A stretch of DNA of 64,000 nucleotides from Candidatus Aenigmatarchaeota archaeon (GTDB lineage Archaea; Aenigmatarchaeota; Aenigmatarchaeia; JACPZZ01): contig JACQNZ010000004.1 of NCBI GenBank assembly GCA_016202815.1, forward strand, positions 57,522-121,521. The letters are read 5' to 3'. Both the position numbers and the translations under genes were made by a program. The notes under the pieces are model-generated. The model made no database searches and was not told the origin of the DNA. It was given only the letters and a program-made list of their open reading frames with translations. Below are positions 1 to 64,000 of this stretch, in pieces. Positions within the stretch are counted from its first letter, which is position 1; the number at the start of each line of letters is the position of its first letter.

Positions 1-1739
1 GGATTTAATGGCATGAAAAACTCTTGTATCTTTCTCACGCAATGAGGTGAAACAGCCATGCTATCAGTATCGCAAAAGGCGTAGGTCTCGTTATCTTTGG
101 ATAATATCGTTTCTGTTATAGCAAGTATCAATCTAGATGCAGAAGTTATTAGGGTCGCTATTATCGGATTGTAAGCAAATCCAATCCTTTCTATACTATT
201 GACATGAATATCGAATGATTCTAGTCCATGTATGGTTACATCTGCTTCTTCATCCGAAGGATTGGTTTCTATGAATATACCATAACTAGTAGAATTTGCT
301 ATGATTTTTAGTATCTTCTTCCGTTTCTCATCGCTTCTGTTCCTTTCCTCTATCAATACTTTGAAAAGGTCGTCTTCGTATGGATCTATCTCCATCCCTA
401 GAATATTGGCTTTGTTCATGCCTTTCTGTTTTTCTTTAGAAAGAAATTTGAAAGCTTTGATTATTGTCGGTGTCTTGCCAGTAAGAATCTTGGAAGCTAT
501 AACATCCGATAATGCATAATAAAGCGGTTTCTTGAAAGTTGCATAATTCAAGCCTATATTGTAGGCTTCCTTTTCTCCATATTTCATTCTAATCGGAAGT
601 ATGTCATTATTCGGAAGGATTTGGACTATGCGATTAAGATTCTTCCAAGTATCCCTATCTCTCAGTTTTTCTAACGTGATGTCATTTACGAATTCTCTTG
701 CTTTTTCTGTATCGTCTATAACTTCAATCTGTTCTGATGTGATCAAATCCCATAGATTCTGAAGTATGCATACACTGGGGTACATGCTTAGGAAGTCAAT
801 TAGGGTAACTTTTGTTGGTTCTTCTCTGATCTTTACTTCGCTTCTACCACCATAGTAAGCGGTCATGACATAACCGAGAATATCCTTTGAAAAGTTGGGA
901 TTCTTTTCGAAGAATGACTTTATTCCGAACTTAGAAAGGCACGCCTTACCTAATGAGGCTGGAGAAAAGACTTTAGTTAAAGGCAAATCCAAACCGTATC
1001 CGGCATACTCTCCTTTCAGTTTTTCGTAGAGTTCATACGTTATTTGGACATCGTTTAAGTTGTATTGCAGATGTTTCTCTGTTATGTTATTGTATTCTGT
1101 CTCAGTCTTTCTATGCTCTGTATTGAAACGTTCACATGCGCTTTTCAATGTCAATTTATCATTAGTAAGCGCAAAACTCAATGTTTTTAGATCCAAGAAA
1201 TTGCCGCTGAAGTTTTTCTTCTTACCATTGTATAGAATTCCTGAAGCAAATTGAATGAATGATAACGTATTGCTAATGTGCTTTATCTTGACTCTGGGTT
1301 GTTTCTTATACCTACTCAGTTGCAACGAGAATCCATTTCTCATGCCTTTTCTCGCATGACCAAATTTGATAGCTAATCTTGAGATATCAAACGGCAAATT
1401 GAATCCAATGCAAGGTGTTTCTAGATAGTAGACTTCCGGATAGAATATGTTCTCTATGAACTCTTCTTTTGTGTACAGGTTTAGGTTATGTTTCTTGCAG
1501 AATATTTGAATTATTTCCTTATCGATTTCTGATATGTTGGGGTCATAAAAGATGCCTTGAATTTCTATTGCGTCTTTATTTCGTATCTGGAAAGATCCGT
1601 AAATTAGATTCTGATAAATATCTGTTGTTGTTTCCGTATCGAATATCAAAACCCTATCGAAGTTAGGAGCATCTCTGATTATCGTTTTATGATTATCCTT
1701 TTTGTAATCCACGTAAGATCTTAGAGCAATTTCACTCAT
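1..1739 (-). CDS. polB: Family B DNA polymerase, compact protein-primed-like type (C-terminus truncated by window edge)
   Basis: Own translation of the minus strand from ATG at 1739 is open to position 1; contains Exo I FDTETTT, Exo II GFNLPFDISRL, Exo III YNLNDV, YGG, motif A LIDFLSMYPSV, motif B KILKIIANSTSYG, motif C AFCDTDSMAV in canonical order. Confidence 0.8.
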   Translation of the reverse strand, partial: MSEIALRSYVDYKKDNHKTIIRDAPNFDRVLIFDTETTTDIYQNLIYGSFQIRNKDAIEIQGIFYDPNISEIDKEIIQIFCKKHNLNLYTKEEFIENIFYPEVYYLETPCIGFNLPFDISRLAIKFGHARKGMRNGFSLQLSRYKKQPRVKIKHISNTLSFIQFASGILYNGKKKNFSGNFLDLKTLSFALTNDKLTLKSACERFNTEHRKTETEYNNITEKHLQYNLNDVQITYELYEKLKGEYAGYGLDLPLTKVFSPASLGKACLSKFGIKSFFEKNPNFSKDILGYVMTAYYGGRSEVKIREEPTKVTLIDFLSMYPSVCILQNLWDLITSEQIEVIDDTEKAREFVNDITLEKLRDRDTWKNLNRIVQILPNNDILPIRMKYGEKEAYNIGLNYATFKKPLYYALSDVIASKILTGKTPTIIKAFKFLSKEKQKGMNKANILGMEIDPYEDDLFKVLIEERNRSDEKRKKILKIIANSTSYGIFIETNPSDEEADVTIHGLESFDIHVNSIERIGFAYNPIIATLITSASRLILAITETILSKDNETYAFCDTDSMAVSPHCVRKIQEFFMPLN

Positions 1740-2091
1740 CGAAAAAACCTCGTTTGTTTAGTCTATCGCTAATGCATCTGAGAAGAGAACCGATTGAAAT
1801 GTCTTCCATTCTCGGATTGTATGCGTTTGATTTCTTTCTAATTTTCAAAGGTAATTTGTTCTGATTATCCGTAACGATTTTGTGGCAATTCTGACAAAGA
1901 CAAACTGTTACTTTGCTGTTATTTCTGCCGAATACATGATGTTTCTGTAGAACTCTGGGATCATTTTCTCTGCAGATAAAGCATGCTCCGCCAGCGTCTA
2001 ATATTTCTCTGATGTTTTCTTCTGATCTTCTGTTTTCGATCAATAACTTCTGGTATCTCTTGAATTGTTCCTTGTCCATTCTAAACACCAT
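1732..2091 (-). CDS. HNH endonuclease
   Basis: CFIC...HH...CLCQNCH pattern typical of HNH nuclease zinc-binding core; overlaps polB start by 8 nt (operonic). Confidence 0.7.
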   Translation of the reverse strand: MVFRMDKEQFKRYQKLLIENRRSEENIREILDAGGACFICRENDPRVLQKHHVFGRNNSKVTVCLCQNCHKIVTDNQNKLPLKIRKKSNAYNPRMEDISIGSLLRCISDRLNKRGFFDE

Positions 2092-2572
2092 AAATATCGT
2101 AGAATTCCTCGTCTTCTCTGGCTTCTGCTATCTCGAAGAGTGTTTTGGGACTGGTTTCGAGTTTGTGTCGCTTGCCTTTAGCGTCCTTTATGACTCTTCG
2201 CTTGAATTTCTTCAGAATTGACTTGTCGCCGGTTTCTAGGTATCTTCTAACAGCACTATGATATTGGCCAATGAGGGATGCATCCTTTGAGTTTGTAACT
2301 ATTATCTCGATTGATAGCCCCCTTTCATTGATGACCATACCCCTCTGAATTCTATCGGTCTTTCTGGACACCCATCTTCGATTTTTAGCCTTCCTTATTG
2401 CTGATCCTAGATGTATCTTTGCGGTTTCTTTATCCAGTCCATACTCCTTTGAGGACTTTGTGAGGGATTTACCGGATCGCATCTCGGTTAGGACTTTCAG
2501 AGAAAGGATGCGGAGATATCTGTCCTTCGGTTTGAGCTTAGACCATTTTAGATTACTCGGTATTTTGACCAT
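2081..2572 (-). CDS. HTH-domain protein (casposon accessory)
   Basis: Basic 163 aa protein with helix-turn-helix-like segment; overlaps HNH gene; AT-rich codon usage like neighbours. Confidence 0.4.
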   Translation of the reverse strand: MVKIPSNLKWSKLKPKDRYLRILSLKVLTEMRSGKSLTKSSKEYGLDKETAKIHLGSAIRKAKNRRWVSRKTDRIQRGMVINERGLSIEIIVTNSKDASLIGQYHSAVRRYLETGDKSILKKFKRRVIKDAKGKRHKLETSPKTLFEIAEAREDEEFYDIYGV

Positions 2573-2647
2573 AGAATAGAAATGGGCAAAATATCATACT
2601 AGGATAGTTCGTAAATTAGATTAAATTTCTAAGAACTAACTTAAAAT

Positions 2648-3502
2648 ATGAACAACAGGAACATACTTCTCACTTTGTTATATCTATGCTCAATAAAACC
2701 ATTTTGTTCTAAGGAAATATCTGATATTCTGTTCGGGCATGAGCGTAATGACCGGAGTATCAAAAAATATCTTTCAAATATGAAAAAGAACGGTCTACTA
2801 AAACTCGTTGATTATCAAAATACAAAATACCCAAAATCTGAGTTCTTTGTCATTAACCTAGAAAGATTTCCTAATTGGGAAAATGACAGAGACAAAATCT
2901 TTGTTCCAGTAGGCGATCCAAACAAGGGTATAACAAGACTGTATATAGAAACGGAAAAAATTCCATTCAAGGAATTATTTGACTTACTTGGAATTTCAAC
3001 AGCCATAGGGTCTGGAAAACTGATAGCCACCATCAAAGGACGTATACCTGACGGTAGGGTAGGGTATTTAAACAGGGCAGTTCAAGAGAATGGTATGGAA
3101 AAACCCATAAACAATCTTAAAGTCGTATTCTACATTCCGCAGGGGTTAGAGGATTCGAAAGAAGTGATAGAAATACTGGAACGTCTTAAAACCCTGAAAC
3201 CTCCCAAATCAATCGGTTTCGAGTATTCTGTTAAAAAAATGAAGAAAGAAGATGAAGAAGAATTGAAGATTAAGGTGCTTATTCCGTTAGCTGTTAATTT
3301 CGGAATAAAGATAAAACAGACTCAAAACACAAAATCCCTATATCCACAGTTGATAACATACAATGGGAACGATTTGTGGACTTTTTACCCTCAACATAGG
3401 AAGGGAGAAGGCGAGATATCAATTATCAACTTCTTGAACGCCCTAGAATCTGGAAAATTCTTGGGGTTACATATAACACAGTATGAAAGGCGATTAGGAT
3501 GA
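2648..3502 (+). CDS. Hypothetical protein, possible N-terminal winged-helix domain
   Basis: 284 aa ORF immediately upstream of and overlapping cas1 start; no recognisable catalytic motif. Confidence 0.35.
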   Translation: MNNRNILLTLLYLCSIKPFCSKEISDILFGHERNDRSIKKYLSNMKKNGLLKLVDYQNTKYPKSEFFVINLERFPNWENDRDKIFVPVGDPNKGITRLYIETEKIPFKELFDLLGISTAIGSGKLIATIKGRIPDGRVGYLNRAVQENGMEKPINNLKVVFYIPQGLEDSKEVIEILERLKTLKPPKSIGFEYSVKKMKKEDEEELKIKVLIPLAVNFGIKIKQTQNTKSLYPQLITYNGNDLWTFYPQHRKGEGEISIINFLNALESGKFLGLHITQYERRLG

Positions 3503-4689
3503 AGCACCTTGTCCTAAGTGGACATGGAATAAACATCAACGTAGATAATAGCAGACTTCATGTCAAAGACGGTAGAAACGACCCAGACACAGAGCCCAAG
3601 AAATACACCTTCAAACCAAAAATGATGGACTTCGATAATGTCATTGTCTATGGTCATAGCGGAAACATAACACTCGAAGCTATGAGATGGCTCGTTAAGC
3701 AGAATGTGCAATTGACGCTGTTGGATTGGAATGGCAACTTGCTAACAAGCGTAATGCCACCGGAATCAAAACAAATCAACTACAGAATGGTTCAATACCA
3801 AGCGTATCAAACTGAAGAAAGAACAAGACTTGCCAAACTTCTCGTAGACGCTAAAATCAAGAGTAGCAAAGTTGTCCTAAGTTGGTTGAAGAGTAAGTAT
3901 CCTCAGATAAGCGATGATATCGAATACCGATACTCGAAACTACCAAGCGCAAATTCTGTAAAATACGTAATGGACGTTGAAGGCAAAGTTGCAATTGTCT
4001 ATTGGAGAGAACTTTCAAAGATATTCAACAAGACTTTTGAATTTGAAACCAGAGGTTATGGAAAGACACCTAGACCATTAGGAGCTGTAGACCCTATCAA
4101 TGTCCTTTTGAACTATGGTTATGCCGTTTTAGAAAGCGTATGTCTCAAAGCGATAAACACCGTGGGATTAGACCCTAAGATAGGATTCTTGCATGAGGCT
4201 CAAACAGGAAAGAACCCACTCGTATACGACTTACAAGAGCCTTTCAGATGGATTATTGATGTCGCTATCCTGAATGGTCTAGAGAAACGATTGTTCAAGA
4301 AGGACGATTTCATACGGACTGAGAACTATAACCTGAGGCTAAGGCCGAGTGGTGCAAAGAAGCTGGTTAGAGAGATAGAGTTGCAGATGAACAAGACTGT
4401 AGATTACAGAGGTTACAACTACAGTTGGGCATATATCATCGGTTTGAAGGCTTTGGAATTGGCGCAGTATTTAGCAGAGAAGAGGAAAACCATCGACTTC
4501 AGTAATCCTTCGCCTGAGTTGGAGATGAAGGATAACGCTGAGTTGAGACAAAAAATACTAGATTTGTCGTCTGCTAAGGCCGAGAAATTGGGGATCGGAC
4601 GAAATGAATTGCACTATCTGAGGAAGAAAGCGAAGTCAGAGAAAGCGTTTAAAATTTATGGAAAAGTAAAAGATAGACTGAGATGTTAA
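3499..4689 (+). CDS. cas1: Cas1-family integrase (casposase)
   Basis: Translation has the Cas1 hallmark block NYGYAVLES...GLDPKIGFLHEAQTGKNPLVYDLQEPFRWIID with conserved E/H/acidic catalytic positions, and a C-terminal HTH-like tail; no CRISPR repeats anywhere in window. Confidence 0.85.
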   Translation: MKHLVLSGHGININVDNSRLHVKDGRNDPDTEPKKYTFKPKMMDFDNVIVYGHSGNITLEAMRWLVKQNVQLTLLDWNGNLLTSVMPPESKQINYRMVQYQAYQTEERTRLAKLLVDAKIKSSKVVLSWLKSKYPQISDDIEYRYSKLPSANSVKYVMDVEGKVAIVYWRELSKIFNKTFEFETRGYGKTPRPLGAVDPINVLLNYGYAVLESVCLKAINTVGLDPKIGFLHEAQTGKNPLVYDLQEPFRWIIDVAILNGLEKRLFKKDDFIRTENYNLRLRPSGAKKLVREIELQMNKTVDYRGYNYSWAYIIGLKALELAQYLAEKRKTIDFSNPSPELEMKDNAELRQKILDLSSAKAEKLGIGRNELHYLRKKAKSEKAFKIYGKVKDRLRC

Positions 4690-4690
4690 A

Positions 4691-5314
4691 ATGGGTTATA
4701 AGACGAAAAAGATCATACTGAAAATGAATGGTAAGCACCTCAAAGGTATGTATGTAGAAAGGAGCAAAAAATGTATGGTCTTAGAAATTCCCGGAACTAG
4801 TATACATTCAACTTTCCCTTTGGTTAGTAAGGACTATCATTGGACACCTGTTGTAGAATTATCAGAAGAAGAAGCAGAAATTGTTGGAAAGTGTTTAAAA
4901 CAAGATAAAAATTTTAGATATACATTGAAAGATGGAAAATTGAGAATATACCCAAAAATTAGTACAGACAACTTCGATGTTTTTGGAGTCCATTTGGGCA
5001 CATTTGCAGGATTTATGAAAGAGTGCAGTACACTCAAAAAAGATTATGAGATTATAGACTTGGACGCTCTTGGATGTAAAATTCCTAATATCTGGGTTAC
5101 AATCCGTCCTCAAACAGAAAAAAAATTATACATGCCGGATATGCCATACATACTGAAAACTTTGCGAATAGACTATCCAGATGTTATAGTAATTCTGGAG
5201 TTTATCGACGCAACTAAACATGCTGAATGCGTCAAACAAAGTGATAACAGCTCTTTTGGAAAGACTAAACTCATTGAGAAAACAGAGAAGTACTATGGAG
5301 ATGTGTCTAGATGA
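4691..5314 (+). CDS. Hypothetical protein
   Basis: 207 aa ORF 2 nt after cas1 stop, same AT-rich composition. Confidence 0.4.
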   Translation: MGYKTKKIILKMNGKHLKGMYVERSKKCMVLEIPGTSIHSTFPLVSKDYHWTPVVELSEEEAEIVGKCLKQDKNFRYTLKDGKLRIYPKISTDNFDVFGVHLGTFAGFMKECSTLKKDYEIIDLDALGCKIPNIWVTIRPQTEKKLYMPDMPYILKTLRIDYPDVIVILEFIDATKHAECVKQSDNSSFGKTKLIEKTEKYYGDVSR

Positions 5315-5877
5315 AAGGAGAACGATTAACGATAAAATTAACAATTATTGGATTACTACTCGCTATGATCTTTGGTATATCAACTTTTTATGGAGATAAA
5401 AGACTTCCCGTTGGATTCGATCTATTTTTAGCGGTCTTGTCTAAATCTATGATACCTATTTCGTCATTGTTTTTCATTTACATTGTTGGGTTGGCTGGGG
5501 ATTATAAAAACTATTCCTATAAACGTGGTTATCGTTGGTATAACGCATTTTATGATCTGGGTGTAGTATTATCGACATTTACTGTCGCATTTTCAGCGTT
5601 AATAACATTTGTACTGTACGTTTCGGGAGAATTAAATAGTATACCCTTGTTCATAGCTGGGCTTTTTGCAACAGTATTAGTAGTGTTCTATCTGATCAGA
5701 AATGATTTAAGACGTTCTATTTTAGATTTGTCAAAAATTACACTAGATCTAATTAATCATATATCTTCGGTAGTCATGAAATCGAAGAAAGTGGCTGTTC
5801 AAAGGGTTAAGGCTGACGTGAAAAAACGTTCAAGATCTAGAAAAAAATATACGCCTAAGCGGCTGAAAAAACCTTAA
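5311..5877 (+). CDS. Hypothetical membrane protein
   Basis: Multiple hydrophobic helices, basic C-terminal tail; overlaps previous ORF by 4 nt. Confidence 0.4.
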   Translation: MKGERLTIKLTIIGLLLAMIFGISTFYGDKRLPVGFDLFLAVLSKSMIPISSLFFIYIVGLAGDYKNYSYKRGYRWYNAFYDLGVVLSTFTVAFSALITFVLYVSGELNSIPLFIAGLFATVLVVFYLIRNDLRRSILDLSKITLDLINHISSVVMKSKKVAVQRVKADVKKRSRSRKKYTPKRLKKP

Positions 5878-5884
5878 ATTTGAT

Positions 5885-6472
5885 TCATGAACTCCGTTTT
5901 TTATTATTCGAAGTCAGTATTTTGAGATCTGTTCTATATTCCAAAAAGTTTAGTATAGCCATAATTATCAGCACCCAAAACATTATAGAAACGGTTGAAA
6001 AAACCATCCAAATAAAAAACCAATAAAGACCTATGAACATAGATAAAATACCGTATCTAAAAAGCCTTTTTTGCATCAAATAATAGAAACGTTTTATACC
6101 GGAAAATACATGTAACTTGTAAGAAATTAGTAAAAGAGAAATTGAAAACACCCACGCGAAAGATATGTCCACAATTGTTTTTTGATAGGGTTGTGCGCTC
6201 AAAGTCAGAATTATTGATAGCGAAGTTAGCACAAGACCACCAAATGTAAGTGAGTCGCTCGATAATTTCTCAATTTCATCTATGATGCTGTGTTGTTTAT
6301 CTTCAATCTCATCTTTTCTAAAACCAGAGTCCAAGATTTTTTTACCTATTAACTTCGAATCTGCTAAGGTTTCTATCAAGATACAAACAGCAAGACCAAC
6401 AACCGTTATTATTCCCAGATTGCTACTAACAAGACCGAATAAATAGTCTATCACTTTCCACAACTCTGGCAT
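5885..6472 (-). CDS. Hypothetical membrane protein
   Basis: 195 aa ORF with several hydrophobic segments; last gene before the tRNA. Confidence 0.4.
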   Translation of the reverse strand: MPELWKVIDYLFGLVSSNLGIITVVGLAVCILIETLADSKLIGKKILDSGFRKDEIEDKQHSIIDEIEKLSSDSLTFGGLVLTSLSIILTLSAQPYQKTIVDISFAWVFSISLLLISYKLHVFSGIKRFYYLMQKRLFRYGILSMFIGLYWFFIWMVFSTVSIMFWVLIIMAILNFLEYRTDLKILTSNNKKRSS

Positions 6473-6638
6473 TTACCATAAGAATTTTTTATTGCTTGGC
6501 AATATGGACATGTTAAATATTTTTTGACTTCTATCTCGGGTTCTCCCATAAATAATCTTTTCGTATTTTGATTGATAAGTATTACATCATCCCACTTTTG
6601 TCCAATTTCTGGGAGATATCTATATCCCATAAATTTAT

Positions 6639-6766
6639 TGGGGAAACCGTGATTTGAACACGGGTCACCGACTATCTCTAAGCTTTTCTTTCCCTCAAGG
6701 CTTTCTTTCTTGAAAAGAAAGGCTTGCCCGAAGCCGGTATCTTAGACCAGGCTGGACCATTTCCCC
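6639..6766 (-). tRNA. tRNA-Pro (anticodon CGG) candidate with about 53 nt intron after position 37
   Basis: Hand fold: acceptor GGGGAAA/TTTCCCC, D-loop AGCCTGGTCTA consensus, anticodon stem CCGGC/GTCGG with loop TTCGGG, T-arm CCGTG-TTCAAAT-CACGG, discriminator A; D-stem weak (3 bp); intron contains a 12 bp hairpin; CCA not encoded. Confidence 0.55.
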
Positions 6767-6880
6767 CTTCTTACAGGCACACACCAATATTATGCGCCAA
6801 TCGTTATAACACTCTTTCTTTTATTATGGCCATCATCTTTTAAAATAGGCTTTTATTACGGCTCCGAATTAAGTTAAATA

Positions 6881-7759
6881 ATGCGAGGTACCAGAAACAT
6901 TGTTCCGGCGCTAACAGCCTTTTTATTAGTTTTACCCATGGCGATTTCGCCTGCTCTGGCAACGGGTTACGATGTGCAGAAGGTCGATATTTCATTCGAC
7001 GTAGGCTCTGATAATTCAGTTAAGCAAACGACCAGATTCTATTTTTCAAGTCCTGTGACGGACGGTTCGATAAATTACACGCTAAACGAGCCTGTCAAAA
7101 ACATAGTGGTTTATGGTGGCAATAAACAGTTGGATAGTAAATTGGACGGTGAGGGGGACAATTATAACTTGCAGATATTTTTGGACGGACCGGTTGAGAC
7201 ATTGTTAATAACCTATTCTGCCAGCGGTATAGTGTTCCACAGCGGTTCGGTGAACCATTTATTCACACAGTTTTCCTTTGAAAAGGAGATACCGATCGTG
7301 AACTCGCAACTAAAATTGCCGACAGGCTACGAAGTCTACCAGAATTCGTACAATCCCGCCGACGGCACGATAACATCGGACGGCAAAAGTATAATCTTGG
7401 CGTGGAATGAAAGCAACGTAAGCGGTTCTATACTATTCTCGGTAAAGTACGTCAATCCGGATAAAGGTTTTATTTTTTTGGTTGCTTTTGCCTTTTTGGC
7501 CACAGGAATCGTTGCGTTTCTCTATTTCCATTTCAGGAAGAAGACAGCAGAAGCGTTTTTAAAAGGTTTCCGGGAAGACGAAAAGAAAACCATCCTGTAC
7601 CTCAGGGGCAAGCAAACCGCCTTGCAAAGGGATTTGCAGGCCGAGTTCGGCTTTTCGAGAGCCAAGTCCACAAGAATAATCTACGAGTTGGAGAAGAAGG
7701 GCCTTGTCAGGAAACAAAGGCACGGGCGGACCAACAAGTTATTTTGGCTAAATAAATGA
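6881..7759 (+). CDS. Membrane-anchored protein with C-terminal winged-helix DNA-binding domain
   Basis: Signal peptide-like N-terminus, extracytoplasmic domain, one TM helix, then basic wHTH-like tail (ILYLRGKQTALQRDLQAEFGFSRAKSTRIIYELEKKGLV). Confidence 0.5.
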   Translation: MRGTRNIVPALTAFLLVLPMAISPALATGYDVQKVDISFDVGSDNSVKQTTRFYFSSPVTDGSINYTLNEPVKNIVVYGGNKQLDSKLDGEGDNYNLQIFLDGPVETLLITYSASGIVFHSGSVNHLFTQFSFEKEIPIVNSQLKLPTGYEVYQNSYNPADGTITSDGKSIILAWNESNVSGSILFSVKYVNPDKGFIFLVAFAFLATGIVAFLYFHFRKKTAEAFLKGFREDEKKTILYLRGKQTALQRDLQAEFGFSRAKSTRIIYELEKKGLVRKQRHGRTNKLFWLNK

Positions 7760-7814
7760 CTGTTTCACGACTGTTTCAACACCCAGATTAGGATCTGAAA
7801 CGGACAATAAACCG

Positions 7815-8639
7815 ATGTCAAGAAAAGCGCAGGAGACGCTTTTTTATGACGGAGGTGGGAGCATGAAGTCGTGGATGGCAGGAATGCTGGTGGCGCTGGT
7901 AATGACAGCGCCATTAGCAGCGGGGCAGGGCATAAATACGTCTGCAAGTACGGACGTAAGGGCCGTGAACACATTGAGCCTCGGCCTGAGGCAGGTAGGC
8001 GAGTCGTTTAGCGACTTTGTCTTTCGTATAAAAGCAATTTTAACATTTGACGAAAGGGCAAGGCTGGATCTGCTAAAGGCCAGAAACGAGGAAATGAAAT
8101 CCAGGCAACACGCCTGGTTGAAAATAAAAAGCGATATGCTTGCACAGGTAAAGGCAGGCAACTTGACAGCCGAAGAAAAGCAGCAGGTAATGAAACAGGT
8201 AAAAGCCGAGCACGAGGCAATAATCAGGGAGCATTTCGGGCTGACAGCTGATATGAGAAAAATCCAGCTGAAGGCAAAAGCGCATGGAAGAACCGAGTTG
8301 GAGAGATCAGCCGAAGAGGAAGCGGATGAGGCTGAGGAATCGGATGTCTCCCTTGGGCTGAACATAGGTGCGGAGCTTAGTATCGGAGTGAGTGAAAACG
8401 TGACGGCGGACCAGGCTAAAACTCTAGTAGGAGAGAAGCTTGGTTTTGAAACAGCCGACGTTAGGACGGAGACAAGAAACGGCACTACATTTTACGTGGT
8501 GTCAGGAACAGAGACGAGCGCAGCCGGAAACTACACGCTGAAAAAAGGTTTTGAGGCGTGGGTCAGAGCCGACACGGGAATGATACATTCCTTGGGTATG
8601 GACGCCCGGTTGGACAGCGCAGTAGGAGTCAGCGTATAG
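7815..8639 (+). CDS. Secreted coiled-coil protein, hypothetical
   Basis: Signal peptide-like MKSWMAGMLVALVMTAPLAAG then charged helical repeats; true start may be the internal Met. Confidence 0.45.
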   Translation: MSRKAQETLFYDGGGSMKSWMAGMLVALVMTAPLAAGQGINTSASTDVRAVNTLSLGLRQVGESFSDFVFRIKAILTFDERARLDLLKARNEEMKSRQHAWLKIKSDMLAQVKAGNLTAEEKQQVMKQVKAEHEAIIREHFGLTADMRKIQLKAKAHGRTELERSAEEEADEAEESDVSLGLNIGAELSIGVSENVTADQAKTLVGEKLGFETADVRTETRNGTTFYVVSGTETSAAGNYTLKKGFEAWVRADTGMIHSLGMDARLDSAVGVSV

Positions 8640-8766
8640 AAAACTGCAATAGCACCCCAATAAGGTGGGCCGGCGGGACCAGAGCCAGCAGCCATAGGTT
8701 AAATTTCCGCCGGCCCATTAATTTATCAAATTAAAGGATAGGTTTGCTAATAAATTATCAAAGCAG

Positions 8767-9669
8767 ATGTGGATTGAGATGAGAAAAAATTTAATTATGC
8801 TTGTGCAGATGGTTATGCTTGCAGTATTAACCAGTCCCGTTTCCGCGCAGATCGCATCGCAATCCTTTGTTCACGTAGACTTCGCGGACGACAATTTGAC
8901 TGACGCGAAATTGGAAGTCGCGGAAACCACATTTTCGGAACCCGGGTTGTTGCCAAACCATCCGCTGTACCCTTTGAAGAGGGGTTTTGAGAATATCCGG
9001 CTTCTGTTAACGTTTGGCAACGAGAAAAAGGCCGAACTCCACCAGGAGTTTGCAAAAACCAGACTTGCAGAAGTCAAAAAACTGGTCGAAGAAAATAATA
9101 CCTTTGATGTCAAGAGGTCGTTGGACGAATTTGACAGGGAGTTGAACGATTCTGAAAACCTTTACGTTAAAATTAGGAAAAACAATTCAGTTACGACAAA
9201 AGCCAGGGAAGATTTCATGATCCAAAGTAACCTGGTTCTTGGTTCTGTATTAAAGAAAGTTCCCGAGCAATCCAAACCTTCGATAGAAAAAGTGTTAAAC
9301 AGATCCGGTGAAAGGAAATTGAACATAAAATTCAGGCCGGCCAACAGCGAGAACACAGAAAACCGCACGGAGAACGAAGAGACTGTCAAGGAAAAGACCG
9401 GGACGGAAAAGAATAAGCCCGAGGCTGTGAAAAAGAAAACCGAGAGATCGGAAGTATGCATACAGGTCATTACACCTGCGATAAGTCCTAGCGGGGAGTG
9501 CAAGGAATTCCCGACGCCTTGTGATGTTCCGAGAGGGTGGAAAAAAGTAAGCGCATGTGAACCGGATACAACGCAGAAAAAACCGGAAAAGTCGGGCGAG
9601 TCCACGATGAAAAGTCCCTTGGATGTTCCTTCTAAGGTTCCGGGTGTAAAGAAAATTATCGGCCTTTAA
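8767..9669 (+). CDS. Secreted protein, hypothetical
   Basis: N-terminal signal peptide, charged middle, Cys pairs near C-terminus. Confidence 0.45.
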   Translation: MWIEMRKNLIMLVQMVMLAVLTSPVSAQIASQSFVHVDFADDNLTDAKLEVAETTFSEPGLLPNHPLYPLKRGFENIRLLLTFGNEKKAELHQEFAKTRLAEVKKLVEENNTFDVKRSLDEFDRELNDSENLYVKIRKNNSVTTKAREDFMIQSNLVLGSVLKKVPEQSKPSIEKVLNRSGERKLNIKFRPANSENTENRTENEETVKEKTGTEKNKPEAVKKKTERSEVCIQVITPAISPSGECKEFPTPCDVPRGWKKVSACEPDTTQKKPEKSGESTMKSPLDVPSKVPGVKKIIGL

Positions 9670-9735
9670 GCAGATTTTCCCAAAATTTCAACCATCAATG
9701 TTAAATCCCCGCCTGCGCAATCAAATCTGGTAAAA

Positions 9736-11259
9736 ATGAGGAAAATACCGGCTATAATGTCGACCCAGCACCCGGATTGCGCCAGCCTTCCCGATTTCGT
9801 GAAAGGCGACATATTCAGCAACGACGACGAGGTTGCTGAAGCGGCTAACGCCTTTAAGATCGGCTGCGACGAACAGCTTTGGGACTGGGAAGGCAAGGAA
9901 GTGGACACGCATGTTGTGCGAAAGCTGCTTTCTGCGGACGAACGGTTTTTCCGCGAAAACGCGCTTGGCAAGGACGTTTTTATAACTTACCGCATACCGA
10001 ACCCCGAGGTCGAAGGCGCCGAGCGCAAGCTTGTCGTGGAAGCGCTAGAATCAATACCGAGAAACTTCGATGTTGCGAAAAAGTTCTACGGAAACTGCGA
10101 GCCGCCGATAATAGAAGTCGCGCTGCCGATGACGACGTCACACGAACAGATGCTGCGCGTGTCTTCGTACTACGAGAACGTTGTCGTCAATAAAGAAAAT
10201 ATGCCGGTTTACGGCGGCATAAAGCTGAAGGAGTGGATAGGCGAATTCAACCCAAAAACGGTCGGCGTCATACCGCTGATAGAGGACATGCAAAGCATTT
10301 TAAACACCAAAGGAATATTGGGCGGTTTTTTGGCGAACAAGAACGCCGAGTACACACGGCCGTGGATCGCGAGATCCGACACGGCGCTGAACTACGGGCT
10401 GGTCCCGTCGACATTGCTTGTGAAATTTTTCCTGTCATGCGTCGCGGCTTCGGAAGCGGAAACGGGCGTTCCCCATTATCCGATACTTGCCACAGGCGCG
10501 ATGCCTTTCCGCGGAGGGCTAAACCCGGACAATGTGGAAAATTTCCTGGAAGAATATGGAGCTTTCAAAACGTACGCGTTGCAGTCGTCGGCGAAATACG
10601 ATTTTGAGCGCGAAAAGGTGGCGAAGATGATAGATTCGCTAAAAAAGCATTCGCAGCACAAGGCCAAGGAAATGGGCGAGGACGAAAAGCGGGGGCTGCT
10701 AGGCATTGTGGAGGCGTTCTCGGGCGGATACAGGAAAAGGGTGGAAGGCCTGGCGCATGTTGTCAACGTTGTATCAGGCAAGGTGCCGAACAGGCGAAGC
10801 AGGCATTTGCATATAGGGTTGTTCGGCTACAGCCGTAATTTCTCCGATTCTGTAAAGCTGCCGCGTGCGATAAAATTTGCAGCTTCGCTTTATTCGATCG
10901 GGCTGCCGCCTGAAATAATCGGGATAAGCTCGTTGAATGCTGCCGAAAGCAGCGGAAATAAAAACGGGCTTGACAGGCTTTATGTTAACCTAAAAGGCGA
11001 TCTTGCTACAGTGTCAGGTTTAGTTTCCAAATCAGCGATTAAAATAGCATGCGAGAAGGGCTTGATAGGCCAGGAGACGCTGGACATGGTCAATGAAGAC
11101 ATAGAAGCTGTCGAAAGTTTTGGGATCGAAATCGGGGCGAAGACGCTGGAGGAAGAGCAGCACCAGCTTCTTGCCAAGCAGATTGTTTCTAACATAGGCG
11201 ACGGCAAGGTTACCGACAGGATAACCGAGGCTGCGAAAATCAGGAAATCGCTGGGTTAG
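9736..11259 (+). CDS. ppcA: Phosphoenolpyruvate carboxylase, archaeal type
   Basis: About 500 aa with N-terminal IPAIMSTQHPD signature characteristic of archaeal-type PEPC. Confidence 0.8.
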   Translation: MRKIPAIMSTQHPDCASLPDFVKGDIFSNDDEVAEAANAFKIGCDEQLWDWEGKEVDTHVVRKLLSADERFFRENALGKDVFITYRIPNPEVEGAERKLVVEALESIPRNFDVAKKFYGNCEPPIIEVALPMTTSHEQMLRVSSYYENVVVNKENMPVYGGIKLKEWIGEFNPKTVGVIPLIEDMQSILNTKGILGGFLANKNAEYTRPWIARSDTALNYGLVPSTLLVKFFLSCVAASEAETGVPHYPILATGAMPFRGGLNPDNVENFLEEYGAFKTYALQSSAKYDFEREKVAKMIDSLKKHSQHKAKEMGEDEKRGLLGIVEAFSGGYRKRVEGLAHVVNVVSGKVPNRRSRHLHIGLFGYSRNFSDSVKLPRAIKFAASLYSIGLPPEIIGISSLNAAESSGNKNGLDRLYVNLKGDLATVSGLVSKSAIKIACEKGLIGQETLDMVNEDIEAVESFGIEIGAKTLEEEQHQLLAKQIVSNIGDGKVTDRITEAAKIRKSLG

Positions 11260-11285
11260 TTAAATAAGAATATCCAAATAATGGC

Positions 11286-11729
11286 ATGACACCGGAAAGG
11301 GAAATCAAAATAAAGCCGATAGGATTTGTGAAAAACGGCATCAAAAAACCCAGGTTCGGAAATTTTGCGGACGAAATTTCAGAGATAGTCGTGGACAAGA
11401 AATTCGCTGACGGGCTGGATAACATCGGTGATTATTCCCATGTGATCATAGTGTACTGGATGGACAAGGTAAAAGGTTATGTCACAAAACACAAACCGCA
11501 GGGCACCGGGCCTTTAGTCGGGATATTCGCGTGCCGGTGCGCGCAGAGGCCGAACCCTGTCGCGATAACGACTGTGAAACTTCTGGGACGCAATGGAAAC
11601 AAAATAAAAGTCAAGGGCCTTGACGTGTTAAACGGGACGCCTGTGATTGATATAAAGCCGTACTGGCCGCAATACGATAAAGTCAGGAATGGAAAAGTGC
11701 CTTCGTGGGTGGGCAGGCTGAAATTTTAG
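11286..11729 (+). CDS. TrmO/TsaA-family SAM-dependent methyltransferase
   Basis: IGFVKNG...NPVAITTVKLL...GLDVLNGTPVIDIKPYWP matches the TsaA/YaeB-like fold pattern. Confidence 0.65.
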   Translation: MTPEREIKIKPIGFVKNGIKKPRFGNFADEISEIVVDKKFADGLDNIGDYSHVIIVYWMDKVKGYVTKHKPQGTGPLVGIFACRCAQRPNPVAITTVKLLGRNGNKIKVKGLDVLNGTPVIDIKPYWPQYDKVRNGKVPSWVGRLKF

Positions 11730-11780
11730 GGGTTCGGCACATTTTTATACAAAACGCGACAAAGATAATTAAGGAATGTT

Positions 11781-12191
11781 ATGCGGGACCTTGCGCTTTT
11801 GCTTCACATAATGCTTGGGATCTCTTTGGTCGTATTGCCGCTGGTGATACTTTCCAAGCTCGGCAAAAAATCCTCGCTGGCGAGGACTCTTTCCCTTTTG
11901 AGCGCGGGCGCAAGCTGGACCCTCCTTTTTCCTGCCGGCATTTTATACACTATGTTTTATCCGGCTACTAAGACGCTCATCAAGTCAGGAGCATGGCCGT
12001 GGGCACATTCGGTTGTGATGGAAACGAAGGAACATTGGGGCCTGCTGTTGCCTGTGATAACAACTGTGGCGGCGTGGCTCGTCCTTGCGAACAAGGAAAA
12101 AGAAAGCAGGCGATGGTGGGTTCTCGCCGCTGTTTTGGCAGCGTTGCTGGGTGTCATGGGAAGGGTTGTAAAAATGGGGGCTTTGGCATGA
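11781..12191 (+). CDS. Hypothetical membrane protein
   Basis: 136 aa, four hydrophobic segments. Confidence 0.4.
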   Translation: MRDLALLLHIMLGISLVVLPLVILSKLGKKSSLARTLSLLSAGASWTLLFPAGILYTMFYPATKTLIKSGAWPWAHSVVMETKEHWGLLLPVITTVAAWLVLANKEKESRRWWVLAAVLAALLGVMGRVVKMGALA

Positions 12192-12481
12192 CCAAGAAGT
12201 TAAACGTTTACGCAGGGGCGCACGCCGCATCGTGGACGCTGGCAGCTCTTGTTGTTGGCGCAGAGCTTTTGGCGCCGTTAAAGGCCGTGTTAAGCGCAGT
12301 TTTCGGCCACCATTGGATCGGAAAGGCCGTGATCACAACGTTCATGTTTATCGCATTCAGCTACGCGTTCAAGGGAAAGAGACTGTCCAAAAAAACCTCC
12401 GATAACGACGTTGCGTGGAACAGCGCTGTTGGAAGCCTAACCGCGATATTCCTTTTTTATCTGGCAGAGTTTTTACTGTGA
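12188..12481 (+). CDS. Small hypothetical membrane protein
   Basis: ATG at 12188 overlaps upstream stop; hydrophobic 97 aa product; the longer listed ORF start at 11993 overlaps the upstream gene in another frame and is unlikely. Confidence 0.35.
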   Translation: MTKKLNVYAGAHAASWTLAALVVGAELLAPLKAVLSAVFGHHWIGKAVITTFMFIAFSYAFKGKRLSKKTSDNDVAWNSAVGSLTAIFLFYLAEFLL

Positions 12482-12931
12482 TTGTCTATGATACACAAGA
12501 AAAAACACAACGATGCGCCTGTGGGGCTTGTCCTAGTCTTGTTTTTTGCCGCTGCCATAATTTACCTTTTCGCCTCTTCTGACAGTGCGAAGGGCCAAAT
12601 TCCATCGTATGTCACAGGCGATGTGCGCGCGGTTTACGAATGGGCTAGAACACAGGAGGGGAACGATTTGCTGGAACAAATGCCATGTTACTGCGGCTGC
12701 AAGTATGAAGGCCACAAGCATGCCAGGCATTGCTTTTGGAGGGACGACGGGAGTTTTGACAGGCACGGCACAACCTGTTCGACATGCCTGGACATTGCGA
12801 AAAAAACCATGCAAATGAGCAAGCAGGGAAAGAGCGTTTGCGAGATACGAAACGAGATAGACAGGTTCTATGCTCCCAACGTTAACCTGGGGACTAACAC
12901 GCCGATGCCCAGGGGCTGCGCGGCGTCTTGA
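12482..12931 (+). CDS. Membrane-anchored Cys-rich protein with PCYCGC motif
   Basis: N-terminal TM helix then MPCYCGCKYEGHKHARHC and CSTC motifs. Confidence 0.45.
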   Translation: MSMIHKKKHNDAPVGLVLVLFFAAAIIYLFASSDSAKGQIPSYVTGDVRAVYEWARTQEGNDLLEQMPCYCGCKYEGHKHARHCFWRDDGSFDRHGTTCSTCLDIAKKTMQMSKQGKSVCEIRNEIDRFYAPNVNLGTNTPMPRGCAAS

Positions 12932-12956
12932 CCTGTCGGCATTTGAAGGTTTTTGC

Positions 12957-13664
12957 ATGTCAGAACAGCTTGCGTTGGGGATAGTGGTTGCGGCCGCGTT
13001 AGCTGACAGCATAAACCCGTGCGTATTCGGCGTGCTGATATTTTTGCTTGCGTATATGACCCGCGTTTTCAAAAACAAAAACAGGATGCTGCTGGCAGGA
13101 ATTATTTATATCATCGCGGTTTACATCACGTATTTCCTTCTGGGAGTGGGCATATTCACGCTCGCGTACACAGCGGGTTTTGCAAAGCAGTTTTATTGGT
13201 TCGCCGCAGTCGTTGCCATAGCGGCAGGCCTTTTTGAGATCAAGGATTTCTTCTGGTACGGCAAGGGTTTCTCGCTCCAGATAATACCCGGAGGGGCGGA
13301 GAGGATCAAGAGATACTCTAAGTTAATGGAAAGGATGGAAACGAAGCATCCGTTGTTGAGTTTGCTAGTGGCGGCTTTCCTGGGAGTTTTCGTGGTTTTC
13401 GTGGAGCTTCCGTGCACGGGTGCGCCTTACCTTGCGATATTGGGCATGCTGTCCAGCGGCGATTACGCCACAGGTGTTCCCCTACTCCTGATTTACAACC
13501 TTGTTTTCATACTGCCGCTGATTGTCATAGTCGGCCTTGTGTATGCGGGTTACACGTTCAAAACGCTCGAAAACTGGAGAAAAAAGCACAGGGCCCTGAT
13601 GAGGCTGCTTATCGGCCTGTTTTTGATGTCACTGGGCGCGTACATGATATGGGCGGTCATTTAA
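12957..13664 (+). CDS. DsbD/CcdA-like thiol-disulfide transfer membrane protein
   Basis: Polytopic membrane protein with paired conserved Cys in TM segments (SINPCVF and ELPCTGAPYL); start taken at ATG 12957 within the longer listed ORF. Confidence 0.55.
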   Translation: MSEQLALGIVVAAALADSINPCVFGVLIFLLAYMTRVFKNKNRMLLAGIIYIIAVYITYFLLGVGIFTLAYTAGFAKQFYWFAAVVAIAAGLFEIKDFFWYGKGFSLQIIPGGAERIKRYSKLMERMETKHPLLSLLVAAFLGVFVVFVELPCTGAPYLAILGMLSSGDYATGVPLLLIYNLVFILPLIVIVGLVYAGYTFKTLENWRKKHRALMRLLIGLFLMSLGAYMIWAVI

Positions 13665-14805
13665 GCGGTTTTAGGAATTTTTCCAGCCTGTCCATCGCTT
13701 TTTCCAGATTAACCACCGAGGCTGCGTAGCTTATCCTTATCCTTTTGCCGTCGCCGAATTCCGCTCCCGGGACAGTGGCCACGAGGTTTTTTTCCAGAAG
13801 TTGCGCGCTGAATTCTGCGGAATTTTTTGCGCCTTTTCCGAAAAATCCGGACACGTCAGGAAAAACATAGAACGCGCCTTTTGGTTTGTCGATATCAATG
13901 CCCATTTCATCCAATCTTTTGACAACAAAGTCCCGGCGTTTTTCAAACTCCTTTCCCATTGCTTCAACGCTGTCCTGCGGGCCTGTGATAGCCTCGAGCG
14001 CGGCTTTCTGCGCTATCGAATTGGTTCCGGAGGTAGTGTGGTTCTGTATGTTCAGCGCCGCTTTCGTTACGTCTTCGTGCGCGGCGGCATAACCTATGCG
14101 CCAGCCTGTCATAGCGTACGCCTTTGAAAATCCGTTGACTGTTATTGTCAAATCCCTGATCTCTTTTCCAAGCGATGCTATGCTGACATGTTCGGAGCCG
14201 TAAACGAATTTCTCGTATATCTCGTCGGATATCACATAGATTCCGCTTTCTATAGCAAGCCCAGCGATTTTTTCCAATTCTTTCCTGCCCATCACGCTGC
14301 CCGACGGATTGTTTGGGCTGTTTATGATCACGGCTTTTGTTTTCGGCGTTATAGCATTTGCCATGCCTTCAACGCTGTTTACCACAACAGGGTTTCCGCC
14401 GGCCAATCGGATTTGTCCGATGTAACTTACCCAGTACGGAGAGAACACGATGACCTCGTCCTTAGTCTCTACAACAGTTTGCGTGTAATTGTACAGCGAG
14501 TCTTTCGCCCCGCAAGACACAAGCACCTGGCCTGCGGAATAACCGATGCCGTTGTCTTTTTTTAATTTGTCTGCGATTGCCTGGCGTAACTCGGGCAGAC
14601 CTGCGACGGGCGTGTATTTCGTAAAGCCATCGTTCAGCGCCTTTATAGCCGCGTCTTTTATGTTTTGCGGCGTGTCGAAGTCCGGTTCGCCGACGCCGAG
14701 ATCTATGACGTCGATGCCGGATTTTTTCATCTGTTTAACTTTGTTTCCCAGTTCAAGGGTTGCGCTCGGTTTTATGGCCGACGTCCTGGCAGCTAAGGGT
14801 TTCAT
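13657..14805 (-). CDS. Aspartate/aromatic aminotransferase (class I PLP-dependent)
   Basis: NGFSKAYAMTGWRIGY lysine-containing PLP motif and overall AspAT-like architecture. Confidence 0.8.
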   Translation of the reverse strand: MKPLAARTSAIKPSATLELGNKVKQMKKSGIDVIDLGVGEPDFDTPQNIKDAAIKALNDGFTKYTPVAGLPELRQAIADKLKKDNGIGYSAGQVLVSCGAKDSLYNYTQTVVETKDEVIVFSPYWVSYIGQIRLAGGNPVVVNSVEGMANAITPKTKAVIINSPNNPSGSVMGRKELEKIAGLAIESGIYVISDEIYEKFVYGSEHVSIASLGKEIRDLTITVNGFSKAYAMTGWRIGYAAAHEDVTKAALNIQNHTTSGTNSIAQKAALEAITGPQDSVEAMGKEFEKRRDFVVKRLDEMGIDIDKPKGAFYVFPDVSGFFGKGAKNSAEFSAQLLEKNLVATVPGAEFGDGKRIRISYAASVVNLEKAMDRLEKFLKPLK

Positions 14806-14846
14806 AGATCAAAATAATAACGCGAACAATAAAAGCGCGTTGTTTT

Positions 14847-15353
14847 TCACAACAAGTCCAGTTCCAGGCGGACCAGCGACCTGATGTTCCTTATAACCTG
14901 CGCCGCTTCGTGACCTTCATCAATTAGGTTAGGCAGGTCGTCGCCGTGGTCGAACCTGTACCTTCCGTTGGACATGCGAGCACTGAAAACCTGGTTGGGT
15001 GTGAACAGGTGGCGTGGCCGCCAGCCGAGAAGATAATCGCTTCTTGCAAATTCCTGAAGGTCTTCGCGTGAAAAGGTTACGTCGACTGGATGCGTGTGGA
15101 ATTGCGTCAGGAAAAAACCGTTTGCCATGTTTTGCTCCAGGAAACCGTCGATTATTTGTATCATGTCAGGGTCGTCTGTGACCTTGAGTTTTTCTCCCCG
15201 CCCCGTGCGGTAAGACGCTATTACCAGATTATTTCCGGCCGAAGGATACCCCTGCGGTTGGGTGTTGCATATTAAAAAACCGGAGTGCTCTGTTCCTGAT
15301 ACGGAAAGCCTGCGCAGCTTTTCATACTCAACGATTCGCATCAGGTATGCCAT
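14847..15353 (-). CDS. JAB/MPN-like metalloprotease domain protein (putative)
   Basis: FHTHPVDVTFSREDL resembles the JAMM HxH-x-S-xxD motif, spacing one residue off canonical. Confidence 0.35.
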   Translation of the reverse strand: MAYLMRIVEYEKLRRLSVSGTEHSGFLICNTQPQGYPSAGNNLVIASYRTGRGEKLKVTDDPDMIQIIDGFLEQNMANGFFLTQFHTHPVDVTFSREDLQEFARSDYLLGWRPRHLFTPNQVFSARMSNGRYRFDHGDDLPNLIDEGHEAAQVIRNIRSLVRLELDLL

Positions 15354-15485
15354 GCTTAATCAACAAGCCGGAGGAATTTAAGCGCAAAATCAGCAGAACT
15401 CGCAGGCCTTCCTGCTCTTGTAGACTTTCCTTTTGCGTTTTTTCGCAGCCATAGTTATTAATTATCCGGCACCAGTCTTATTGTT

Positions 15486-16352
15486 ATGCCTGTAAATGCC
15501 GGATACGATTATTTCGCTGCACAAAAGAAATATCAGGAAGCCAAGACATTAGATGAGAAAATACGTGCGCTAGAAGAGCTTATTAGAGTGTCGCCCGGCC
15601 ACAAGGGGGCTGAAAATGTGTTGGCTCAGTTGAAAACTAAGCTTTCCAAGTTGAAGTCCCAGAGGGTGTCGGCAAAAAAGAAATCCGGCGGGCGCGTCAC
15701 AACAGTCCCGAAAACCGGGGCTGCGCAGGTCTGCATTGTCGGCTTTGCCAATTCCGGCAAATCCGAACTACTGAAAGCGCTGACAGGGATCGGAGAGCCG
15801 TCGCCTACACCTTATTCAACAAAATCGCCGCGCGTCGGCATGATGCTGTACGAGGACGTCCAGATACAAATTGTGGAGATCCCGTCCAGCATGCAGCCGG
15901 AATTTTTATCCATCGCGCACAATTCCGAGCTGGTTGTTTTTTTATACGATGCCGCGAAGCCCGAAGACGTTGAAAGGCTGATGGAAACAGCCGAGCGGGA
16001 GGATTTGAAAAACGTTTTGTGGGTTGCAAATGTCATTTCGGCCAAGAAAGCGGTGGGCTTTGCAGTAAACGCGTCGACAGGCGAGAACGTGGATGAACTG
16101 AAACGGGCGGTCTGGCACAGGCTAAGGCTTGTGCGGATCTATACGAAAGTTGCCGGGAAACCGGCCGAAACGAGGCCGATGACGCTGCCGAAAGGCTGTA
16201 CGGTCCGCGACGTCGCCCGCGACGTCCACAAGGATTTTTTGAAAAATTTCAAGTTCGCCCGCGTGTGGGGCTCTGCGAAATTCCCGGGAGCGCAGGTCGG
16301 GCTGGACCATATTGTGAAAGACAAGGATACCATTGAGATCCACGTGAGCTGA
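15486..16352 (+). CDS. DRG/Obg-like GTP-binding protein with C-terminal TGS domain
   Basis: G1-like CIVGFANSGKSELL; C-terminal ARVWGSAKFPGAQVGLDHIVKDKDTIEIH is TGS-like; G3 DxxG appears degenerate. Confidence 0.5.
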   Translation: MPVNAGYDYFAAQKKYQEAKTLDEKIRALEELIRVSPGHKGAENVLAQLKTKLSKLKSQRVSAKKKSGGRVTTVPKTGAAQVCIVGFANSGKSELLKALTGIGEPSPTPYSTKSPRVGMMLYEDVQIQIVEIPSSMQPEFLSIAHNSELVVFLYDAAKPEDVERLMETAEREDLKNVLWVANVISAKKAVGFAVNASTGENVDELKRAVWHRLRLVRIYTKVAGKPAETRPMTLPKGCTVRDVARDVHKDFLKNFKFARVWGSAKFPGAQVGLDHIVKDKDTIEIHVS

Positions 16353-16353
16353 T

Positions 16354-16815
16354 TTGTTGGAAAGAAAATTCATCTTTGCGTTGGCTTTTGTTTTGGTTCT
16401 GTTATTTTTGCTGCCGAAACCGTTGAAGGAAAAGACAATCCATTTTCACCCGGGCGGCAATAACGTTGCTTTATCCGTTAAAATAGCGGACACCGGCGAG
16501 GCGAGAGCAGGGGGCCTGATGTTTGTTAAATCGCTTGGCGAAGCGGAGGGCATGCTTTTCGTTTTTCCGGACGAGGCCAAAAGAGAGTTCTGGATGAAAA
16601 ATACACCGGTTCCGTTGGACATGATTTTCGTTTCTTCCAATGGCACGGCTGTCGGCGTGGTTGAAAACGCAATGCCATGTGAAAAAGATCCGTGCCAAAC
16701 TTATTCTGTCAATTCACCGTCCAAATTCGTCGTAGAAACGAACGCCGGTTTTGCAAAGGAGAACGGCATAGGCATTGGCACGCCTCTAAGCGATTTATAT
16801 CAGACAGGCTGGTAA
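16354..16815 (+). CDS. DUF192-family protein
   Basis: GLMFVKSLGEAEGMLFVFPDE...FWMKNTPVPLDMIF pattern. Confidence 0.55.
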   Translation: MLERKFIFALAFVLVLLFLLPKPLKEKTIHFHPGGNNVALSVKIADTGEARAGGLMFVKSLGEAEGMLFVFPDEAKREFWMKNTPVPLDMIFVSSNGTAVGVVENAMPCEKDPCQTYSVNSPSKFVVETNAGFAKENGIGIGTPLSDLYQTGW

Positions 16816-16822
16816 GAATCTT

Positions 16823-17431
16823 ATGGAAAGCGTGAAAGTAAGGAGCATGATGACAACCAGAGTCTCCACAGTAGGCGCGAACCAGACTATAATGGAAGCG
16901 TCGCAGATGATGGGGCGTGAGAAAGTCAATTGCCTTGTTGTCATGGCCGGCCGAAGCCCTGCCGGCATGATCACGGACTCTGACATAACAAGGTATGTTG
17001 TGAGCAAGGGGCTGGATCCGAAGGAAACAAAAGTCAGCGAGGTAATGTCGTCGCCGCTTGTTTTTGTTAGCCCTGAAGACAGCATTGAAAAGGCCAGGAA
17101 AACGCTTTCCGGCCATAAGGTAAACAGGCTTGCTGTCATTGAAAACGGCAACCTTGCCGGGATTATAACAGACGCGGACATTTCGAGAGTGCGAACCGCA
17201 GATAAAATTGATCAGCCACAATCCCCGTTCGACAATAACTTTTCCGAGGGCATGACCAAAAAGCCGGACTGGGACCGGGGAAGCGGATTCTGCGATTTTT
17301 GCGGCAACCACGAGGACGACCTTGTAACATCAGGTGACGAGCGGCTTTGCAGGACCTGTATGGAGCGAAAAAGACAGGCCGGACCATATTGGGTGAGCAG
17401 GAAAAAATCAGGCGAGTCATTTACAGGTTAA
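16823..17431 (+). CDS. CBS-pair domain protein with C-terminal zinc ribbon
   Basis: Two CBS-like repeats followed by CDFCG...CRTC. Confidence 0.6.
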   Translation: MESVKVRSMMTTRVSTVGANQTIMEASQMMGREKVNCLVVMAGRSPAGMITDSDITRYVVSKGLDPKETKVSEVMSSPLVFVSPEDSIEKARKTLSGHKVNRLAVIENGNLAGIITDADISRVRTADKIDQPQSPFDNNFSEGMTKKPDWDRGSGFCDFCGNHEDDLVTSGDERLCRTCMERKRQAGPYWVSRKKSGESFTG

Positions 17432-17435
17432 GGCG

Positions 17436-17705
17436 TTACGCAGCAGAGCGGACTGCGATTTTTGCCGGCTTGTACCTGGCCATAACCGCGTCGGCTTCCT
17501 CCTTTTCCCCGATAGAGCAAAGCTCTTCGTACAACCCGAATATGCCGCGGCTTAGCATTCTCCGCCCCGAACTGTTTCTGTAACCCATTACTTCAGGCGG
17601 GTTGTTCTTGCGTACGATTTGTTCATAATCAAGCATCCTAACAAGCGAGCTGACGTACACGGCTTTCATTCCGGCTCGCGTTCTTTCGTCAATTTTTGTT
17701 GTCAT
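17436..17705 (-). CDS. Hypothetical protein
   Basis: 89 aa ORF, no motif recognised. Confidence 0.3.
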   Translation of the reverse strand: MTTKIDERTRAGMKAVYVSSLVRMLDYEQIVRKNNPPEVMGYRNSSGRRMLSRGIFGLYEELCSIGEKEEADAVMARYKPAKIAVRSAA

Positions 17706-17811
17706 AATTAATTATTCGACCCGGGCGTATTTAACGGGGATGGTTAAACGGGTTGTTGGTTTGGAAAGTTGCCTTTATATTTCTGGGTTTCGGCGATTAA
17801 ACTGATCGGGT

Positions 17812-18750
17812 ATGCTGGCAGATGAGCGTTGGGAACAACTGAAAATATCCGTGGCCTATTACAGGACGGGTATTTTAGACAACCTGCGGACAGTGGCAGG
17901 CAACAAATACAGCAGGTTTGCAGACTATTCCAGAGGCATTCGTGTTGCGTACACAGACATGGAACACGTCGAATCTTACACGGCCAAGGTTCGTGAAGCG
18001 ACCGGTGGTGATGTACTACAATCTTACGCGGAACATGACAATATCACAGGTTTTCCTATGCTGACCGACCATGCCAGGATGGATGTCACGAAAGACGGGA
18101 ATGTCAGGATGGAGCCTAAGAGATTCGTCGGGTCTTGCGGTCCTATGATATTTACGCGCGAGGGCCTTGAAGACCGTTCAAAACCTTCCGCGTATGGGGA
18201 AGAATACGGGCCGTTGAGGTGTTTCCTGCATGAGCTCGGACACTTTGTCGCTTGGTTCTCGGCTAATATGCCAAAACATTTTGTTGGGTATGCAATAGAA
18301 CGCGGGGTCGCAAACAAGAATGGGATGAGCATTTACCGAAAACCGGACACGGACAAACAGGTCGATCCTGCATGTTTGCCTTTCATGAGACTTGGCGCTG
18401 CCGTATACATCCTGAACGAAACCGATGCTGAATATTTTGCCGTGAACACACTTTGCAGGATTGCGGGCGTGCCGCCCAAGGCCACTGAAACTTGGAAAAG
18501 CAGGGACATGGCGGTTGCTACAGGGCTTTTGCCAGCGGAGTTGAGGCGCATGTTTGAAACCGATCTTGACGCGATTAGCGCCATGCTTCGGGAAAATGGA
18601 TTTGGACTGGGCATAACGCCTGAGCTAAGGCATTTCGTTGCTGAAATGAAAAAAGTTCCGGTAATCAAAAGGCCGGTTACTTCTGGTGTTCCGGCTTTTG
18701 ACGACGCCTACGAAACCACTACGGCTGGTTTGTTGTTAGGGCTTTATTGA
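17812..18750 (+). CDS. Hypothetical protein with HExxH motif
   Basis: FLHELGHFVAWF suggests a zinc metallopeptidase-like site. Confidence 0.4.
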   Translation: MLADERWEQLKISVAYYRTGILDNLRTVAGNKYSRFADYSRGIRVAYTDMEHVESYTAKVREATGGDVLQSYAEHDNITGFPMLTDHARMDVTKDGNVRMEPKRFVGSCGPMIFTREGLEDRSKPSAYGEEYGPLRCFLHELGHFVAWFSANMPKHFVGYAIERGVANKNGMSIYRKPDTDKQVDPACLPFMRLGAAVYILNETDAEYFAVNTLCRIAGVPPKATETWKSRDMAVATGLLPAELRRMFETDLDAISAMLRENGFGLGITPELRHFVAEMKKVPVIKRPVTSGVPAFDDAYETTTAGLLLGLY

Positions 18751-18791
18751 AAGACTGTTTGAATCACAGGAATCGGGTATAAATCCGGAGT

Positions 18792-19487
18792 TTGGAAATA
18801 ATAAAGAAGGACGATCAGATGAGTGAAGAACAAATACGTTTATCGGCATCGTCTCTTGGGTTGATGCTCGACTGTGAACGCTGCTTCTGGCTGAAAATTG
18901 TTAAAAAAGTTGATAGACCTAACGGACCTTTTCCTAGTTTGCCAGGCGGCATCGACGCTGTTATGAAGAAACACTTTGATGCCTATCGCAGCAAAGGGCT
19001 ACCGCCTGAACTGGTTGGGAAAGTTGACGGCAAGCTGTTTGATGACATTGAACTGATTGACAAGTGGAGGAATTGGAGGACAGGACTATCGGTTGTAGAC
19101 AATAATATAAAATTAGTTGCGGCGTTTGATGACCTGCTTGTTAACGATGGGAAGTTTATTCCATTTGACGTCAAAACAAAGGGCTGGAAACCGAAGGTAG
19201 ACGCCAAGGATCATTATCAGCACCAAATGGATATCTATGCATACGTGTTGTTGAGAAACGGATACGAGATCTCAGATCACGCTTACCTAGCTTTCTATTA
19301 CCCAGATATTGCCAATGGTGACGGTTCGATACAGTTCATGACGGATGTTGTCAAGGTTGATATTAAACTAGACCATGCGGTCCAGATGCTGAAAGATGCT
19401 GCTAAGGTTATCGAAGGCAGAGAGCCGAAAGCGGCTGATAAATGCGAGTTTTGCGGGTGGAATACAGCTCTAAATAAATGTCAATAA
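18792..19487 (+). CDS. Cas4-like PD-(D/E)xK nuclease with Fe-S cluster cysteines
   Basis: N-terminal CERCFW, nuclease motifs AAFDDLLV / IPFDVKTKG / QHQMDIYAY, C-terminal CEFCGW...C; arrangement matches the Cas4/RecB-nuclease fold. Confidence 0.6.
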   Translation: MEIIKKDDQMSEEQIRLSASSLGLMLDCERCFWLKIVKKVDRPNGPFPSLPGGIDAVMKKHFDAYRSKGLPPELVGKVDGKLFDDIELIDKWRNWRTGLSVVDNNIKLVAAFDDLLVNDGKFIPFDVKTKGWKPKVDAKDHYQHQMDIYAYVLLRNGYEISDHAYLAFYYPDIANGDGSIQFMTDVVKVDIKLDHAVQMLKDAAKVIEGREPKAADKCEFCGWNTALNKCQ

Positions 19488-19864
19488 ACAGTGTTATTAT
19501 CATGGACGATCAGACTACGATTAATGAATTAAAGGGGCTCGTAAGAAAATTTTGTGAAGAGAGGGATTGGGATAAATATCACAATCCTAAAGACCTTGCT
19601 ATTGGAATCATAACAGAATCTTCTGAACTCTTAGAACATTTTAGATTCAAAACAAATGAAGAAACAGAAGAAATGTTTGAGAACGTGAAAAATAGAAAGG
19701 AGATATCAGAGGAGCTATCTGATATATTATATTTTGTTCTTAGGCTAGCGCAAAAATACAGCATAGATTTGTCAGAAGAGTTAAAAGCTAAGATAGAAAA
19801 AAACGGTAAAAAATACCCTATCGAAAAATCGAAAGGATTGAATAAAAAGTATACGGAGCTATAA
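19478..19864 (+). CDS. MazG-like nucleotide pyrophosphohydrolase
   Basis: All-alpha NTP-PPase pattern IITESSELLEHF...EELSDILYFVLRLAQKYSIDL; overlaps upstream gene by 10 nt. Confidence 0.65.
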   Translation: MSINSVIIMDDQTTINELKGLVRKFCEERDWDKYHNPKDLAIGIITESSELLEHFRFKTNEETEEMFENVKNRKEISEELSDILYFVLRLAQKYSIDLSEELKAKIEKNGKKYPIEKSKGLNKKYTEL

Positions 19865-19867
19865 AAT

Positions 19868-21736
19868 TTGAGATTATACGAAGGCACTGTACAAGAGTTC
19901 AAGAAAGATGTGATTGAAAATCGAATAGCTGACATTCTTTCAGAAAACTATTTTATTCAAATTAAAAAAAGGGTAACCCCGTCGGAACAGCGGTCTTGGC
20001 AGGTCTCTCTTAGGGTACTAAAAGATACGCTTGACATATCTGGTTTATTACAAAATAAAATTGTTATCGAAAATAGGCTTCCGTACACAGAGAGGAGGAT
20101 AGATGTGCTTCTATTTGGAAAAGGATATGACGGAACTGATAGGATTGTGCTAATAGAACTGAAGCAATGGTCAAATGATAATGTTTTTGATGATAACATA
20201 GATGGAAATGTTGAAGTCTATTTCGGTAAGAACAAAATACATAGAGAACACCCTTCACTACAGGTACAAGGATATGTCATTGATTTGCAGGATTTCATGA
20301 AATTTTTTAGTGAGATTCCTAGGGTTAATTTAGAAGGGTGCTCTTATTGTCACAATTACAGCAAAAAAGATAACGCTATATTGTTCGCTGAAAGATTTTC
20401 TGAACCCCTGGAAAAATACCCGCTTTTTTCAAAGGAAGATGCTTATGAACTTGGAAACTATCTAAAAGAAAGACTTTCGATTGATCCGGGTTTCGAAGTG
20501 TTTAATAGATTTGATAATAGTGAGATATTTCCGTCTAAGAAACTGTTGGATCACATCGGGGATATGATCAATAAACAGCAAATGTTCAATTTGATCGACG
20601 ATCAAATAGCAGCCTATAATGTGATTATGGATAGAGCAAAAAAACAGGTAAAGCGAAAAGAGAAGTCTGTTATAATTGTAAAGGGGGGTCCAGGCACTGG
20701 AAAATCGGTGATAGCATTGGAAGTTATGGGCGAACTGCTTAGAAAAGGAAAAAAAGTTTTTCATGCCACGGGTTCATCGGCATTTACAAAGACCTTACGA
20801 GATTTGATAGGAAAAGAGAGAAAAAGTGCAGAGAACTTTTTTAAATTCTTTTATGCTTTTACCAAAGCACCAGCAGACGATATAGATGTGCTCATATGTG
20901 ATGAAGCACACAGAATCAGGAGTAATAGCAATGACTGGGGGGTGCCCAGCATGTACAAATCAAAAAATCCTCAAATTGATGATCTTATCAGACCTGCAAA
21001 ACTTTCCGTGTTTTTTATAGATGAATATCAGGTGGTCAGACCCAATGAGGTGGGCAGTATAGCATTGATTAAAGAGTCTGCCAAAAAACTTGGTGTTAAG
21101 GATTCGGAAATATTTGAATTCGAATTAAAAACACAGTTCAGATGTTCCGGCTCTGATACTTATCTGCAATGGTTGGAGAATACGCTCGGTATAAGGGAAT
21201 CTGAAAATGTAATTTTGAATACAGATCTGATGGAATTTAAAATATTCAATTCACCACAAGAATTTTATGACGCCATAAAGCAGAAAAATAAAGAAAAACC
21301 CAACTGCGCGAGAATAGTAGCTGGTTTTTGCTGGCCTTGGAGCAAACCGAATAAAGACGGCACGTTGGTGAATGATGTGGTTATCGATGGTTTTAGTATG
21401 CCGTGGGAAAAGAAAGATGAATTTTGGAAATGGGCCAGAGACTCGTCAGGAATGGAACAGGTGGGTACAGTTTATACATCGCAGGGGTTTGAGTTTGATT
21501 ACATAGGTGTAATATTCGGAAAAGATCTCGTTTATGATTCCACCAGCCAAAAATGGGAATGCAAACCAGAAAATTCGTACGATAATACTGCGAAAAGAGG
21601 AAATTCAAAGTTTACTGAACACCTTAAGAATGTTTACCGTGTTTTGATGTCAAGAGCACACAAAGGTTGTTATGTTTATTTCATGGACAAATCTACGGAA
21701 GAATTTTTCAAATCACGAATAGAAGGATCTAAATAG
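19868..21736 (+). CDS. PD-(D/E)xK nuclease fused to SF1-type ATPase/helicase (DUF2075-like)
   Basis: N-terminal RIDVLLF...IVLIELKQW nuclease-like motif; Walker A KGGPGTGKSV; Walker B/DEAH-like ICDEAHRI; C-terminal TVYTSQGFEFDYIGVIFG helicase motif. Confidence 0.65.
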   Translation: MRLYEGTVQEFKKDVIENRIADILSENYFIQIKKRVTPSEQRSWQVSLRVLKDTLDISGLLQNKIVIENRLPYTERRIDVLLFGKGYDGTDRIVLIELKQWSNDNVFDDNIDGNVEVYFGKNKIHREHPSLQVQGYVIDLQDFMKFFSEIPRVNLEGCSYCHNYSKKDNAILFAERFSEPLEKYPLFSKEDAYELGNYLKERLSIDPGFEVFNRFDNSEIFPSKKLLDHIGDMINKQQMFNLIDDQIAAYNVIMDRAKKQVKRKEKSVIIVKGGPGTGKSVIALEVMGELLRKGKKVFHATGSSAFTKTLRDLIGKERKSAENFFKFFYAFTKAPADDIDVLICDEAHRIRSNSNDWGVPSMYKSKNPQIDDLIRPAKLSVFFIDEYQVVRPNEVGSIALIKESAKKLGVKDSEIFEFELKTQFRCSGSDTYLQWLENTLGIRESENVILNTDLMEFKIFNSPQEFYDAIKQKNKEKPNCARIVAGFCWPWSKPNKDGTLVNDVVIDGFSMPWEKKDEFWKWARDSSGMEQVGTVYTSQGFEFDYIGVIFGKDLVYDSTSQKWECKPENSYDNTAKRGNSKFTEHLKNVYRVLMSRAHKGCYVYFMDKSTEEFFKSRIEGSK

Positions 21737-21791
21737 GAATATTATCGGAGTATACGGGGGTTATAATTCAGAGTATTGATTGAATAATCAA

Positions 21792-22163
21792 TCATCTTTT
21801 TTTATATCCAAAATATTTTTCATAGGTTCTATGGGAAATTGCATCAAGGACTATTGCCAGTATTTCGATCTCGTTTGTGTGTAAAGTGTATATCAACCGC
21901 CAGCCATCAAAAAGATCAACTTTCCAAAGATTGTTCACATCCGCCATTGTGATGTATCTTTTTGGTATGTATTTTTTGGGTATCTGAATCCCTGAAATGG
22001 GATCAATTTTGAGTTGGTCAATGGCCACCTTGATAGAGCTGAACAATTTTTGTTTTTCAGAATCGACTATGCCCCGTTTTGTTTCATTTTTGACCTCTTC
22101 GTGCAATTCATGTAATTCAGCAGCAACTTCTTTTCTGTTTCTCACCCTGATTCGTTTAATCAC
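21792..22163 (-). CDS. RelE/ParE-family toxin (putative)
   Basis: C-terminal LWKVDLFDGWRLIYTLHTNEIEILAIVLDAISHRTYEKY fits the RelE/ParE pattern. Confidence 0.5.
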   Translation of the reverse strand: MIKRIRVRNRKEVAAELHELHEEVKNETKRGIVDSEKQKLFSSIKVAIDQLKIDPISGIQIPKKYIPKRYITMADVNNLWKVDLFDGWRLIYTLHTNEIEILAIVLDAISHRTYEKYFGYKKR

Positions 22164-22435
22164 GTTTCAGTGCCTTCTCTGATTATTTTGTCAAGTTTAG
22201 GACTAGGGTTGTATGTCCAAATAACACCCTTATGACTATCAATGATCATACCATGATCCTCAAAGTAACTGAGAATTACATTCAATGTCTGATGCATGAT
22301 TTGAACCGGTAACTTTCGTTTGATTTCTTCTCTGCTTATAGCAACGTCAGAGTCCTTTAGAACTTTCTCTACCATACGGACAGTTCTTAGAGTCGGTGAG
22401 TGCAAAATCTCTTGAGTTTGAAGCTTGTTCTTCAT
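22160..22435 (-). CDS. Putative antitoxin
   Basis: 91 aa ORF immediately upstream of and overlapping the toxin by 4 nt; classic TA arrangement. Confidence 0.4.
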   Translation of the reverse strand: MKNKLQTQEILHSPTLRTVRMVEKVLKDSDVAISREEIKRKLPVQIMHQTLNVILSYFEDHGMIIDSHKGVIWTYNPSPKLDKIIREGTET

Positions 22436-22582
22436 AGTTATATCATTATACAGATATCTATATATAGTTATACATAGTAGTAATAATCGTTAAATGTGAC
22501 CTAAGTAGACGTTTTGGGTTTTATTTTCTGTGATTAAAGTCGCCTTGTTGTGATTTTAGTCGTTGTTTTCGGTTACTTTAAG

Positions 22583-22607
22583 CACAAGGCTCCCCCCCCC
22601 CGCGGCG
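22583..22607. repeat. Direct repeat copy 1: ACAAGGCT + C(10) + GCG
   Basis: Same 8 bp core plus poly-C and GCG recurs at 26676-26693. Confidence 0.6.
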
Positions 22608-22980
22608 TTGTAGAGGAAGTCTACTAAATTGACGTACATTAGATACGGAATGGGGACTTTAGGTACAAAACGCCGAAAATAGTTGTCTATTTATTTATCA
22701 AGCAATGAATGGTGATTATTGTCGTCTTAATCGACGGTTTGGCTCTGATCTTCCTGAAAAATAGGGGGATCTTAAATGAAATCGAGAACTTATTCGGGCG
22801 GATCAGAGCTTTGGCAGTTTTAAAAAACGTTGATTGACGTATTTTATTATTTAAATGTCTAAGGTCTAATTATAAAGCGAGATGATCATGGTAAACTGCC
22901 ATGCTATCACCTACAAATAGACTTTATAGGCTGTAATCAGCTTCGCTGGTCGCCTATAGGGGATGAGGCGCGTCGCGCAT

Positions 22981-23631
22981 TTATTTTTTATATTTTTTAA
23001 ATAATTCAATGAAACATTTCGGATCAGGACTTATGTTAATGGTTCTGAAATAATTAAAATTTCTAAGGGTTTCTGCATTTATTTTTCTATGGGATGCTGC
23101 AATGTAATCTGCGAATTTTAGAAGTTTTGTATGCTTTGCATTGCTAACGGAAAAATCAAAATTTCTATTGAAAGAATTACTTATTCTCCTACAACTGTCT
23201 AGCGCTTTGTTTATGTTCATCCAGCTTTCTTCACAAAATACTATATCGTATTTAAGTTCTTGTTTAGATTCTGGAAATGTCATTTGACGCAGTAAAGTGA
23301 AATAATAAATTGCTATTAATCTTTCTTTGAAAAAAGCCTCCTCACCATAATTTCTTTTATAATTAACCCAATCTTGTTGACTTATGGATATTGATCGCAT
23401 TCTAATCTTCCTTTCATCAAAAAATCTTATTATTCTTTCAAGATCTGTTGCGTCTAATTTTACTCCTTTCCATTTAGATCTTTCAAATTCTTTCAAATGT
23501 TCAGAAAATTCCTTTTCTATTTTAGTTATCGAATAAGTTGGTGAGGAAATAGAACCTATAAAGATTTTGTCATACGGTACTCCACTGATATCTATTGCGA
23601 TCTTAATTGGTACTTGTCCCATACAAATCAC
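22981..23631 (-). CDS. Hypothetical protein
   Basis: 216 aa, AT-rich, no motif recognised. Confidence 0.35.
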   Translation of the reverse strand: MICMGQVPIKIAIDISGVPYDKIFIGSISSPTYSITKIEKEFSEHLKEFERSKWKGVKLDATDLERIIRFFDERKIRMRSISISQQDWVNYKRNYGEEAFFKERLIAIYYFTLLRQMTFPESKQELKYDIVFCEESWMNINKALDSCRRISNSFNRNFDFSVSNAKHTKLLKFADYIAASHRKINAETLRNFNYFRTINISPDPKCFIELFKKYKK

Positions 23632-23714
23632 CTGTTTAGAGGGTTATATTAAAGCGGTGGTAGTTGTCTGAATTATCAACTATCTTTTAAATCAGTCAAC
23701 TTCGTTTATTTTTA

Positions 23715-24689
23715 CTAATCACTAATACTCATATTCAGATTTATACTATAATCTTGAGATTCTTTGATCAGTACGCAGATGTTGTGTGATAATATCTTGC
23801 ACAGTAGTTCATTCTCTTGTGCAGTTCTATTCTTTGATTTCAACGAATCTCCAAACTTAGCTTTAATCATAGAGAACGTGCTCTCGATGTTGCTTCTTCT
23901 ATGATAGTGAGCCATAAATTCCGGTTGCCTGAATTTGAAATAGTGATACATTTTATGCCAAATTGGCGAGCCTTTGCTCTTTCCTGTGGTGTTTACTTTA
24001 AACGGAATGAACGCTTCCACGCCCAACTTATCAACGATTTTGTAATTTTCTCTTGATAGATAGGCTTTGTCCGCCGAAACCTCTTCTACGTTGAAATCTT
24101 GTACGGTTTCTTCTACCAATGGACTGAATTGTTTAATATCCGCTCCGTTTTCATCTGTGATTCTAACAGCGGTTATCAAGTTTGTTTTTGTTCCACAGAT
24201 CGCATGACACTTCAGCCATTTATGTTTCCTTGATAATCCATGCTTTACGATGCAGTATTCCGTAAATCTCGTTGTTCTGAAGCCTGTTGAATCTACGGCG
24301 AACTGAGTTTCTAAATCCTTCAAAGGTAAAGCTGTGAGAGTTATCAATCTGTGGAGTATTGGTGTTATTGTTGGATTGTTCAAAACCTTAGAGGTAGCTG
24401 TGAAATGCGGTGATTTCTCGATTATTTCATCTTCTTCGGCATTATCGAACAGACCGTTAGCCCTTCGGCACGACATCATAGAGTAGACTTTCTTGATAGA
24501 ACAAAACAACAAATCTCTAAGAGGTAAGGTTGGTCTGCCGAATTTGTATTCCGGTTCTTCGACACCTTCGAGTAAGTCTTTCAGAAGAACGTCAAACTGG
24601 TTTAACTCCATACACTGTGCTCTATTGTAAGCTGGCCAGTTCTGGGTGCTTTGTTGTTTCCAGAGGTCTTGTAACGGATTGTTTTTCAT
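23715..24689 (-). CDS. IS4/IS5-family DDE transposase
   Basis: DDE_Tnp_1-like C-terminal block YHRRSNIESTFSMIKAKFGDSL...KNRTAQENELLCKILSHNICVL. Confidence 0.75.
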   Translation of the reverse strand: MKNNPLQDLWKQQSTQNWPAYNRAQCMELNQFDVLLKDLLEGVEEPEYKFGRPTLPLRDLLFCSIKKVYSMMSCRRANGLFDNAEEDEIIEKSPHFTATSKVLNNPTITPILHRLITLTALPLKDLETQFAVDSTGFRTTRFTEYCIVKHGLSRKHKWLKCHAICGTKTNLITAVRITDENGADIKQFSPLVEETVQDFNVEEVSADKAYLSRENYKIVDKLGVEAFIPFKVNTTGKSKGSPIWHKMYHYFKFRQPEFMAHYHRRSNIESTFSMIKAKFGDSLKSKNRTAQENELLCKILSHNICVLIKESQDYSINLNMSISD

Positions 24690-24746
24690 AGTGTTATTAG
24701 GTACCTATAAATATTTAAATAGATAGGTACCGAAAGATTATATGTT

Positions 24747-24914
24747 ATGAAGCTTCAAAAACAGCTTTCTCGCAAAGCCGGAAACGTTGTATATCCCAAG
24801 TGGGTCATTGTAATATCCCCTAAAGATATAGATAAACTGGGCTGGAAAGAAGGTGTTGAACTGGAATCAGAAACAACACAAAACAAGTTATTGTTGAAGC
24901 CTAAGAAAAATTAA
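24747..24914 (+). CDS. AbrB/SpoVT-like small DNA-binding protein (putative)
   Basis: 55 aa ORF below the track cutoff: MKLQKQLSRKAGNVVYPKWVIVISPKDIDKLGWKEGVELESE... resembles swapped-hairpin AbrB/MazE-type domain. Confidence 0.3.
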   Translation: MKLQKQLSRKAGNVVYPKWVIVISPKDIDKLGWKEGVELESETTQNKLLLKPKKN

Positions 24915-24932
24915 ATTTTCGTGCCCTTAAAA

Positions 24933-26120
24933 TTATTTACTGTTTGTTAATCTGTTTAACTCTTTTATCATTTCGGATATTGGAATTTTTTTATCGGCTC
25001 GCACTAGTTTTTCTATAAGTTCTATTTGAGTTTGGGTAAATCTGGGGCTAAGGTTTTTACGTAGATGATTTTCGAGTAACCATAAATCTTCAAACGATCT
25101 CTCATTACTCCAAGGTGCATTTCTTATGTATTTTTGTATCATCTTCTCTGTATAGGCTATTTCTATTGGGATTATGTAAATCTCGGGACACTTGCTCCTA
25201 AGGAAAGATTCTATGGTGTTTGGTGTAACCGAATAAACTTCACTCAGAATTTCGTCTTCTATTATTTTTTTGTATCTTTTCCTTGATGGTTCATTTTCGT
25301 GTCCTTCTTTAAACAGGCTGTAAACCGTTGTACCTACATGACTTACAACTTCTCCTGTTTGATGACCGCTTTCTAACCATCCTTGAAAATCTTTGTTCTT
25401 CAGGTCTATGAAATCCACGAGTTTTATGCTATTAGAACCTCCTCCTTGTCTCCAGTTTCTTATCCATCCATCACAAACCAAGCTCCATATAGGTAAGAGA
25501 CGGGAATTAATTATTTTTCTATCACCGGAAAATATCATGGGCACAGCTACACAGAATACGCGTTTGCCCGTCATCATCTTGAAGAACACTATTTTCTTAC
25601 ATATGGAATCGAACGCTGGATATTGTCCATAATGAACTCCGTAGAATAGTGCCAAATGATCAAATTTCTCGGATTTAGCTGCCGGTATTATTTGATTCTG
25701 TATGACGACATCTTCTAACTTGTAAGACACCTCGAGTATTATGTCTTTTTTAGAAAACCCTCTTTTCAGGATTTCGGCCAGTTCTATTTTTTCAACTACA
25801 TCGTACTCCGTTTCGTCTTTGAAGTATGGCAATATTATGAACTCTCCGTTCATTTTTATCTGCTCTTCAACGACACTCTTCAATATTTTCTTCGAGAATG
25901 TAAGATACGAACAATCGGGATAATTAATTACTCCCATATTCTCATTTATCTGATCATTGACTTTTTCGAACGGCTGATCTTGATTAGTTTTGTTGAAGAA
26001 AACTTGTCTTTCCACGAATTCTATTTGCATGTCGTCCAGATCGGATGTCTTGAACATCCTAAACGGAGCGCGTAAAACTTTTCCACTTTTAGTTTGTAAA
26101 TTATCTTCCATCTTTAACAT
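24933..26120 (-). CDS. Hypothetical protein, 395 aa, no recognisable family
   Basis: Long ORF last in a three-gene minus-strand operon. Confidence 0.4.
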   Translation of the reverse strand: MLKMEDNLQTKSGKVLRAPFRMFKTSDLDDMQIEFVERQVFFNKTNQDQPFEKVNDQINENMGVINYPDCSYLTFSKKILKSVVEEQIKMNGEFIILPYFKDETEYDVVEKIELAEILKRGFSKKDIILEVSYKLEDVVIQNQIIPAAKSEKFDHLALFYGVHYGQYPAFDSICKKIVFFKMMTGKRVFCVAVPMIFSGDRKIINSRLLPIWSLVCDGWIRNWRQGGGSNSIKLVDFIDLKNKDFQGWLESGHQTGEVVSHVGTTVYSLFKEGHENEPSRKRYKKIIEDEILSEVYSVTPNTIESFLRSKCPEIYIIPIEIAYTEKMIQKYIRNAPWSNERSFEDLWLLENHLRKNLSPRFTQTQIELIEKLVRADKKIPISEMIKELNRLTNSK

Positions 26121-26406
26121 CTTCCTCTCTCACTACGAAGGTGAAAAGTTTAAGGTAGTCTGACTGTTTCATCCTTTTCAACGATTCGGCGTATCTCTGA
26201 ACTGTAACACGGTGTATACCAAGCTTGTTCGCAAGAATTGTGTTATTATAACCTTTCGCTGAGAGTAAGAATAAATTTTTGAGCAATGCCATATTCAATG
26301 AATGTTCCCTGCAAATTCTATTGATTTCTTCCTCTTCTTTTAGTGAAGATAACAGTTTGCTCATACTACTAAGTGTAGCATCCTGATATTTAAATATATC
26401 GGTCAT
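26101..26406 (-). CDS. HTH transcriptional regulator
   Basis: ILANKLGIHRVTVQRYAESLKR helix-turn-helix segment; overlaps downstream gene by 20 nt. Confidence 0.45.
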   Translation of the reverse strand: MTDIFKYQDATLSSMSKLLSSLKEEEEINRICREHSLNMALLKNLFLLSAKGYNNTILANKLGIHRVTVQRYAESLKRMKQSDYLKLFTFVVREEDVKDGR

Positions 26407-26585
26407 GTTTCCTCGTCTTCTGGGTACAGGATATACACAATTTTTCCGATGTCTTCTTGCGGAAAATTAACTTTACCACTGGACTCGTTATTTTTCGAAA
26501 TTGTAACCGTTCTTATTTGGCCGAATTTTATCTGATCGAAAGAAAACGAACCCTTGAACTTTCCATTGATCTTAATTGATTTCAT
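26403..26585 (-). CDS. Small hypothetical protein
   Basis: 60 aa ORF overlapping the HTH gene start by 4 nt. Confidence 0.25.
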   Translation of the reverse strand: MKSIKINGKFKGSFSFDQIKFGQIRTVTISKNNESSGKVNFPQEDIGKIVYILYPEDEET

Positions 26586-26675
26586 ATAGCTAAAATTAGC
26601 TATTAATAGCTATAAAGCTTTTGTATTGACTTTAGCTACAAACAAGCCACTTTAGCTACAAAATCGACTTCTGCT

Positions 26676-26693
26676 ACAAGGCTCCCCCCCGCG
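26676..26693. repeat. Direct repeat copy 2: ACAAGGCT + C(7) + GCG
   Basis: Matches copy 1 in the same orientation, about 4.1 kb away. Confidence 0.6.
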
Positions 26694-27043
26694 ATAACTT
26701 TATATACAAGGTATGATATAGTAGGATATAGTGGTATAATGTCGTATACGCTAATGCAATTGCCTGACGGGGGCGGGACGCAATGCGTTGCGCGCAGGCC
26801 TGCCCCCGTTTTCATGCTCACTGCCAGCACAAGTGAGAAGCTGGTTTCTCGGCAAGTAGAATTTCTTTCTACGCCAGCCATGCCGTTTGGCCAGTTTGTA
26901 GTTGGGAACGGACGGCGTCCGTTCCAGTTTCAGGGAGGTGGACTTTATGTAAAATTGGCCGGAGAGTATAAACACGGAAATCCGTGGGAAAGCAGACAGG
27001 GTATGCTTTTATGCCGCGGGTTCCCGGAAACATGAAACACAGA

Positions 27044-27673
27044 TCACTTTTCGTCCCGCATTCTTACCGCATTTGATTTCGCTTTCTCGACGTCTATGCC
27101 GCAGGTTTCCAGCTTTTCCAGGGTATCTTTTTTGACCATTTCGTTAAACAGTTTTACCGCTTTGTCGAATCCACAATACCGGTCCGATGACACCATGTTG
27201 AAAGAATGCTCTATTTCGTCCCATGTTTTTATGTCCGCCTCGTTGTGCTGTATTAAAACTTCGATCCTGTCGAGCGCTTTGACAAATTTTGATTCCGTGG
27301 TCTGTGAACTTTCATATTCTTGCCAGAGGCCGTAGATTTCATCACCGGCATTATTTCCAAGCATTTTTTTGATATTTTCAATCGCTTTTCGCTCGTTCTT
27401 TATTTTTTCTTCTTTCCTGTTTTCCTCAAAGGCCGGAACATCCCCGGCTTCGGCTTCTACAATGTCGTGTATAATAACCATCTTTAGGACTTTTTCCATA
27501 TTGGTGGAATTTTTCAGGTAAGGCCCAAGAAGAATCGCCATTAAGGCCGTTCTCCAGGTGTGCTCGGCAACGCTTTCCTGTCTTCCGTCGGATAACCAGC
27601 TGTGCCGAAGTTCCGTTTTCAATTTTTCGGCAATGTGCAGGAATTGAAGTATTCTTGAGAATTCCTCTTCCAT
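27044..27673 (-). CDS. HD-domain phosphohydrolase (YfbR-like 5'-deoxynucleotidase family)
   Basis: VAEHTWRTALMA...IIHDIVEAEAGDVP HD motif. Confidence 0.65.
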   Translation of the reverse strand: MEEEFSRILQFLHIAEKLKTELRHSWLSDGRQESVAEHTWRTALMAILLGPYLKNSTNMEKVLKMVIIHDIVEAEAGDVPAFEENRKEEKIKNERKAIENIKKMLGNNAGDEIYGLWQEYESSQTTESKFVKALDRIEVLIQHNEADIKTWDEIEHSFNMVSSDRYCGFDKAVKLFNEMVKKDTLEKLETCGIDVEKAKSNAVRMRDEK

Positions 27674-27703
27674 ACTTTTTCATGAAAAGGCAGTATAATA
27701 AGC

Positions 27704-28567
27704 TTAGTTTCTTTTGGCTGATAATTTGTAGGATGCCAGCAATATTGTTATTGCGCCGGTAAGTTGGACGAAATTTAACGACTCCCCGAGCCATAAAAAC
27801 GAAAGTGCTCCGCCGGCTATCGGCGTTATTGATAAAAGCGAGGCGACTCTCCACGCCTGCGTTTTTTTGAGCGCCTCGAACCATAATGAAAGGCCGACAA
27901 CGTAAAACGTGATTACGCTGACCATTGTGAACAGCAGAGCGTTTGCGGGAATCGCCAGGTTTTTTACCAGAGCTGCTGATAGGATTAGAAGCACGATACC
28001 GCCGAAAAGGTTGCTATAGGCCGTTAAGATCAGCGGATCTGTTTTTTGCATCAGCCTTCTTGAAGGTATGTAGGAATAACCCAGGAATATCAATGACGAC
28101 AAAACTAACAGGTCGCCGGTTTGCGTTTCGTTAAACGACAGGACACCTGAGGTGGAGACCAAAACCGCGCCGATTATCGTTGCGGTTACGTAGAAAATTT
28201 CTTTCTGCTTTAATTTTTCGCGCAGCAGCAGATAACCGAAAAATATCACGAAGGCCGGTTCTAAACGAAGGATAACGAGCGAGTTTATCGACGTTGTCAT
28301 GCTCAACCCGTAAAGCAGCAGCAAAGTTCCGAAGACGTTGCGCGACAGGGTTATTTTCCAGAAATCCGCCTTTTTCCTCAATTTATTTATCGCATTCAAT
28401 TTTTTGCCTTTGATTTTAGCCATCACGAGAAGTATTACAGACGAAATCAACAGTGCGTAAGTTGCTATTAAAACGGGCTGCGCGAGTTTTGACGCCTGCG
28501 ATTGGAAAACTATCGAAACGCCGATCAGGATAGCGGAATAAACCGCCAGCCTTGCGCCTTCGTTCAT
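27704..28567 (-). CDS. EamA/DMT-family transporter
   Basis: About ten hydrophobic helices in two repeated halves. Confidence 0.6.
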   Translation of the reverse strand: MNEGARLAVYSAILIGVSIVFQSQASKLAQPVLIATYALLISSVILLVMAKIKGKKLNAINKLRKKADFWKITLSRNVFGTLLLLYGLSMTTSINSLVILRLEPAFVIFFGYLLLREKLKQKEIFYVTATIIGAVLVSTSGVLSFNETQTGDLLVLSSLIFLGYSYIPSRRLMQKTDPLILTAYSNLFGGIVLLILSAALVKNLAIPANALLFTMVSVITFYVVGLSLWFEALKKTQAWRVASLLSITPIAGGALSFLWLGESLNFVQLTGAITILLASYKLSAKRN

Positions 28568-29163
28568 GCACCGACACCCAGTTTTCTGAGCGCTTTGGCC
28601 GTTTGGTTTGCGGACACGAACCGTATTGTTTTTATCCCTACCGAGCGCGAACCCCTGACATAATGCGGGTTGTCGTCGATGAATATTATTTCGCCCGGTT
28701 TCGCGTGAATCTTCCTCAGCAAAAGGCGGAACATTTTTTTCCTAGGTTTTCGCGTTTTTGCTCTGTGCGAGTAGATCCCGAAATCGAACAGCCGGGAAAT
28801 CCGGTATTTTTTCTCGAGATATGCGACTATCTCGCGCACGCTGTTCGATAAAAAACCGACTTTGTAACCGTTTTTGCGAAGCCCGGCGACCAGGTTTTTT
28901 GTTTCTTTTTTTATGCCGTAATATCCGTTCAGCCTTTCTTCAAGGGTTTTCGGATCCGTAGTTACGCCGAATTTCCTGTCGAATTTTTTCCAGAAGGCGA
29001 GTTCTGTGTGGCGGCCCTCGAACATGTGGTCGAATTCGGCCACTACGAACTTTTTCACTTTCATCTTGTCCAGTGAGAACTTGCTGCTCAGATGTCCGAT
29101 CATCGGGTAGACGCCGTCAACTACGAGGACGCCACCAAGGTCAAAGACTATGATTTTTTTCAT
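28564..29163 (-). CDS. HAD-superfamily hydrolase
   Basis: Motif I FDLGGVL at N-terminus and IFIDDN motif near C-terminus. Confidence 0.65.
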   Translation of the reverse strand: MKKIIVFDLGGVLVVDGVYPMIGHLSSKFSLDKMKVKKFVVAEFDHMFEGRHTELAFWKKFDRKFGVTTDPKTLEERLNGYYGIKKETKNLVAGLRKNGYKVGFLSNSVREIVAYLEKKYRISRLFDFGIYSHRAKTRKPRKKMFRLLLRKIHAKPGEIIFIDDNPHYVRGSRSVGIKTIRFVSANQTAKALRKLGVGA

Positions 29164-29172
29164 CCTTCGTTT

Positions 29173-31323
29173 TCACGCAGCCTTTTTCTTCCTTCCTTTT
29201 TTCTTCGGCGTTTCGGCTACAGGTTCTTCTTTTTTCGGCCCTTCTGCCGTTTTTGCGGCTTCCTCCGCTTTCGCCGCTTCGGCGGCTATTTTCGCCGGCG
29301 ATTTGCAGTTCATGTCTATGCAATTGCGGAATACACGGCCGACCCTTCTAACTACTATCATGGGCTTTCCGCAGCGGGCGCAGTTTTGTTTTAACGGCTC
29401 TATTAATCCTGTCTGCGGCAGCGGAAATCCGGTTTTGCAGTCCGGGTATGACGAGCAGCCGATGAACCTTTTTCCCGATTTCATGGAGCGGATTATTTTT
29501 AATTCTCCTTTCTCGCAGTTGGGGCATTTGCCGACCAGCTTCGCGGCCCGGCGCATTGTTATGAACGCCTCGAGCAAATTTTCTCCGACAGCCTTTTCGT
29601 TGCTCTTGAAATTCGTGAGGGTTTTTTCCAGGATATCTTTCGCTTCTTTTATGACTGTCTCCTTGTCTATCTCTCCTGCTTGTATCTTTTCCATTTTCGC
29701 TTCAAAGTTCCTTGTAAGCTCCTCGGAAAGGATTTCAGGCGAATACTTTTCCAGAGTGTTGATGACCGTGAGGCCGAGATCAGACACTTCAATTGATTTG
29801 CCAAGCACGTAACCGCGCGAGAACAAGGTGCGCACAATCGTGGCGCGCGTCGCCTTTGTCCCTAGGGAGCGTGATTCCAACTCTTTTACAAGCGAAGCCT
29901 CGTTGTAACGTTTTGGCGGTTGCGTTTCCTTTGAAAGCATTGAAACAGCCGCGGCGAACGACTCGCCTTTCTTGAAATCGGGCAACGAAAGGTCTTCCGC
30001 GGATATGTACGGCTTGTAGAACCTTAGCCAGCCCTCTTCGGTCGTAGTTTTTCCGGTTGCGCTGAAGTTGTTGTTGGCTATTGTGAACGTGTATTTTACA
30101 GACTCTCTTGTGGCTTCTTCGGCAAAGACGGACAGGAACCTTTTCACGATCAGGTCGTACAATTTTTCCTGCTGGGCTGTTAATTTTTGGGGCATTTCAC
30201 CTGTCGGGTATATTGACGGATGCGCAGGATCGGATTTCTCGCCTTCGTTGGGCTTTAACTCGGCTTTTTCAAGCAGAGCTTTGGCAAGCCTTGAGTAGGT
30301 TTTTATCTTGGCGATCTGCCCGATTATTTTGCGATGGCCGAGCTGTTCGGGCAGTTTTTGTGACGATGTGCGAGGATACGAAATTAAGCCGGATTCGTAA
30401 AGCGACTGCGAGAGGTTCTGCGTCTGCATGGGCGTGTAGCCGAACCAGCGGTAGGCCTCGCTCTGCAAGGTCGTCAAATCAAAAGGTACAGGAGGCTTTT
30501 GCTTGTATTTTTTCTTCTCTATCTCAGTCACGACAGCGCCCTTGCCGCTGCAATCGTCCAAAATTTTCTGCGCTTCTTTCTTGTCCCAGAATTTTTCGGT
30601 TTCATGGTTGGCGATTATCTCCATGTCACCCGCCTTAAGGCGAAGCTCCAGCTCCCAGAACGGCGTCGCGACGAACGCGCGTATTTCTTTTTCGCGCTCG
30701 GCGAGCAGCTGCAAGGCAGGGCCCTGCACACGGCCTGTGGAAAGCACGAAGAAACGGCCGGCAGCCTTCATCGCAAGGCTCAATGCACGACTTGTGTTGA
30801 TGCCGTAGTACCAGTCCAGGACATGGCGAGCCAGGCCGGCGTTGACCTGCCCCGTGTCCATGCCGGCAGAAACGTTGTTGTATGACTCTTCCAACTCCGA
30901 CTTGACCAGGGTTGAAAATTTCATCCTTCTGGCATCGTGCACGTTGCATATGTACTCCAGGATGTTTTTCGCTATTACGTCGCCTTCCGTGTCGTAGTCG
31001 GTTGCGACTACAAAATCCGAGGCGTCTTTTGCCAACAAAGCTATGTTATCGAAATATTTCTTGGTGTATGCGCTGCGCTTGTTTTCGTAGATAGGCTTCC
31101 ACATAATGTCGAAAATGGGATATTTCCAGCCCTTTGACGCCTGTTTAAGGCCGAACAAATGGCCGACAGCCGGAACTATGACGAGCCGTTTGCCGCCGCG
31201 GGTTATTTCGTAGTAGCTTGCGCCCTCATCGTTTTTTTGCGTCTCTACCCGGCCTTCGGCTAATGATTGGGCAATGCGAAAAGCGGCTTTTGGCTTTTCC
31301 GAAATAATCAAAGTGTAAGACAT
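29173..31323 (-). CDS. topA: DNA topoisomerase I (type IA) with C-terminal zinc ribbons
   Basis: Toprim N-terminus, active-site region GLISYPRTSS, multiple C-terminal CxxC zinc ribbons and Lys-rich tail. Confidence 0.85.
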   Translation of the reverse strand: MSYTLIISEKPKAAFRIAQSLAEGRVETQKNDEGASYYEITRGGKRLVIVPAVGHLFGLKQASKGWKYPIFDIMWKPIYENKRSAYTKKYFDNIALLAKDASDFVVATDYDTEGDVIAKNILEYICNVHDARRMKFSTLVKSELEESYNNVSAGMDTGQVNAGLARHVLDWYYGINTSRALSLAMKAAGRFFVLSTGRVQGPALQLLAEREKEIRAFVATPFWELELRLKAGDMEIIANHETEKFWDKKEAQKILDDCSGKGAVVTEIEKKKYKQKPPVPFDLTTLQSEAYRWFGYTPMQTQNLSQSLYESGLISYPRTSSQKLPEQLGHRKIIGQIAKIKTYSRLAKALLEKAELKPNEGEKSDPAHPSIYPTGEMPQKLTAQQEKLYDLIVKRFLSVFAEEATRESVKYTFTIANNNFSATGKTTTEEGWLRFYKPYISAEDLSLPDFKKGESFAAAVSMLSKETQPPKRYNEASLVKELESRSLGTKATRATIVRTLFSRGYVLGKSIEVSDLGLTVINTLEKYSPEILSEELTRNFEAKMEKIQAGEIDKETVIKEAKDILEKTLTNFKSNEKAVGENLLEAFITMRRAAKLVGKCPNCEKGELKIIRSMKSGKRFIGCSSYPDCKTGFPLPQTGLIEPLKQNCARCGKPMIVVRRVGRVFRNCIDMNCKSPAKIAAEAAKAEEAAKTAEGPKKEEPVAETPKKKGRKKKAA

Positions 31324-31518
31324 GGAGCCTCAACAGGATAAGATTAACCATATATAATATGGCTGACATAAATACGTTCGGTGCTTTTTACCTTTTTTTT
31401 GTTTTGTCCGAGCATTGTTTATTCGGTAATTTGATCTATGCGTATTTTTTCATAGATAATTTTTATTTGCTTAATTTTTGCTTCATTTGTGAGTTTTTAG
31501 TGAAGTTTTGATGCGTTC

Positions 31519-31725
31519 TTGGTGATCATGTTTATATCTCTGGAGCATGATTTAAGGCTCGTGACAGGCATGAAAATCTGTGGGCATTGCGGGATTGAAT
31601 ATGCAGACTCACGCAGCACCTGTTCTCGCTGCGGAAACAGCCTTAGGAACACAGACCCGCATGCGCCGATAGCCATGGGATCAGGCGGCGCTGTTGAAAG
31701 GCATGCCAACTACAAATCGTGGTGA
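31519..31725 (+). CDS. Small zinc-ribbon protein (putative)
   Basis: CGHCG...CSRCG pattern in 68 aa. Confidence 0.3.
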   Translation: MVIMFISLEHDLRLVTGMKICGHCGIEYADSRSTCSRCGNSLRNTDPHAPIAMGSGGAVERHANYKSW

Positions 31726-31728
31726 CGC

Positions 31729-32151
31729 CTACTTCTGCACGACTATCCTTTCACCGAACGGAATCTTTTTCGGTTCAAAACCCAGACGTTTTGCTTTTTC
31801 CCAGAAGCTCCTGAAAACGTCTTCTGAGACGCGGTTGTACTCCACGCCTTCCTGGCCTTTTGTCTTGACGATGAAGCTTTTGATATCCTCTATCTTTGTG
31901 CACGAAAACTCTGTTACAGGAGAGCCCAAATAATTCAGGATGTCCTCGACGCGCTCCTTGATCACGCCTTTCTTTTTCAGGAGATCGGTCCACATCTTCT
32001 TTTCCGAGGCGTTCAGCGATTTCAGGAAGCATCTTACGCAGGTTAGCTCGTCGCTCTTCGCGATTGCGCATTTATCGCAGGCTATTTCGCTGCACACAGA
32101 ACACACAACAGGTTTTGCGGCGGGTTCGTCGCAGCTTACGCAGTTTACCAT
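31729..32151 (-). CDS. Zinc-finger protein, hypothetical
   Basis: N-terminal CVSC...CSVC...CDKC...CVRC cluster. Confidence 0.4.
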   Translation of the reverse strand: MVNCVSCDEPAAKPVVCSVCSEIACDKCAIAKSDELTCVRCFLKSLNASEKKMWTDLLKKKGVIKERVEDILNYLGSPVTEFSCTKIEDIKSFIVKTKGQEGVEYNRVSEDVFRSFWEKAKRLGFEPKKIPFGERIVVQK

Positions 32152-32210
32152 GCTAATAATTGTCCTCGAAAGCTAAAATTGTTTTTAACATTCCAAGAGT
32201 ATAACAATTT

Positions 32211-32795
32211 ATGGACTTTTCACAATTCGGAAAGGCTTCGGGCCATGTTGAACGGCGTATCAGAAATATAACCGGTTATCTCAGCGGGGGAGGTTTGGGC
32301 GGGCCGGATATGGAGTCTGCTGTGACGGAATACGGCAAGGCCCGCTCGGAATTGGCTTTGGTAGGGTCTTATGCAAAAACGCCGGAACAAAGGCAAAGAT
32401 ACGATAAAGCTTTGGGCGCCCTCAAGGAGGCGGCGGTTTCGATAATAAGCAGGGGCTTGGAAGCGGCCAAAAACGACATCGGTACGTCAGAGGTGTATAT
32501 GCAATTGATGGGCGACGCTTCACCTTCCGCTTATCGCGCCAATGCTCCGAAAGCGCCACGGTCTCCCTTTCCGTTGATGGTCCCGAACTCGGAGCGCGAT
32601 CCTGTTACAGAACGCGCCAAAACACCATACGATGCTATCGACGGCACGGTAAGACGTGCCGAAGGGGCGTTGGGATATTCGAGACGGGTTGCAGAGGCCG
32701 AAAATAATCAAACGATGATTGCGGATATAGATTCTTTGGGGAAAAACGTGGCCGAGTTGAGACGGAAATTGGAAGCACACGCTCGCGGAAGTTAA
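32211..32795 (+). CDS. Hypothetical helical protein (paralog family member)
   Basis: N-terminal FSQFGKASGHVERRIRNITGYL and QRQRYDKALGAL blocks shared with ORFs at 50732 and 51486. Confidence 0.4.
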   Translation: MDFSQFGKASGHVERRIRNITGYLSGGGLGGPDMESAVTEYGKARSELALVGSYAKTPEQRQRYDKALGALKEAAVSIISRGLEAAKNDIGTSEVYMQLMGDASPSAYRANAPKAPRSPFPLMVPNSERDPVTERAKTPYDAIDGTVRRAEGALGYSRRVAEAENNQTMIADIDSLGKNVAELRRKLEAHARGS

Positions 32796-33715
32796 ATTTC
32801 TTTTACCAGGGAGCGGACGGTTTCGCGCACTGTTTGTTCAGAGGAGCGCTTCGGATACCAGCCGAAGCTTTTTGCCAGCGTGATATCAGGCTGGAATATG
32901 CGGATGTCGCCCTTCCAGCCCTTTGCTTCCCTGGCCGTGAATTTTAATCTTGCGGCGACGCCCATCTCTTCGATGACTATTTCCGCTATCCTTCTTACGC
33001 TGATGACGTCATCTGAACCGAGATTAACTATGTTCACAGGCTCGTCCGCGTTCTGGATAACACTTGCGATACCATTGACGCAATCTCCGACATCCATGTA
33101 GCACCTCTGCTGCGTGCCGTCGCCAAGTACTTCCAGCTCCGACGGGTTTTTCCGTATCTTGGCTATGAAATCGTGGGCCGGCCCATGCCGAAGCCGCGGG
33201 CCGCCTATGTTCGCGAAGCGGAATATCCACGATTTCATCGAGAAGCTGTGACAGTACGACGATATTAACGCCTCACAGGCCAGCTTTGACGCTGCGTAAA
33301 GAGAGTGCGGCTTTAACGGCCCATAAGATTCTTTGGTCGGGGTCGGCGCATTGCCGTAGATTATCGCGGACGAGGCGAAGGCGATGCTATTGATGCCGTT
33401 TTCCTTCATAGCCTCGAGTATGTTGTGCGTCATGTTTATGTTGCCGATCATTTCCGGGGAGGATGTCACGCTGGCCAGCGGGTTGGCTGCCAGATGGACG
33501 ACAAGGTCGGCGTCTTTTATCGCTGCTGCCGCAGAGCGTTTGTCGAGAAGGTCGATGTTGACGTAATCCGCATTTTCGTTGATGGTTTTCGCCCGGCCAG
33601 GAGGGAGGTTGTCTGCGACAATGACGGAATTTTTCGCGACCAGAAGGTCCACAAGATGCGAGCCGATGAAGCCTGCGCCGCCTGTGATTAAGATCCGTTT
33701 GTTTTCAAGCTTCAT
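32792..33715 (-). CDS. NAD-dependent epimerase/dehydratase (SDR family)
   Basis: GGAGFIGSHL Rossmann motif and YAASK catalytic motif. Confidence 0.8.
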   Translation of the reverse strand: MKLENKRILITGGAGFIGSHLVDLLVAKNSVIVADNLPPGRAKTINENADYVNIDLLDKRSAAAAIKDADLVVHLAANPLASVTSSPEMIGNINMTHNILEAMKENGINSIAFASSAIIYGNAPTPTKESYGPLKPHSLYAASKLACEALISSYCHSFSMKSWIFRFANIGGPRLRHGPAHDFIAKIRKNPSELEVLGDGTQQRCYMDVGDCVNGIASVIQNADEPVNIVNLGSDDVISVRRIAEIVIEEMGVAARLKFTAREAKGWKGDIRIFQPDITLAKSFGWYPKRSSEQTVRETVRSLVKEI

Positions 33716-33738
33716 GGCTTAGGTATGAATTTTCAGAT

Positions 33739-34287
33739 TTAAAAACAGTTTTCGGGCGTTCGTATCTCTACTTCGTAAAGGCTGTGCCAGTCCGTGGTCT
33801 GGCTCAGTTCGCCCCTGCTATGCGCTATGCCTACCACAGGCCTGTATCTCCGTTCCTTCATCCTGCCGGTTATTTCTTTCAGGTGAGCGGACAGGTAGCC
33901 TTGTTCCGCCGGCTCTACGATCTCAAGGACAGCAAATTCGCCTTCCATCCTTGTTGAGATTCTGAGTTTTGGTGACGATCCGTTTGTTTGGCTTTCCAGT
34001 GATTCGGCAGCGTAAACCCCCATCACAGCCTTCGCTGCAAGGCTGGGGTGGTCCGGCACACTCAACAAAGCTGACAGTACGTTGGAAAGAGAGCCTTCGT
34101 AGGCGCGGGTTTCCAGGTTCACGTCTATGTAAACTCTTATCGGAGGCTTGGGTTTGAATGTGTTGTTGTACTTTGCCAGAGCCTCTTGCGTATTATCGCC
34201 TGCTGCAACGCCGCTTTCCGAAACCATGCATCCACCTTTGGCTAGGAGGAAAAAATTTCTCTCCTCGCGGAGCAAAAAACCCACCAT
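33739..34287 (-). CDS. Hypothetical protein
   Basis: ORF with probable start at internal Met (MVSESG, about 34227); no motif recognised. Confidence 0.35.
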   Translation of the reverse strand: MVGFLLREERNFFLLAKGGCMVSESGVAAGDNTQEALAKYNNTFKPKPPIRVYIDVNLETRAYEGSLSNVLSALLSVPDHPSLAAKAVMGVYAAESLESQTNGSSPKLRISTRMEGEFAVLEIVEPAEQGYLSAHLKEITGRMKERRYRPVVGIAHSRGELSQTTDWHSLYEVEIRTPENCF

Positions 34288-34464
34288 TAATTAGTTCAAA
34301 AAGTATTTATATCAGAAACATAAAATAAAAGTACTACTACAATCAGACTTCTGGACAAAGTTTGATTGATTTGAATCGGATCTGTCTGGACAACAGATTT
34401 TGATTAAGTTTGTGCGCAACTAAATTTCTTCAGAGTTGTTAATGTTTTGCTTCTTAGCGGTGAT

Positions 34465-34512
34465 TAGAAAACCTCTGGGTTTTCTAATTGAGAAAACAAT
34501 TGGTTTTCTCAA
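34465..34512. promoter_or_regulatory. Two adjacent palindromes upstream of ftsZ (TAGAAAACC-N4-GGTTTTCTA and TTGAGAAAAC-N5-GTTTTCTCAA)
   Basis: Read directly; same half-site family as the GGAAAC/GTTTCC palindromes elsewhere. Confidence 0.45.
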
Positions 34513-34615
34513 TGGACGCACCGATAAGAAATTTTTCTAAAGAATAATGGTGAAGCTGGAATAAAAAGTTTTGGGTCCAAACTTTTGGACAAAGTTTTGC
34601 CTAAGGCAAAACGTG

Positions 34616-34639
34616 CATAGGAAACTGAAGTTTCCTATG
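34616..34639. promoter_or_regulatory. 24 bp perfect palindrome CATAGGAAAC-TGAA-GTTTCCTATG upstream of ftsZ
   Basis: Read directly; related copies at 41973-41996, 56874-56897 and a half-site at 62235-62248. Confidence 0.5.
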
Positions 34640-34771
34640 AAGTTTGATCAAAAAGGCGATTTTGGCCGATCGGGGCGCATAATGTGCGCACGAAAGTTAT
34701 TGGGGGTGCGGAAGTTGAGTTTGCTTCAGAACGCCTTTGAAAAGGCGTACGGGTACAAGGAAACAGGGAAC

Positions 34772-35836
34772 ATGGAAAAATTTGACATGAAAACTTTAGA
34801 GGAGAAGATTGCGAGCGAGTTTGGCATCGAAGTCAAGAAAGCTAAGATAATGGTTTTCGGCTGCGGAGGCGGTGGCTGCAACACCATCTCACGATTAACG
34901 GAGATGGGAATCGACGGCGCTGCTACGGTAGCTATCAATACTGACGCCAAAGCGTTGGCGATGACAAAGGCTGACAAGAAGATCCTGATAGGAAAAGAAA
35001 TAACGCGCGGCCTAGGAGCCGGGGGTTATCCTGAGATCGGGAGGAAATCCGCTGAAGAGTCAAGGCAGCAGATCAGGGAATCCATCCAGGGCTGCGACAT
35101 GCTATTCGTTGTGGGTGGCATGGGCGGCGGCACAGGAACAGGGTCAGCGCCTGTCGTTGCGCAAATTGCAAAGGAGATGGGCTCGATGGTAATCGGAACA
35201 GTCACGATGCCTTTCAAGATCGAAGGCGCGCGGATTGTCAAGGCCGAAGACGGTTTGAGCCGCTTACGCGAGAACTGCGACAGCGTGATCGTTATCGAAA
35301 ACGATAAGCTGCTGGAGTTTGCGGGCGATTTGCCGCTTCAACAGGCTTTCGCGCTTGCGGACGAGTTGGTAGCGACCATGATCAAGGGCATTTCGGAAAC
35401 GATTAGCCAGCCATCGTTGGTCAATTTAGACTACGCTGATGTGAAGGCTATAATGCATTCCGGAGGCGTTGCAGCGATCGGGTTTGCGGAATCGTCGACT
35501 TCGAACCGGGCCGAAGACGCTATCCAGAAAGCGTTATCGAATCCGTTAATCGAGGTTGAATATGCCGGCGCTTCGGGCGCTTTGGTGCATATCACAGGCG
35601 GTGCTGACCTCAAGCTGGACGAAGTGAACGTCATAGGCGAATACGTTTCGAAACAACTCGACCCGTCGGCCCAGGTTGTCTGGGGCGCGCGTGTGGTTCC
35701 GAATTTCGGCAACAAAGTGCAGGTGATAACAATCGTAACCGGAGTCAAAAGCCCGTACATACTCGGGCAGGCTTCTGTGGAGCGATTGCAAACGTCTGAA
35801 GTGTCTTCGGAGCTTGGAATCGAGATATTGCGATAG
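34772..35836 (+). CDS. ftsZ: Cell division protein FtsZ
   Basis: GGGTGTG tubulin signature and FtsZ-like flanking blocks; start placed at ATG 34772 because the longer listed ORF runs through the upstream palindromic promoter region. Confidence 0.85.
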   Translation: MEKFDMKTLEEKIASEFGIEVKKAKIMVFGCGGGGCNTISRLTEMGIDGAATVAINTDAKALAMTKADKKILIGKEITRGLGAGGYPEIGRKSAEESRQQIRESIQGCDMLFVVGGMGGGTGTGSAPVVAQIAKEMGSMVIGTVTMPFKIEGARIVKAEDGLSRLRENCDSVIVIENDKLLEFAGDLPLQQAFALADELVATMIKGISETISQPSLVNLDYADVKAIMHSGGVAAIGFAESSTSNRAEDAIQKALSNPLIEVEYAGASGALVHITGGADLKLDEVNVIGEYVSKQLDPSAQVVWGARVVPNFGNKVQVITIVTGVKSPYILGQASVERLQTSEVSSELGIEILR

Positions 35837-35907
35837 AACAACGGTCTTGAGGCAGGTAGGCGAGATAGCCTACCTGCCGATTATTATTTTTTAAATTTTT
35901 GCTGGAA

Positions 35908-36411
35908 TTAGAACTTGTATTCTTCCAATTTGTGAAGTCTGGTCACTAAAACCTCTTTCCAATCGCCGATAATATCCGAGAAGTTTTGCCTGATCTCGTT
36001 TTTCTTTTTTTCAATGTCTTCAGTGCCTGCGGCGAGTATCACAATGTAGAGGTCGTAATCGCCAGCCATTGACATCAGGTCTATTACGCGTGGGCTGGCT
36101 CTCAGGTATTTTATAAATTCTTCGAAACGCGACTGATTAAAATTCTTGAACTTCACGTAGATGTGAACGCCTAACGGAAGCCCTATTATCCCCGTATTTA
36201 CCTGAATTGTGTATTTTGTTATGATCCCGCTCCTTTCCAATTTCATGATCCTTTTTTTGATAGAATCCACGGAAAGGCCGATTTTTTTCGATATCTGCGT
36301 CAACTTTGTCCGCGCGTTTTGTGACAGGATGTTTAGGATGTCGCGGTCTGTCCTGTCTAATTCCCTGTTTTTCGGAGGTTTTTCGTCTTCTTTTTTAAGA
36401 TTTTCGTCCAT
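35908..36411 (-). CDS. Lrp/AsnC-family transcriptional regulator
   Basis: N-terminal HTH (DRDILNILSQNARTKLTQISKKIGLSVDSIKKRIMKLE) plus C-terminal RAM-like domain. Confidence 0.7.
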   Translation of the reverse strand: MDENLKKEDEKPPKNRELDRTDRDILNILSQNARTKLTQISKKIGLSVDSIKKRIMKLERSGIITKYTIQVNTGIIGLPLGVHIYVKFKNFNQSRFEEFIKYLRASPRVIDLMSMAGDYDLYIVILAAGTEDIEKKKNEIRQNFSDIIGDWKEVLVTRLHKLEEYKF

Positions 36412-36647
36412 ATTTCAGCCTATTTATCTTAGTTATTCATCTATTAATATAAATTATCTTATTTTTTAAGTACAATTATGGTAAAAGGATTAATAACTAA
36501 GACACCACTATAGCGTAGTGATAAAAATGACATGCGAAAATTGCGAAAACAAATTTGAACGAACCGCGAAGAACGGCTGGTTCTATGACGAAACCTTTGG
36601 CACAAAGATCGAGGTTGTCAAACAGACAGCGCCAACAGTTTCAATTA

Positions 36648-37235
36648 ATGGAGTTTGAGGGAGGTGCGATGATGGAGGGCATTGATGTAACGAATGAACG
36701 GGATGCAATGGAATTATTTGCAGATTTGTCCGACCCGGGAATAATTGGGAAAATGATGGCTGAAGCCAGATTCGTTGTCCCTCTTATGAGCGAGGAGCCT
36801 TCTACGGTTATCTTGGGCAGTGCTGGTCCTCGGAAATCGACCGATGTTGTAGATTCTGCCGGCGACCTTTACAGAGTTTCAGAGGCTGGTGAACATGCCA
36901 GACCAACGGTCAAAGGCTTTGATATTACTTATGACGTGGGAAAAACAATTGCGGACGCTGAAAGGGCGCTGAAACAACCAGCCGATCGGCGGGGCTATTC
37001 GATGCTCTTGAGAACCAGGGAAGGACTGTACATAACAAAACAATTCGGCGTACATGCAGGGTATTTTGGTGATTATTTCGGGGTCATTGAGCCGGACGGA
37101 AAAGTTATAGCGGACGGCCACAAGCTTGTGAGGCGGGAAAACAAACTTTACGTATTCCGTGGCAAGTACATTGCTCGTTTCGATTATTCTTCGTTGCTGG
37201 AAGAAAACAAAGCCGGCGCGCGAGGTGACCGCTGA
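36648..37235 (+). CDS. Hypothetical protein (tandem paralog A, VKGFDIT family)
   Basis: Shares VKGFDIT block with downstream ORF; start uncertain (ATG 36648 or 36669). Confidence 0.4.
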   Translation: MEFEGGAMMEGIDVTNERDAMELFADLSDPGIIGKMMAEARFVVPLMSEEPSTVILGSAGPRKSTDVVDSAGDLYRVSEAGEHARPTVKGFDITYDVGKTIADAERALKQPADRRGYSMLLRTREGLYITKQFGVHAGYFGDYFGVIEPDGKVIADGHKLVRRENKLYVFRGKYIARFDYSSLLEENKAGARGDR

Positions 37236-37717
37236 TGTCTGTAATTAATCCCGGAATGGACGAAATTGAAATGGAATTTAGTAACAGAAAAAATTATACG
37301 ACAGCGCAGATTTGGGGGCGCGTTGAAAGGTCGAGAGTGGTTTTGTCCAACACAGGCCAAACCATAGATTATGTGGATTCCAGGGGAGACTTGTGTTACG
37401 CTTCCAGATTGTGCCCGCATGAATTCAGAGAAGGTGTGAGTGTGAAAGGTTTTGATATAACCGAAATGCCCTTCGGTTTGGATACAGAACATAAATGGAC
37501 TGTACCGCGCGCTGATTGGCCAGTTCCATTTGCTGATTATCATTTGGTTTTGAAAACCATAGCCGGACTTTATGTGGCGCAGCACGGAGCCGTGTACACT
37601 GTTCACGGGCCTGAACCGGATTACGGCCTGTTGGTGCCCGAAGCGCATGAAATGCTTAGAAGAGGAAAAACGGTATACGGGCTGTTGGGATCAAAGATAA
37701 CGCAGACCAAATTGTAA
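37235..37717 (+). CDS. Hypothetical protein (tandem paralog B, VKGFDIT family)
   Basis: Start overlaps upstream stop; shares VKGFDIT block. Confidence 0.4.
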   Translation: MSVINPGMDEIEMEFSNRKNYTTAQIWGRVERSRVVLSNTGQTIDYVDSRGDLCYASRLCPHEFREGVSVKGFDITEMPFGLDTEHKWTVPRADWPVPFADYHLVLKTIAGLYVAQHGAVYTVHGPEPDYGLLVPEAHEMLRRGKTVYGLLGSKITQTKL

Positions 37718-37728
37718 TTTTCGATTTT

Positions 37729-38523
37729 TTACTCGGCCGAATTCCACAAGAAGTTGAAGTAATTGCCCAAAACATTGGCCGAGGCGTGTTCTGACCTTGT
37801 CCAGAACGCCAAATCCTGCGACTGGTGTTCTGCGTCGTCCGTTAAAGCCACGAGCGACTGCTTGTTGTCCACGATGAAAACGCGGCCGGACGGGTTCGGT
37901 AATTTCCTTACCTCTGCGATCTGGCCAAGCGCCTTGAACGCTTCAGCAGCTTCGCCTTTGTGATGGGCTGCGATCTTTATCGCGATTCCGCTGTCCTTTG
38001 CAGCTTTCAGTGTATCGTAATGGTTGATGTGCAGGTCCTTTAAACCCTGCGATGTTGTTATGATCTGGATGCTGCTTTTTGCGCCTTTGATCATTGCGCC
38101 CACATGCTGGAACACGGAATGGCGGCCCCTTACGGAACCGGTTATTTCCGATGGTTCGACCAGTTTAACGCCGTGGTTGTACAGCTCGGACATTTCCTTT
38201 AAAACGTCGGAGTTCTTTAGCTGTTCGATCTTTTTCATTGTCATTTCCATGTCGATTTTCAGTTTCTGGGATGCGCGGTCCAAAGCCTCTTTTGGGTCCA
38301 CTGCGACATAACGCAACGGCTTGGCGTTTTGTGCGACCAAAAAGCCCTTCGCTGCAAGCGATTCCAGGACGTCATAGCTGCGCGAGCGGGGTACGCTGGC
38401 TATTTCGGCCAACTCGCCGGCTGTGGATGTGCCGCGGGCCAGCAAAGCGACGAAAAGCTTGCGCTCGTAAAGGTTAAGCCCGATATCACGCAGCGAATCA
38501 AGGACTTTTTGCGAAACGACCAT
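37729..38523 (-). CDS. TrmB-family transcriptional regulator
   Basis: N-terminal wHTH (LYERKLFVALLARGTSTAGELAEIASVPRSRSYDVLESL) plus TrmB-like C-terminal domain. Confidence 0.65.
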   Translation of the reverse strand: MVVSQKVLDSLRDIGLNLYERKLFVALLARGTSTAGELAEIASVPRSRSYDVLESLAAKGFLVAQNAKPLRYVAVDPKEALDRASQKLKIDMEMTMKKIEQLKNSDVLKEMSELYNHGVKLVEPSEITGSVRGRHSVFQHVGAMIKGAKSSIQIITTSQGLKDLHINHYDTLKAAKDSGIAIKIAAHHKGEAAEAFKALGQIAEVRKLPNPSGRVFIVDNKQSLVALTDDAEHQSQDLAFWTRSEHASANVLGNYFNFLWNSAE

Positions 38524-38619
38524 ATTTTTTACCAGCTAAATTAACTTAAGATAAGCTTATAAAGGTTTAGTGAAATTTGATGTCACTATTCAGTAGCATA
38601 CGGTGGTGATAACTAAAGG

Positions 38620-39192
38620 ATGTTTTTCGCTATTTATATAGATTTTTATGCCGACCAGTGGAGGCTTATATCTCTAGCATATATTCGATATTTTATGTTC
38701 CGGACAGATAGAAGGCTTGCGTCGAATTATCTCAGGCTTTCGCTGGAGTCCCAGGGGCTGGATGTCGCAGAGGTTGTTGACGTCATTGAACACTTGAAGA
38801 GGGTCAGAACACTCAAACAGGCCGGCCTTAGAAATACAGGTTATACCGAACCTTCCGGAAGCGCATCGTGGAGGATCGGCATTCACGCTTTCGAAACTGA
38901 TTTGCAGTCAACGCCCACTTTGTCCGCGGACACCATTTCCGAGGCTGCCGGCACAGGCTCTCGCGGCTTATACGAAGCTTCGAGGCAGTATCTTGGCGAG
39001 CTTGGATTCAGGTCAGGTTACAAAATACGAAGCTCGGGAGGTTTTGTGGGCGATGAAATCGGTTATGCACGCGGGAACGGCGATTTCTTCGTTGCCGAAG
39101 GCGAGCTGACCTTGCCCAAATCCGGAAAAGAAATGCGGCTTACGGTGTCGATGCGCTACAACGTATCGCAGAAGTCTGCAATACAAAGGTAA
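38620..39192 (+). CDS. Hypothetical protein
   Basis: 190 aa ORF, no motif recognised. Confidence 0.3.
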   Translation: MFFAIYIDFYADQWRLISLAYIRYFMFRTDRRLASNYLRLSLESQGLDVAEVVDVIEHLKRVRTLKQAGLRNTGYTEPSGSASWRIGIHAFETDLQSTPTLSADTISEAAGTGSRGLYEASRQYLGELGFRSGYKIRSSGGFVGDEIGYARGNGDFFVAEGELTLPKSGKEMRLTVSMRYNVSQKSAIQR

Positions 39193-39295
39193 CGTCCCGC
39201 CCGGTTCATTGGTTTTCAAGCAATAAAATTTGATGCCTAAACTTTTTTCAAAAAATAAACAAGTATTAATGACATTCATTATTTTACATACCCGT

Positions 39296-41242
39296 TTATT
39301 TTTTCTGCATGTCGTACATTTTTTGCAGACGTTCCATGGTCTCGCTTTCGCGCTCGGACTTCTCATTCCGAATGCGGACAAAGCGCGGGAATCGCAAGCC
39401 GAAACCGGACGCGTAAGTCGGGCTTTTTTGGATCTCCTCGTACGCGACTTCGATCACAATTTTCGGTTTTATTTTTACAAGCCCGGATTCCTGTTTTTCT
39501 ATCAGCGGTTTCAGCATTTCAGTCATGTCGCCGTATGTTATGTCCATGCCGTTTTCTTTTTTCTCCTTTATGCCGGTCGACATCATTCCGCATTCCAAAA
39601 ATTTGTCTGTGTCCGGATCACGAACGGCTAAGACAAAGGACGTCAACCAGCCGGATCGTTTCCCCGTTCCCCATGTAGCGCCGACAATAACCAGGTCCAG
39701 GTTTTCCATAGTTGGTTTTACTTTTAACCAGCCGCCTGCGACATTGCGCCCGGGAATGTAAAGCGCATCAAGATTTTTTACCATCACGCCTTCCTGGTTG
39801 TTGTTCAGCGCCTCCTTGTAAAACTTTTCGGCCTTTTTCAAGTCTTTTGTCACCAGCTGGCCGATTATGCGGAAATCGTCGTCCGGCTTTATTATTTTTT
39901 CCAGGATTTTCCTTCTTTCGCGTAGCGGTTTTTCGAAAAGCTGCCCGCCTTCAACGTAGACAACGTCAAACAGGTTGACCTGGACCGGTATTTCCCGCAC
40001 CATGCGTTCTATTTCATGCTTCCTTTGTATGCGCTGCGACAAAACCTGGAACGGCAAAGGCCTGCGCGTCTTCATGTCTATAGCAATCGCCTCGCCCTCT
40101 ACGATGCAATCTTTTGCAGCAACGCATTTCTGGACGAGTTTAACCATGTCTGGAAACTGGCGCGTGACGTTTTCCAGCCTCCTGGTAAATATTAAAACCT
40201 TGTTTCCCTGTTTGTGGATCTGGCAGCGCATGCCGTCCATTTTCCATTCAATCGCAACGTTTTCGAAGCTGCCCAGCGCTGTTTTCAGGTCCGGCGACTT
40301 CTCTGCGAGAAGCACCTGCACGGATTTCCCTATTTCCAGCTTTATTTTTTTCAGGCCGTTTTCGCCGTGCTTTTTGGCCGCAACAGCTATTTCGCTGAAA
40401 TCCGATTTCATGTTCCAGGCGCGCTCGACGCCTTCAGCGCTGACGTTGAAGGCCTTAGCGATCGCGTCCCTGATCACGCCTTCTGCTATGCCGACGCGCA
40501 TTTGCTGGAGCAATGTGCGGATTATGTATCTTGCCTCGATGGGGGACGCGGCCGTTACCAAAGAGGATATCAGGGACAATTTCCTTTCCTGTGAACCTTT
40601 TCCAACCTGTTTTGCTATCTCCTGCGTTGTCCTGAAGACTTTTTCAACAGTCAACTGGCCAGATGATAACGTGGATTGCCTTTTGCGCGAAACAAAGTAT
40701 TCTGCCACCAGGCCGATGTCGCCAAGGGCGACGAGTTTTTTTTCAACGTCTTTTTGCGGGGTGCCCGTGGCTTTTGCGACGGCCTTGACCGCGAGCTGGG
40801 CTGCAATTCCCAGTTCTGTGGGCTCGTAATCCGGGAATACGCGGCCGTTGGATAACATGACGACCTGAGGCAGGGCGTCACCTGAGCCGACAAACAGGCC
40901 TGCGAGAATGCCGGCCTTTGTCAGTTTCGACGGAGTCGATTCGAGCAGCTCGTAAGCCTTTGCAAGTTCAATGTATTTCGTAAAACACCACCCGTTTACA
41001 CAATTTACTTCTCCGTATTGGTAATTTAAACCCTGTCTGACAAAAAAGTCTTCATGGCCGACGATTATGAAAAGTTGCTGAGCCGCGGGTTGTCCAGGAT
41101 CAAAGATTCGGGCGGGCCGGGCAGGTTTGAAATGCCTGTTGCCGAAGTGGAGGCGCACGGCCAGCGCACCATAGTACGCAATTTCGCGCAAATAGCGGAC
41201 AGGTTTCGCAGGGATCCGCAGCATATGCTCAAATTTTTTCAA
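39296..41242 (-). CDS. lig: ATP-dependent DNA ligase (start codon uncertain)
   Basis: Adenylation motif I KMDGMR, EGEAI motif, C-terminal LRFPRF OB-domain motif; N-terminal 60 codons overlap aIF2 beta on the other strand, so the true start is probably downstream of 41242. Confidence 0.8.
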   Translation of the reverse strand: MKKFEHMLRIPAKPVRYLREIAYYGALAVRLHFGNRHFKPARPARIFDPGQPAAQQLFIIVGHEDFFVRQGLNYQYGEVNCVNGWCFTKYIELAKAYELLESTPSKLTKAGILAGLFVGSGDALPQVVMLSNGRVFPDYEPTELGIAAQLAVKAVAKATGTPQKDVEKKLVALGDIGLVAEYFVSRKRQSTLSSGQLTVEKVFRTTQEIAKQVGKGSQERKLSLISSLVTAASPIEARYIIRTLLQQMRVGIAEGVIRDAIAKAFNVSAEGVERAWNMKSDFSEIAVAAKKHGENGLKKIKLEIGKSVQVLLAEKSPDLKTALGSFENVAIEWKMDGMRCQIHKQGNKVLIFTRRLENVTRQFPDMVKLVQKCVAAKDCIVEGEAIAIDMKTRRPLPFQVLSQRIQRKHEIERMVREIPVQVNLFDVVYVEGGQLFEKPLRERRKILEKIIKPDDDFRIIGQLVTKDLKKAEKFYKEALNNNQEGVMVKNLDALYIPGRNVAGGWLKVKPTMENLDLVIVGATWGTGKRSGWLTSFVLAVRDPDTDKFLECGMMSTGIKEKKENGMDITYGDMTEMLKPLIEKQESGLVKIKPKIVIEVAYEEIQKSPTYASGFGLRFPRFVRIRNEKSERESETMERLQKMYDMQKK

Positions 41243-41464
41243 AAGGAGCTGGCGACTTCCGGCAGCATAGAAAACGGGCAGGCTGTTTTCCTTGGCAACA
41301 TAACCCCGGCGCTGATAGGGAGGAAGCTAACGGATTACGCAAGCGAATTCGTCTTCTGCAAGGCTTGCGGGCAACCGGACACTGGGATCGCAACTGAGGG
41401 CAAGGTTGAAATGCTGGCTTGCTGGGCGTGCGGAGCAAAGCGGCAGATAAGAAGCCTGAAATGA
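41054..41464 (+). CDS. Translation initiation factor 2 beta subunit (aIF2 beta)
   Basis: N-terminal DYEKLL...RFEMP...RTIVRNF block and C-terminal zinc ribbon CKACG...CWACGA. Confidence 0.8.
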   Translation: MADDYEKLLSRGLSRIKDSGGPGRFEMPVAEVEAHGQRTIVRNFAQIADRFRRDPQHMLKFFQKELATSGSIENGQAVFLGNITPALIGRKLTDYASEFVFCKACGQPDTGIATEGKVEMLACWACGAKRQIRSLK

Positions 41465-41501
41465 CATTAAGCTTTAAATAGGTCTTTAACTAATTTTAAT
41501 T

Positions 41502-41912
41502 ATGTTTAAGGGCGTAACGCCTGTAATAGCAACTGTTATGCTTATTCTGATAACGGTTGGCGTTGTCGGCCTATTTTATGGCTGGTCCTCGGGACTTTTT
41601 AACACACAGATTGAAAAGTCGGTCATAATACCGTCCGGGGCTGCCACATGCAACAACGGGTTAGTTACGGTGCGAGTCCAGAACATTGGAAGTTCAAGCA
41701 CAGTGACTGACAGCGACATCATCGTTGCGCAAATAGCGGGTAGAGAGTGCACTAAAGCTGCGTTAAGCATAGCGCCCGGACAGGCCGGCGTAATAATCAA
41801 TGCGCAGGGATGCGGTGCGGCATGCGCCACAGGCACGCTTTGCTCCGGCAATGTTGAAGTCCGCGTTGGGACGCGCACAGGCGTTGTCGAATCGACAGCG
41901 TTCTGCGCCTAA
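41502..41912 (+). CDS. Archaeal type IV pilin-like protein (class III signal peptide)
   Basis: N-terminal KGVTPVIATVMLILITVGVV matches the archaeal pilin/archaellin prepilin leader pattern. Confidence 0.5.
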   Translation: MFKGVTPVIATVMLILITVGVVGLFYGWSSGLFNTQIEKSVIIPSGAATCNNGLVTVRVQNIGSSSTVTDSDIIVAQIAGRECTKAALSIAPGQAGVIINAQGCGAACATGTLCSGNVEVRVGTRTGVVESTAFCA

Positions 41913-41950
41913 GCTTTTTTCTTTTTTAAAAAAAGAAAAACCCTCAACAA

Positions 41951-41996
41951 CGAAAATCGTTAGATTTTCGTGTGTAGGAAACTAAAGTTTCCTACA
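41951..41996. repeat. Composite double-palindrome element (CGAAAATC-GTTA-GATTTTCG followed by TGTAGGAAAC-TAAA-GTTTCCTACA)
   Basis: Read directly; homologous 46 bp element at 56852-56897. Confidence 0.6.
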
Positions 41997-42072
41997 GGTA
42001 AAAAGAAAAAGTTGGACGGACGTTTTTCCCCGTTTCTTTTATATTTTTCAGTTCGTAATTTTACAAAGGTTT

Positions 42073-42393
42073 ATGATGCAAAGATTTTACACAAAGATGG
42101 CGGAAGCTAACGGAGAAACTATTCTAGCGGCATGCGACGAGCCGGTTGCCGGGAAGACTTTTGAGGATGAGAAAGCACGCTTGGCCGTTTCCAGGCAATT
42201 TTATTGCGGCACACTGTGCGATGAGGCCGGACTGGTGGAAAAGATGCGGACAGCAACGATAATAAACCTTGCCGGAGACAGGTGCGTTGAAGTTGCGATC
42301 AGGTACGGTTTTGTCGGCAAAGGCCGGATAGTGCGGATAGGCGGCATTGCGCACGCGCAGGCCATAACTCCAAAGTACAGCAATGTTGAATAA
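42073..42393 (+). CDS. Hypothetical protein
   Basis: 106 aa ORF about 80 bp downstream of the palindromic element. Confidence 0.35.
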   Translation: MMQRFYTKMAEANGETILAACDEPVAGKTFEDEKARLAVSRQFYCGTLCDEAGLVEKMRTATIINLAGDRCVEVAIRYGFVGKGRIVRIGGIAHAQAITPKYSNVE

Positions 42394-42432
42394 CATCCCA
42401 AAGCTTTTTATCAGAAAATCCTATTTTCGGGT

Positions 42433-43242
42433 ATGAAAGGGCAGTTTTTCATCGTGGCGACCGTCGTTATTGTAGGCGTGTTGCTGGGCATATACCAGAG
42501 CCTCCAAAACTATTCCACGCTTGACCTTTCAGAGCCGCAAACATATTCCGAGGCGTTTGTACTCAAAAACATTGTTGACGTTTCCGAAAACCTTGGCAAG
42601 TCGCTCCAGTACAAGTCGCAATGCGGCGACACCACCCAGTTTGACGAATTAAAATATTTTTTTGAAAGCAGGGCTTCGGGGCCGTTTTCGATAGATTTCA
42701 ATTACACGCTTGGCTGCACTTCGAACAACCTGCTCAGGAACGCCTATTACAACGTCACCCTGTCGTCGAGCAGGGCAAAATATTTTGCGTCGTTCAAGGC
42801 CTCAAGCTTTGACGGCTACACGATAATGGGATCGTGCGACTCGGCGTTTTACGGCTTTGCCGACATATTAAGCACGGATGACGCGTACAAGCAGCATAAG
42901 ATAACAACGGGCTGCGACAGTAATCCGGGCGCAAAGTTCCTGTGGAACAAGAACGGCGCTTACATGGCCTTCAGGGCGGCGGGCGTAAATGCGAACAGCG
43001 TGGACGTAAAAGCTTACACGGAACAGGCGGGAGGCGCGGACACTGATACGATTTCCGTACACATATCGCCTGACGGGAAAACTTATTCGCAATGCGGGAC
43101 AGACGCAACGGGAAGCGAGTCGTGGGTTATTAACAGGCTGTGCGCATGCGCAGGCTGCACCGATGTTTACGTTAAAGTCACGCTCAAGAATAAAGGATCG
43201 CAGCCGAACATACTGAGAAAAGTCGAGCTGACCATATTTTAG
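42433..43242 (+). CDS. Archaeal pilin-like protein (class III signal peptide)
   Basis: N-terminal KGQFFIVATVVIVGVLLGI prepilin-like leader, Cys-containing extracellular domain. Confidence 0.45.
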   Translation: MKGQFFIVATVVIVGVLLGIYQSLQNYSTLDLSEPQTYSEAFVLKNIVDVSENLGKSLQYKSQCGDTTQFDELKYFFESRASGPFSIDFNYTLGCTSNNLLRNAYYNVTLSSSRAKYFASFKASSFDGYTIMGSCDSAFYGFADILSTDDAYKQHKITTGCDSNPGAKFLWNKNGAYMAFRAAGVNANSVDVKAYTEQAGGADTDTISVHISPDGKTYSQCGTDATGSESWVINRLCACAGCTDVYVKVTLKNKGSQPNILRKVELTIF

Positions 43243-44372
43243 GCCTTTAATACCTCTGCTTCTTCTTCTGTAAGGCTGAACCTCGATGCGACGTCCCTGC
43301 TTTCAGAAATTATTTTGAGGAACGGCAGGTAGACCGCGTTTACGGAAGCGGAAGACTCGTGCAGTTGCTTCCCTATTTTTTTGCACGCCTCTTTCCTGAG
43401 CGCGCGCTTCTTTTTCGTGCGCGCCAACGAAGCGATTATTTCGGGCGGGCGGTACATCACGAACGAATTGTATTTTTGTTTTTTCGCCATGGCTGTGCCT
43501 GCGGTCATCATGTCAATGAAATAGCCCAGCATTTTCCAGTTTTGCTTGCGTATCCGCGCGCGGAACAAATCTGCCAAAGCCAATGCTTGCATAGCTGCGG
43601 CAAGGTCTTCGATATCCTTGTATTCTTCCATCACGTTGTTTTCTATCCACCAAAAAGCGTATTCCGGGTCTTCGGAAACGCTATTCAAAGACGACCTGGC
43701 GTCTTTCGCGTTTTCCGACTTGAAAACATTCCTTACAGCGTCGAATATGGAAGCCTTCCTTTCCCGGAACGGTGACGACAGCGATTCCAGGTCATTGATC
43801 GCGGAGCGCAAATCGCCGGCCGAATTCTCGGCTATGGATTCTATCAGGCTGTCATCCACGGCAATTTTCTCCTGCATCGCGACTTCTTTTAGCCTTCTCG
43901 CAACCGAAGAGGACATTATTTTTCTTAGTGGAGTCAGCGCGGAAACGTCATGCAGCGCCCTGATTTTCAGATCCCACGCTTCATTGGCGGTCATGACTAT
44001 AGGGAACGAAGAACTTTTTATCAGGCTGACGAGCGGCGACACGGATTCTTCTTTTGCCAGCCCGTCGACCTCGTCTATCAGTATTAATTTTTTGCGTCCT
44101 GTCAGAGAGCCTTGCGAAGAGGCGGCGCCGACGATCTTTTCTATCTGGTCCGGCGTGCGGTAATCCGAAGCGTTCATTTCTATTAATTCCAGCCCATGTT
44201 CGTTTGCGAACGCGCTGACGATGCTTGTTTTTCCGCAGCCGGGGGGGCCGTAAAGAAACAACGCCTTGCCGCCTCTTTTCCAGCCGACAAACCAGTTTTT
44301 CAGCGTTTCAACGGCCGCGTTCTGGCTAACGATGTCTTTTGTGGTTTTTGGCCTGTATTTTTCAGTCAGCAT
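43239..44372 (-). CDS. rfc: Replication factor C subunit (large-subunit-like, DEVD box)
   Basis: LTEKYRPK N-terminus, Walker A LYGPPGCGKTS, Walker B LILIDEVDGL. Confidence 0.7.
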   Translation of the reverse strand: MLTEKYRPKTTKDIVSQNAAVETLKNWFVGWKRGGKALFLYGPPGCGKTSIVSAFANEHGLELIEMNASDYRTPDQIEKIVGAASSQGSLTGRKKLILIDEVDGLAKEESVSPLVSLIKSSSFPIVMTANEAWDLKIRALHDVSALTPLRKIMSSSVARRLKEVAMQEKIAVDDSLIESIAENSAGDLRSAINDLESLSSPFRERKASIFDAVRNVFKSENAKDARSSLNSVSEDPEYAFWWIENNVMEEYKDIEDLAAAMQALALADLFRARIRKQNWKMLGYFIDMMTAGTAMAKKQKYNSFVMYRPPEIIASLARTKKKRALRKEACKKIGKQLHESSASVNAVYLPFLKIISESRDVASRFSLTEEEAEVLKA

Positions 44373-44547
44373 TTTGTTTTGGCCTCTCTACCATAACGCT
44401 TAGTAAGATTAAAATCTCTTTCAGAAGCTTGAAGAACTCTTCCCTGCTTAATTTGGCCTGTTTAAGTATTTCACCCAGCATGTGAGGGTTTATCTGCTTC
44501 CTTCCGTGGACCGGGATTGGTATACTTCTTCCATCAGCATGTTCCAA
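44362..44547 (-). CDS. HicA-like toxin remnant (no canonical start codon)
   Basis: C-terminal IPIPVHGRKQINPHMLGEILKQAKL resembles HicA; reading frame stays open a further 22 codons upstream with no ATG/GTG. Confidence 0.3.
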   Translation of the reverse strand: MEHADGRSIPIPVHGRKQINPHMLGEILKQAKLSREEFFKLLKEILILLSVMVERPKQNAD

Positions 44548-44617
44548 AATGAGATGGCCTCCTGACTTCTGAAGAACCTTTAACAGCTTATCGATAGCTA
44601 TGGTTATAAGCCTCGTT

Positions 44618-44920
44618 TTACTTCACCTCGATAATCTGTACACCGACGAATTCGGTTTTCTCGAAGCGTTTCTTTAACCCGAAGCATATTCCTATAACCT
44701 CCCGGATGTTTGCAACCAGCTTGCCAAGAGTTCCCGCCTGCGTAAAGCAGCCGGACAGGGAAGGCACATACCCAACGTAGCATCCTGTTTCCCCTTTTTC
44801 CATAATCGCTGTGAATGTTTTACGGGAACCTTTCGTTAGTTTTATTATCCTCACGCCTGCGAATTCGCCGTATGGAGCGCCGCCTTCCGCTTTCAGACAG
44901 CGCCTGATGGCCGTTATCAC
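44618..44920 (-). CDS. HicB-like antitoxin, C-terminal half (split by frameshift)
   Basis: FTAIMEKGETGCYVGYVPSLSGCFTQAGTLGKLVANIREVI HicB/UPF0150-like; GTG start overlaps stop of upstream ORF at an A7 tract. Confidence 0.45.
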   Translation of the reverse strand: MITAIRRCLKAEGGAPYGEFAGVRIIKLTKGSRKTFTAIMEKGETGCYVGYVPSLSGCFTQAGTLGKLVANIREVIGICFGLKKRFEKTEFVGVQIIEVK

Positions 44921-45129
44921 ATTTTTTTAAGCCTGTCAAGTGTTTCAGCCCTAATTGAACAATCAGGAAATCCGGCAACCGTACCGATGTAGAATTTCCT
45001 GCCTTTCTCTATCACGACGGTAAATTTTTTTGCCATGTTCGTTAAATTAGTATCCGGTTGGCGGGTTAAATACGCTTCAAATTCCAGTTGTTTTAAAATT
45101 GCGGCTCCGAAGCTACCAGTTGTCGTCAT
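44917..45129 (-). CDS. HicB-like antitoxin, N-terminal half (split by frameshift)
   Basis: KFTVVIEKGRKFYIGTVAGFPDCSIRAETLDRLKKM HicB-like; continues in the next frame across the A7 run. Confidence 0.45.
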   Translation of the reverse strand: MTTTGSFGAAILKQLEFEAYLTRQPDTNLTNMAKKFTVVIEKGRKFYIGTVAGFPDCSIRAETLDRLKKM

Positions 45130-45279
45130 CCGAAAACGATCCAGGTGTCATTTATATCGTTAATATTTCATGCCTGAATCGTTTTCACGTCGGACTGGGA
45201 CGGTAAATCTTCGTCATTGCCGGAATTGTGTTGTGCACACAGATATATAATTTGAAAACTATCGAGTAATTCGGATCAC

Positions 45280-46629
45280 ATGGATTGGTTTTACGAACTT
45301 CCGAACCTGACAAAAAGCGACCCGGAAATAGCTGCGTTGATAAAGAAGGAGGTCGAGCGGTGGGAATTCGGGCTTCAGCTGATACCTTCGGAAAATTATG
45401 CGTCGCCAGCTTTGTTGGAGGCGCTTGGTTCTGTTTTGACGAACAAATACGCCGAAGGCTATCCGCGCAAGCGTTATTACAGCGGGTTCGAGTTCGTCGA
45501 CCCGATCGAAACTATTGCGATTGAACGCGCCAAGAAGGCTTTCGGCGTGCCGCATGCCAATGTACAACCGTACTCGGGCAGCCCTGCGAACATGGCTATT
45601 TATCTTGCCACATGCAATCCGGGCGATGTGATAATGGGATTAAACCTGCCTGACGGCGGGCATTTGACGCACGGCTGGAAAACGAGCGTTTCCGGAATGT
45701 TTTACAAATCAGTTCCGTACCATGTCAACGAAAACGGCTACATAGACATGGAGGAAGTGCGCTCGCTTGCGCAACAGCATAGACCCAGGCTGATTTGGGT
45801 CGGTGCGACGGCGTATACGCGCGAGTTTGATTTTGAGGCGTTTGGTAAGATAGCGGATGACGTGGGTGCATACCTTGTTGCGGATATGTCCCACGTGACA
45901 GGCTTGATACTTGCGGGCGTCCACAAAAGCCCTGTTGACCATGTCCATTTGATAATGACAACCACGCACAAGACGTTGCGCGGCCCGCGCGGCGCCATGA
46001 TACTGGTCACAAAAAAAGGCCTTGACAAAGATCCGGAACTGGCTGACAAGATAGACAGGGCCGTGTTTCCCGGCCTGCAAGGCGGGCCTCATGAGCACCA
46101 GATCGCGGCGACAGCGGTTGCATTGGGCGAAGCTTTGAAACCTGAATTCAGGGAACACGGCGCGCAGATTGTGAAAAACGCAAAGGCTCTCGCGTCCTCT
46201 TTAACGGATAATGGCTTGAAGCTGGTTTCCGGCGGCACGGACAACCACCTGATTTTGATTGATTTAACGCCTTTCGGTGCCGGGAAGGGAATTTTTGCGT
46301 CAGAGGCGCTTGAGGCTGCCGGCATATTCGTTAACAAGAACACCATACCGAACGATCCGTCAACGCCTTTTTACCCGAGCGGAATCAGGCTGGGAACGCC
46401 GGCGCTGACGACAAGAGGGATGAAAGAGGGAGAAATGGCGCAAATCGGCGAATGGATAGCGGCGGTGATAAACGAAACCAGGGTTTATGAACTGCCTGAA
46501 AAGGAGCAGCGCGCAGAGTACCTGAAAAAATTCAGGGCTGAAATAAAGGCAAACTCCGCGATCGGGCGCGTTAAAGACAATGTCAAGGCGCTTTGTTCAA
46601 TGTTCCCGTTTTACACCGGCCGCGCTTGA
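45280..46629 (+). CDS. glyA: Serine hydroxymethyltransferase
   Basis: PSENYASPALLEALGSVLTNKYAEGYP and TTHKTLRGPRG PLP-lysine blocks. Confidence 0.9.
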   Translation: MDWFYELPNLTKSDPEIAALIKKEVERWEFGLQLIPSENYASPALLEALGSVLTNKYAEGYPRKRYYSGFEFVDPIETIAIERAKKAFGVPHANVQPYSGSPANMAIYLATCNPGDVIMGLNLPDGGHLTHGWKTSVSGMFYKSVPYHVNENGYIDMEEVRSLAQQHRPRLIWVGATAYTREFDFEAFGKIADDVGAYLVADMSHVTGLILAGVHKSPVDHVHLIMTTTHKTLRGPRGAMILVTKKGLDKDPELADKIDRAVFPGLQGGPHEHQIAATAVALGEALKPEFREHGAQIVKNAKALASSLTDNGLKLVSGGTDNHLILIDLTPFGAGKGIFASEALEAAGIFVNKNTIPNDPSTPFYPSGIRLGTPALTTRGMKEGEMAQIGEWIAAVINETRVYELPEKEQRAEYLKKFRAEIKANSAIGRVKDNVKALCSMFPFYTGRA

Positions 46630-46637
46630 GGTTTGTT

Positions 46638-48269
46638 ATGATCGACGAGTTTACAGAGGACGAGAAAAACGTTTTGAGGCCGTTTTTTTCCAACATGGAC
46701 AAGGATATTTTTGTAATTAAAAACCTGCCCGAAGTCGTAAAAGGTGCGCTATTTTCCCGTTATAGCCGCACCACGAAAAGCGTGCGACGCGTCCTTCTGG
46801 AGGAATTCATTAAAAAACCAGAAATGGGTTTCAGCCAGATCGTCGGCTCTGTCGAGGCGTCGAACCAGGCAAACGCCATTAAGAAGGCCGAGGAATTTTA
46901 CGACCGCGTGCTTGTGGATTACGGCGACGATTCTGTTGCAGAGCTGGGCGGAGCGCACATAGCCTGCGAAAACGTGTCGATAATAGCCACCAAAATTATG
47001 GAGGATGCCAGGATAGGCTTGTCACCGCTGGAAAAGTCGACGCGATACGTGTTTTTCGACCAGAAAGAGAACGGCGGTTACAAGTTTTACAAGGAACCTG
47101 TGCTTGCGACTTCACAATTCGCGGACGAATATGAGCAGATCATGAGCCTGCTTTTCGATACTTATGCGCGGATGGTTGAACCCGTGAAAAAGTTCATGGT
47201 GGAGCGGTTTCCGAAAACTGATGACGTTTCCGACCGCGCTTACCAGTCGACGATACGTGCAAAGGCCTGTGACACCATACGCGGGTTGTTGCCGGCAGGC
47301 ACGCTGACGAACATGGGAATCTACGGCAACGGAAGGGCGTTTGAATACTTGCTGATCAAAATGCGCGCCAATCCGCTCACGGAGATGAGGAACGCAGCAG
47401 ATTCGATGAAAAACGAGCTCGGTACAGTGATACCGTCGTTTGTGAAACGCGTCTCGGACAAGCACGGCGACGCTTACAGGAATTACATATCCAAGAGCTT
47501 AGAGGATACGAAACGGTTTGCGTCCGGCTTTTCACAGTCCGCGGACGGCCAAAAAGCTGTCCAGCTGGTCGATTATGATAATGAAGCTGAGATAAAAATA
47601 ATTTCCGCCATACTTTATCCCCACACACACCTGCCCGAAAGCAGGATACGGGAGCTGGTAGCATCGCTAGGCGCAGATGAAAGGCAAAGGATACTGAAGG
47701 CGTACGTATCGGAGCGCGCTAACCGCCGCCACAGGCCGGGCCGTGCGTTTGAAAACGCATATTACAAATTCGATATTGTCGGGAACTATGGCATGTTCCG
47801 AGACCTTCATCGCCACAGGATGCTGACCCAGGAGCGGCAATCGCTGACAACAAACCACGGCTATGACATGGCAAAAGAGCTTGCCGCAGCCGGGCTTGAA
47901 TCAGGCTTCAAGGACGCCATGGAAGCAGCGAAAAACGCTTTCGGGCGCATCGCGGCCAAGTTTCCTGCCGAGGCGCAGTATGTTGTGCCGCTGGCGTACA
48001 GGGTCAGGTGGTATTTTTTGATGAACTTGCGCGAAGTTTACCATTTGTGCGAACTTCGCAGCGTCAGACAGGGCCATCCCGATTACCGTCTGGTTGCGCA
48101 GAAAATGTTTGAGGAAGTGAAGAAAGTCCATCCAAACCTTGCGGCCTTTGCCAATTTCCTTGACACGAATACATACGATCTTGAAAGGCTTGAAGCTGAG
48201 AAGAGGATAGACAGGAAAATCGAGGACATCGGTAAGAAATATCCCGGGAACTGGACAAAAAATAAATAG
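46638..48269 (+). CDS. thyX: FAD-dependent thymidylate synthase ThyX (long form with N-terminal extension)
   Basis: ThyX motif FRDLHRHRMLTQERQS in the C-terminal half; start at ATG 46638. Confidence 0.7.
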   Translation: MIDEFTEDEKNVLRPFFSNMDKDIFVIKNLPEVVKGALFSRYSRTTKSVRRVLLEEFIKKPEMGFSQIVGSVEASNQANAIKKAEEFYDRVLVDYGDDSVAELGGAHIACENVSIIATKIMEDARIGLSPLEKSTRYVFFDQKENGGYKFYKEPVLATSQFADEYEQIMSLLFDTYARMVEPVKKFMVERFPKTDDVSDRAYQSTIRAKACDTIRGLLPAGTLTNMGIYGNGRAFEYLLIKMRANPLTEMRNAADSMKNELGTVIPSFVKRVSDKHGDAYRNYISKSLEDTKRFASGFSQSADGQKAVQLVDYDNEAEIKIISAILYPHTHLPESRIRELVASLGADERQRILKAYVSERANRRHRPGRAFENAYYKFDIVGNYGMFRDLHRHRMLTQERQSLTTNHGYDMAKELAAAGLESGFKDAMEAAKNAFGRIAAKFPAEAQYVVPLAYRVRWYFLMNLREVYHLCELRSVRQGHPDYRLVAQKMFEEVKKVHPNLAAFANFLDTNTYDLERLEAEKRIDRKIEDIGKKYPGNWTKNK

Positions 48270-48500
48270 AAAAAGGAGCAAAAAAGTGACGAAGGGCCAA
48301 AAAACAAAGATCAGACCGATCTAATCAACTATCTCTTGCTCTTTTTTTTCTTCTTAGCCAAATTCAAGACCTCCTTTTTACAAAAAACTTCCCGAACAGA
48401 AGTTCATATATTAATTGGGCGAGCTTCCATATAAAATGCGCGGTCGAAAAATTTAGAAAAAAGAAAAAAAATTAAAAAAAGAAAAATTTGTAAATCCTGT

Positions 48501-48749
48501 TCAGCCGGATCTCATTTCGTTGACCGAGCCCAGGAGAAATTCCATCATTTCGTCGGTCATCGGGATAGCAACAGACCGTTTGTAAATCTTTTCTCCGGTT
48601 TTCGAGAAAAACCCTCTCGAGATGGAAAGGAATTCGTTCTCGCCTTCCTCCGTTTTAGCCCGCTTGCGCGCTATTTCAAGGAAGTTATTCCTCCCGAAGT
48701 TCATCTCTTTCGAACTTATTGTTTCAAACTCCACTATTCTTTCTGTCAT
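48501..48749 (-). CDS. Hypothetical protein
   Basis: 82 aa ORF. Confidence 0.3.
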   Translation of the reverse strand: MTERIVEFETISSKEMNFGRNNFLEIARKRAKTEEGENEFLSISRGFFSKTGEKIYKRSVAIPMTDEMMEFLLGSVNEMRSG

Positions 48750-48880
48750 TCAGTCTCACTCCTTGTCGTGTTAGATAACAAAAACAGGTTCTGATTTGTA
48801 TGAACCTGTTTCCGTTTATACGGCTTTACCGTTTACTATCAGTTCCGGCGGCAGATTAATAAATCTTAGCCCTTATCAAT

Positions 48881-48990
48881 AGCTGGAAGCATACCGCCGT
48901 TAACTAGAAGCGTAGGCTGTTAGAAACATACCGATACAGTATACGGTATGTTTCAGTTCCTCGATTGTTTCCAGCTATCCGGTATGCTTC
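48881..48990. repeat. Nested inverted repeats built from four copies of GAA(G/A)CATACCG
   Basis: Inner 11 bp hairpin 48922-48953, outer arms 48884-48895 and 48979-48989. Confidence 0.5.
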
Positions 48991-49363
48991 AGTTTAAGAG
49001 CCTGTCTGCGGCCATGTGCGTTGCGTATCCAAGCAGCGCTGCCAGGACCAACATCCAAATGCCGGGTATTTTGAACACCATCCACACAGCAGCGCCGATA
49101 GCCGCGGAGACAAGAAGCATCGGAAGCATCCTATGCAACGAATGCCGACCTCTGTGCGACAACGGAAGCGATCCCATTGCGATGTGCGCGGCAAAAAGCG
49201 TTACAACACCGGCGGAAACCCTTGCCTCCACGCTTGCGTCTGTGTTGAATACGGCAAAAAACGATAAGACTGCGGGCACGAACATCGACACGCTCCTGCG
49301 GACCGTGGAATTTTTGGAGTCAACGTCAGGGAACACGGCCGCTGCCAAAAACGCCAGAAGCAA
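48989..49363 (-). CDS. Membrane protein, possibly DUF457-like metal-dependent hydrolase
   Basis: Hydrophobic helices with conserved His residues; preferred over the overlapping plus-strand ORF 48948-49436. Confidence 0.4.
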   Translation of the reverse strand: MLLAFLAAAVFPDVDSKNSTVRRSVSMFVPAVLSFFAVFNTDASVEARVSAGVVTLFAAHIAMGSLPLSHRGRHSLHRMLPMLLVSAAIGAAVWMVFKIPGIWMLVLAALLGYATHMAADRLLN

Positions 49364-49447
49364 AGAGGCGTATTGCGGCTGCGCAACAGCCAGGATAACA
49401 ATTACCGCGGCAACGGCCAGTACGATATGCTGGTAAAATGAAGGCAG

Positions 49448-50083
49448 TCAATCACCCGGCAAGATCCTCACGTCAGCGGCAACAATTGAATCACCGTTTG
49501 CGAAAAGCGGGTTTATGTCCATCTCTTTCACATTCTCCTTTTGGGCAAGAGAAGCTACGGCCAGTATGATTTTTTCAATTTTTTTCGTGTTAACCGGCTT
49601 TATTTTCCTGTAACCGTCCAATATTTTCGCGTATTTCAGGCCTTTCACCATTTCCTTCGCGTCGTAAGGCGTTATGGGCAGGGCGCGGAATGAAACGTCA
49701 TTGAATAGCTCGACAAAAATCCCACCCAAACCGAAGCTGATAACCTTGCCGAACTGGTCGTTCTCCGTGACGCCTATGATTAGTTCCACACCCTCGGCCT
49801 GCTTCTGGACAAGTACGCCTTCGCTCCCGGTAAGTTTTTTGGATTTTTGTACAACTTTCAGCGCGTCAAACGCATCCGCGACGGCTTCAAGCGTGCTGAT
49901 GTTCACCTTAACCGCACCGTGCTCTGTCTTATGCACAAACCCATGGGCTTTCATCACAACGGGCAATCCTATCTGGCTCGCTATGGTTATCGCGGCCTGC
50001 CTGCTGTTTACAAGGGCTTCGTCGGCAAACGGTATGCCGTATTTTCGCAGTATTTTCTCGGCTTCGGGCAGCGTCAATATCAA
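49448..50083 (-). CDS. ATP-grasp domain protein (ADP-forming acyl-CoA synthetase beta-like)
   Basis: LPVVMKAHGFVHKTEHGAVKV and ELIIGV...FGKVISFGLGGIFVE resemble the ATP-grasp region of acetate-CoA ligase (ADP-forming). Confidence 0.5.
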   Translation of the reverse strand: MILTLPEAEKILRKYGIPFADEALVNSRQAAITIASQIGLPVVMKAHGFVHKTEHGAVKVNISTLEAVADAFDALKVVQKSKKLTGSEGVLVQKQAEGVELIIGVTENDQFGKVISFGLGGIFVELFNDVSFRALPITPYDAKEMVKGLKYAKILDGYRKIKPVNTKKIEKIILAVASLAQKENVKEMDINPLFANGDSIVAADVRILPGD

Positions 50084-50182
50084 AAATATCGCCTATTAAT
50101 ATCTTACCCCGGACTGGTAAATAAAAACGGGCCGGGTACCAAAAATAATGCTTTAATATCTATGTGCCCAACCTGTTTTTAG

Positions 50183-50695
50183 ATGTTCATGGCGACCATA
50201 TTCCGATCCCTGTCTAAGACGGTTGAAGCGGCACTGGACTATCCGCTGCTTGGTTCTATGCCGTCGCACAAGCAGGAGGCTGTACGGAACGGTTTCAATC
50301 CGGTTGTCGGCAGCTTAACGTCAGCCGCAGCGGAATTTTTCATCAGCTTCTCGCTGCTGTTCATGCTGATGAACGGCGTTTTCACAAGCTATGTGATGCT
50401 GTCGCAAAGCTGGTTTTCGCTTTTAACAAAGGCTCTGCTTTCAGCGGCCGCGGCCGAAGGACTTTACAGGACGTTTTTAATCATATCAGGCAGGACGCGC
50501 TCCGTGGGCTCTGTTTTTTACGATGCGCTTGAACTGGTGTCAGCGGGCGTTTCCAAATTTTTCGCTGCCTTTGTTATCGGCTTGGCGATAAAACAAACAC
50601 CTGAGGAAAAAAAGCAAAAGGAGATCGCGGAAAACTTCAAAAAGTTCATAGAATACGGCATGGATAACCCCGGCCTGACCTGGGAGAAGCAGTAG
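50183..50695 (+). CDS. Hypothetical membrane protein
   Basis: 170 aa with hydrophobic segments. Confidence 0.35.
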   Translation: MFMATIFRSLSKTVEAALDYPLLGSMPSHKQEAVRNGFNPVVGSLTSAAAEFFISFSLLFMLMNGVFTSYVMLSQSWFSLLTKALLSAAAAEGLYRTFLIISGRTRSVGSVFYDALELVSAGVSKFFAAFVIGLAIKQTPEEKKQKEIAENFKKFIEYGMDNPGLTWEKQ

Positions 50696-50731
50696 GGAAC
50701 CGTTTTAAGCGTGCTGTCCCAATAATTAATT

Positions 50732-51463
50732 GTGAAGCTTTTCAAAGGCCGCGGAAGCGGTTCTGTTCTGGACTACAAAAACCAGCTTAAAGAGGCGGAG
50801 AAATACCTGAACGCAGCTGAAAAAGCCGCCACTGGATACCTTAGGTCAGTCGGGAAAGGAAAGCGGCGTTCTGACGATCCTGCGCCCCTGATCGCTGCTG
50901 ATTATTCCATGGCCAGCATTAATATTGAAGGGCTTCGGGATGCTGCGAAAACGGCAAAGGAAAAGGATACTTACCAGAAATTGAGGGACAGGCTTGAAAG
51001 AGTTTCCGGAACTGTTGCAAAGGCCCTTGAAACAGGCGCCATGGATTATGTCTCTTCTGCGCGGGAATTTATGGAAACCGGGGACCGTATCCGCATAGAC
51101 GATGAGATTAGGGATGAGAGGAACCGGAAAACAAGCGAGGACTCGGAAGCCAGACTCGAAAGAGATTTGGAAGCTCGCGGAGAAGTGGGAAAACTTAAGG
51201 TTGCAGGATATAGAGCGCAAAGAGAGCAGCGGAAAAGAGATGAAGAAGAACGGCTTGCGAGATTTGGCGGCGCACATTATTCAAACAGCGGTTATTCAAC
51301 TGCAAGCCAACTGCTCACAGTGGCCGACAGCGTATTGGACTATGCATCCAAAGCGGCTGAAAATTCCGGAGCTGGCAGCTTAACAGGTGAAATTGAATCC
51401 GCGAAATCGGTTGTCGCGGATGCGAGAAAAGACCTGGAGTCCAGGCGAAAATCCGGCAAATAA
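50732..51463 (+). CDS. Hypothetical helical protein (paralog family member)
   Basis: KYLNAAEKAA and DTYQKLRDRLERV blocks align with 51486 and 32211 ORFs. Confidence 0.4.
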   Translation: MKLFKGRGSGSVLDYKNQLKEAEKYLNAAEKAATGYLRSVGKGKRRSDDPAPLIAADYSMASINIEGLRDAAKTAKEKDTYQKLRDRLERVSGTVAKALETGAMDYVSSAREFMETGDRIRIDDEIRDERNRKTSEDSEARLERDLEARGEVGKLKVAGYRAQREQRKRDEEERLARFGGAHYSNSGYSTASQLLTVADSVLDYASKAAENSGAGSLTGEIESAKSVVADARKDLESRRKSGK

Positions 51464-51485
51464 GTTTTTATGAGGCCAACATACG

Positions 51486-52007
51486 ATGCATTTTACAAAA
51501 TTTGGAAGGGCTGTCGGCGGGTTTGAGCGCGACATAAAAAATGCGGAGCGATACCTCAACGCAGCGGCTAAGCACGAACCCGATATACAGCTTGCGTGCA
51601 TATCATACCACTCGGCTTTGTTGGAAGCCGGCATTTCCCTTAGGTACGTAAAAACCGAGGGCCAGCGGGCAAGGTACGACAAGGCCGTGAACAGGCTCGG
51701 ACAGTTGCAAAAATCGCTTGTCGAATACGGCATCCGGATGGCAGAACGTAAACTGGAAGAGGCGCATAGATCGATAACGGATGAGGAAAGACGGGTGAAG
51801 GAAGCGAGAGAAGTGGGGCTGCCGGCCAAACCTATTTACACGAGCGCCCGCACAGGTGTTTTGTCCGCTGAAATGAGCATAACCCCCCTGTTAAAAGCGC
51901 CGAATATCGGCGACAACGACAGATACACGAAATTGTTGGTGCCGATTGTGGACAGGATACTGGAACTAAGAAGACTTCTGGAAGCGAAGAAAGCTGTCGC
52001 GGCGTAA
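51486..52007 (+). CDS. Hypothetical helical protein (paralog family member)
   Basis: FTKFGRAVGGFERDIKNAERYLNAA and QRARYDKAVNRL align with 32211 ORF. Confidence 0.4.
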   Translation: MHFTKFGRAVGGFERDIKNAERYLNAAAKHEPDIQLACISYHSALLEAGISLRYVKTEGQRARYDKAVNRLGQLQKSLVEYGIRMAERKLEEAHRSITDEERRVKEAREVGLPAKPIYTSARTGVLSAEMSITPLLKAPNIGDNDRYTKLLVPIVDRILELRRLLEAKKAVAA

Positions 52008-52387
52008 AAATATAAAAAAAATAAAAATTGAAGAAAAAGCGAAGAACCGTTGTTCATTTATGCTCAAACTTTCTTCTTCAGCATTGGCAAACCTGTCCTT
52101 TCGTTCTCGACGGTGTCCCAGTTGCCCGCGGGTAAATCTATTCCGCCTTCAGGCTTCTTGGAAAAGAAATACAATTTTCCCCTCGAATGAAGATAATACT
52201 TCACACCTTTGCTGTTCACTTTTTCATACGCCATTCAATCAACCTCCAAACCAACTTTAATCGTCATTAATGGTTGTCTGGGGCCATTTATATTTTTTCG
52301 CCAGGCACAGCAAGCTTAAAAACGTACAAAATGTGTCATTACGACGAAGGCATGAAACGTTTTATCGCTTCAAGATAAAGCAGTACG

Positions 52388-52768
52388 ATGGAAAACAGGT
52401 TTCCGGCGCTGTTTTTTTCGTTGTCGGTCATAGGACTTTTGCTGATTTACGTGTCAGCCGGAAAAACAGAGGCCAAAACGGTTGGGATAAGCGGCATAGA
52501 CGCTTCGATGGTAGGTTTTTATGTTGAGACAACAGGCTATGTTGAATCCGCTGATTTTGCAGAGAGCAAAATATCCGTGAAACTGTCTGACGGCTATGAA
52601 ACGGTCAATGTGGTGGTTTTTTCCGACCTGCGGGCGGCGTTAGGCGACACGGGGGCGCTTTTTTCAGAAGGCTCCGTGATTTCGGTCAGGGGCGTTGTTG
52701 ACGAATACAAGGGCGTTATCGAAATAATACCGAACAGGGTTTCGGACATAAGGAGGCTGGGGCGATGA
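52388..52768 (+). CDS. Membrane-anchored OB-fold-like protein, hypothetical
   Basis: N-terminal TM helix followed by beta-rich domain. Confidence 0.35.
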   Translation: MENRFPALFFSLSVIGLLLIYVSAGKTEAKTVGISGIDASMVGFYVETTGYVESADFAESKISVKLSDGYETVNVVVFSDLRAALGDTGALFSEGSVISVRGVVDEYKGVIEIIPNRVSDIRRLGR

Positions 52769-54003
52769 TCGACATCCTGTTGCTATCGCTGGCCGGTTGT
52801 GTCATAGGGCTTTTTACCGGAATGATACCTGGCCTGCACACGAACACGCTGGCTGTTTTGATAATTCCTATCTACAGCTATTTCGGTATTTCGCCACTGG
52901 GGGCGTCTGTGATGATATCGTCGATAATGGCGTCGCACATATTCTCCTCTTTCATACCAGCGGCTTTGCTTGGCGCACCGGACGAAGACACCGCCCTTTC
53001 CGTGTTGCCGGCCCATAAGCTATTGATGTCAGGCCGCGGGCTGGAGGCGATTTTCCTGATGGTCGCGGGTGCGTCGCTTGCATTATTGTTAAGCGTACCG
53101 ATTTTATTTTTGTCGATGAAGGCTTTCGGCTCTTTTTACGAATTAACCAGGCCTTTTGTGCATTATGTGCTGATAGCGATCGTCAGCCTGATGGTGCTCG
53201 GCGAAGGCACGAAGGAAAAAATTTTTTACGCGGCGCTGGTTTTTTTGATGTCCGGGCTGCTCGGTCTTTTCGTGCTTGACGCGAGGGTTTTGGCGCCGCA
53301 GGACGCGTTGCTGCCGGTTTTGTCAGGACTTTTCGGTGTTAGTACGCTGCTGACGAGCCTTGAAAAGAAGGCGGCAATACCGCGGCAGAAACATTCCGCA
53401 CCGGGGATTAACGGAAAGGAGATGATGAAATTCGCGTTAGTGGGAACGCTTGGCGGCCTTATGGTCGGACTGATGCCGGGAATAGGGGCGTCGCAGGCTG
53501 TTGCGTTGACGCAACAGGCGTTTGCGATTTCATCCGCGGAAAGTTTCCTTGTAATGTTAGGCTCTGTCAATGCTGCGGATTCGCTGTTCTCAATGTCAGC
53601 GTTGTACACTGTCGGAAACCCGCGAAGCGGGGCTTCTGTTGCGGTTGAGCGGTTAATGGGCGAAATAGGAATAAACGAACTTACGATCATCGTGGGCTCC
53701 ATACTTTTGTCGTCGGGCGTTGCGGCTTTTTTGTCGCTGAAGATTTCTAAACGCGCTTTGGGCTTCATGCAGAAAATAAATTATTCCATGGTCTCGCGTT
53801 TTGTGATAGTTTTCATTTCGTTCATGGTGTTTTCGTTTTCCGGCCTGACAGGCCTTTTGGTATTGTCTACGGCAACGTCTATAGGAATTTTGTGCGAACG
53901 TTTCGGCGTCAAAAGGATGCACTGCATGGGCTGTTTGCTGCTGCCGACGATTTTGTTTTTTTCCGGCAACGTAAGCAATGTTATGTCTTTGTTCGGGCTG
54001 TGA
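52765..54003 (+). CDS. TctA-family (DUF112) membrane protein
   Basis: GMIPGLHTNTLAVL and GAPDEDTALSVLPAHKLLMSGRG blocks typical of the TctA/DUF112 fold, repeated in the C-terminal half. Confidence 0.55.
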   Translation: MIDILLLSLAGCVIGLFTGMIPGLHTNTLAVLIIPIYSYFGISPLGASVMISSIMASHIFSSFIPAALLGAPDEDTALSVLPAHKLLMSGRGLEAIFLMVAGASLALLLSVPILFLSMKAFGSFYELTRPFVHYVLIAIVSLMVLGEGTKEKIFYAALVFLMSGLLGLFVLDARVLAPQDALLPVLSGLFGVSTLLTSLEKKAAIPRQKHSAPGINGKEMMKFALVGTLGGLMVGLMPGIGASQAVALTQQAFAISSAESFLVMLGSVNAADSLFSMSALYTVGNPRSGASVAVERLMGEIGINELTIIVGSILLSSGVAAFLSLKISKRALGFMQKINYSMVSRFVIVFISFMVFSFSGLTGLLVLSTATSIGILCERFGVKRMHCMGCLLLPTILFFSGNVSNVMSLFGL

Positions 54004-54015
54004 AGAGCTGGAGAC

Positions 54016-55008
54016 TTAGAAAAAGAAAAGTCCGTCGATTAATTCGTATAAATCTCCTTTTCGCATTGCGGTTCGTGGAAGCTGCACCTGCCTTGTCACG
54101 GTCCACGGCACCAGGCCGTTTGCGCTTTCCACTAAAATGACCTCGTTTCCTTTTTTGGCCCGTACAACGTCGTCGCCGTAGCCGATCCTTACGCCGGGCC
54201 GGCCTTTCAGCCATTCTATTTCCGAATAACCTTCCTTTTCCAGGCGTTCGGGAACAAAAGGCGTGCTTTTTGGCTGCGCCACTTTTACAGCTATCCTGTC
54301 CGGTTTGCCGGCCATAAACGCTATCTCTGCGGCCAATGCGATGAACCTGCTTTTGTACGGAGCAAACGCTTTTGCATCCGTCGACGGGCATTCCGGGGCG
54401 TATTGGTTGCAATGAGCATATGTTACTGTGAATATGCTGCTTGAAAGGTGATAGCCATGTTGCGCTGGTTTTGGCTCGCCTTTTTCGTCGATTAAAGGAA
54501 ATTCAAACTCGTGCGAATGTGATGCTGTGACATCGACCCAGACGCGGCCCCTGCCATCCGGTAACTGCGGTCCGTAGAACCTGCCGAACTGGCGCGGATA
54601 TTCTTCGCGGTAGGCCAGCACGCCGCCGAACTTGTATGGCGCGGTCGGCTTGTCAGCGTCCCTGTGCGCGTCAGCGCTTTTCGCGTCCGGGAACGCGGTC
54701 GCTGAAACGTATCTCACAGGCCGTGCGTGCGTAACGCCCAGCGTGCGCATGATCGTTTCATCCGCAACTTCCACACTTTTCGGATAGCCCAGATAAAATT
54801 CATTTCCGAGCCAGCTGTGCCAGAGGCCGACCAGGCTGTTGCCGGAGACTACCGAAAGGTGCCAGCCCGATTCGTGGTATTCCGGCCTTTGTTCGGTTAA
54901 ATTCAGGGTTCGCAAGCTATCGAGATTTGCGTGAGCCATATTTGACAGGGCGGAGCCTAGAGGATCGGTTGCGTCAAAAACCGCGCCGTGCGCTTCCTTT
55001 GCCATCAT
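54016..55008 (-). CDS. Hypothetical protein
   Basis: 330 aa, His-rich stretch SHSHEFEF, no family recognised. Confidence 0.35.
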   Translation of the reverse strand: MMAKEAHGAVFDATDPLGSALSNMAHANLDSLRTLNLTEQRPEYHESGWHLSVVSGNSLVGLWHSWLGNEFYLGYPKSVEVADETIMRTLGVTHARPVRYVSATAFPDAKSADAHRDADKPTAPYKFGGVLAYREEYPRQFGRFYGPQLPDGRGRVWVDVTASHSHEFEFPLIDEKGEPKPAQHGYHLSSSIFTVTYAHCNQYAPECPSTDAKAFAPYKSRFIALAAEIAFMAGKPDRIAVKVAQPKSTPFVPERLEKEGYSEIEWLKGRPGVRIGYGDDVVRAKKGNEVILVESANGLVPWTVTRQVQLPRTAMRKGDLYELIDGLFFF

Positions 55009-55073
55009 TCCGATATTATGGTTAAACTCTTAAACCTTACTATGGGCGATTAAAACAACCTTATTTAAGAGCG

Positions 55074-55943
55074 TTGCCGCATCTAACTGATTTTATGATG
55101 CCAATTGTGCACGCCATTTTCGCGTACGCGCTTTCATATTTTTCCGGCGCCTACGCCTTCTTCGCGATAACAGGCGCGATATTGCCTGACGTAGATACAC
55201 TGTTCACCCCGTACCGCGAAATACACAGGGCATTCCTGCACACGCCGATAGCAGGCATCGCATTGACGGTCGTTTTATACTATCTGATAAGGAACAAAAA
55301 AATCGCGGCGTCCTTTTTGATGGGATGGGTTTCGCACCTGTTCCTCGACACGCTAACGGTAACAGGCATAATGTGGAAATACCCTTTCTCAACAGACTAT
55401 TTCACAACAGCGTCTTTCCGTTCAATTGACATAATACCGAATTTTGCGGTGATCTCGTTTTCAATCCTTTCAATCATGGCTGCCATCCTATTCAGCAGGA
55501 AAAGGATGAAGGCGCTAAAGAGATACATCCATTCTGCGGAAGCCAAGAGCGAAGGCGGGTTTGCCGTCCTTGCTTTGGCGTTTCTTATGGTCGCATCCGG
55601 CATGCTGCTAGCCTCGGAAAGGGACGGCTTCCCGAAAATAGAGGATTCGGTTCTGATATCCAAGCTTTTGCAGCAGCAAGGCCGTTATGACGGCAAATAT
55701 GTGACCATTGCGGGCTATGCAAAAGGGGTTGACAACTACACTTCAAGGGGCGTCGGTTACCAGGTTCTCCTGGTCGACGACGGGTCCGGATCCATCCGCG
55801 TTTACAAGTCCGGTCTTGTGCCGCCAAGCCCGATAAACGCAGGCGATGAAATAATCGCAAGCGGGCTGTTTTCTACGGATCGCAGGATACCGGAGCTGCG
55901 CATAACGCCGAGCATCGGGCTGGTAAAGATTCAAAGCAGGTAG
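55074..55943 (+). CDS. Membrane protein, DUF457-like hydrolase domain plus C-terminal beta domain
   Basis: ILPDVDT...HRAFLH...HLFLDTLT histidine/aspartate pattern within TM helices. Confidence 0.4.
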   Translation: MPHLTDFMMPIVHAIFAYALSYFSGAYAFFAITGAILPDVDTLFTPYREIHRAFLHTPIAGIALTVVLYYLIRNKKIAASFLMGWVSHLFLDTLTVTGIMWKYPFSTDYFTTASFRSIDIIPNFAVISFSILSIMAAILFSRKRMKALKRYIHSAEAKSEGGFAVLALAFLMVASGMLLASERDGFPKIEDSVLISKLLQQQGRYDGKYVTIAGYAKGVDNYTSRGVGYQVLLVDDGSGSIRVYKSGLVPPSPINAGDEIIASGLFSTDRRIPELRITPSIGLVKIQSR

Positions 55944-56524
55944 CGCCCGATGTGCGCAATGGCGAGTATGCCTAAGAAATTCGCAACGAAAGCGAAGACC
56001 AGGACTTTCTTTTTTTCATAGTGCGCTGCCCCCAGCATGCCTATCGCAATTTCGTCCGGAAGAGGGGAGGCTATTATCAGGCCGGCCAGAACCGGTGTAA
56101 GGTACATTTTTAATTTGTGCACCAAGGCCGGGTTCGGGTTGGTGTGCACGGGGTTGTGGCGTTCAATAAAAAATTTCAGCTCCAGGATTTCCTCTTTCAA
56201 GTTGTCGATTGAACGCCTCACGAACTGGAATATTATGTAGTCAGCGGTCATTGCGCCGAAAGCGCCTATCGCAGCTATCCATAACGGGTCAAGGCTTTTG
56301 CCCAGGATGGCCAGAACGGCCATGGATATGGGCGTTGTGAAAAGCGACGAGAAGAAAAAGCCTGCTACAAGCGCGCCGAGATATCCCAATTTTCCACTAT
56401 GTCCTATCAGGCCTGCTATTTCAGGCGTTGTGAGCATGTAAACGGCAATCGCTGTAGATAAAAAAATGAACGCGAGGTTCCTGTGCTTCCACTCGTACTT
56501 CCATGGATACTTAATATTGAACAT
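55931..56524 (-). CDS. Hypothetical membrane protein
   Basis: 197 aa with several hydrophobic helices. Confidence 0.4.
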   Translation of the reverse strand: MFNIKYPWKYEWKHRNLAFIFLSTAIAVYMLTTPEIAGLIGHSGKLGYLGALVAGFFFSSLFTTPISMAVLAILGKSLDPLWIAAIGAFGAMTADYIIFQFVRRSIDNLKEEILELKFFIERHNPVHTNPNPALVHKLKMYLTPVLAGLIIASPLPDEIAIGMLGAAHYEKKKVLVFAFVANFLGILAIAHIGRYLL

Positions 56525-56531
56525 ATATTGA

Positions 56532-57248
56532 TTATTCCCCGCGGCACGATAATAAGCATTTTTTTATTTTGGCCCCTGATATCGGGCCTTCGCGGACCGT
56601 TTTCATGGTAATTAAATTAAATATTGTCGAGACCTTCCGTTTTGGGAGACTGCCTGTATTAATGATCGCGTCGGCTTTCTTGGCGAAAAGAGCGAACGCT
56701 TCCGGGAAGCTGTAGACAGGCTTTTCGCCTGATATGTTTGCGCTGGTGGCGGTTATCGGTTTCTTGAATTTTCCGGCAAGCGACAGCGCAAAACGATTGG
56801 CTGGTATGCGAAATGCGATTTCGTTTCTTGGCGACCCGGCCAGCTGTTTCTGCGAAAATCGGCTATTTTCGCGTATAGGAAACCGAAGTTTCCTATATTT
56901 TGGCCTTGCGACCAATGTCAACGGACCAGGCATGAATTCTTCGACCAAGCGTTTCCCGTCCTCATCAAGCGAGACATACTTTTCCGCGATTGCCGTGGAA
57001 CCGAATATAACCGAAAGCGGCTTTTTCGAAGAGCGTTTCTTGATCTTGTAAACTTTTTTTACGGCATTTCTATTCGTCGCGTCACAACCTATTCCGTAGG
57101 CTGTTTCTGTAGGATATATTACCAGGCCGCCTTTTTTCAGGATTTCCACGGCCTTTTTGATTCCTCGCGCATCAGCGCGCAAAACAAGCGTCTCCATACA
57201 GTTTTTTATGTCAGGAACATGGATTTTAAGCATGAATGAGGAGCGCAA
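56532..57248 (-). CDS. tsaC: L-threonylcarbamoyladenylate synthase (Sua5/YrdC/TsaC family)
   Basis: YPTETAYGIGCDA, PGPLTLV and ATSANISG blocks; carries an apparent in-frame copy of the double-palindrome element. Confidence 0.8.
   Translation of the reverse strand: MRSSFMLKIHVPDIKNCMETLVLRADARGIKKAVEILKKGGLVIYPTETAYGIGCDATNRNAVKKVYKIKKRSSKKPLSVIFGSTAIAEKYVSLDEDGKRLVEEFMPGPLTLVARPKYRKLRFPIRENSRFSQKQLAGSPRNEIAFRIPANRFALSLAGKFKKPITATSANISGEKPVYSFPEAFALFAKKADAIINTGSLPKRKVSTIFNLITMKTVREGPISGAKIKKCLLSCRGE
56852..56897. repeat. Composite double-palindrome element inside tsaC coding sequence (GCGAAAATC-GGCT-ATTTTCGC followed by TATAGGAAAC-CGAA-GTTTCCTATA)
   Basis: Read directly; aligns with the intergenic element at 41951-41996. 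Confidence 0.6.
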
Positions 57249-57492
57249 ACTTGCGGGTAAAGTGACGCATTACTACGGCAAGATAGGCGTGGCTGTTGTT
57301 GAGCTCGAAGGCGCGTTGCGCGTCGGGGACGAGATAGCGATAGAAGGCCCGTCGACATCGTTTACGCAAAAGGTCGAGTCGATGCAAATCGAATTTGAGC
57401 CTGTCAAAGAGGCGAAAGAGGGCGACGCGGTCGGGTTGAAGGTCAATCAGGCTGTCAAGCCGAAAGACAACGTTTACGTTGTTGTTAAATAG
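57232..57492 (+). CDS. Small beta-barrel protein, hypothetical
   Basis: 86 aa from ATG 57232; upstream part of the listed ORF overlaps tsaC. Confidence 0.35.
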   Translation: MNEERKLAGKVTHYYGKIGVAVVELEGALRVGDEIAIEGPSTSFTQKVESMQIEFEPVKEAKEGDAVGLKVNQAVKPKDNVYVVVK

Positions 57493-57534
57493 CGCCTGCT
57501 AAAGCTTAAATTTCTTGCATTCCTTTGAGGGATA

Positions 57535-58155
57535 GTGTTATCCATGGGCAGGGAGTTCGACGAATCGGCGAATAGGGCGGCGGCGTATTTCACAGAGGCT
57601 CGTGAATTCGTTCAGAAAGGCGATCCCAGGGCAGCGGCAGCAGCGTACAGGTCCGGAAAAGATGCCATGGACTCTGCGGCAGGGCTGAAAGAATCCGTGG
57701 GCGACGAGATCCGATATTTAGGTTTATCCAGCCAGAATTTCCTTGCCGGCAATGAAGTCATTAATTCGCTGGCCGGCCGCATTTCACGCGCGTCAAAAAC
57801 GGCGGCGGATCGGGTTAGCGGGTATAAAGCTTCTTTTGACATCATCGCAGGAAAGCCGGTTTCATCCGACGCGTCAGCATCGGACGCCATTGAGCAAAGG
57901 GGCAAGAGCTTGACGGAAGCAGATGAGTATGCTGGAAGAACATTGGCCGGAATACGGGACGTGATAGCCGATGCGATTGAAGACGTCCGGTTGGCAACGG
58001 AAATTTCAGTCATTTTTTACGGGGAGATTCCAAGGACGGGCCTGGCAGGCGAATTATACAATAATATTGATGGTGCAGGCCGCGAGCTGGAATTGCTGTC
58101 AAGACGGGTCAACCAGATGAGATCCCTAATTGAGGGCAGGGACGCGGATCAATAA
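57535..58155 (+). CDS. Hypothetical helical protein (possible distant member of paralog family)
   Basis: Ala-rich helical protein, similar length and composition to 32211/50732/51486 ORFs. Confidence 0.35.
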   Translation: MLSMGREFDESANRAAAYFTEAREFVQKGDPRAAAAAYRSGKDAMDSAAGLKESVGDEIRYLGLSSQNFLAGNEVINSLAGRISRASKTAADRVSGYKASFDIIAGKPVSSDASASDAIEQRGKSLTEADEYAGRTLAGIRDVIADAIEDVRLATEISVIFYGEIPRTGLAGELYNNIDGAGRELELLSRRVNQMRSLIEGRDADQ

Positions 58156-59129
58156 GTTATTTCAACTTCGTCAACGCGCCATTTCGGTTTTATGTCAACA
58201 CTTCCGATTTTATTTGTACGGATTTTTTCGAACAACAGACCGGTCCAGGCTATATTCGCTCCGCAGTCGCCGGCGTATTCTTTCGGAACCGAAAAACATT
58301 TTGCGCCGCGCTCTTCGCACATTACGGCCATCATTTCACGGAACCTTTGCGACGAAGCGACGCCGCCGATCAAAAGTATTTCGTTCTTGCCTGCATGAGC
58401 CAAGGCGCGTTCCGTGACTTCCGTTAGCATGGAATACATCACTTCGTTCAACGAAAAAATTACGTCTTCCATTTTTTCGGTTTTTATTTTTTTCAACGCC
58501 GCCGTGACGATACCCGTAAAGCTAACGTCCATGCCTTTAACGACGTACGGCAGATCAGTCCACCTACCGCGTTTTGCTATCTCATCAAGCTTCGGGCCGC
58601 CCGGAAATTGCAGGCCTGTCTTGCGCGCGAAAAAGTCTTGTGCGTTTCCAATCGGGATGTCCAGCGTTTCGCCGAGCACGCGGTAGCGTTTGTTTGCAAG
58701 AGAAACGATTTGCGTGTTGCCGCCGCTGATATACAGGCAGACAGGGTCTTTTGCGTTTGTCGTTAATTTTCCTATTTCTATGTGGGCTATGGCATGATTA
58801 ACAGGTATTAACGGTTTGTCATTATTTGTTGCCAGTTTCTTTGCAAATTCCATTCCCGCCAATAAGCATGGAGCGAGCCCGGGGCCGGCTGCGACGGAAA
58901 TTAAATCGACATCGGAGATTTTAGTATTTGCTGTTTTTAGCGCATTTTCTAAAACTTTTTCCGCAATTTCCCTGTGGTGACGGGCAGCTTTCGACGGCTC
59001 GATCCCCGAGCCTTTCGGCGGCGTGAAAACGTCTTTTTCATTGGCTAGAATATTTCCACCATTGTTGGCGATGCCGACGCCGAACGTATGGCTAGTCGAT
59101 TCTATCCCGAGGCAAATCCTTTCAACCAT
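58149..59129 (-). CDS. kae1: tRNA N6-adenosine threonylcarbamoyltransferase Kae1
   Basis: N-terminal ICLGIESTSHTFGVGI, metal-binding HAIAHIE region and C-terminal GGVASSQRFRE block typical of Kae1/TsaD. Confidence 0.85.
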   Translation of the reverse strand: MVERICLGIESTSHTFGVGIANNGGNILANEKDVFTPPKGSGIEPSKAARHHREIAEKVLENALKTANTKISDVDLISVAAGPGLAPCLLAGMEFAKKLATNNDKPLIPVNHAIAHIEIGKLTTNAKDPVCLYISGGNTQIVSLANKRYRVLGETLDIPIGNAQDFFARKTGLQFPGGPKLDEIAKRGRWTDLPYVVKGMDVSFTGIVTAALKKIKTEKMEDVIFSLNEVMYSMLTEVTERALAHAGKNEILLIGGVASSQRFREMMAVMCEERGAKCFSVPKEYAGDCGANIAWTGLLFEKIRTNKIGSVDIKPKWRVDEVEITY

Positions 59130-59164
59130 AAAGTTAAATCGTTTTGTCCAGAGATTAATGCTTT

Positions 59165-59779
59165 ATGAGGGTTTACGAAAATAAGATCAGGATATCCAGG
59201 CTCTACGATCTGCCCAGGAGAATGCGGCAGCCGTTGCTGGGTGCGTGCGACGCCGCGAGGAAATGGGGCCAGGCCGGTTACGGCGAATCTACGGTTTTCA
59301 GCGTAATAGTCAATGACAAGAGAAACAGCGGATATGTTGCAGTAAAAGGGAGCGGTGTAGAAAGAAGGCTGCAGATTTTATTGCGCGCCGAACTTGTCAA
59401 CAGCACCAGGTCGTGGAAAATTTATTTCGGCGTAGACCATGAAACAAGGCCGTACCCTGATTTCATTGATCCCAATTTTTTGGCGGCCTCCGCGGTGGAT
59501 CCGCATCTGGCCGGCTATGGTATGGTGGTTCCGGTGAGAAGAGTCACGCCGAGAAGGCTTTATGTGGTCCCAAGCCCCGACCGAGGCTATTTGCAGGAAG
59601 CGTCCTTTGAAATGGACGCTCTCTGGGAAGCCGAGGATTTGCTTCCGAAGGCGCGTTTTGTGGTTACGCAGAAAAGCGGGGAAAGCGATGTCGTGTCGGA
59701 TATAGTGGGCAAGGACAGGCTTATCATGCTGGGAAGCGCCCTCCTAGCGCAGAAAGGGCAATTGGAAGAACTTTACTAG
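59165..59779 (+). CDS. Hypothetical protein
   Basis: 204 aa ORF. Confidence 0.35.
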   Translation: MRVYENKIRISRLYDLPRRMRQPLLGACDAARKWGQAGYGESTVFSVIVNDKRNSGYVAVKGSGVERRLQILLRAELVNSTRSWKIYFGVDHETRPYPDFIDPNFLAASAVDPHLAGYGMVVPVRRVTPRRLYVVPSPDRGYLQEASFEMDALWEAEDLLPKARFVVTQKSGESDVVSDIVGKDRLIMLGSALLAQKGQLEELY

Positions 59780-59797
59780 GTTAGTTAATTTCTATAG

Positions 59798-60400
59798 TTA
59801 TTTTTTTAAATGCGCTTCCAGCCTGCTTCTAAATTCGGCTGGTATATCAGTTTCTTCATCAACGTAAAGATTGCTTATGTAATGTACGAACCCAAGAACA
59901 TTTCTGACCAACGCGCCGCGCAGATCCAGATCTACGAGCTCGTTGCCTTCGGTATAACCGAATGAGACAACGTCGATCTGGGCGTCCCTTAGGATTAAAC
60001 TCATGCGATACGGCTTATTAGCCGGTTCGCCTCTTCGACGTGCTAAACTCGGATAATCCTTCAGGAGTTCCAGCGTAAGTTCGTTCACATGCGAGGCTGA
60101 AAGGTCGACCAAACCGGTTTGCTTGTTTCCAAGGACCAGATAAGGTGTGTCAATGCCTTGCGCGTGCAATCTTGCCGTTTCCAATTCACGCAGGTCCACT
60201 TGCCCGGGTATTTTGGATCCCGCAAAAATTGCCATTTTAGCCGAAGAGCCTTTGGCGGCGACCAAACCGCCTTTCGGAACATAAACGCCCGACATTATCA
60301 GGGTTTCATACTGTCCGCCAATAATCAAGCCGTCTTCTTCAATTGTGGCGTTGGTAAAAATATATGCATTGTTGTCACCAGGGCTTATCGTCTTTGGCAT
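59798..60400 (-). CDS. Hypothetical protein
   Basis: 200 aa ORF. Confidence 0.35.
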   Translation of the reverse strand: MPKTISPGDNNAYIFTNATIEEDGLIIGGQYETLIMSGVYVPKGGLVAAKGSSAKMAIFAGSKIPGQVDLRELETARLHAQGIDTPYLVLGNKQTGLVDLSASHVNELTLELLKDYPSLARRRGEPANKPYRMSLILRDAQIDVVSFGYTEGNELVDLDLRGALVRNVLGFVHYISNLYVDEETDIPAEFRSRLEAHLKK

Positions 60401-60453
60401 TCTATCCAGATGACTAGTTAGTTATTTAAGCTATTAATCACACTTCTTTTAGA

Positions 60454-60864
60454 GTGATTTGGGTGAAAATCGTTATCTCTGAGCCAGCGACGAGAAAGGC
60501 TTACCAGCTTGAAATTGATAATACCAAAAGCGCCGCGCTCATAGGCAAAAAGATAAGCGAGGATTTTTCAGGCGATTTGATAGGGTTGAACGGTTACACG
60601 CTGAAAATAACCGGCGGCTCTGACAACGGCGGTTTCCCTATGAGGCCGGAAATACCCGGAAGCGCAAGGAGGGCCTTCCTTTTGAAAGGCGTTCCTGGAT
60701 TCCACCCGAGGATAAAAGGCCAGCAGAAAAGAAGGTTCGTTTGCGGCAACATGGTTTCGCAGTCAATTGCGCAGGTAAACGTCAAGGTAACGAAAGCTGG
60801 CGAAAAGAAGCTTGAGGAAATAATTCCGAAAACGGAGAAGAAAGAGGAAGCGCCGAAAAAATAA
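60454..60864 (+). CDS. rps6e: Ribosomal protein S6e
   Basis: ITGGSDNGGFPMRPEIPGSARRAFLLKGVPGFHPRIKGQQKRRFVCGNMV matches the eS6 core. Confidence 0.75.
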   Translation: MIWVKIVISEPATRKAYQLEIDNTKSAALIGKKISEDFSGDLIGLNGYTLKITGGSDNGGFPMRPEIPGSARRAFLLKGVPGFHPRIKGQQKRRFVCGNMVSQSIAQVNVKVTKAGEKKLEEIIPKTEKKEEAPKK

Positions 60865-60948
60865 GCCTTCTCTTTTTAAAAAAAGAGAATCCTTAAGGGA
60901 AGAGAAAAAAACTAGGAAAATCCTTAAGGGAAAAGAAAAACTTGTTGG

Positions 60949-62208
60949 ATGAGTGAATTTTATTTGATGAACGCAGTTGACGAAAAGTTAATACCCGAAG
61001 CGAGCATAGGTACTGTCGGGCACGTCGAACATGGAAAAACGACGCTGTCGCAGGCGTTGAGCGGCAAATGGACCGGGACGCACTCCGAGGAACAAAAACG
61101 CGGGCTGACCATAAAATTAGGTTATGCCGACGTGACTGTTTACAGGTGTGAAAAATGCGAAGGCTTTGAAGCTTATTCAACATCGCCGAAATGTTTAAAA
61201 CATCTTTCTGAATCAATCGCATTGCGCACGATAAGCCTGGTCGATGCGCCGGGGCACGAGACGCTGATGGCTACTGTGTTGGCCGGCGCGGCGCTAATGG
61301 ATGGCGCCTTGTTCGTCATCGCCGCGAACCAGAAATGCCCGCAACCGCAAACCAGGGAGCATCTGATGGCGCTAAACATAACGGGCGTTGAAAAAATCGT
61401 CATTGTGCAAAATAAAATCGATGCTGTCCCGCCGGAGAAAGTGAAGGAAAATTACGATCAGATAAAAAATTTCGTTTCAGGCACGGTTGCGGAAAAAGCG
61501 CCGATAATCCCGGTAAGCGCGCAGCAGCGGATAAACCTTGACGCGCTGATAGCCACCATAGAACAGGAGATCCCGACGCCGAAGCGCGACCCGAAGAAAA
61601 ACCCGAAGATGCTGGTCGTCCGCACGTTTGACGTGAACAAGCCTGGGTTTGTTCCGGGCAAATTGTCCGGCGGAGTTTTGGGCGGTTCCTTATTGCAGGG
61701 CGAGTTCAAGATCGGCGACGAAATCGAGATACGGCCGGGACTAAAAATAGAACGCGAGAACAAAATATTCTGGGAGCCGTTGTTTACGAAGATATCCGGC
61801 TTGCATAAGCGCAACATGTCGCTGGATAAGGCAGGGCCAGGCGGGCTGGTCGGGCTGATGACCGAGCTTGATCCGGCATTGACAAAAGCGGACTCGTTGG
61901 CTGGTTCTGTTGTCGGATACCCGGGCAAGTTGCCTTCGGTATTGCACAAATTGCACATTGAAACGGACCTGATGGAAACGATAATCGGAGCCGAAGAATC
62001 CATAAAAGTGGATAACATACGCACGAACGAGCCGTTGATGCTGACTATCGGGACGAGCCGCACTGTAGGCGTTGTGACGTCGGCGCGCAAGGACGATTTT
62101 GAGATATCATTAAAGCTGCCTGTATGCGTGGAGAAAGGCAATCGCGTCGCGATTTCACGGCAAATAGCGAATCGTTGGAGATTAATCGGGTCCGGGCTGA
62201 TAAAGTAA
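60949..62208 (+). CDS. Translation initiation factor 2 gamma subunit (aIF2 gamma)
   Basis: GTPase G1 GHVEHGKTTL, zinc knuckle CEKCEG...C, G3 DAPGHE, G4 QNKID and EF-Tu-like C-terminal domains. Confidence 0.9.
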   Translation: MSEFYLMNAVDEKLIPEASIGTVGHVEHGKTTLSQALSGKWTGTHSEEQKRGLTIKLGYADVTVYRCEKCEGFEAYSTSPKCLKHLSESIALRTISLVDAPGHETLMATVLAGAALMDGALFVIAANQKCPQPQTREHLMALNITGVEKIVIVQNKIDAVPPEKVKENYDQIKNFVSGTVAEKAPIIPVSAQQRINLDALIATIEQEIPTPKRDPKKNPKMLVVRTFDVNKPGFVPGKLSGGVLGGSLLQGEFKIGDEIEIRPGLKIERENKIFWEPLFTKISGLHKRNMSLDKAGPGGLVGLMTELDPALTKADSLAGSVVGYPGKLPSVLHKLHIETDLMETIIGAEESIKVDNIRTNEPLMLTIGTSRTVGVVTSARKDDFEISLKLPVCVEKGNRVAISRQIANRWRLIGSGLIK

Positions 62209-62234
62209 GCTTTTTGACTAGAAAACTTAATAGT

Positions 62235-62248
62235 GGAAGTTTCCTACA
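62235..62248. promoter_or_regulatory. Half-site copy GGAAGTTTCCTACA of the palindrome family
   Basis: Shares GAAGTTTCCTACA with the 41973-41996 copy; lies about 45 bp upstream of the 62291 ORF. Confidence 0.35.
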
Positions 62249-62290
62249 TCACAGAATAGCTTTAATAAGCTTTGGCATTATTTCTGGTTC

Positions 62291-62830
62291 ATGACGACTG
62301 GTGTTTTGGAAAGGCCTGCTGTTACCGAGTTGTACGCAGAAACAGAGGCGGTTGCAAGGCTGACAAGCGTTGCGGGCGGGATCCAGGACCATTCCATAAC
62401 GGTCATAGAAAACCCTTCTGTCCATGGATTTACAGGCTTCCTTCTTTCAGAACGTTTAACCAGAGGCCACGACGAATTGATACCACAGAGGGTGATCCAT
62501 TACAGGGTTGATGCGGGCAACAGGCCCAGCAGCACGGGCGTTTATCCCTGGGTCCGTATCAGGAAAGGATTTGATGGGGGCAGTTACAATTTTGTACAGG
62601 CAGAGCAGTTTGTTTTGCCGAACCCGAGCAAAAGATTGTACGAGGTGCGCTTCATAACACCCGGAGATTTTTTCTCGGTCAGGGAGATGCTGGGCGGCGG
62701 CATAGGCACTGCGCAAAAAGGCGTTGAGCGGATTTACGAGCTTGTGGCGGAAAGGTCCAGCATATTTAGCGTGGACGGCAGAAAACTGAGAATGCCGGAG
62801 GATTATGCTTCCTTCAGGGTTGGTCGTTGA
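62291..62830 (+). CDS. Hypothetical protein
   Basis: 179 aa ORF. Confidence 0.35.
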   Translation: MTTGVLERPAVTELYAETEAVARLTSVAGGIQDHSITVIENPSVHGFTGFLLSERLTRGHDELIPQRVIHYRVDAGNRPSSTGVYPWVRIRKGFDGGSYNFVQAEQFVLPNPSKRLYEVRFITPGDFFSVREMLGGGIGTAQKGVERIYELVAERSSIFSVDGRKLRMPEDYASFRVGR

Positions 62831-63827
62831 GATGTTATACAGAATTGACGATTCGAAAATGCCCATACGTTTAGGCTCGGCGCTGCGCGTGCCAAGCTAT
62901 GCTTACGAAGCGTGGGGTATCAGAGGCGATCCTGCTGAGCTGAGAAAATTAAGCGAAGAGGCTTATACAGTCGAATGGGAAAACGGTTCACCGAGACAGA
63001 TGCAGTACGTGTCTGATGCGATGAAACGCGCGGGTTACGGCGATTTCCCGCAGATGCTGCGAGAGGCTAATGCAGGGGAAGTGGCCAGGTTAGTTAGAGC
63101 GCGTAAAGGTCCTGTTAATATTTGCGATGTCGGAGCCGGATTAAGCACAGTAACTATTTTCGACGGTTTGGACGATAATGACAAAAATAGGGTTTGGATT
63201 ACAATGATTGAGCCTTCCCGGGATAGATTAATGTCCGCTGCCGAAACTCTGCAGAGAAAAGGTTTTCGCAATTACACGCCGGTTGTCGGAACTGATATGC
63301 AAAAATTAGCAGAGACTCCGTGGGGTTCGAAACCTCACGTGGTCAGTTATGTAGCTGCGATCCATCACCATTCCGATTTGGAGCCGCCTATAAAACTCGT
63401 TTACGATGTACTTGCCGATGACGGGCATCTTGTGGTAGCGGACTGGCACAACCCGATGTGGGAACATCCTAACAGGGTTTACGGATTTCTAAAAACACTT
63501 GACTGGAAAACAAAAGACCGCGATATGGGCGCTTTCGTTGAAATGTTTCCTAATGCTATTGTTGATGCGCCGTTAATCCGAGATCCATACGAAGCGCGTG
63601 CGATGCGCATGATTCAAAGTTTCTGGAAAGGCTGGGGGTTGGTTAGAACCGATGCAATAAAACGCGGCGAATTCGAACCGCGCGACGACATTTTCATGCT
63701 TGAAGGCCACAGGACTCTGCGAATGCAAAGGCGTGATGCGGTTAAATCAGGCTTTGTACCGGAAAAGGAAGAACAGCTTCTTGAAGACTCAAGTTTGCTG
63801 GTTGTAAGCAGCTACCGAAAGATTTGA
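62805..63827 (+). CDS. Class I SAM-dependent methyltransferase
   Basis: Motif I ICDVGAGLS and overall Rossmann-like pattern. Confidence 0.55.
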   Translation: MLPSGLVVEMLYRIDDSKMPIRLGSALRVPSYAYEAWGIRGDPAELRKLSEEAYTVEWENGSPRQMQYVSDAMKRAGYGDFPQMLREANAGEVARLVRARKGPVNICDVGAGLSTVTIFDGLDDNDKNRVWITMIEPSRDRLMSAAETLQRKGFRNYTPVVGTDMQKLAETPWGSKPHVVSYVAAIHHHSDLEPPIKLVYDVLADDGHLVVADWHNPMWEHPNRVYGFLKTLDWKTKDRDMGAFVEMFPNAIVDAPLIRDPYEARAMRMIQSFWKGWGLVRTDAIKRGEFEPRDDIFMLEGHRTLRMQRRDAVKSGFVPEKEEQLLEDSSLLVVSSYRKI

Positions 63828-64000
63828 ATTCAGGTTTTTAAATCAGCCGCCTTAATAATTAATCGGTTGCATGAAGAACGAAGTCGTTTCCGTAGCCTAC
63901 CCGACAATACCAATAGTGTTTCTTGGAGGCATAAGGCCTGACCGCAGGCCAATCTACAATACGATGGGGCTGGCCGTAACAGACCTCGAAGAAAATGTCA

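Follow-up and report, generated by a model that had tools for sequence, protein, structure and literature searches.

A probable family 2 casposon at the 3' end of a tRNA-Pro(CGG) gene in a Candidatus Aenigmarchaeota genome

We conclude that positions 1-6628 of the 64-kb window, as we call the whole stretch of DNA that was analysed, very probably represent the right part, ~6.6 kb, of a family 2 casposon that is at least 7.7 kb long and sits at the 3' end of a chromosomal tRNA-Pro(CGG) gene of a Candidatus Aenigmarchaeota (DPANN) archaeon. An earlier reading of the sequence, hereafter the original prediction, had proposed a casposon at a tRNA-Pro 3' end in a small-genome archaeon, and this was supported in every test run. 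The type of casposon is ordinary; only its occurrence in this host group appears to be without prior description.

The CRISPR adaptation machinery is presumed to descend from casposons. No more than a few dozen of these elements are on record, and most come from methanogens, relatives of Thermoplasmata and Thaumarchaeota. The host of the present element is assigned to an Aenigmarchaeota MAG by its NCBI label. The GC content of the casposon block is 32-41%, compared with 45-53% in the host DNA, in agreement with the AT-rich block originally described. The casposon extends at least 1,064 bp beyond the left window edge, giving the total length of at least 7.7 kb, and this added DNA holds the remainder of the gene for a family B polymerase (PolB) and a casposon Zn-ribbon gene. 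The features of the element and its target are as follows.

1-1739, minus strand: family B DNA polymerase of the PolB_CDTDS type; N-terminal 579 of 859 residues, the gene running 840 bp past the left edge
1732-2091, minus strand: HNH endonuclease, 119 aa (PHROG HNH families, E 2e-7 to 1e-4)
2081-2572, minus strand: p163, a conserved 163-aa casposon protein and core gene, putative HTH (47 homologues)
2648-3502, plus strand: p284, a 284-aa element-specific protein, directly upstream of and overlapping the casposase start (ORF list)
3499-4689, plus strand: casposase, a Cas1-family integrase of 396 aa with a C-terminal HTH (PF01867, E 8e-63)
4691-5314, plus strand: 207-aa cargo protein (ORF list)
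5311-5877, plus strand: 188-aa cargo protein, hydrophobic, probable membrane protein (ORF list; hydrophobic segments by inspection)
5885-6472, minus strand: 195-aa cargo protein, hydrophobic, probable membrane protein (ORF list)
6451-6630, minus strand: small CxxC...CxxC zinc-ribbon ORF (ORF list; sub-threshold Zn_ribbon_9 match)
6609-6628, no strand assigned: right end of the element, the outer portion of its terminal inverted repeat (TIR), reading inward on the minus strand as GGGATATAGATATCTCCCAG
6629-6643, no strand assigned: predicted copy, on the tRNA side, of the 15-bp target-site duplication (TSD), CCCCAATAAATTTAT on the tRNA strand, covering the last 5 bp of tRNA-Pro
6639-6766, minus strand: tRNA-Pro(CGG), the intact target gene, with a 53-nt intron (intron-aware ARAGORN)

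Casposase, polymerase and the other genes

The Cas1 homologue was predicted to have an intact catalytic signature, and we found the triad E161/H232/E247, the counterparts of the active site E162/H232/E247 of the Methanosarcina mazei casposase. That family 2 enzyme (6OPM) is also the best PDB match (E 1.5e-124, 419 bits); the alignment spans the whole length, HTH included, and reaches residue 394 of 396. The best match to a CRISPR Cas1 scored 112 bits. Residues 352-386 of the casposase and the C-terminus of PolB have a common HTH (E 2e-7, 77% positives). A C-terminal HTH on the casposase is part of the definition of family 2 (PMC9939771, PMC6977970), and similar HTHs on Cas1 and PolB are a stated hallmark of the family (PMC9939771). 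The closest casposases are found in other Aenigmatarchaeota MAGs (56-60% identity). In a neighbor-joining tree, which is unrooted in style and carries neither support values nor CRISPR Cas1 outgroups, the casposase groups with the family 2 casposases of Methanosarcinales.

The protein is annotated in the database as "CRISPR-associated endonuclease Cas1", and it passes generic Cas1 models, as would be expected if it were part of a conventional adaptation module with an array and cas2 beyond the window. In NCBIfam, however, it passes the generic cas1 model only and falls below every CRISPR-subtype cut-off, and its C-terminal HTH is absent from CRISPR Cas1. The gene is flanked on both sides by PolB, HNH and casposon genes, and neither an array nor a cas gene occurs in the 1,064 bp beyond the left window edge. 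We detected no CRISPR-like tandem array in the 64-kb window, and none of 64 host ORFs matched a Cas Pfam family, in accord with the original prediction. Given how far its similarity to a casposase exceeds that to any CRISPR Cas1, a conventional adaptation module is scarcely credible here, and we conclude that this Cas1 is an integrase and not an adaptation protein, as was first proposed.

The polymerase was correctly assigned to family B. It contains Exo I (FDTETT), motif A (DFLSMYPS), motif B (KIIANSTSYG), motif C (CDTDS, invariant in our comparison) and KRY, and among the matches listed for its AF2 model (pLDDT 86) there were family B polymerases only. Over 867 aa it shares 44% identity with the PolB of Methanosarcina sp. 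2.H.T.1A.6, a published casposon host, and its identity to Methanosarcinales casposon PolBs is 40-44% over ~860-900 aa. The enzyme had been described as compact, but it appears so because the window edge truncates the gene at residue 579; the full protein has 859 aa. Its likeness to protein-primed polymerases has a real basis, since the PolB_CDTDS group, which takes in the A. boonei casposon enzyme (PMC7544198), has been placed in the literature between the main PolB group and the pPolBs, and Foldseek ranks phi29 nominally first. This likeness is an ordinary trait of family 2 and brings no novelty. A new casposon family with a compact, protein-primed type of polymerase is thus highly improbable, with the polymerase, gene order, casposase HTH, terminal motif and junction geometry all being those of family 2.

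The order PolB-HNH-p163-[variable]-Cas1 is kept in tens of loci, those of Methanosarcinales among them. The prediction of an HNH nuclease was borne out by the PHROG match (E 2e-7) and by a profile built from 25 homologues, which matched McrA HNH at E 9e-4. The residues C-x2-C...HH...C-x2-CH are invariant or nearly so, and in related loci 42 homologues are likewise found between PolB and p163. The 47 homologues of p163 always adjoin HNH or PolB and are 36-61% identical. The definition of family 2 includes two distinct HTH proteins, and the label "HTH proteins" given to the smaller ORFs is statistically weak: p163 has weak HTH_28, GerE or HTH_29 Pfam matches in 4 of 24 members, and a possible N-terminal winged HTH in p284 is suggested by a sub-threshold match to the MCM_C wHTH (E 0.036). 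No homologue of p284 was found among 90 loci, and ORFs of 211-290 aa stand at its position in loci L007 and L086.

Five ORFs outside the conserved core set are lineage-specific cargo. The 207-aa protein had no match in Pfam, NCBIfam, PHROGs, PADLOC or the related loci, and it is present at 100% identity on an independent Logan contig (L095). The 188-aa and 195-aa proteins had no family match in Pfam, NCBIfam, PHROGs or PADLOC; the former is present on Logan contigs L095 and L096. The zinc-ribbon ORF at 6451-6630 has no record as a called gene, and its 59-aa form is doubtful because the ATG straddles the boundary between TSD and TIR; an internal Met would yield a 32-aa peptide. The extra Zn-ribbon gene to the left of PolB has homologues solely within Aenigmatarchaeota casposons.

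The tRNA-Pro junction and proposed integration

The tRNA-Pro candidate of the original prediction proved to be real, a tRNA-Pro(CGG) detected solely by ARAGORN when introns were allowed. Because of its intron, the gene was not detected at 6639-6766 by default ARAGORN or at the Rfam gathering thresholds. Its two exons pair correctly across the non-conserved 53-nt intron, forming one coherent gene. Family 2 elements insert at the 3' ends of tRNA genes, with a TSD covering the last few bp of the tRNA, or at intergenic sites; the site here is of the former kind, with the tRNA ending at 6639 and the element terminus at 6628. [quoted passage not shown]

A TIR had been suggested at 6473-6638. Most of this span is ORF, and the recognisable terminus is limited to the last ~16-20 nt up to 6628; positions 6629-6638 fall in the predicted TSD. 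The first 16 nt of the terminus are identical at 15 of 16 positions to the TIR of the Methanosarcina sp. DH2 casposon and at 11-14 of 16 to eight other casposon TIRs. The right terminus is the sole oriented copy of GGG[AT]TATA[GT] on the minus strand in the 64 kb, and its 12-mer is unique. We estimated the probability of finding the motif by chance at the observed offset and orientation as ~1e-4 to 4e-4. The distance from the terminus to the tRNA 3' end is 10 nt, compared with 8-10 nt in 11 complete relatives, which have 14-15 bp TSDs, near-perfect TIRs, and a junction geometry and motif matching ours. Their TSDs begin with the last 4-5 nt of the tRNA and continue into AT-rich sequence, and the A. 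boonei TSD, CCCCACTACGAGGAG, covers 5 bp of its tRNA-Pro (PMC5137440). By analogy with these elements, we predict that 6629-6643 is one copy of a 15-bp TSD.

How such an element could integrate is suggested by biochemical work on the casposases of A. boonei and M. mazei. A casposase tetramer would hold the 3'-OH ends of both TIRs and, on the same grounds, would recognise the T-psi-C-arm region of the tRNA with the adjoining 14-15 bp. It would then join the element ends to staggered positions on the two strands, and gap filling would duplicate 15 bp (predicted CCCCAATAAATTTAT), therefore regenerating an intact tRNA gene. The element's own PolB would presumably copy the element, and the HNH nuclease may serve in excision or end processing.

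Decay, assembly and distribution in DPANN archaea

The left end bears on whether the element is still mobile. The predicted left junction, an inverted GGGATATAGATATC... with a (C)CCCAATAAATTTAT copy, was absent from the 1,064 bp added to the left of the window, and no left TIR or TSD was found there. The element could accordingly be an immobilised or decaying family 2 casposon that has lost its left end, or in which this end has degraded, and that persists as a fixed genomic island. Decay is common in family 2: elements of M. burtonii without TIR or TSD have been reported in the literature, only the C-terminal half of Cas1 remains beside a tRNA-Pro(CGG) in a related Aenigmatarchaeota genome (L062), and PolB is missing from the neighbourhood of a close casposase homologue (L088). 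Yet all core ORFs of our element are full length with intact catalytic motifs, the right terminus agrees with the family consensus at 15 of 16 positions, and related DPANN elements have TIRs matching at 28-30 of 30 positions, so we consider decay unlikely.

A different concern is that the casposon and the 3' part of tRNA-Pro came from another archaeon and were joined to the host DNA through the conserved 5' half of the tRNA during assembly or binning. The GC step at the tRNA is sharp, and the host flank shows no synteny to other Aenigmatarchaeota casposon loci. Three independent host-side Logan assemblies end in or just before the tRNA (6738, 6739 and 6782), element-side Logan contigs end at or before 6272, and none of the independently assembled contigs retrieved crosses 6272-6738. 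These differing break points, however, resemble the ends of low-coverage k-mer assemblies, with many such contigs ending in adapters, and the exon pairing across a non-conserved intron argues for a single gene and against a chimera. In addition, the nearest relatives of Cas1, PolB and the Zn-ribbon gene come from four independently binned Aenigmatarchaeota MAGs, two of them on contigs longer than 90 kb, and complete casposons with their flanks are present in a closed 1.05-Mb Diapherotrites genome (L011). Such an artefact is therefore very unlikely, and our reading remains that of a family 2 casposon located in the chromosome of its DPANN host.

Complete relatives, with TIRs matching at 28-30 of 30 positions, occur in Diapherotrites (the closed 1.05-Mb genome), Micrarchaeota and Aenigmatarchaeota genomes, and we found no publications on DPANN casposons. 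We tentatively propose that minimal-genome DPANN archaea are genuine hosts, as yet undescribed, of family 2 casposons that appear to have been active recently, with ours in an Aenigmatarchaeota-associated lineage, and that the identity at 15 of 16 positions to a Methanosarcina TIR might reflect casposon exchange with cohabiting euryarchaea. Database annotation hides DPANN casposons as "CRISPR-associated Cas1" and "hypothetical protein". The terminal motif GGG[A/T]TATA... and the fixed 8-10 nt spacing from tRNA to terminus hold in at least seven archaeal lineages, and they therefore provide a simple signature to delimit casposons and to avoid false CRISPR calls in small genomes.

Comparison with known casposons

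Two other casposon families were considered and rejected. The family 1 casposons of Nitrosopumilus are compact self-synthesizing transposons that likewise encode Cas1 together with a family B polymerase. The family is defined by a pPolB, a casposase without an HTH and, as the usual target, ef-2 (PMC6563490, PMC8464041). None of the true protein-primed polymerase, the HTH-less casposase and the usual ef-2 target applies to our element, in which the casposase has an HTH, PolB is orthologous to family 2 PolBs and the target is a tRNA. Family 4 casposons (MetMaz1FA1A3-C1-like) are archaeal and form the sister Cas1 clade to family 2, but they differ in having another arrangement of core genes, 225-bp TIRs, 35-bp TSDs, TPR and REX1-like genes and no HTH-HEAT gene. 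Our gene order and terminal motif are of the family 2 Methanosarcinales type, and there was no TPR or REX1 Pfam match.

Within family 2, the elements of Methanosarcina, Methanolobus and Methanococcoides (Krupovic et al. 2014, 2016) have the same order PolB-HNH-p163-variable-Cas1 and TSDs of 14-15 bp, and the M. mazei casposase (PDB 6OPM; Hickman et al. 2020) has the same triad and HTH and aligns with ours over its full length. Methanosarcinales elements target tRNA-Leu, tRNA-Gly or intergenic CGCA sites, whereas ours targets tRNA-Pro; their casposases are just ~46-50% identical to ours, and their cargo is unrelated. NitNCS1-C1 of Ca. Nitrosotalea okcheonensis (Krupovic et al. 2019) is a family 2 element outside Euryarchaeota, located in tRNA-Pro. 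It differs from ours in its fragmented PolB and in carrying a gene for a WYL protein; our polymerase is intact. Family 2 elements such as NitNCS1-C1 explain the thaumarchaeal matches to our PolB, among them Nitrosotalea sinensis (47% identity).

AciBoo-C1 of Aciduliprofundum boonei (Hickman & Dyda 2015; Beguin et al. 2016, 2019) likewise targets a tRNA-Pro gene with an intron, at its 3' end. Its 15-bp TSD starts with CCCCA and covers the last 5 bp of the tRNA, as predicted for our element; the second TSD copy has been seen in AciBoo-C1, whereas in ours the tRNA-proximal copy is predicted. The gene set, compared by description because the retrieved loci did not include A. boonei, is also the same, with a casposase bearing an HTH, a CDTDS-type PolB, an HNH protein and HTH proteins, the last being putative in ours. 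The cargo differs, including a methyltransferase in AciBoo-C1, and the host is a thermophilic euryarchaeon rather than a DPANN archaeon. Family 2 casposons at tRNA-Pro are already known, then, from AciBoo-C1 and NitNCS1-C1; the present locus is mechanistically nothing new, and it documents the reach of family 2 into DPANN archaea.

Gene content, casposase and polymerase

The gene block in window 1-6630 was obtained from an ORF listing and translation. Its G+C content is 32-41%, compared with 45-53% to the right.

Genes of the element block, from the ORF listing and translation
1739 to the left window edge, minus strand: family B DNA polymerase (PolB), a long ORF running off the edge
1732-2091, minus strand: 119 aa, HNH nuclease
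2081-2572, minus strand: 163 aa (p163)
2648-3502, plus strand: 284 aa (p284)
3499-4689, plus strand: 396 aa, casposase
4691-5314, plus strand: 207 aa (p207)
5311-5877, plus strand: 188 aa
5885-6472, minus strand: 195 aa
6451-6630, minus strand: 59 aa, zinc-ribbon ORF

The 396-aa protein matched Pfam Cas_Cas1 (E 8e-63), and by far its best solved-structure match was 6OPM (residues 1-394 aligned, E 1.5e-124, 419 bits); the top CRISPR Cas1 among solved structures, A. fulgidus 4N06, reached 112 bits. This structure is that of the family 2 casposase from Methanosarcina mazei, which has the active site E162/H232/E247 and requires its C-terminal HTH domain for integration (PMC6977970). The equivalent active-site residues are E161, H232 and E247, and the HTH region is included in the alignment. 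Among NCBIfam models only the generic cas1 model was passed, with all CRISPR-subtype models far under their cut-offs. The HTH of the casposase also resembles the PolB C-terminus (E 2e-7), a resemblance listed in the review literature as a family 2 feature (PMC9939771). In a rough neighbor-joining tree without support values, the casposase grouped with Aenigmatarchaeota and groundwater sequences, and this clade was sister to another that joins other DPANN lineages to the family 2 enzymes of Methanomicrobia. Its protein cluster has a single member without a JGI source, so the same element is absent from the JGI metagenome collection.

The polymerase had been called compact from the position of motif C, near residue 560, in a sequence that the window cuts off at residue 579. 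The identical full-length protein, however, is 859 aa long; a homology search found it annotated as 'hypothetical protein HY516_02045 [Candidatus Aenigmarchaeota archaeon]', and a PolB-carrying Logan contig overlaps window 1-1785 with zero mismatches. Single-sequence searches of Pfam, NCBIfam and PDB with PolB were sub-threshold or empty, so profile and structure searches were needed for identification. The polymerase motifs recognized earlier are present (Exo I FDTETT, A DFLSMYPS, B KIIANSTSYG and C FCDTDSMAV), as is KRY, and a 24-sequence profile matched archaeal PolB and Pol alpha. With an AlphaFold model (pLDDT 86, pTM 0.83), Foldseek returned 160 matches at E <= 0.001, of which 50 were listed, every one a family B polymerase. 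Among the matches listed, Phi29 was nominally first, with Pol delta, poxvirus, Pol alpha, archaeal PolB and Pol II 1-3 orders of magnitude behind. Such an intermediate position is already in print: a 'PolB_CDTDS' cluster, named from motif C, has ties to the main as well as the protein-primed group and includes a casposon-encoded member from A. boonei (Kazlauskas et al. 2020, PMC7544198). Given this published group and the invariance of C556-D557-T558-D559-S560 across the 24 PolB homologues, we conclude that the polymerase is the ordinary enzyme of family 2 rather than a compact one or a pPolB.

We identify the 119-aa protein as an HNH nuclease from its matches to PHROG HNH families (E 2e-7), a profile match to McrA, and the conserved residues C-x2-C...HH...C-x2-CH. 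We found 47 homologues of p163, every one adjoining HNH and PolB genes; its HTH matches were weak. The 284-, 207-, 188-, 195- and 59-aa ORFs had no match in Pfam, NCBIfam, PHROGs, PADLOC or the ORFs of about 90 related loci, and we regard them as lineage-specific cargo.

Target tRNA and ends of the element

Neither default ARAGORN nor Rfam at gathering thresholds reported an RNA gene anywhere in the window. A split tRNA was first suspected from reading the minus strand of 6640-6766, and intron-allowing ARAGORN called a single gene in the whole window, a tRNA-Pro(CGG) at complement 6639-6766 with a 53-nt intron. The tRNA-Pro candidate of the original prediction is thus confirmed, with its 3' end towards the AT-rich block. 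Intron-aware tRNA detection is therefore needed for integration-site analyses in such archaea.

On the tRNA strand the junction reads ...ACGGTTTCCCCA, ATAAATTTAT, GGGATATAGATATCTCCCAG, with a spacing of 10 nt. The 12-mer GGGATATAGATA is unique within the 64 kb, and the first 16 nt of the terminus are identical at 15 positions to the terminal inverted repeat (TIR) of the Methanosarcina sp. DH2 casposon. The 8-mer motif would be expected by chance in the right orientation, and at any one of three allowed offsets, with a probability of about 1e-4 to 4e-4. In A. boonei, the 15-bp target-site duplication (TSD) CCCCACTACGAGGAG covers the final 5 bp of a tRNA-Pro gene that has an intron (PMC5137440). 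Applying the same overlap, we predict a TSD of CCCCAATAAATTTAT at 6629-6643 on the plus strand, which would place the element terminus at 6628. A TIR span of 6473-6638 had been proposed, and this proved too wide, being mostly the small zinc-ribbon ORF, whose ATG straddles the TSD/TIR boundary. That ATG (6628-6630) takes two bases from the end of the predicted TSD and one from the start of the terminal repeat, so the long 59-aa form may be an ORF-calling artefact or a gene whose start arises by integration.

Other copies of the terminal motif were considered and rejected. One, a second GGGTTATA at 4693, might have been an internal terminus, but it falls where p207 starts and has no TSD-like flank. 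Copies on either side of a DDE transposase, at 23641 and 24797, do not continue as genuine inverted repeats.

To the left, exact-protein look-ups of Cas1, HNH, p163 and full PolB returned Logan contigs of 1-3 kb, the best of which extends the element by 1,064 genuine bases; a further 19 are Nextera adapter. Past PolB the extension holds another minus-strand zinc-ribbon ORF, which had no entry in the protein database and, among related loci, has homologues only inside the Aenigmatarchaeota casposons L007 and L025. The expected left junction, an inverted copy of GGGATATAGATATC... directly after (A)TAAATTTATTGGGG on the plus strand, was absent from these 1,064 bp with up to 4 mismatches allowed. 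The element is thus at least 7.7 kb long. Relatives measure 8.5-14 kb, and L007 continues for more than 2.4 kb beyond its own zinc-ribbon gene. Logan contigs over the element are short (0.9-2.9 kb), and at least three (L001, L002 and L006) end in the Nextera adapter CTGTCTCTTATACACATCT, so their ends are not biological boundaries.

Related loci across archaea

A scan with the casposase alignment, taking one genome per species, gave 79 loci. The order PolB(-)-HNH(-)-p163(-)-variable-Cas1(+) recurs in Methanolobus, Methanosarcina (including the published casposon host Methanosarcina sp. 2.H.T.1A.6) and Methanococcoides. The PolB-HNH-p163-variable-Cas1 order was also found in Methanoculleus, Thermoplasmata, Nitrosopumilus and its relatives, and in Aenigmat-, Nano-, Woese- and Micrarchaeota and Diapherotrites. 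A script that searched for direct repeats on either side of the gene cluster, and for inverted repeats immediately within them, identified 15 loci with 14-15 bp duplications and TIRs in which 22-30 of 30 positions match. All of these TIRs start with GGGATATA, GGGGATATAG, GGGGTTATA or a close variant, and on the tRNA strand 11 of the 15 loci show a tRNA 3' end, 8-10 mostly AT-rich nt and then the GGG terminus. Three loci had been scored as lacking a tRNA at the TSD. In these, T-psi-C-arm/acceptor-like sequence (GGTTCGAATCC.../GGGGTTCAAATCCCC...) stands directly before the duplication (L020:3324-3367, L022:3541-3587 and L025:8682-8726), so these elements, too, lie at the 3' ends of tRNAs or tRNA-like sequences missed by ARAGORN.

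Several individual loci deserve description. The closed 1.05-Mb Diapherotrites genome CP064981.1 (L011) carries a complete 10.4-kb casposon at 3138-13511, with TIRs identical at 30/30 positions and a 14-bp TSD at tRNA-Arg(TCG), which suggests recent activity in a DPANN genome of about 1 Mb. In L007, a generic inverted-repeat search for the TIR returned AT-rich noise only; by motif search this 9.65-kb Aenigmatarchaeota contig ends exactly on the casposon terminus (GGGATATATATAAG read inward, 9628-9651), indicating that assembly broke at the element/target boundary. At the Aenigmatarchaeota MAG locus L062 (10001-12505), all that is left of a casposase is its C-terminal half (residues 199-394, 59% identical); a tRNA-Pro(CGG) interrupted by a 73-nt intron lies about 1.8 kb away. 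Neither PolB nor a terminal motif was detected there, and the locus resembles a decayed casposon that had used the same target; its DNA was too diverged for alignment across the junction. At L088 (4246-12936; also L089) a casposase, again 59% identical, has no PolB within 10 kb and lies near a tyrosine integrase (PF00589), a response regulator and an EMARD_N protein. Possible readings of this locus are a Cas1-solo and a non-autonomous derivative.

Host context and alternative explanations

In NCBI, proteins identical to Cas1 and PolB are assigned to a MAG labelled 'Candidatus Aenigmarchaeota archaeon' and lie on a contig of 205,939 bp. The other 57 kb of the window encode core functions of archaea, namely ATP-dependent DNA ligase, RFC, ThyX, Kae1, Sua5, S6e, eIF2-gamma, FtsZ and topoisomerase IA. 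Host flanks showed no synteny with other Aenigmatarchaeota casposon loci. A second AT-rich island lies at 19200-26600 (30-40% G+C vs 45-52% in its flanks). It holds a MazG-like gene (19478-19864), a Schlafen-group-3/DUF2075 helicase (19868-21736) with PADLOC candidate defence matches PDC-S41, Nhi and AbiO, two small minus-strand ORFs that are RelE-like by eye (21792-22435), a DDE_Tnp_1 transposase (23715-24689) and a 395-aa ORF (24933-26120). The island probably serves defence or is mobile, and has no apparent connection to the casposon.

The element and host could have been joined chimerically at the tRNA. Host-gene contigs stop at 6738, 6739 and 6782 and right-hand element-gene contigs at or before 6272, and none of the independently assembled contigs retrieved crosses 6272-6738. 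A chimera is nevertheless unlikely: the tRNA forms a single coherent gene with its intron, and the closest relatives of three element genes come from four independently binned Aenigmatarchaeota MAGs. Cas1 might instead serve CRISPR adaptation. As originally noted, an array search of the 64 kb was negative and no Cas family occurs among the 64 host ORFs; moreover, casposon genes flank cas1 on both sides, and this role is excluded for practical purposes. We also think it improbable that the casposon is a decayed, immobile copy.

The suggestion of an unusual or new casposon family is not supported, since the polymerase is of the ordinary family 2 type with CDTDS invariant; the family 1 and family 4 definitions were weighed as well. 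Of the open-access papers that name both casposons and DPANN, those consulted describe no DPANN casposon. Hosts from DPANN are not listed in recent casposon papers, one of whose groups refers to a survey still unpublished. We conclude that the element is of a known type, its novelty limited to host range.

Follow-up and report, generated by a model that had tools for sequence, protein, structure and literature searches.

Positions 6639-6766 of the window, by which we mean the whole 64,000-nt stretch of DNA that was analysed, very probably hold on the minus strand a functional host gene for tRNA-Pro(CGG), whose intron would be spliced at a bulge-helix-bulge (BHB) motif and which served as the landing site of a family-2 casposon. 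Three lines of comparison bear on this assignment: orthologous genes with the same exons, intronless relatives that share the cloverleaf, and a complete homologous casposon inserted at the matching offset of another tRNA-Pro gene. The host is an Aenigmarchaeota (DPANN) metagenome-assembled genome (MAG), and the window holds archaeal-type genes for PEP carboxylase, topoisomerase I, FtsZ and an ATP-dependent DNA ligase.

The tRNA-Pro(CGG) gene and its relatives

ARAGORN in intron mode (ARAGORN -i) called a single tRNA gene in the whole window, tRNA-Pro(cgg) c[6639,6766], with a 53-nt intron after position 37. A sequence-only reading had placed a putative tRNA-Pro(CGG) with an intron of about 53 nt at the same coordinates. 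The gene is divided as follows.

6639..6766, minus strand: tRNA-Pro(CGG) gene, precursor body of 128 nt, 75 nt when spliced, CCA not encoded (ARAGORN -i, identical exons, cloverleaf covariation)
6727..6766, minus strand: 5' exon, tRNA positions 1-37, with the anticodon CGG at 6728-6730 (invariant in five orthologues)
6674..6726, minus strand: intron, 53 nt, between positions 37 and 38, with a long hairpin (h' helix; orthologous introns at the same site)
6639..6673, minus strand: 3' exon, tRNA positions 38-73 (invariant in five orthologues)

Read on the minus strand, the gene consists of GGGGAAATGGTCCAGCCTGGTCTAAGATACCGGCTTCGGG, 53 nt of intron and AGTCGGTGACCCGTGTTCAAATCACGGTTTCCCCA. The elements that had been folded by hand are all present in the ARAGORN structure: a perfect 7-bp acceptor stem (GGGGAAA/TTTCCCC), a D loop of the sequence AGCCTGGTCTA with G18 and G19, the anticodon loop UUCGGG|A (TTCGGG in the DNA) and a standard T arm (CCGTG-TTCAAAT-CACGG). 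The identity marks of proline were found (anticodon CGG, G37 and discriminator A73), as were the features of a class I archaeal tRNA, namely four arms together with U8, A14, G18G19, U33, T54-Psi55-C56 and A58. As the earlier reading had it, the D stem has 3 bp (G10-U25, U11-A24 and C12-G23), with C13 and A22 unpaired. The pair 13:22 is open in four of seven related tRNA-Pro genes, and therefore the short D stem is a trait of the family and not a defect.

Default ARAGORN, which has no intron mode, returned no tRNA in the window. Rfam gave no match anywhere in the window at gathering thresholds, and at permissive thresholds no tRNA match in the unspliced DNA of 6560-6840. This silence is expected, because the 53-nt intron interrupts the tRNA, and it is not counter-evidence to the gene. 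As a chance control, ARAGORN -i was run on 60 dinucleotide shuffles of the window, which gave six calls, or about 0.1 false calls per shuffled 64-kb window; their introns measured 79-2329 nt and none was short. Since shuffled sequences also give calls, ARAGORN by itself provides evidence of moderate specificity, and the comparative data are decisive.

For this comparison, archaeal and bacterial contigs (one genome per species) were scanned with the T arm and the CCCCA end. The scan yielded 64 loci, nearly all of them from DPANN archaea and the majority tRNA-Pro genes. The orthologous gene was found in two Aenigmarchaeota MAGs (L042 and L065) and in two metagenome contigs (L067 and L068). Exons of all four are identical to those of the window at 75 of 75 positions; these orthologues were retrieved by exact-match exon patterns, so that conservation of the pattern stretches comes partly by selection, and the other exon bases were unconstrained. 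Both flanks have diverged among the orthologues, and the upstream genes are syntenic, with nucleotide identities of about 68% in L042 and about 64% in L065.

The spliced window tRNA was further aligned with six intronless DPANN tRNA-Pro(CGG) genes, and gaps were needed only in the D loop. On this alignment of seven sequences the cloverleaf left 94.6% of cells paired, 24 cells had changed on both sides, and compensatory changes were observed in the acceptor, D and anticodon stems. The covariation score was reached by none of 500 shuffles, and structures slid by 1-3 columns, the control for the cloverleaf fit, had at most 50% of cells paired. In its anticodon loop and T arm the tRNA agrees base for base with the intronless tRNA-Pro(CGG) gene of L007, where CTTCGGG-AGT runs uninterrupted; in the window the same stretch is recreated only on removing the 53 nt. 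It could be argued that the tRNA call is a chance match that arises from allowing an arbitrary intron, and the false-call rate on shuffles speaks for this view. However, all calls on shuffles had introns of at least 79 nt (five of six above 200 nt), and a chance match does not account for orthologues with identical exons or for cloverleaf covariation with intronless relatives. Judged on these sequence comparisons, this explanation is already refuted, and the probability that we leave to it is close to nil.

Several further observations were made on this gene and its relatives. Many DPANN and some Methanosarcinales tRNA genes have the T arm CCGTGTTCAAATCACGG...CCCCA in exactly this form, and with it the recognition motif of the casposase. 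About 24 of 65 genes at the loci L003-L066 bear an intron according to ARAGORN -i. Several genes of this set were typed as Phe, Val, Leu or another non-Pro tRNA, probably owing to a mis-parsed anticodon loop. Upstream of the window gene, an A/T-rich box (CATAATATTGG, 6786-6796, minus strand) lies about 20-30 nt from the mature 5' end and has the counterpart CATACTATTGG in L042. It is a plausible archaeal TATA element and is unaligned in the other three orthologues.

The intron and its splice motif

The intron site is the same in all five loci, and the introns measure 51, 52, 53, 65 and 111 nt. Identity to the window intron is 96% in L068 (52 nt), 81% in L065 (51 nt), 57% in L067 (65 nt) and 40% in L042 (111 nt). 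Removal of the intron restores a 7-nt anticodon loop. The segment had been described as forming its own 12-bp hairpin; the hairpin is there, whereas the number of pairs is 13, arranged as 4 bp and 9 bp around a C/A mismatch.

We used the 37/38 BHB geometry, in which positions 32-35 pair with intron positions -3 to -6, the bulge G36 G37|i1 forms the 5' site and the bulge i(-2) i(-1)|38 the 3' site. Both 3-nt bulges and both outer helices are present in the five orthologues. The central helix H consists of U32-G/A, U33-A and C34-G, followed by G35 opposite an invariant A. Bases of the bulges vary (AU, UU, UA or AA before A38, and C or U after G37). Within the h' helix, A-U, G-C or G·U occurs as the first pair and G-C, C-G, U·G or G·U as the third; pairs of h' change on both sides while intron identity drops to 40%, in a comparison of only five sequences. 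Thermodynamic folding did not by itself give the H helix. An alternative register, with G35-G37 in a helix with the 3' part of the intron, was rejected after a hand check, as it is unconserved among the orthologues. A C/D-box guide RNA within the 53-nt intron was also rejected, since direct reading found no RUGAUGA or CUGA motif.

Canonical archaeal hBHBh' introns are located at the 37/38 site, have two 3-nt bulges and are cut after the second bulge base of each strand (PMC5829648). The intron described here is alike in its site and its two 3-nt bulges, with the anticodon stem as h and the intron hairpin as h'. In contrast to the canonical form, an invariant G35·A stands in the 4-bp central helix next to the 5' bulge, and a strict hBHBh' comparison therefore counts three standard pairs plus G35·A instead of 4 bp. 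The intron is also rather long (51-111 nt in the clade) and rich in purine and pyrimidine tracts. The earlier proposal of an archaeal BHB intron is thus borne out for the bulges, the outer helices and the covariation of h', but not for a textbook central helix. As read from the sequences, the splice motif of tRNA-Pro(CGG) is a BHB of slightly relaxed rather than strict form, and the intron, apart from a single non-standard opposition in the central helix, is of the ordinary archaeal 37/38 kind. DPANN archaea have varied splicing endonucleases, some with extra loops, and a raised load of disrupted tRNA genes (PMC5829648), and because of these reports a relaxed 37/38 intron is expected in this group.

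In the proposed processing pathway, tRNA-Pro(CGG) would be transcribed as a body of 128 nt. U32, U33 and C34 would pair with intron positions -3 to -5, G35 would face the invariant A, the bulges would be G36 G37|N1 and N N|A38, and the remaining intron would form the outer helix. The archaeal splicing endonuclease would then remove the 53-nt intron at this BHB, and exon ligation would yield the 75-nt tRNA, followed by CCA addition. From the conserved motif we infer that tRNA-Pro(CGG) is spliced in this way.

The imperfect central helix (G35·A) and the silent default tRNA and Rfam scans might instead point to a tRNA pseudogene, in which the 53 nt are an unspliceable insertion into the anticodon loop and the cell relies on another tRNA-Pro. 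We regard this as highly unlikely. The 75 exon bases are identical in five genomes, whereas the flanking genes are only about 54-68% identical, and in all of them an insert of variable length interrupts one and the same phosphodiester bond, its basal helix showing compensatory changes. Silence of default scanners, moreover, is what any intron-containing tRNA would produce. A functional tRNA-Pro(CGG) gene with a spliceable intron is therefore the reading that we retain.

The casposon and its predicted target site

[quoted passage not shown] The element and the predicted target site are listed below.

1..6628, no strand assigned: right part of a family-2 casposon, with its left end beyond the window start (gene content)
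1..1748, minus strand: family B DNA polymerase (PolB), N-terminal 582 codons of an 859-aa protein (P0121; translation motifs)
1732..2091, minus strand: tentative HNH-like small nuclease ORF, CxxC ... HH ... N ... CxxCH (motifs in the translation)
3499..4689, plus strand: casposase (Cas1 with C-terminal extension), 396 aa (Pfam Cas1, E = 8e-63)
6595..6628, minus strand: right terminal inverted repeat, GGGATATAGATATCTCCCAGAAATTGGAC... read outward-in, inner limit approximate (aligns with relatives)
6629..6642, minus strand: predicted 14-bp target-site duplication, tRNA-proximal copy CCCAATAAATTTAT (A. boonei rule and L074)
6651..6657, minus strand: TCAAATC in the T loop/T stem, casposase-type motif, 8 nt before the duplicated segment (sequence reading)

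The window Cas1 matches PDB 6OPM, which we take to be the Methanosarcina mazei family-2 casposase (Hickman et al. 2020), over its full length (E = 1.5e-124, residues 1-394, including the C-terminal domain). This is its closest solved structure; the other Cas1 structures, all labelled CRISPR-associated, scored E = 4e-31 or weaker, and NCBI names the window protein a CRISPR-associated endonuclease. Family-2 casposons of M. mazei use a tRNA-Leu gene, whereas the predicted target of the window casposon is tRNA-Pro. Motifs A, B and C of the window PolB were recognised in the translation (DFLSMYPS, KIIANSTSYG and FCDTDS); its Pfam matches are weak, and the full 859-aa protein has hundreds of homologues. 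CDTDS is the motif C signature of a PolB group to which the polymerase of the A. boonei casposon belongs (PMC7544198). The HNH-like ORF gave no significant Pfam match. PolB, the HNH-like ORF and the casposase are together the genes that a family-2 casposon carries (PMC9939771), a family that this review lists for euryarchaea only. Further ORFs between PolB and the tRNA comprise two of unknown function and several small ones, and no integrase gene was detected between position 1 and the tRNA by Pfam or ORF reading. The 859-aa PolB and the window Cas1 each have an identical counterpart in a Candidatus Aenigmarchaeota archaeon MAG at NCBI.

Close homologues of Cas1 and PolB were observed in other Aenigmarchaeota MAGs, an Iainarchaeum MAG, Nitrosopumilaceae and methanogens. 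A 59-aa ORF at 6451-6630 (minus strand) has two CxxC pairs, is zinc-ribbon-like and may be a gene; its start codon falls on the predicted junction of inverted repeat and duplication. To the left of the window start, the Logan contig L078 (2627-2868), which ends in Nextera adaptor sequence, carries a small CxxC-rich ORF beyond the PolB stop codon, beginning MYKVVKCPKCQ...

At the tRNA, an 8-nt spacer (ACGGTTTC, 6643-6650) separates TCAAATC from the predicted duplication, which has CC at its start (6641-6642) and takes in the final 4 nt of the tRNA. Directly after the predicted duplication comes the terminus sequence GGGATATAGATATCTCCC..., which aligns with both inverted repeats of L074, with the end of L076 and with the A. 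boonei oligonucleotide LE26r (GGGGATATATATACATCCCC). A second copy of the tRNA 3' end or of the duplication was not found above chance within the window. Exact-protein look-ups with Cas1, the 163-aa ORF and the full PolB retrieved only short Logan contigs, which did not reach the left end of the casposon; the longest extends about 1.08 kb past the window start, ends in adaptor sequence and has no inverted repeat. Viral contigs scanned with the T-arm pattern and Cas1 gave no usable match.

A homologous casposon, complete at 9.66 kb (2930-12585), is present in L074, with a Cas1 that is 59% identical to the window Cas1. Its 33-nt inverted repeats, GGGGTTATAGATAGAT(C/A)TCGGTTTTTGAACGCT, stand at both ends, and a 14-bp direct repeat (CTTATCAAAATGGG), the target duplication, lies on both sides. 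The casposon sits at the 3' end of an intronless tRNA-Pro(TGG) gene, in which the tRNA-proximal copy follows TCAAATC after 8 nt, the offset found in the window. The cargo of this casposon includes a trypsin-like protease.

L042 and L065 have the same tRNA and no casposon genes downstream of it; in L042 transporters, a ParE toxin and CutA1 follow. As the upstream side of the window gene is syntenic with these casposon-free relatives, the tRNA is the host gene and the casposon the insertion. In L042, positions 5149-5176 and 6052-6083 hold a fossil second copy that joins an inverted-repeat-like end, 15 nt resembling the duplication and 10 nt of the tRNA 3' end. It lies about 900 bp from the intact tRNA, with the ParE-toxin and CutA1 ORFs between the copies, and the flank at the intact tRNA begins with the repeat-like GGGTAGTAGATAAGG. 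As far as these sequences can be read, the copies suggest repeated insertions and decay at the tRNA site.

By analogy with A. boonei and L074, we infer that a casposon integrated at tRNA-Pro(CGG) in this genome, that it ends at 6628 and that the duplication occupies 6629-6642. The casposase would read TCAAATC in the T-loop DNA and attack 8 nt on, at the CC in the acceptor 3' strand. The insertion would then be flanked by a duplication of 14-15 bp, which would restore the last 4 tRNA bases and leave the tRNA intact. The left end would be an inverted copy, GGGATATAGATA..., preceded by ATAAATTTATTGGG (14-15 bp), and would lie a few kb outside the window.

A different view would accept the tRNA as real and take the adjacency as a coincidence, or as the work of a tyrosine-integrase-type element that used the tRNA as its attachment site. 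In its favour, the window shows only a single end of the element and lacks a further copy of the duplication, and the partial tRNA 3'-end copy in L042 is longer than a casposon duplication, which suggests events of other kinds. Against it, no integrase gene lies between position 1 and the tRNA, the terminus is homologous to casposon inverted repeats at the distance of the A. boonei rule, and L074 has the complete arrangement. We consider such an origin very unlikely, and integration by the casposase remains the preferred explanation.

Comparison with the A. boonei casposon and implications

In A. boonei, the target of the family-2 casposon is the 3' end of an intron-containing tRNA-Pro gene, where a 15-bp duplication overlaps the last 5 bp of tRNA-Pro (PMC5137440). 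For its casposase to act, the duplicated segment must begin with CC and be preceded, at a distance of 8 bp, by TCAAATC (PMC6614799), and of the inverted repeat only the 3'-terminal TCCCC is required (Béguin et al. 2016, 2019). The window and the AciBoo casposon of A. boonei are alike in the intron-bearing tRNA-Pro target and the element that abuts the tRNA 3' end, in TCAAATC in the T loop followed by 8 nt and a CC-starting duplication over the last tRNA bases, and in a gene content of PolB (CDTDS type), HNH-like ORF and casposase with C-terminal extension. Their termini resemble each other, with GGGGATATATATACATCCCC published for A. boonei (supplement) and GGGATATAGATATCTCCC in the window. The two differ in the host, which is an Aenigmarchaeota (DPANN) MAG here and a euryarchaeon in A. 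boonei, in the 3'-terminal bases (ATCCC in the window, TCCCC in A. boonei) and in the duplication, predicted as 14 bp with 4 tRNA bases in the window and reported as 15 bp with 5 bases in A. boonei. The A. boonei palindrome AGTCCCCCTTTGGGACT is absent from the window, which therefore does not come from A. boonei itself. This likeness is drawn from the published description of the A. boonei target and from the sequence of the window element. The claim that the tRNA is an integration target is supported, by analogy, by the match to A. boonei of both the terminus and the order TCAAATC, 8 nt, CC, and by the L074 duplication at the same offset. The arrangement of tRNA-Pro(CGG) and casposon closely mirrors, in another host lineage, what was published for A. 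boonei.

An intron-bearing tRNA-Pro beside a casposon leaves current understanding unchanged. The locus provides an independent natural example, from a distant DPANN host, of the target code that in vitro work on the A. boonei casposase had established, and it shows that a tRNA gene with an intron in its anticodon loop is still open to elements that recognise the T arm. The gene escapes tRNA and Rfam scans at default settings, and an annotation pipeline could report the MAG as being without tRNA-Pro(CGG).

It is tempting to speculate further that family-2 casposons are widespread in DPANN archaea and use a single landing pad of deep conservation, namely the T arm CCGTGTTCAAATCACGG of tRNA-Pro with CC after it, and that G35·A could mark a lineage-specific recognition by DPANN splicing endonucleases. 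We put this joint reading forward tentatively and hold it to be somewhat more doubtful than probable. If it is true, the pad would be common to Aenigmarchaeota, Micrarchaeota, Woesearchaeota, Undinarchaeota and some Methanosarcinales, and a conserved landing pad in the T arm could let one casposon family move between phyla.

Follow-up and report, generated by a model that had tools for sequence, protein, structure and literature searches.

Nhi (Bari et al. 2022) and Nhi-like (Millman et al. 2022) proteins are anti-phage proteins in which an N-terminal PD-(D/E)XK nuclease is followed by a DUF2075 SF1 helicase, and both have been reported as single-gene systems. A protein with the same nuclease-then-helicase architecture and intact catalytic motifs is encoded in a 64,000-nucleotide stretch of DNA (the window, with positions counted from its first letter) from a Candidatus Aenigmatarchaeota archaeon (DPANN), a host whose GTPase has its relatives, at 72-88% identity, exclusively in Candidatus Aenigmatarchaeota MAGs. 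The gene lies in an AT-rich stretch of 7-9 kb (Table 1). This is very probably a mosaic accessory ("defence-type") island, assembled through several independent acquisitions at a hypervariable chromosomal hotspot of an Aenigmatarchaeota genome that runs from an 89-aa gene to the promoter in front of an ncRNA-like gene, both genes being conserved. From left to right, its modules are a 312-aa ORFan; an IS5 stub with a nuclease; a MazG-like gene with the DUF2075 gene; a toxin-antitoxin pair; and, flanked by two copies of a repeat cluster in direct orientation, a segment with a second ORFan, an intact IS5-family element and an operon of 60-, 101- and 395-aa genes.

Table 1. Features of the island and its right border, in window coordinates.
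Feature	Position	Strand	Remarks
ORFan, 312 aa	17812-18750	+	HExxH motif (FLHELGHF); GC 0.50, host-like
IS5-family transposase 3' stub	18761-18826	+	last 21 codons and stop, ESQESGINPEFGNNKEGRSDE
Solo Cas4-like PD-(D/E)XK nuclease, 222 aa	18819-19487	+	CxxC...CxxC cysteines; GC 0.44
MazG-like all-alpha NTP pyrophosphohydrolase, 128 aa	19478-19864	+	PF12643, 3.2e-15
Nhi-like nuclease-helicase, 622 aa	19868-21736	+	PF09848, 9.2e-88; weak NERD
ParE/RelE-superfamily toxin candidate, 123 aa	21792-22163	-	family shown only through homologues
Putative antitoxin partner, 91 aa	22160-22435	-	upstream of toxin gene, 4-nt overlap
Repeat cluster W1	22526-22670	+	~10-nt GACTTTAR / YTAAAGTC submotifs, ACAAGGCT, C-run, GGCGTTGT
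ORFan, 216 aa	22981-23631	-	GC 0.29, lowest in the island
IS5-family DDE transposase, 324 aa	23715-24689	-	apparently intact; DDE_Tnp_1, 1e-24
AbrB/MazE-like small protein, 55 aa	24747-24914	+	MazE_antitoxin E = 0.0055, under cutoff
Conserved three-gene operon	24933-26585	-	60-, 101- and 395-aa genes
Operon, 60-aa gene	26403-26585	-	
Operon, helix-turn-helix protein, 101 aa	26101-26406	-	
Operon, TIM-barrel protein with C-terminal helical domain, 395 aa	24933-26120	-	
Repeat cluster W2	26629-26693	+	three ~20-nt ACTTTAGCTACAAA, ACAAGGCT, C-run
TATA box and ~330-nt conserved non-coding region	26697-27043	+	TATA box TTTATATA; host feature bordering the island

An earlier note on this DNA had judged by eye that an island more AT-rich than its flanks occupies 18750-27043. 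The AT-richness is borne out by sliding GC and tetranucleotide profiles, and the limits are not. GC is 0.36 across 19.47-26.67 kb versus 0.49 on both sides (0.363 for 19000-26700, against 0.495 for 7500-18750 and 0.489 for 27044-64000). Thirteen 1-kb segments of the island have GC of 0.312-0.385, or z = -4.3 to -7.2 relative to 90 host segments (mean 0.492, sd 0.025, minimum 0.407). In composition-normalised tetranucleotide profiles, host regions correlate with each other at 0.95-0.98, and the island correlates with the host at only 0.45-0.47. Between the two island halves r is 0.48, and they are no more alike than either is to the host. GC changes at 19,470 and 26,670. The sharp fall on the left, at ~19,470, is at the start of the MazG gene, and the nuclease-gene stretch before it (18,792-19,458) has an in-between GC of 0.44. 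The sharp climb on the right is at ~26,670, and the right edge of the island is at ~26.63-26.69 kb. The adjoining 26,697-27,043 lies outside the island, because its GC (0.50) is host-like and it is conserved in relatives.

Synteny extends the variable region further to the left than composition does. In all four close relatives (L006, L007, L009 and L010), the entire 17.7-26.6 kb block is missing at the syntenic site. These empty sites have 70-750 bp from the left flank to a repeat cluster, followed by a TATA box, the ncRNA and then HD or EamA; the left flank is the 89-aa gene in L006, L007 and L010, and the DUF192-side flank in L009. By this measure the variable region starts at ~17.7 kb and includes the 312-aa gene. 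At the same place, L011 has another low-GC island, which has the IS5, 55-aa and nuclease modules in common with the window and otherwise carries other cargo. The block is compositionally foreign and missing from four relatives, which agrees with the horizontal acquisition that the note had proposed; the contrary outcome it named, an absence of deviation with the block present in all relatives, is the opposite of what was found. As claimed, it is also separate from the block with Cas1 at the window's left edge. The two are ~11 kb apart, a distance filled by syntenic host genes; the Cas1 block is bordered separately, by an intron-containing tRNA-Pro, and Cas1 itself (3499-4689) is 14 kb from the Cas4-like nuclease, in a separate block.

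Within the island, the nearest relatives lie in a different genome for each module, and the homology breakpoints fall on the GC change points. At least 4-5 separately acquired pieces make up the island. The leftmost gene, the 312-aa ORFan, belongs to the variable region by synteny and not by composition, and its GC is host-like; it may be of ancestral origin and have been lost from the relatives. It has no match in Pfam, NCBIfam, PHROG or PDB, and pattern scans of metagenome and viral data found no relatives; an identical gene is present in four Logan assemblies. The IS5 stub that follows breaks off, judging from the sequence, where the 312-aa gene has its stop codon, and matches the C-terminus of an L011 transposase (16850-17842).

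The Cas4-like nuclease has a four-cysteine cluster (CERC...CEFC) and a D..DVK..QxxxY motif, and it matches PDDEXK_1 (1e-7), PADLOC Cas4 (8.7e-9) and phrog_31195 (1.6e-43). DNA homology joins it to the stub: window 18761-19458 corresponds to L011 17777-18480, and window 18772-19463 to L098 5333-6033. Nucleotide identity of the nuclease unit with L011, L096 and L098 is 72-77%, and homology stops at 19,458-19,464; its end at 19,458 coincides with the GC drop. In L011 and L098 the nuclease gene lies directly 3' of a DDE transposase gene and overlaps it, and in L096 the two are separated by two small ORFs. The IS5 transposase and the Cas4-like nuclease form a unit that recurs in other Aenigmatarchaeota, and the nuclease of the window goes with the IS5 stub rather than with the MazG/DUF2075 unit. 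Solo Cas4-family nucleases on mobile elements are similar in their PD-(D/E)XK core, four cysteines, absence of cas neighbours (no cas genes adjoin the window gene) and adjacent transposase. The window nuclease differs from them in falling under the Cas4 equivalog cutoff (24.6 bits for TIGR00372, cutoff 65), and in belonging to a recurrent unit in which an IS5-type transposase gene overlaps the start of the nuclease gene.

The nuclease-helicase at the centre of the comparison with Nhi has an N-terminal PD-(D/E)XK domain (D79 and E97-L-K99, an E97-x-K99 motif) and a DUF2075/SLFN-group-3 SF1 helicase with Walker A GGPGTGKS and DEAH; conservation of these catalytic motifs across 121 sequences is 98% or more. 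Its PADLOC matches are all partial (PDC-S41 6.8e-21, Nhi 1.9e-12, AbiO 1.6e-10). The match to the Nhi model covers only residues 257-476, in the helicase part, and sequence similarity to Nhi is limited to the ATPase core. There are more than 7000 homologues, of which the best 120 listed have 60-76% identity over their full length. Unlike Nhi and Nhi-like genes, the gene of this clade nearly always has a MazG-like gene upstream, which lies immediately 5' in 35 of 38 related loci from bacteria and DPANN; more distant DUF2075 genes (35-40% identity) are without MazG, and no PADLOC system includes a MazG partner. The acidic E..E / E..D residues of the MazG-like protein are kept in 31 sequences. 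A further difference from Nhi is a C-terminal LexA-like S24 peptidase domain in many relatives (14 of 33 distinct related loci, ~40%). MazG and DUF2075 form a conserved two-gene module and are a candidate antiviral pair. A Cas4-like nuclease is near this pair in only ~5 of 38 loci. The genes of the nuclease/MazG/helicase cassette described in the earlier note are all present, but they do not make up a single cassette.

The most likely role of the MazG/DUF2075 pair is that of an Nhi-like antiviral nuclease-helicase, one that would unwind invading DNA and cut it. Its obligate NTP-pyrophosphohydrolase partner may deplete or clean the (d)NTP pool, or remove a nucleotide signal, and the S24 domain of the relatives hints at control by DNA damage. 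The pair has 70-71% nucleotide identity with L042 and L043 across 19,542-21,726, and is 54-76% identical to genes of Omnitrophota, CPR bacteria, Nanoarchaeota and Micrarchaeota. This cross-domain identity far exceeds what vertical descent would lead one to expect, and it counts against a rival reading, very unlikely overall, in which the block is ancestral, was deleted in the sampled relatives, and owes its AT-richness to local mutational bias or relaxed selection. Such a history would suit the host-like or intermediate GC of the 312-aa gene and the nuclease, the 73-82% identity of nuclease homologues in several other Aenigmatarchaeota, which is akin to core-gene divergence, and the presence of low-GC DNA at the same locus in L011. 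It does not suit the same tight junction in each of the four close relatives, the other cargo in the L011 island, or GC3, which is 0.22-0.43 in island genes versus 0.47-0.66 in flanking genes.

To the right of this pair, two small overlapping genes resemble RelE/ParE/YoeB type II toxin-antitoxin systems, in agreement with the RelE-type pair noted earlier. The 123-aa protein alone matches YoeB_toxin at E = 0.022, under every Pfam threshold, and its assignment comes through 450 homologues: of 78 scanned, 25 match ParE_toxin, 6 YoeB_toxin and 5 ParE_like, and the family profile matches the PDB YoeB structure 8yxv (E = 0.0013). The 91-aa partner has no antitoxin, DNA-binding or other family match in Pfam, PADLOC, NCBIfam or PHROGs. 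The two genes are kept as a pair in L042, L043 and L098 (92% identity in L098), and window 22069-22510 corresponds to L098 1-441 at 85% nucleotide identity. The likeness to the described systems lies in a small superfamily toxin, a small overlapping gene ahead of it, and conservation of the pair elsewhere; the differences are an N-terminal extension of ~40 aa in the toxin, and a partner outside the described antitoxin families. The pair may stabilise the island or abort infection.

The segment between the repeat clusters begins with the 216-aa ORFan, which has no match in Pfam, PADLOC, NCBIfam, PHROGs, PDB or viral contigs, and no homology to the DUF3800 protein that L011 encodes at the corresponding position. 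The IS transposase that the note had reported is of IS5 type. Its best NCBIfam model is transpos_IS5_2 (9.3e-36, 123.8 bits, under the cutoff of 140), and it has 85% amino acid identity with an L011 protein and 62-63% with a second L011 copy, L096 and L098. Candidate imperfect inverted repeats of 25 nt (23589-23613 / 24701-24725, 76% complementary) flank it, and no target-site duplication was identified. The 55-aa gene is divergent from the transposase gene and is kept beside it in L011 (14458-14625, 61% amino acid identity), with DNA homology that spans window 23794-24853.

The remaining operon ends in the 395-aa protein, which may be a TGT/DpdA-like base-exchange enzyme on nucleic acid, with the small helix-turn-helix protein as its regulator; this is the weakest inference made for the island. 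The protein has no sequence match to TGT families in Pfam or NCBIfam, it has no obvious zinc-binding cysteine motif, and its invariant columns contain no Cys/His cluster. Unlike the TIM-barrel enzymes TGT, DpdA and Cap10, it has an extra C-terminal helical domain, and genes of ~60 aa and ~100 aa (the latter helix-turn-helix) always precede it. TGTs are not its top-ranked Foldseek matches.

An exact 15-nt direct repeat, ACAAGGCTCCCCCCC, occurs at 22584 and 26676, within the larger homologous repeat clusters W1 and W2. W2 is the native copy, directly 5' of the TATA box, and marks the right end of the island. Homologous clusters occupy its position in L006, L007, L009 and L010. W1 is a partial copy of this native cluster that precedes the ncRNA promoter, and lacks both the TATA box and the RNA (nhmmer E = 1e-26); its 22526-22590 matches L098 11546-11610 at 89%, and its 22597-22670 matches L011 12344-12417 at 85%. 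The repeat-bounded cargo of the earlier note is real, but the repeats that bound it duplicate a native cluster close to a promoter, and the island has no recombinase. The native cluster leads into a ~330-nt non-coding region that is conserved in the same four relatives, though its indels have lengths not divisible by three. The structure predicted by RNAalifold has 76 pairs, of which 17 show compensatory changes, and the region has no Rfam family match; it is probably a structured RNA.

Logan contig L090 covers window 24,532-26,677, and it ties W2 to the operon because it runs across both, from the transposase through the 395/101/60 operon to native-type ACTTTAGCTACAAA repeats. This continuity bears on the possibility that a low-GC segment was mis-joined to an archaeal contig during metagenome assembly or binning, which is extremely improbable. 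It is true that the window comes from a metagenome-assembled genome, and that the independent Logan contigs are short and end at the IS and the C-run. Nevertheless, Logan contigs L002-L004, from separate runs, cross the left junctions (CBS or 312-aa genes, then nuclease, then MazG/DUF2075), and the same modules are found on related Aenigmatarchaeota contigs.

The mobility genes of the island comprise a single intact DDE transposase gene of the IS5 family and a single 3' stub. No integrase or recombinase domain was found in its ORFs, so site-specific integration is unproven. Part of the DNA may have entered through IS5 transposition or IS-mediated rearrangement. Another part could have entered when the native cluster 5' of the ncRNA underwent Campbell-type recombination with homologous clusters on incoming circular DNA, a route that would leave copies in direct orientation, like W1 and W2. 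The ParB-encoding contig L098, which has the same toxin-antitoxin pair and clusters, would be the kind of element able to recombine in this way. In the window, as in L011 and L098, repeat clusters occur where modules meet. W2 most resembles the native copy of the relatives, so the 15-nt identity of W1 and W2 could reflect gene conversion and not integration. The clusters are mostly 5' of leftward genes and may therefore be plain operators or promoters; given their usual place in promoter regions, they could equally well be regulatory.

A separate observation concerns the left end. Simple Campbell integration predicts a cluster there, and the absence of one at 17.7 kb counts against it; direct clusters bracket only 22.5-26.7 kb.

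It is unlikely that one integrated mobile element, whether a provirus, plasmid or integrative element, fills the whole low-GC stretch between att repeats. Low GC throughout, the 15-nt direct repeats with their flanking similarity, and a right end that adjoins an RNA-like gene, as many integrative elements adjoin tRNA genes, are compatible with one, and since L098 has common modules and ParB, a plasmid-like source exists. For the whole island, however, a single element is already largely refuted. The island lacks integrase, replication, capsid and conjugation genes, its repeats enclose no more than the right 4 kb, the tetranucleotide signatures of its halves differ, the nearest relative differs by module with breakpoints between modules, and no close relatives of any island protein were found in viral contigs.

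The surroundings of related modules suggest a candidate role in defence. L098 encodes type III-like R-M, HinfI, Vsr, PIN and ParB; L096 has an MmeI-like R-M system, L042 a TIR protein and L043 HEPN/NTase. Integron-type and other att-site cassette arrays are similar to the locus in that homologous intergenic elements of 100-150 bp separate modules in direct orientation, with one copy fixed beside a conserved chromosomal gene. They differ in that the island ORFs include no integrase of any kind, and the window clusters lack the attC core GTTRRRY. Compared to defence and genomic islands at integration hotspots, the mosaic island differs in being without an integrase, in its DPANN host, in its patchwork make-up, and in bordering an unclassified ncRNA-like region instead of a tRNA gene. 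As an island it is ordinary, and two of its modules are without description in the literature searched. It shares with such islands a foreign composition, absence from relatives, a border at an RNA-like gene, and a nuclease-helicase grouped with a toxin-antitoxin pair and IS elements, with R-M, PIN, TIR and HEPN genes at sister loci.

As the earlier note had proposed, the AT-rich block of this window is a compositionally foreign accessory island with defence-type, toxin-antitoxin and IS content; it lies at an insertion hotspot. In the sliding-window profile, GC is 0.31–0.39 over about 19.5–26.6 kb compared to 0.49–0.50 on either side, and thirteen 1-kb windows of the island lie 4.3–7.2 standard deviations under the host mean (90 1-kb host windows; mean 0.492, standard deviation 0.025, minimum 0.407). 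The composition-normalised tetranucleotide profile correlates at r 0.95–0.98 among three host segments compared to 0.45–0.47 between island and host, and in 2-kb windows the correlation with the host falls from about 0.87 to about 0.3 in the island. This means that the island deviates in more than base composition. GC3 is 0.22–0.43 in island genes and 0.47–0.66 in adjoining genes. The AT-richness claimed for 18.8–26.7 kb was borne out when computed, but not up to the proposed borders. The biggest fall in GC is at 19,470 and the biggest rise at 26,670, while 18,792–19,458 is intermediate (0.44), and both the 312-aa gene to its left and 26,697–27,043 have a GC of 0.50. The left (19.47–22.44 kb) and right (22.44–26.63 kb) halves of the island correlate at only r = 0.48, which is consistent with separate origins.

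The backbone around the island is kept in relatives, as seen by tblastn of the window proteins: GTPase, DUF192, (CBS) and 89-aa genes, then (HD), EamA, HAD and topoisomerase genes. The closest relatives of the DRG-type GTPase (72–88% identity) come only from Candidatus Aenigmatarchaeota MAGs or "uncultured archaeon" MAGs. In the related genomes L006, L007 and L010, the 89-aa gene is followed after about 50–210 bp by two or three repeats of about 20 nt of the type ACTTTAGCTACAAA, a run of G or of C, the TATA box TTTATATA and conserved non-coding DNA corresponding to window 26,697–27,043. A fourth genome, L009, has no 89-aa gene; the cluster, TATA box and non-coding RNA (ncRNA)-like region are still found upstream of EamA. 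Since these four junctions are without the block, 17.7–26.63 kb is an insertion relative to them, and the proposed horizontal acquisition is thus supported by synteny. The more distant relative L011 (GTPase 72% identical) carries another low-GC island in the same place, which makes the site a hotspot. The two islands have in common an IS5 transposase (85% amino acid identity), the 55-aa gene, a second IS5 copy and the Cas4-like nuclease; the remaining L011 cargo, including DUF3800 and proteasome-like proteins, is unlike that of the window. Islands of this kind, hotspots full of defence-type and selfish genes, are ordinary and well known. The clean empty-site comparison documents one in a DPANN archaeon, a group in which mobilome and immunity are poorly known.

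A chimeric assembly join is unlikely. Genes identical to those of the window are found in Logan assemblies (runs SRR12113383-90), and Logan contigs L002–L004, from independent runs, cross the left junctions from the CBS or the 312-aa gene to the nuclease and MazG/DUF2075 genes. Another Logan contig, L090, covers window 24,532–26,677 and therefore joins the 60/101/395-aa operon to native-type repeats.

By ARAGORN, with or without introns, there is no tRNA at the island border, and the sole tRNA of the window is at 6.6 kb. This tRNA-Pro(CGG) has a 53-nt intron, is found by the ARAGORN intron search and missed at the default setting, and is 89% identical to L011 5786–5925. It lies exactly at the GC rise (6,640) that closes a left low-GC block holding Cas1 (Pfam 8e-63), and is probably the integration target of a putative casposon. 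The Cas1 block occupies 1–6.6 kb, and the island is distinct from this putative left-edge casposon, as first suggested.

The ncRNA-like region to the right of the island and its counterparts in the relatives are about 330–520 nt long, with a T-run at the end. RNAalifold predicts 76 pairs, 17 of them with compensatory changes. No Rfam family, RNase P and SRP included, matched 26.70–27.04 kb or its L007 counterpart with either the gathering or an E-value cutoff; an assignment to RNase P RNA or SRP RNA from motif resemblance was dropped because the motifs are not common to all five sequences. The region is probably a structured RNA of Aenigmatarchaeota, as yet unclassified. The HD-domain gene on its right has an intermediate GC (0.43) and is found in just one of the four close relatives, L007; it, too, is therefore variable.

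Features of the window and of related loci, with coordinates
Feature	Position	Strand	Remarks
Cas1 gene	3499–4689		
tRNA-Pro(CGG)	6639–6766	minus	
DRG-type GTPase gene	15,486–16,352		
89-aa gene	17,436–17,705		
312-aa protein	17,812–18,750		HExxH motif; host-like GC
IS5-type transposase remnant	18,761–18,826		last 21 codons and stop; matches L011 transposase C-terminus
Cas4-like PD-(D/E)XK nuclease, 222 aa	ATG 18,819		start overlaps IS5 remnant
MazG-like gene and 622-aa DUF2075/SLFN-group-3 helicase gene	19,478–21,736		PF12643 3e-15; DUF2075 9e-88
Toxin-antitoxin pair (123-aa and 91-aa genes)	21,792–22,435	minus	
Repeat cluster W1	22,526–22,670		
Right-half segment	22,981–26,585		216-aa ORFan, IS5-family transposase, 55-aa gene, 60/101/395-aa operon
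Palindrome	24701–24732		
Repeat cluster W2	26,629–26,693		native copy
TATA box and conserved non-coding region	26697–27043	plus	
HD-domain gene	27044–27673	minus	HD_3, 1.7e-49
ncRNA-like region in relatives	L006 11815–12370; L007 14105–14560; L009 3045–3490; L010 13340–13710		
Optional third gene of the MazG/DUF2075 pair	L044 7853–8551; L050 3997–4689; L062 7382–8089; L064 3379–4074; L065 2243–2950; L068 6847–7548		
MazG-linked DUF2075, length/S24 observation	P0100, P0015, P0040; L049–L056, L058, L060–L063, L066, L079		

The island is a mosaic, and its homology breakpoints match its composition change points. At the left, no relatives of the 312-aa protein were found in NCBIfam, Pfam, PHROG, PDB, the metagenome scan or IMG/VR. 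The IS5 remnant is cut off right after the stop codon of this gene. Its overlap with the nuclease gene recurs in L011 and in the Aenigmatarchaeota contig L098, and in another such contig, L096, about 900 bp and two small ORFs separate the nuclease from a transposase upstream. The DNA of the nuclease unit is 72–77% identical to L011, L096 and L098, and this identity stops at 19,458–19,464, about 25 nt ahead of the stop codon and exactly at the GC collapse; the C-terminal tail beyond is different. Nuclease homologues of 73–82% identity occur in several Aenigmatarchaeota, and the matches that follow reach only about 50%.

In the toxin-antitoxin pair, the 91-aa gene lies upstream of the toxin gene with a 4-nt overlap. 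It accompanies a toxin homologue in L098, which is 85% identical in nucleotides to window 22,069–22,510, and in L042 and L043, two loci with MazG-DUF2075 homologues; its protein matched no described family. The 123-aa protein alone gives a sub-threshold YoeB match (E = 0.022) and nothing significant in a PDB sequence search. An exhaustive HMMER search returned 450 relatives. Among 78 of these that were scanned, 25 match ParE_toxin, 6 YoeB_toxin and 5 ParE_like, and the family profile matches the solved YoeB structure 8yxv (E = 0.0013). Because of these matches and the conserved partner, the description as a RelE-type pair is supported at the superfamily level.

The right half carries the 216-aa ORFan (GC 0.29), for which a PDB sequence search gave nothing significant; it has no homology to the DUF3800 protein in the same position in L011. 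The IS content described earlier is present as an apparently intact IS5-family DDE transposase (DDE_Tnp_1 1e-24; NCBIfam IS5 123.8 bits, under the cutoff of 140), and a search for terminal inverted repeats gave none that were convincing. An AbrB/MazE-like 55-aa gene is divergent from it. Between the two lies a near-perfect palindrome, GGTACCTATAAATATTTAAATAGATAGGTACC, which is conserved in L011 and might function as an operator or mark an end of the IS. A bacterial promoter and terminator scan, with models irrelevant for an archaeon, stayed at chance level.

The operon that follows encodes a confidently folded TIM-barrel protein without a sequence family. The 395-aa protein has only 13 database relatives, all without a Pfam domain. 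One, an NCBI entry from a Candidatus Aenigmarchaeota MAG, is 100% identical, and the others have 35–53% identity. In the three homologous loci L092, L093 and L094, a 101-aa HTH homologue again precedes the 395-aa gene, with a small ORF of 59–82 aa, without a match, upstream of it. Neighbours include a C5 DNA methylase in L094 and a DDE transposase in L093, and in L098 a 60-aa homologue precedes an N6/N4 methyltransferase gene. The AlphaFold2 model (13-sequence alignment; pLDDT 92, pTM 0.91) predicts an alpha/beta barrel followed by a helical C-terminal domain. Its closest structural neighbours appear to be nucleic-acid base-exchange enzymes, with unrelated TIM barrels reaching at most 11.9, though Foldseek against the PDB ranks generic TIM barrels on top with weak E-values. 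Because of that ranking, and because BFVD returned nothing, base exchange on nucleic acid is proposed for this protein as a hypothesis only. A viral origin of the island was rejected, as there was no BFVD structural match and a search of IMG/VR found nothing closely related to the DUF2075, 312-aa, 395-aa, 216-aa or nuclease proteins.

Repeat clusters of 100–150 bp, in which GACTTTAR submotifs surround a core, either a homopolymer or a palindrome, and GGCGTTGT comes next, punctuate this architecture. The clusters W1 and W2 have the exact 15-mer ACAAGGCTCCCCCCC in common within longer similar arrays, and every relative has a cluster ahead of the ncRNA TATA box. Two homologous clusters in L011 bracket the DUF3800, IS5, 55-aa and proteasome-like genes. 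Of the two in L098, one lies between the toxin-antitoxin pair and the p60-methyltransferase pair, and the other between the PIN pair and Vsr/HinfI. W1 is a hybrid that switches at its C-run from L098-like (22,526–22,590, 89% identity to cluster B) to L011-like (22,597–22,670, 85% identity to cluster A). The arrangement is consistent with site-specific or homologous recombination at the clusters, by which circular DNA would integrate in a Campbell-type manner; L098, which encodes ParB, could be such a circular element. Against this, the island encodes no recombinase, no cluster is left at its left end, and W2 rather than W1 resembles the native cluster of the relatives. Moreover, the clusters are mostly found 5′ of genes, where they may serve as operators. 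It is improbable, but conceivable, that the clusters are the recombination sites of an undescribed cassette-capture platform in Aenigmatarchaeota. The native cluster fixed ahead of the conserved ncRNA gene would then be a docking site, at which a recombinase with its gene elsewhere would insert and shuffle circular modules that bear a cluster (toxin-antitoxin pairs, R-M systems, MazG/Nhi-like genes, the TIM-barrel operon). Clusters at module boundaries, with a native copy by the ncRNA, suggest how islands may be assembled in tiny genomes without an island-encoded integrase.

L098 (JAIYRH010000044.1; noted region 1–14048) is a 16.7-kb low-GC contig. It encodes ParB, a proteasome-like protein, IS5 with a Cas4-like nuclease, type III-like R-M, a PIN toxin-antitoxin, Vsr and HinfI with a C5 methylase. 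The toxin-antitoxin pair (87–92% amino acid identity) and repeat clusters of the window are present as well, and the contig could be a plasmid-like carrier of island modules.

The value of the island lies in this cluster-punctuated architecture beside a conserved, unclassified ncRNA-like gene, in the family-less TIM-barrel operon, and in the MazG/Nhi-like pair. In 38 loci with a complete DUF2075 gene, a MazG-like gene is directly upstream on the same strand in 35, downstream in one and absent in two. Across these loci GC ranges over 0.31–0.63 and MazG identity over 36–68%, so the linkage has outlived long divergence and inter-domain transfer. The DNA of the pair (window 19,542–21,726) is 70–71% identical to L042 and L043. 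Database relatives of the DUF2075 protein number more than 7000; the best 120 are 60–76% identical over the full length and belong to Omnitrophota, CPR bacteria, Syntrophaceae, Nanoarchaeota, Micrarchaeota and Pacearchaeota; in metagenome loci of the pair identity goes down to 54%. Farther DUF2075 genes (35–40% identity), carried by plasmids of Hymenobacter and Methanosphaera, lack a MazG neighbour. A Cas4-like nuclease gene lies within 5 kb in only about 5 of the 38 loci, in varying position and orientation, and was therefore ruled out as a third member. Of the nuclease/MazG/helicase cassette named in the earlier note, what stands is a unit of two genes, MazG and helicase, which came in at the 3′ end of a nuclease gene already resident there. 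Six of 33 loci have an optional third gene, which is unrelated to this nuclease. It encodes about 232 aa without a Pfam domain, overlaps the DUF2075 stop codon, and is absent from the window.

In the N-terminal region of DUF2075, D79 and E97-x-K99 are at least 98% conserved in 121 sequences and form a PD-(D/E)XK signature; the Walker A motif (GGPGTGKS) and DEAH show equal conservation, and the acidic E..E / E..D residues of MazG are conserved in 31 sequences. The DUF2075 protein is about 790 aa long in 14 of 33 distinct loci with measured gene length. Three of these long proteins were scanned, and in each the added part is a Peptidase_S24 (LexA-like autocleavage) domain at the C-terminus. Its C-terminal position rules out an N-terminal S24 fusion or a MazG fusion. 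The domain suggests a nuclease-helicase controlled by DNA damage or RecA.

The literature searched makes no mention of DUF2075 combined with MazG, of MazG with Schlafen or Nhi-like proteins, or of PDC-S41. The PADLOC models PDC-S41, Nhi and AbiO match parts of the DUF2075 protein, and we infer from sequence an Nhi-like antiviral nuclease-helicase whose activity would be coupled to an NTP pyrophosphohydrolase. Tightly conserved and spread over reduced-genome bacteria and DPANN archaea, the pair of MazG and PD-(D/E)XK-DUF2075 could be an undescribed two-gene antiviral system of DPANN archaea, CPR bacteria and Omnitrophota. The window protein has its nuclease ahead of DUF2075, an architecture it shares with the anti-phage protein Nhi of Staphylococcus (Bari et al. 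2022) and with the "Nhi-like" proteins (Millman et al. 2022). The pair could be a novel form of an antiviral mechanism already known, one in which nucleotide-pool chemistry is linked to DNA degradation.
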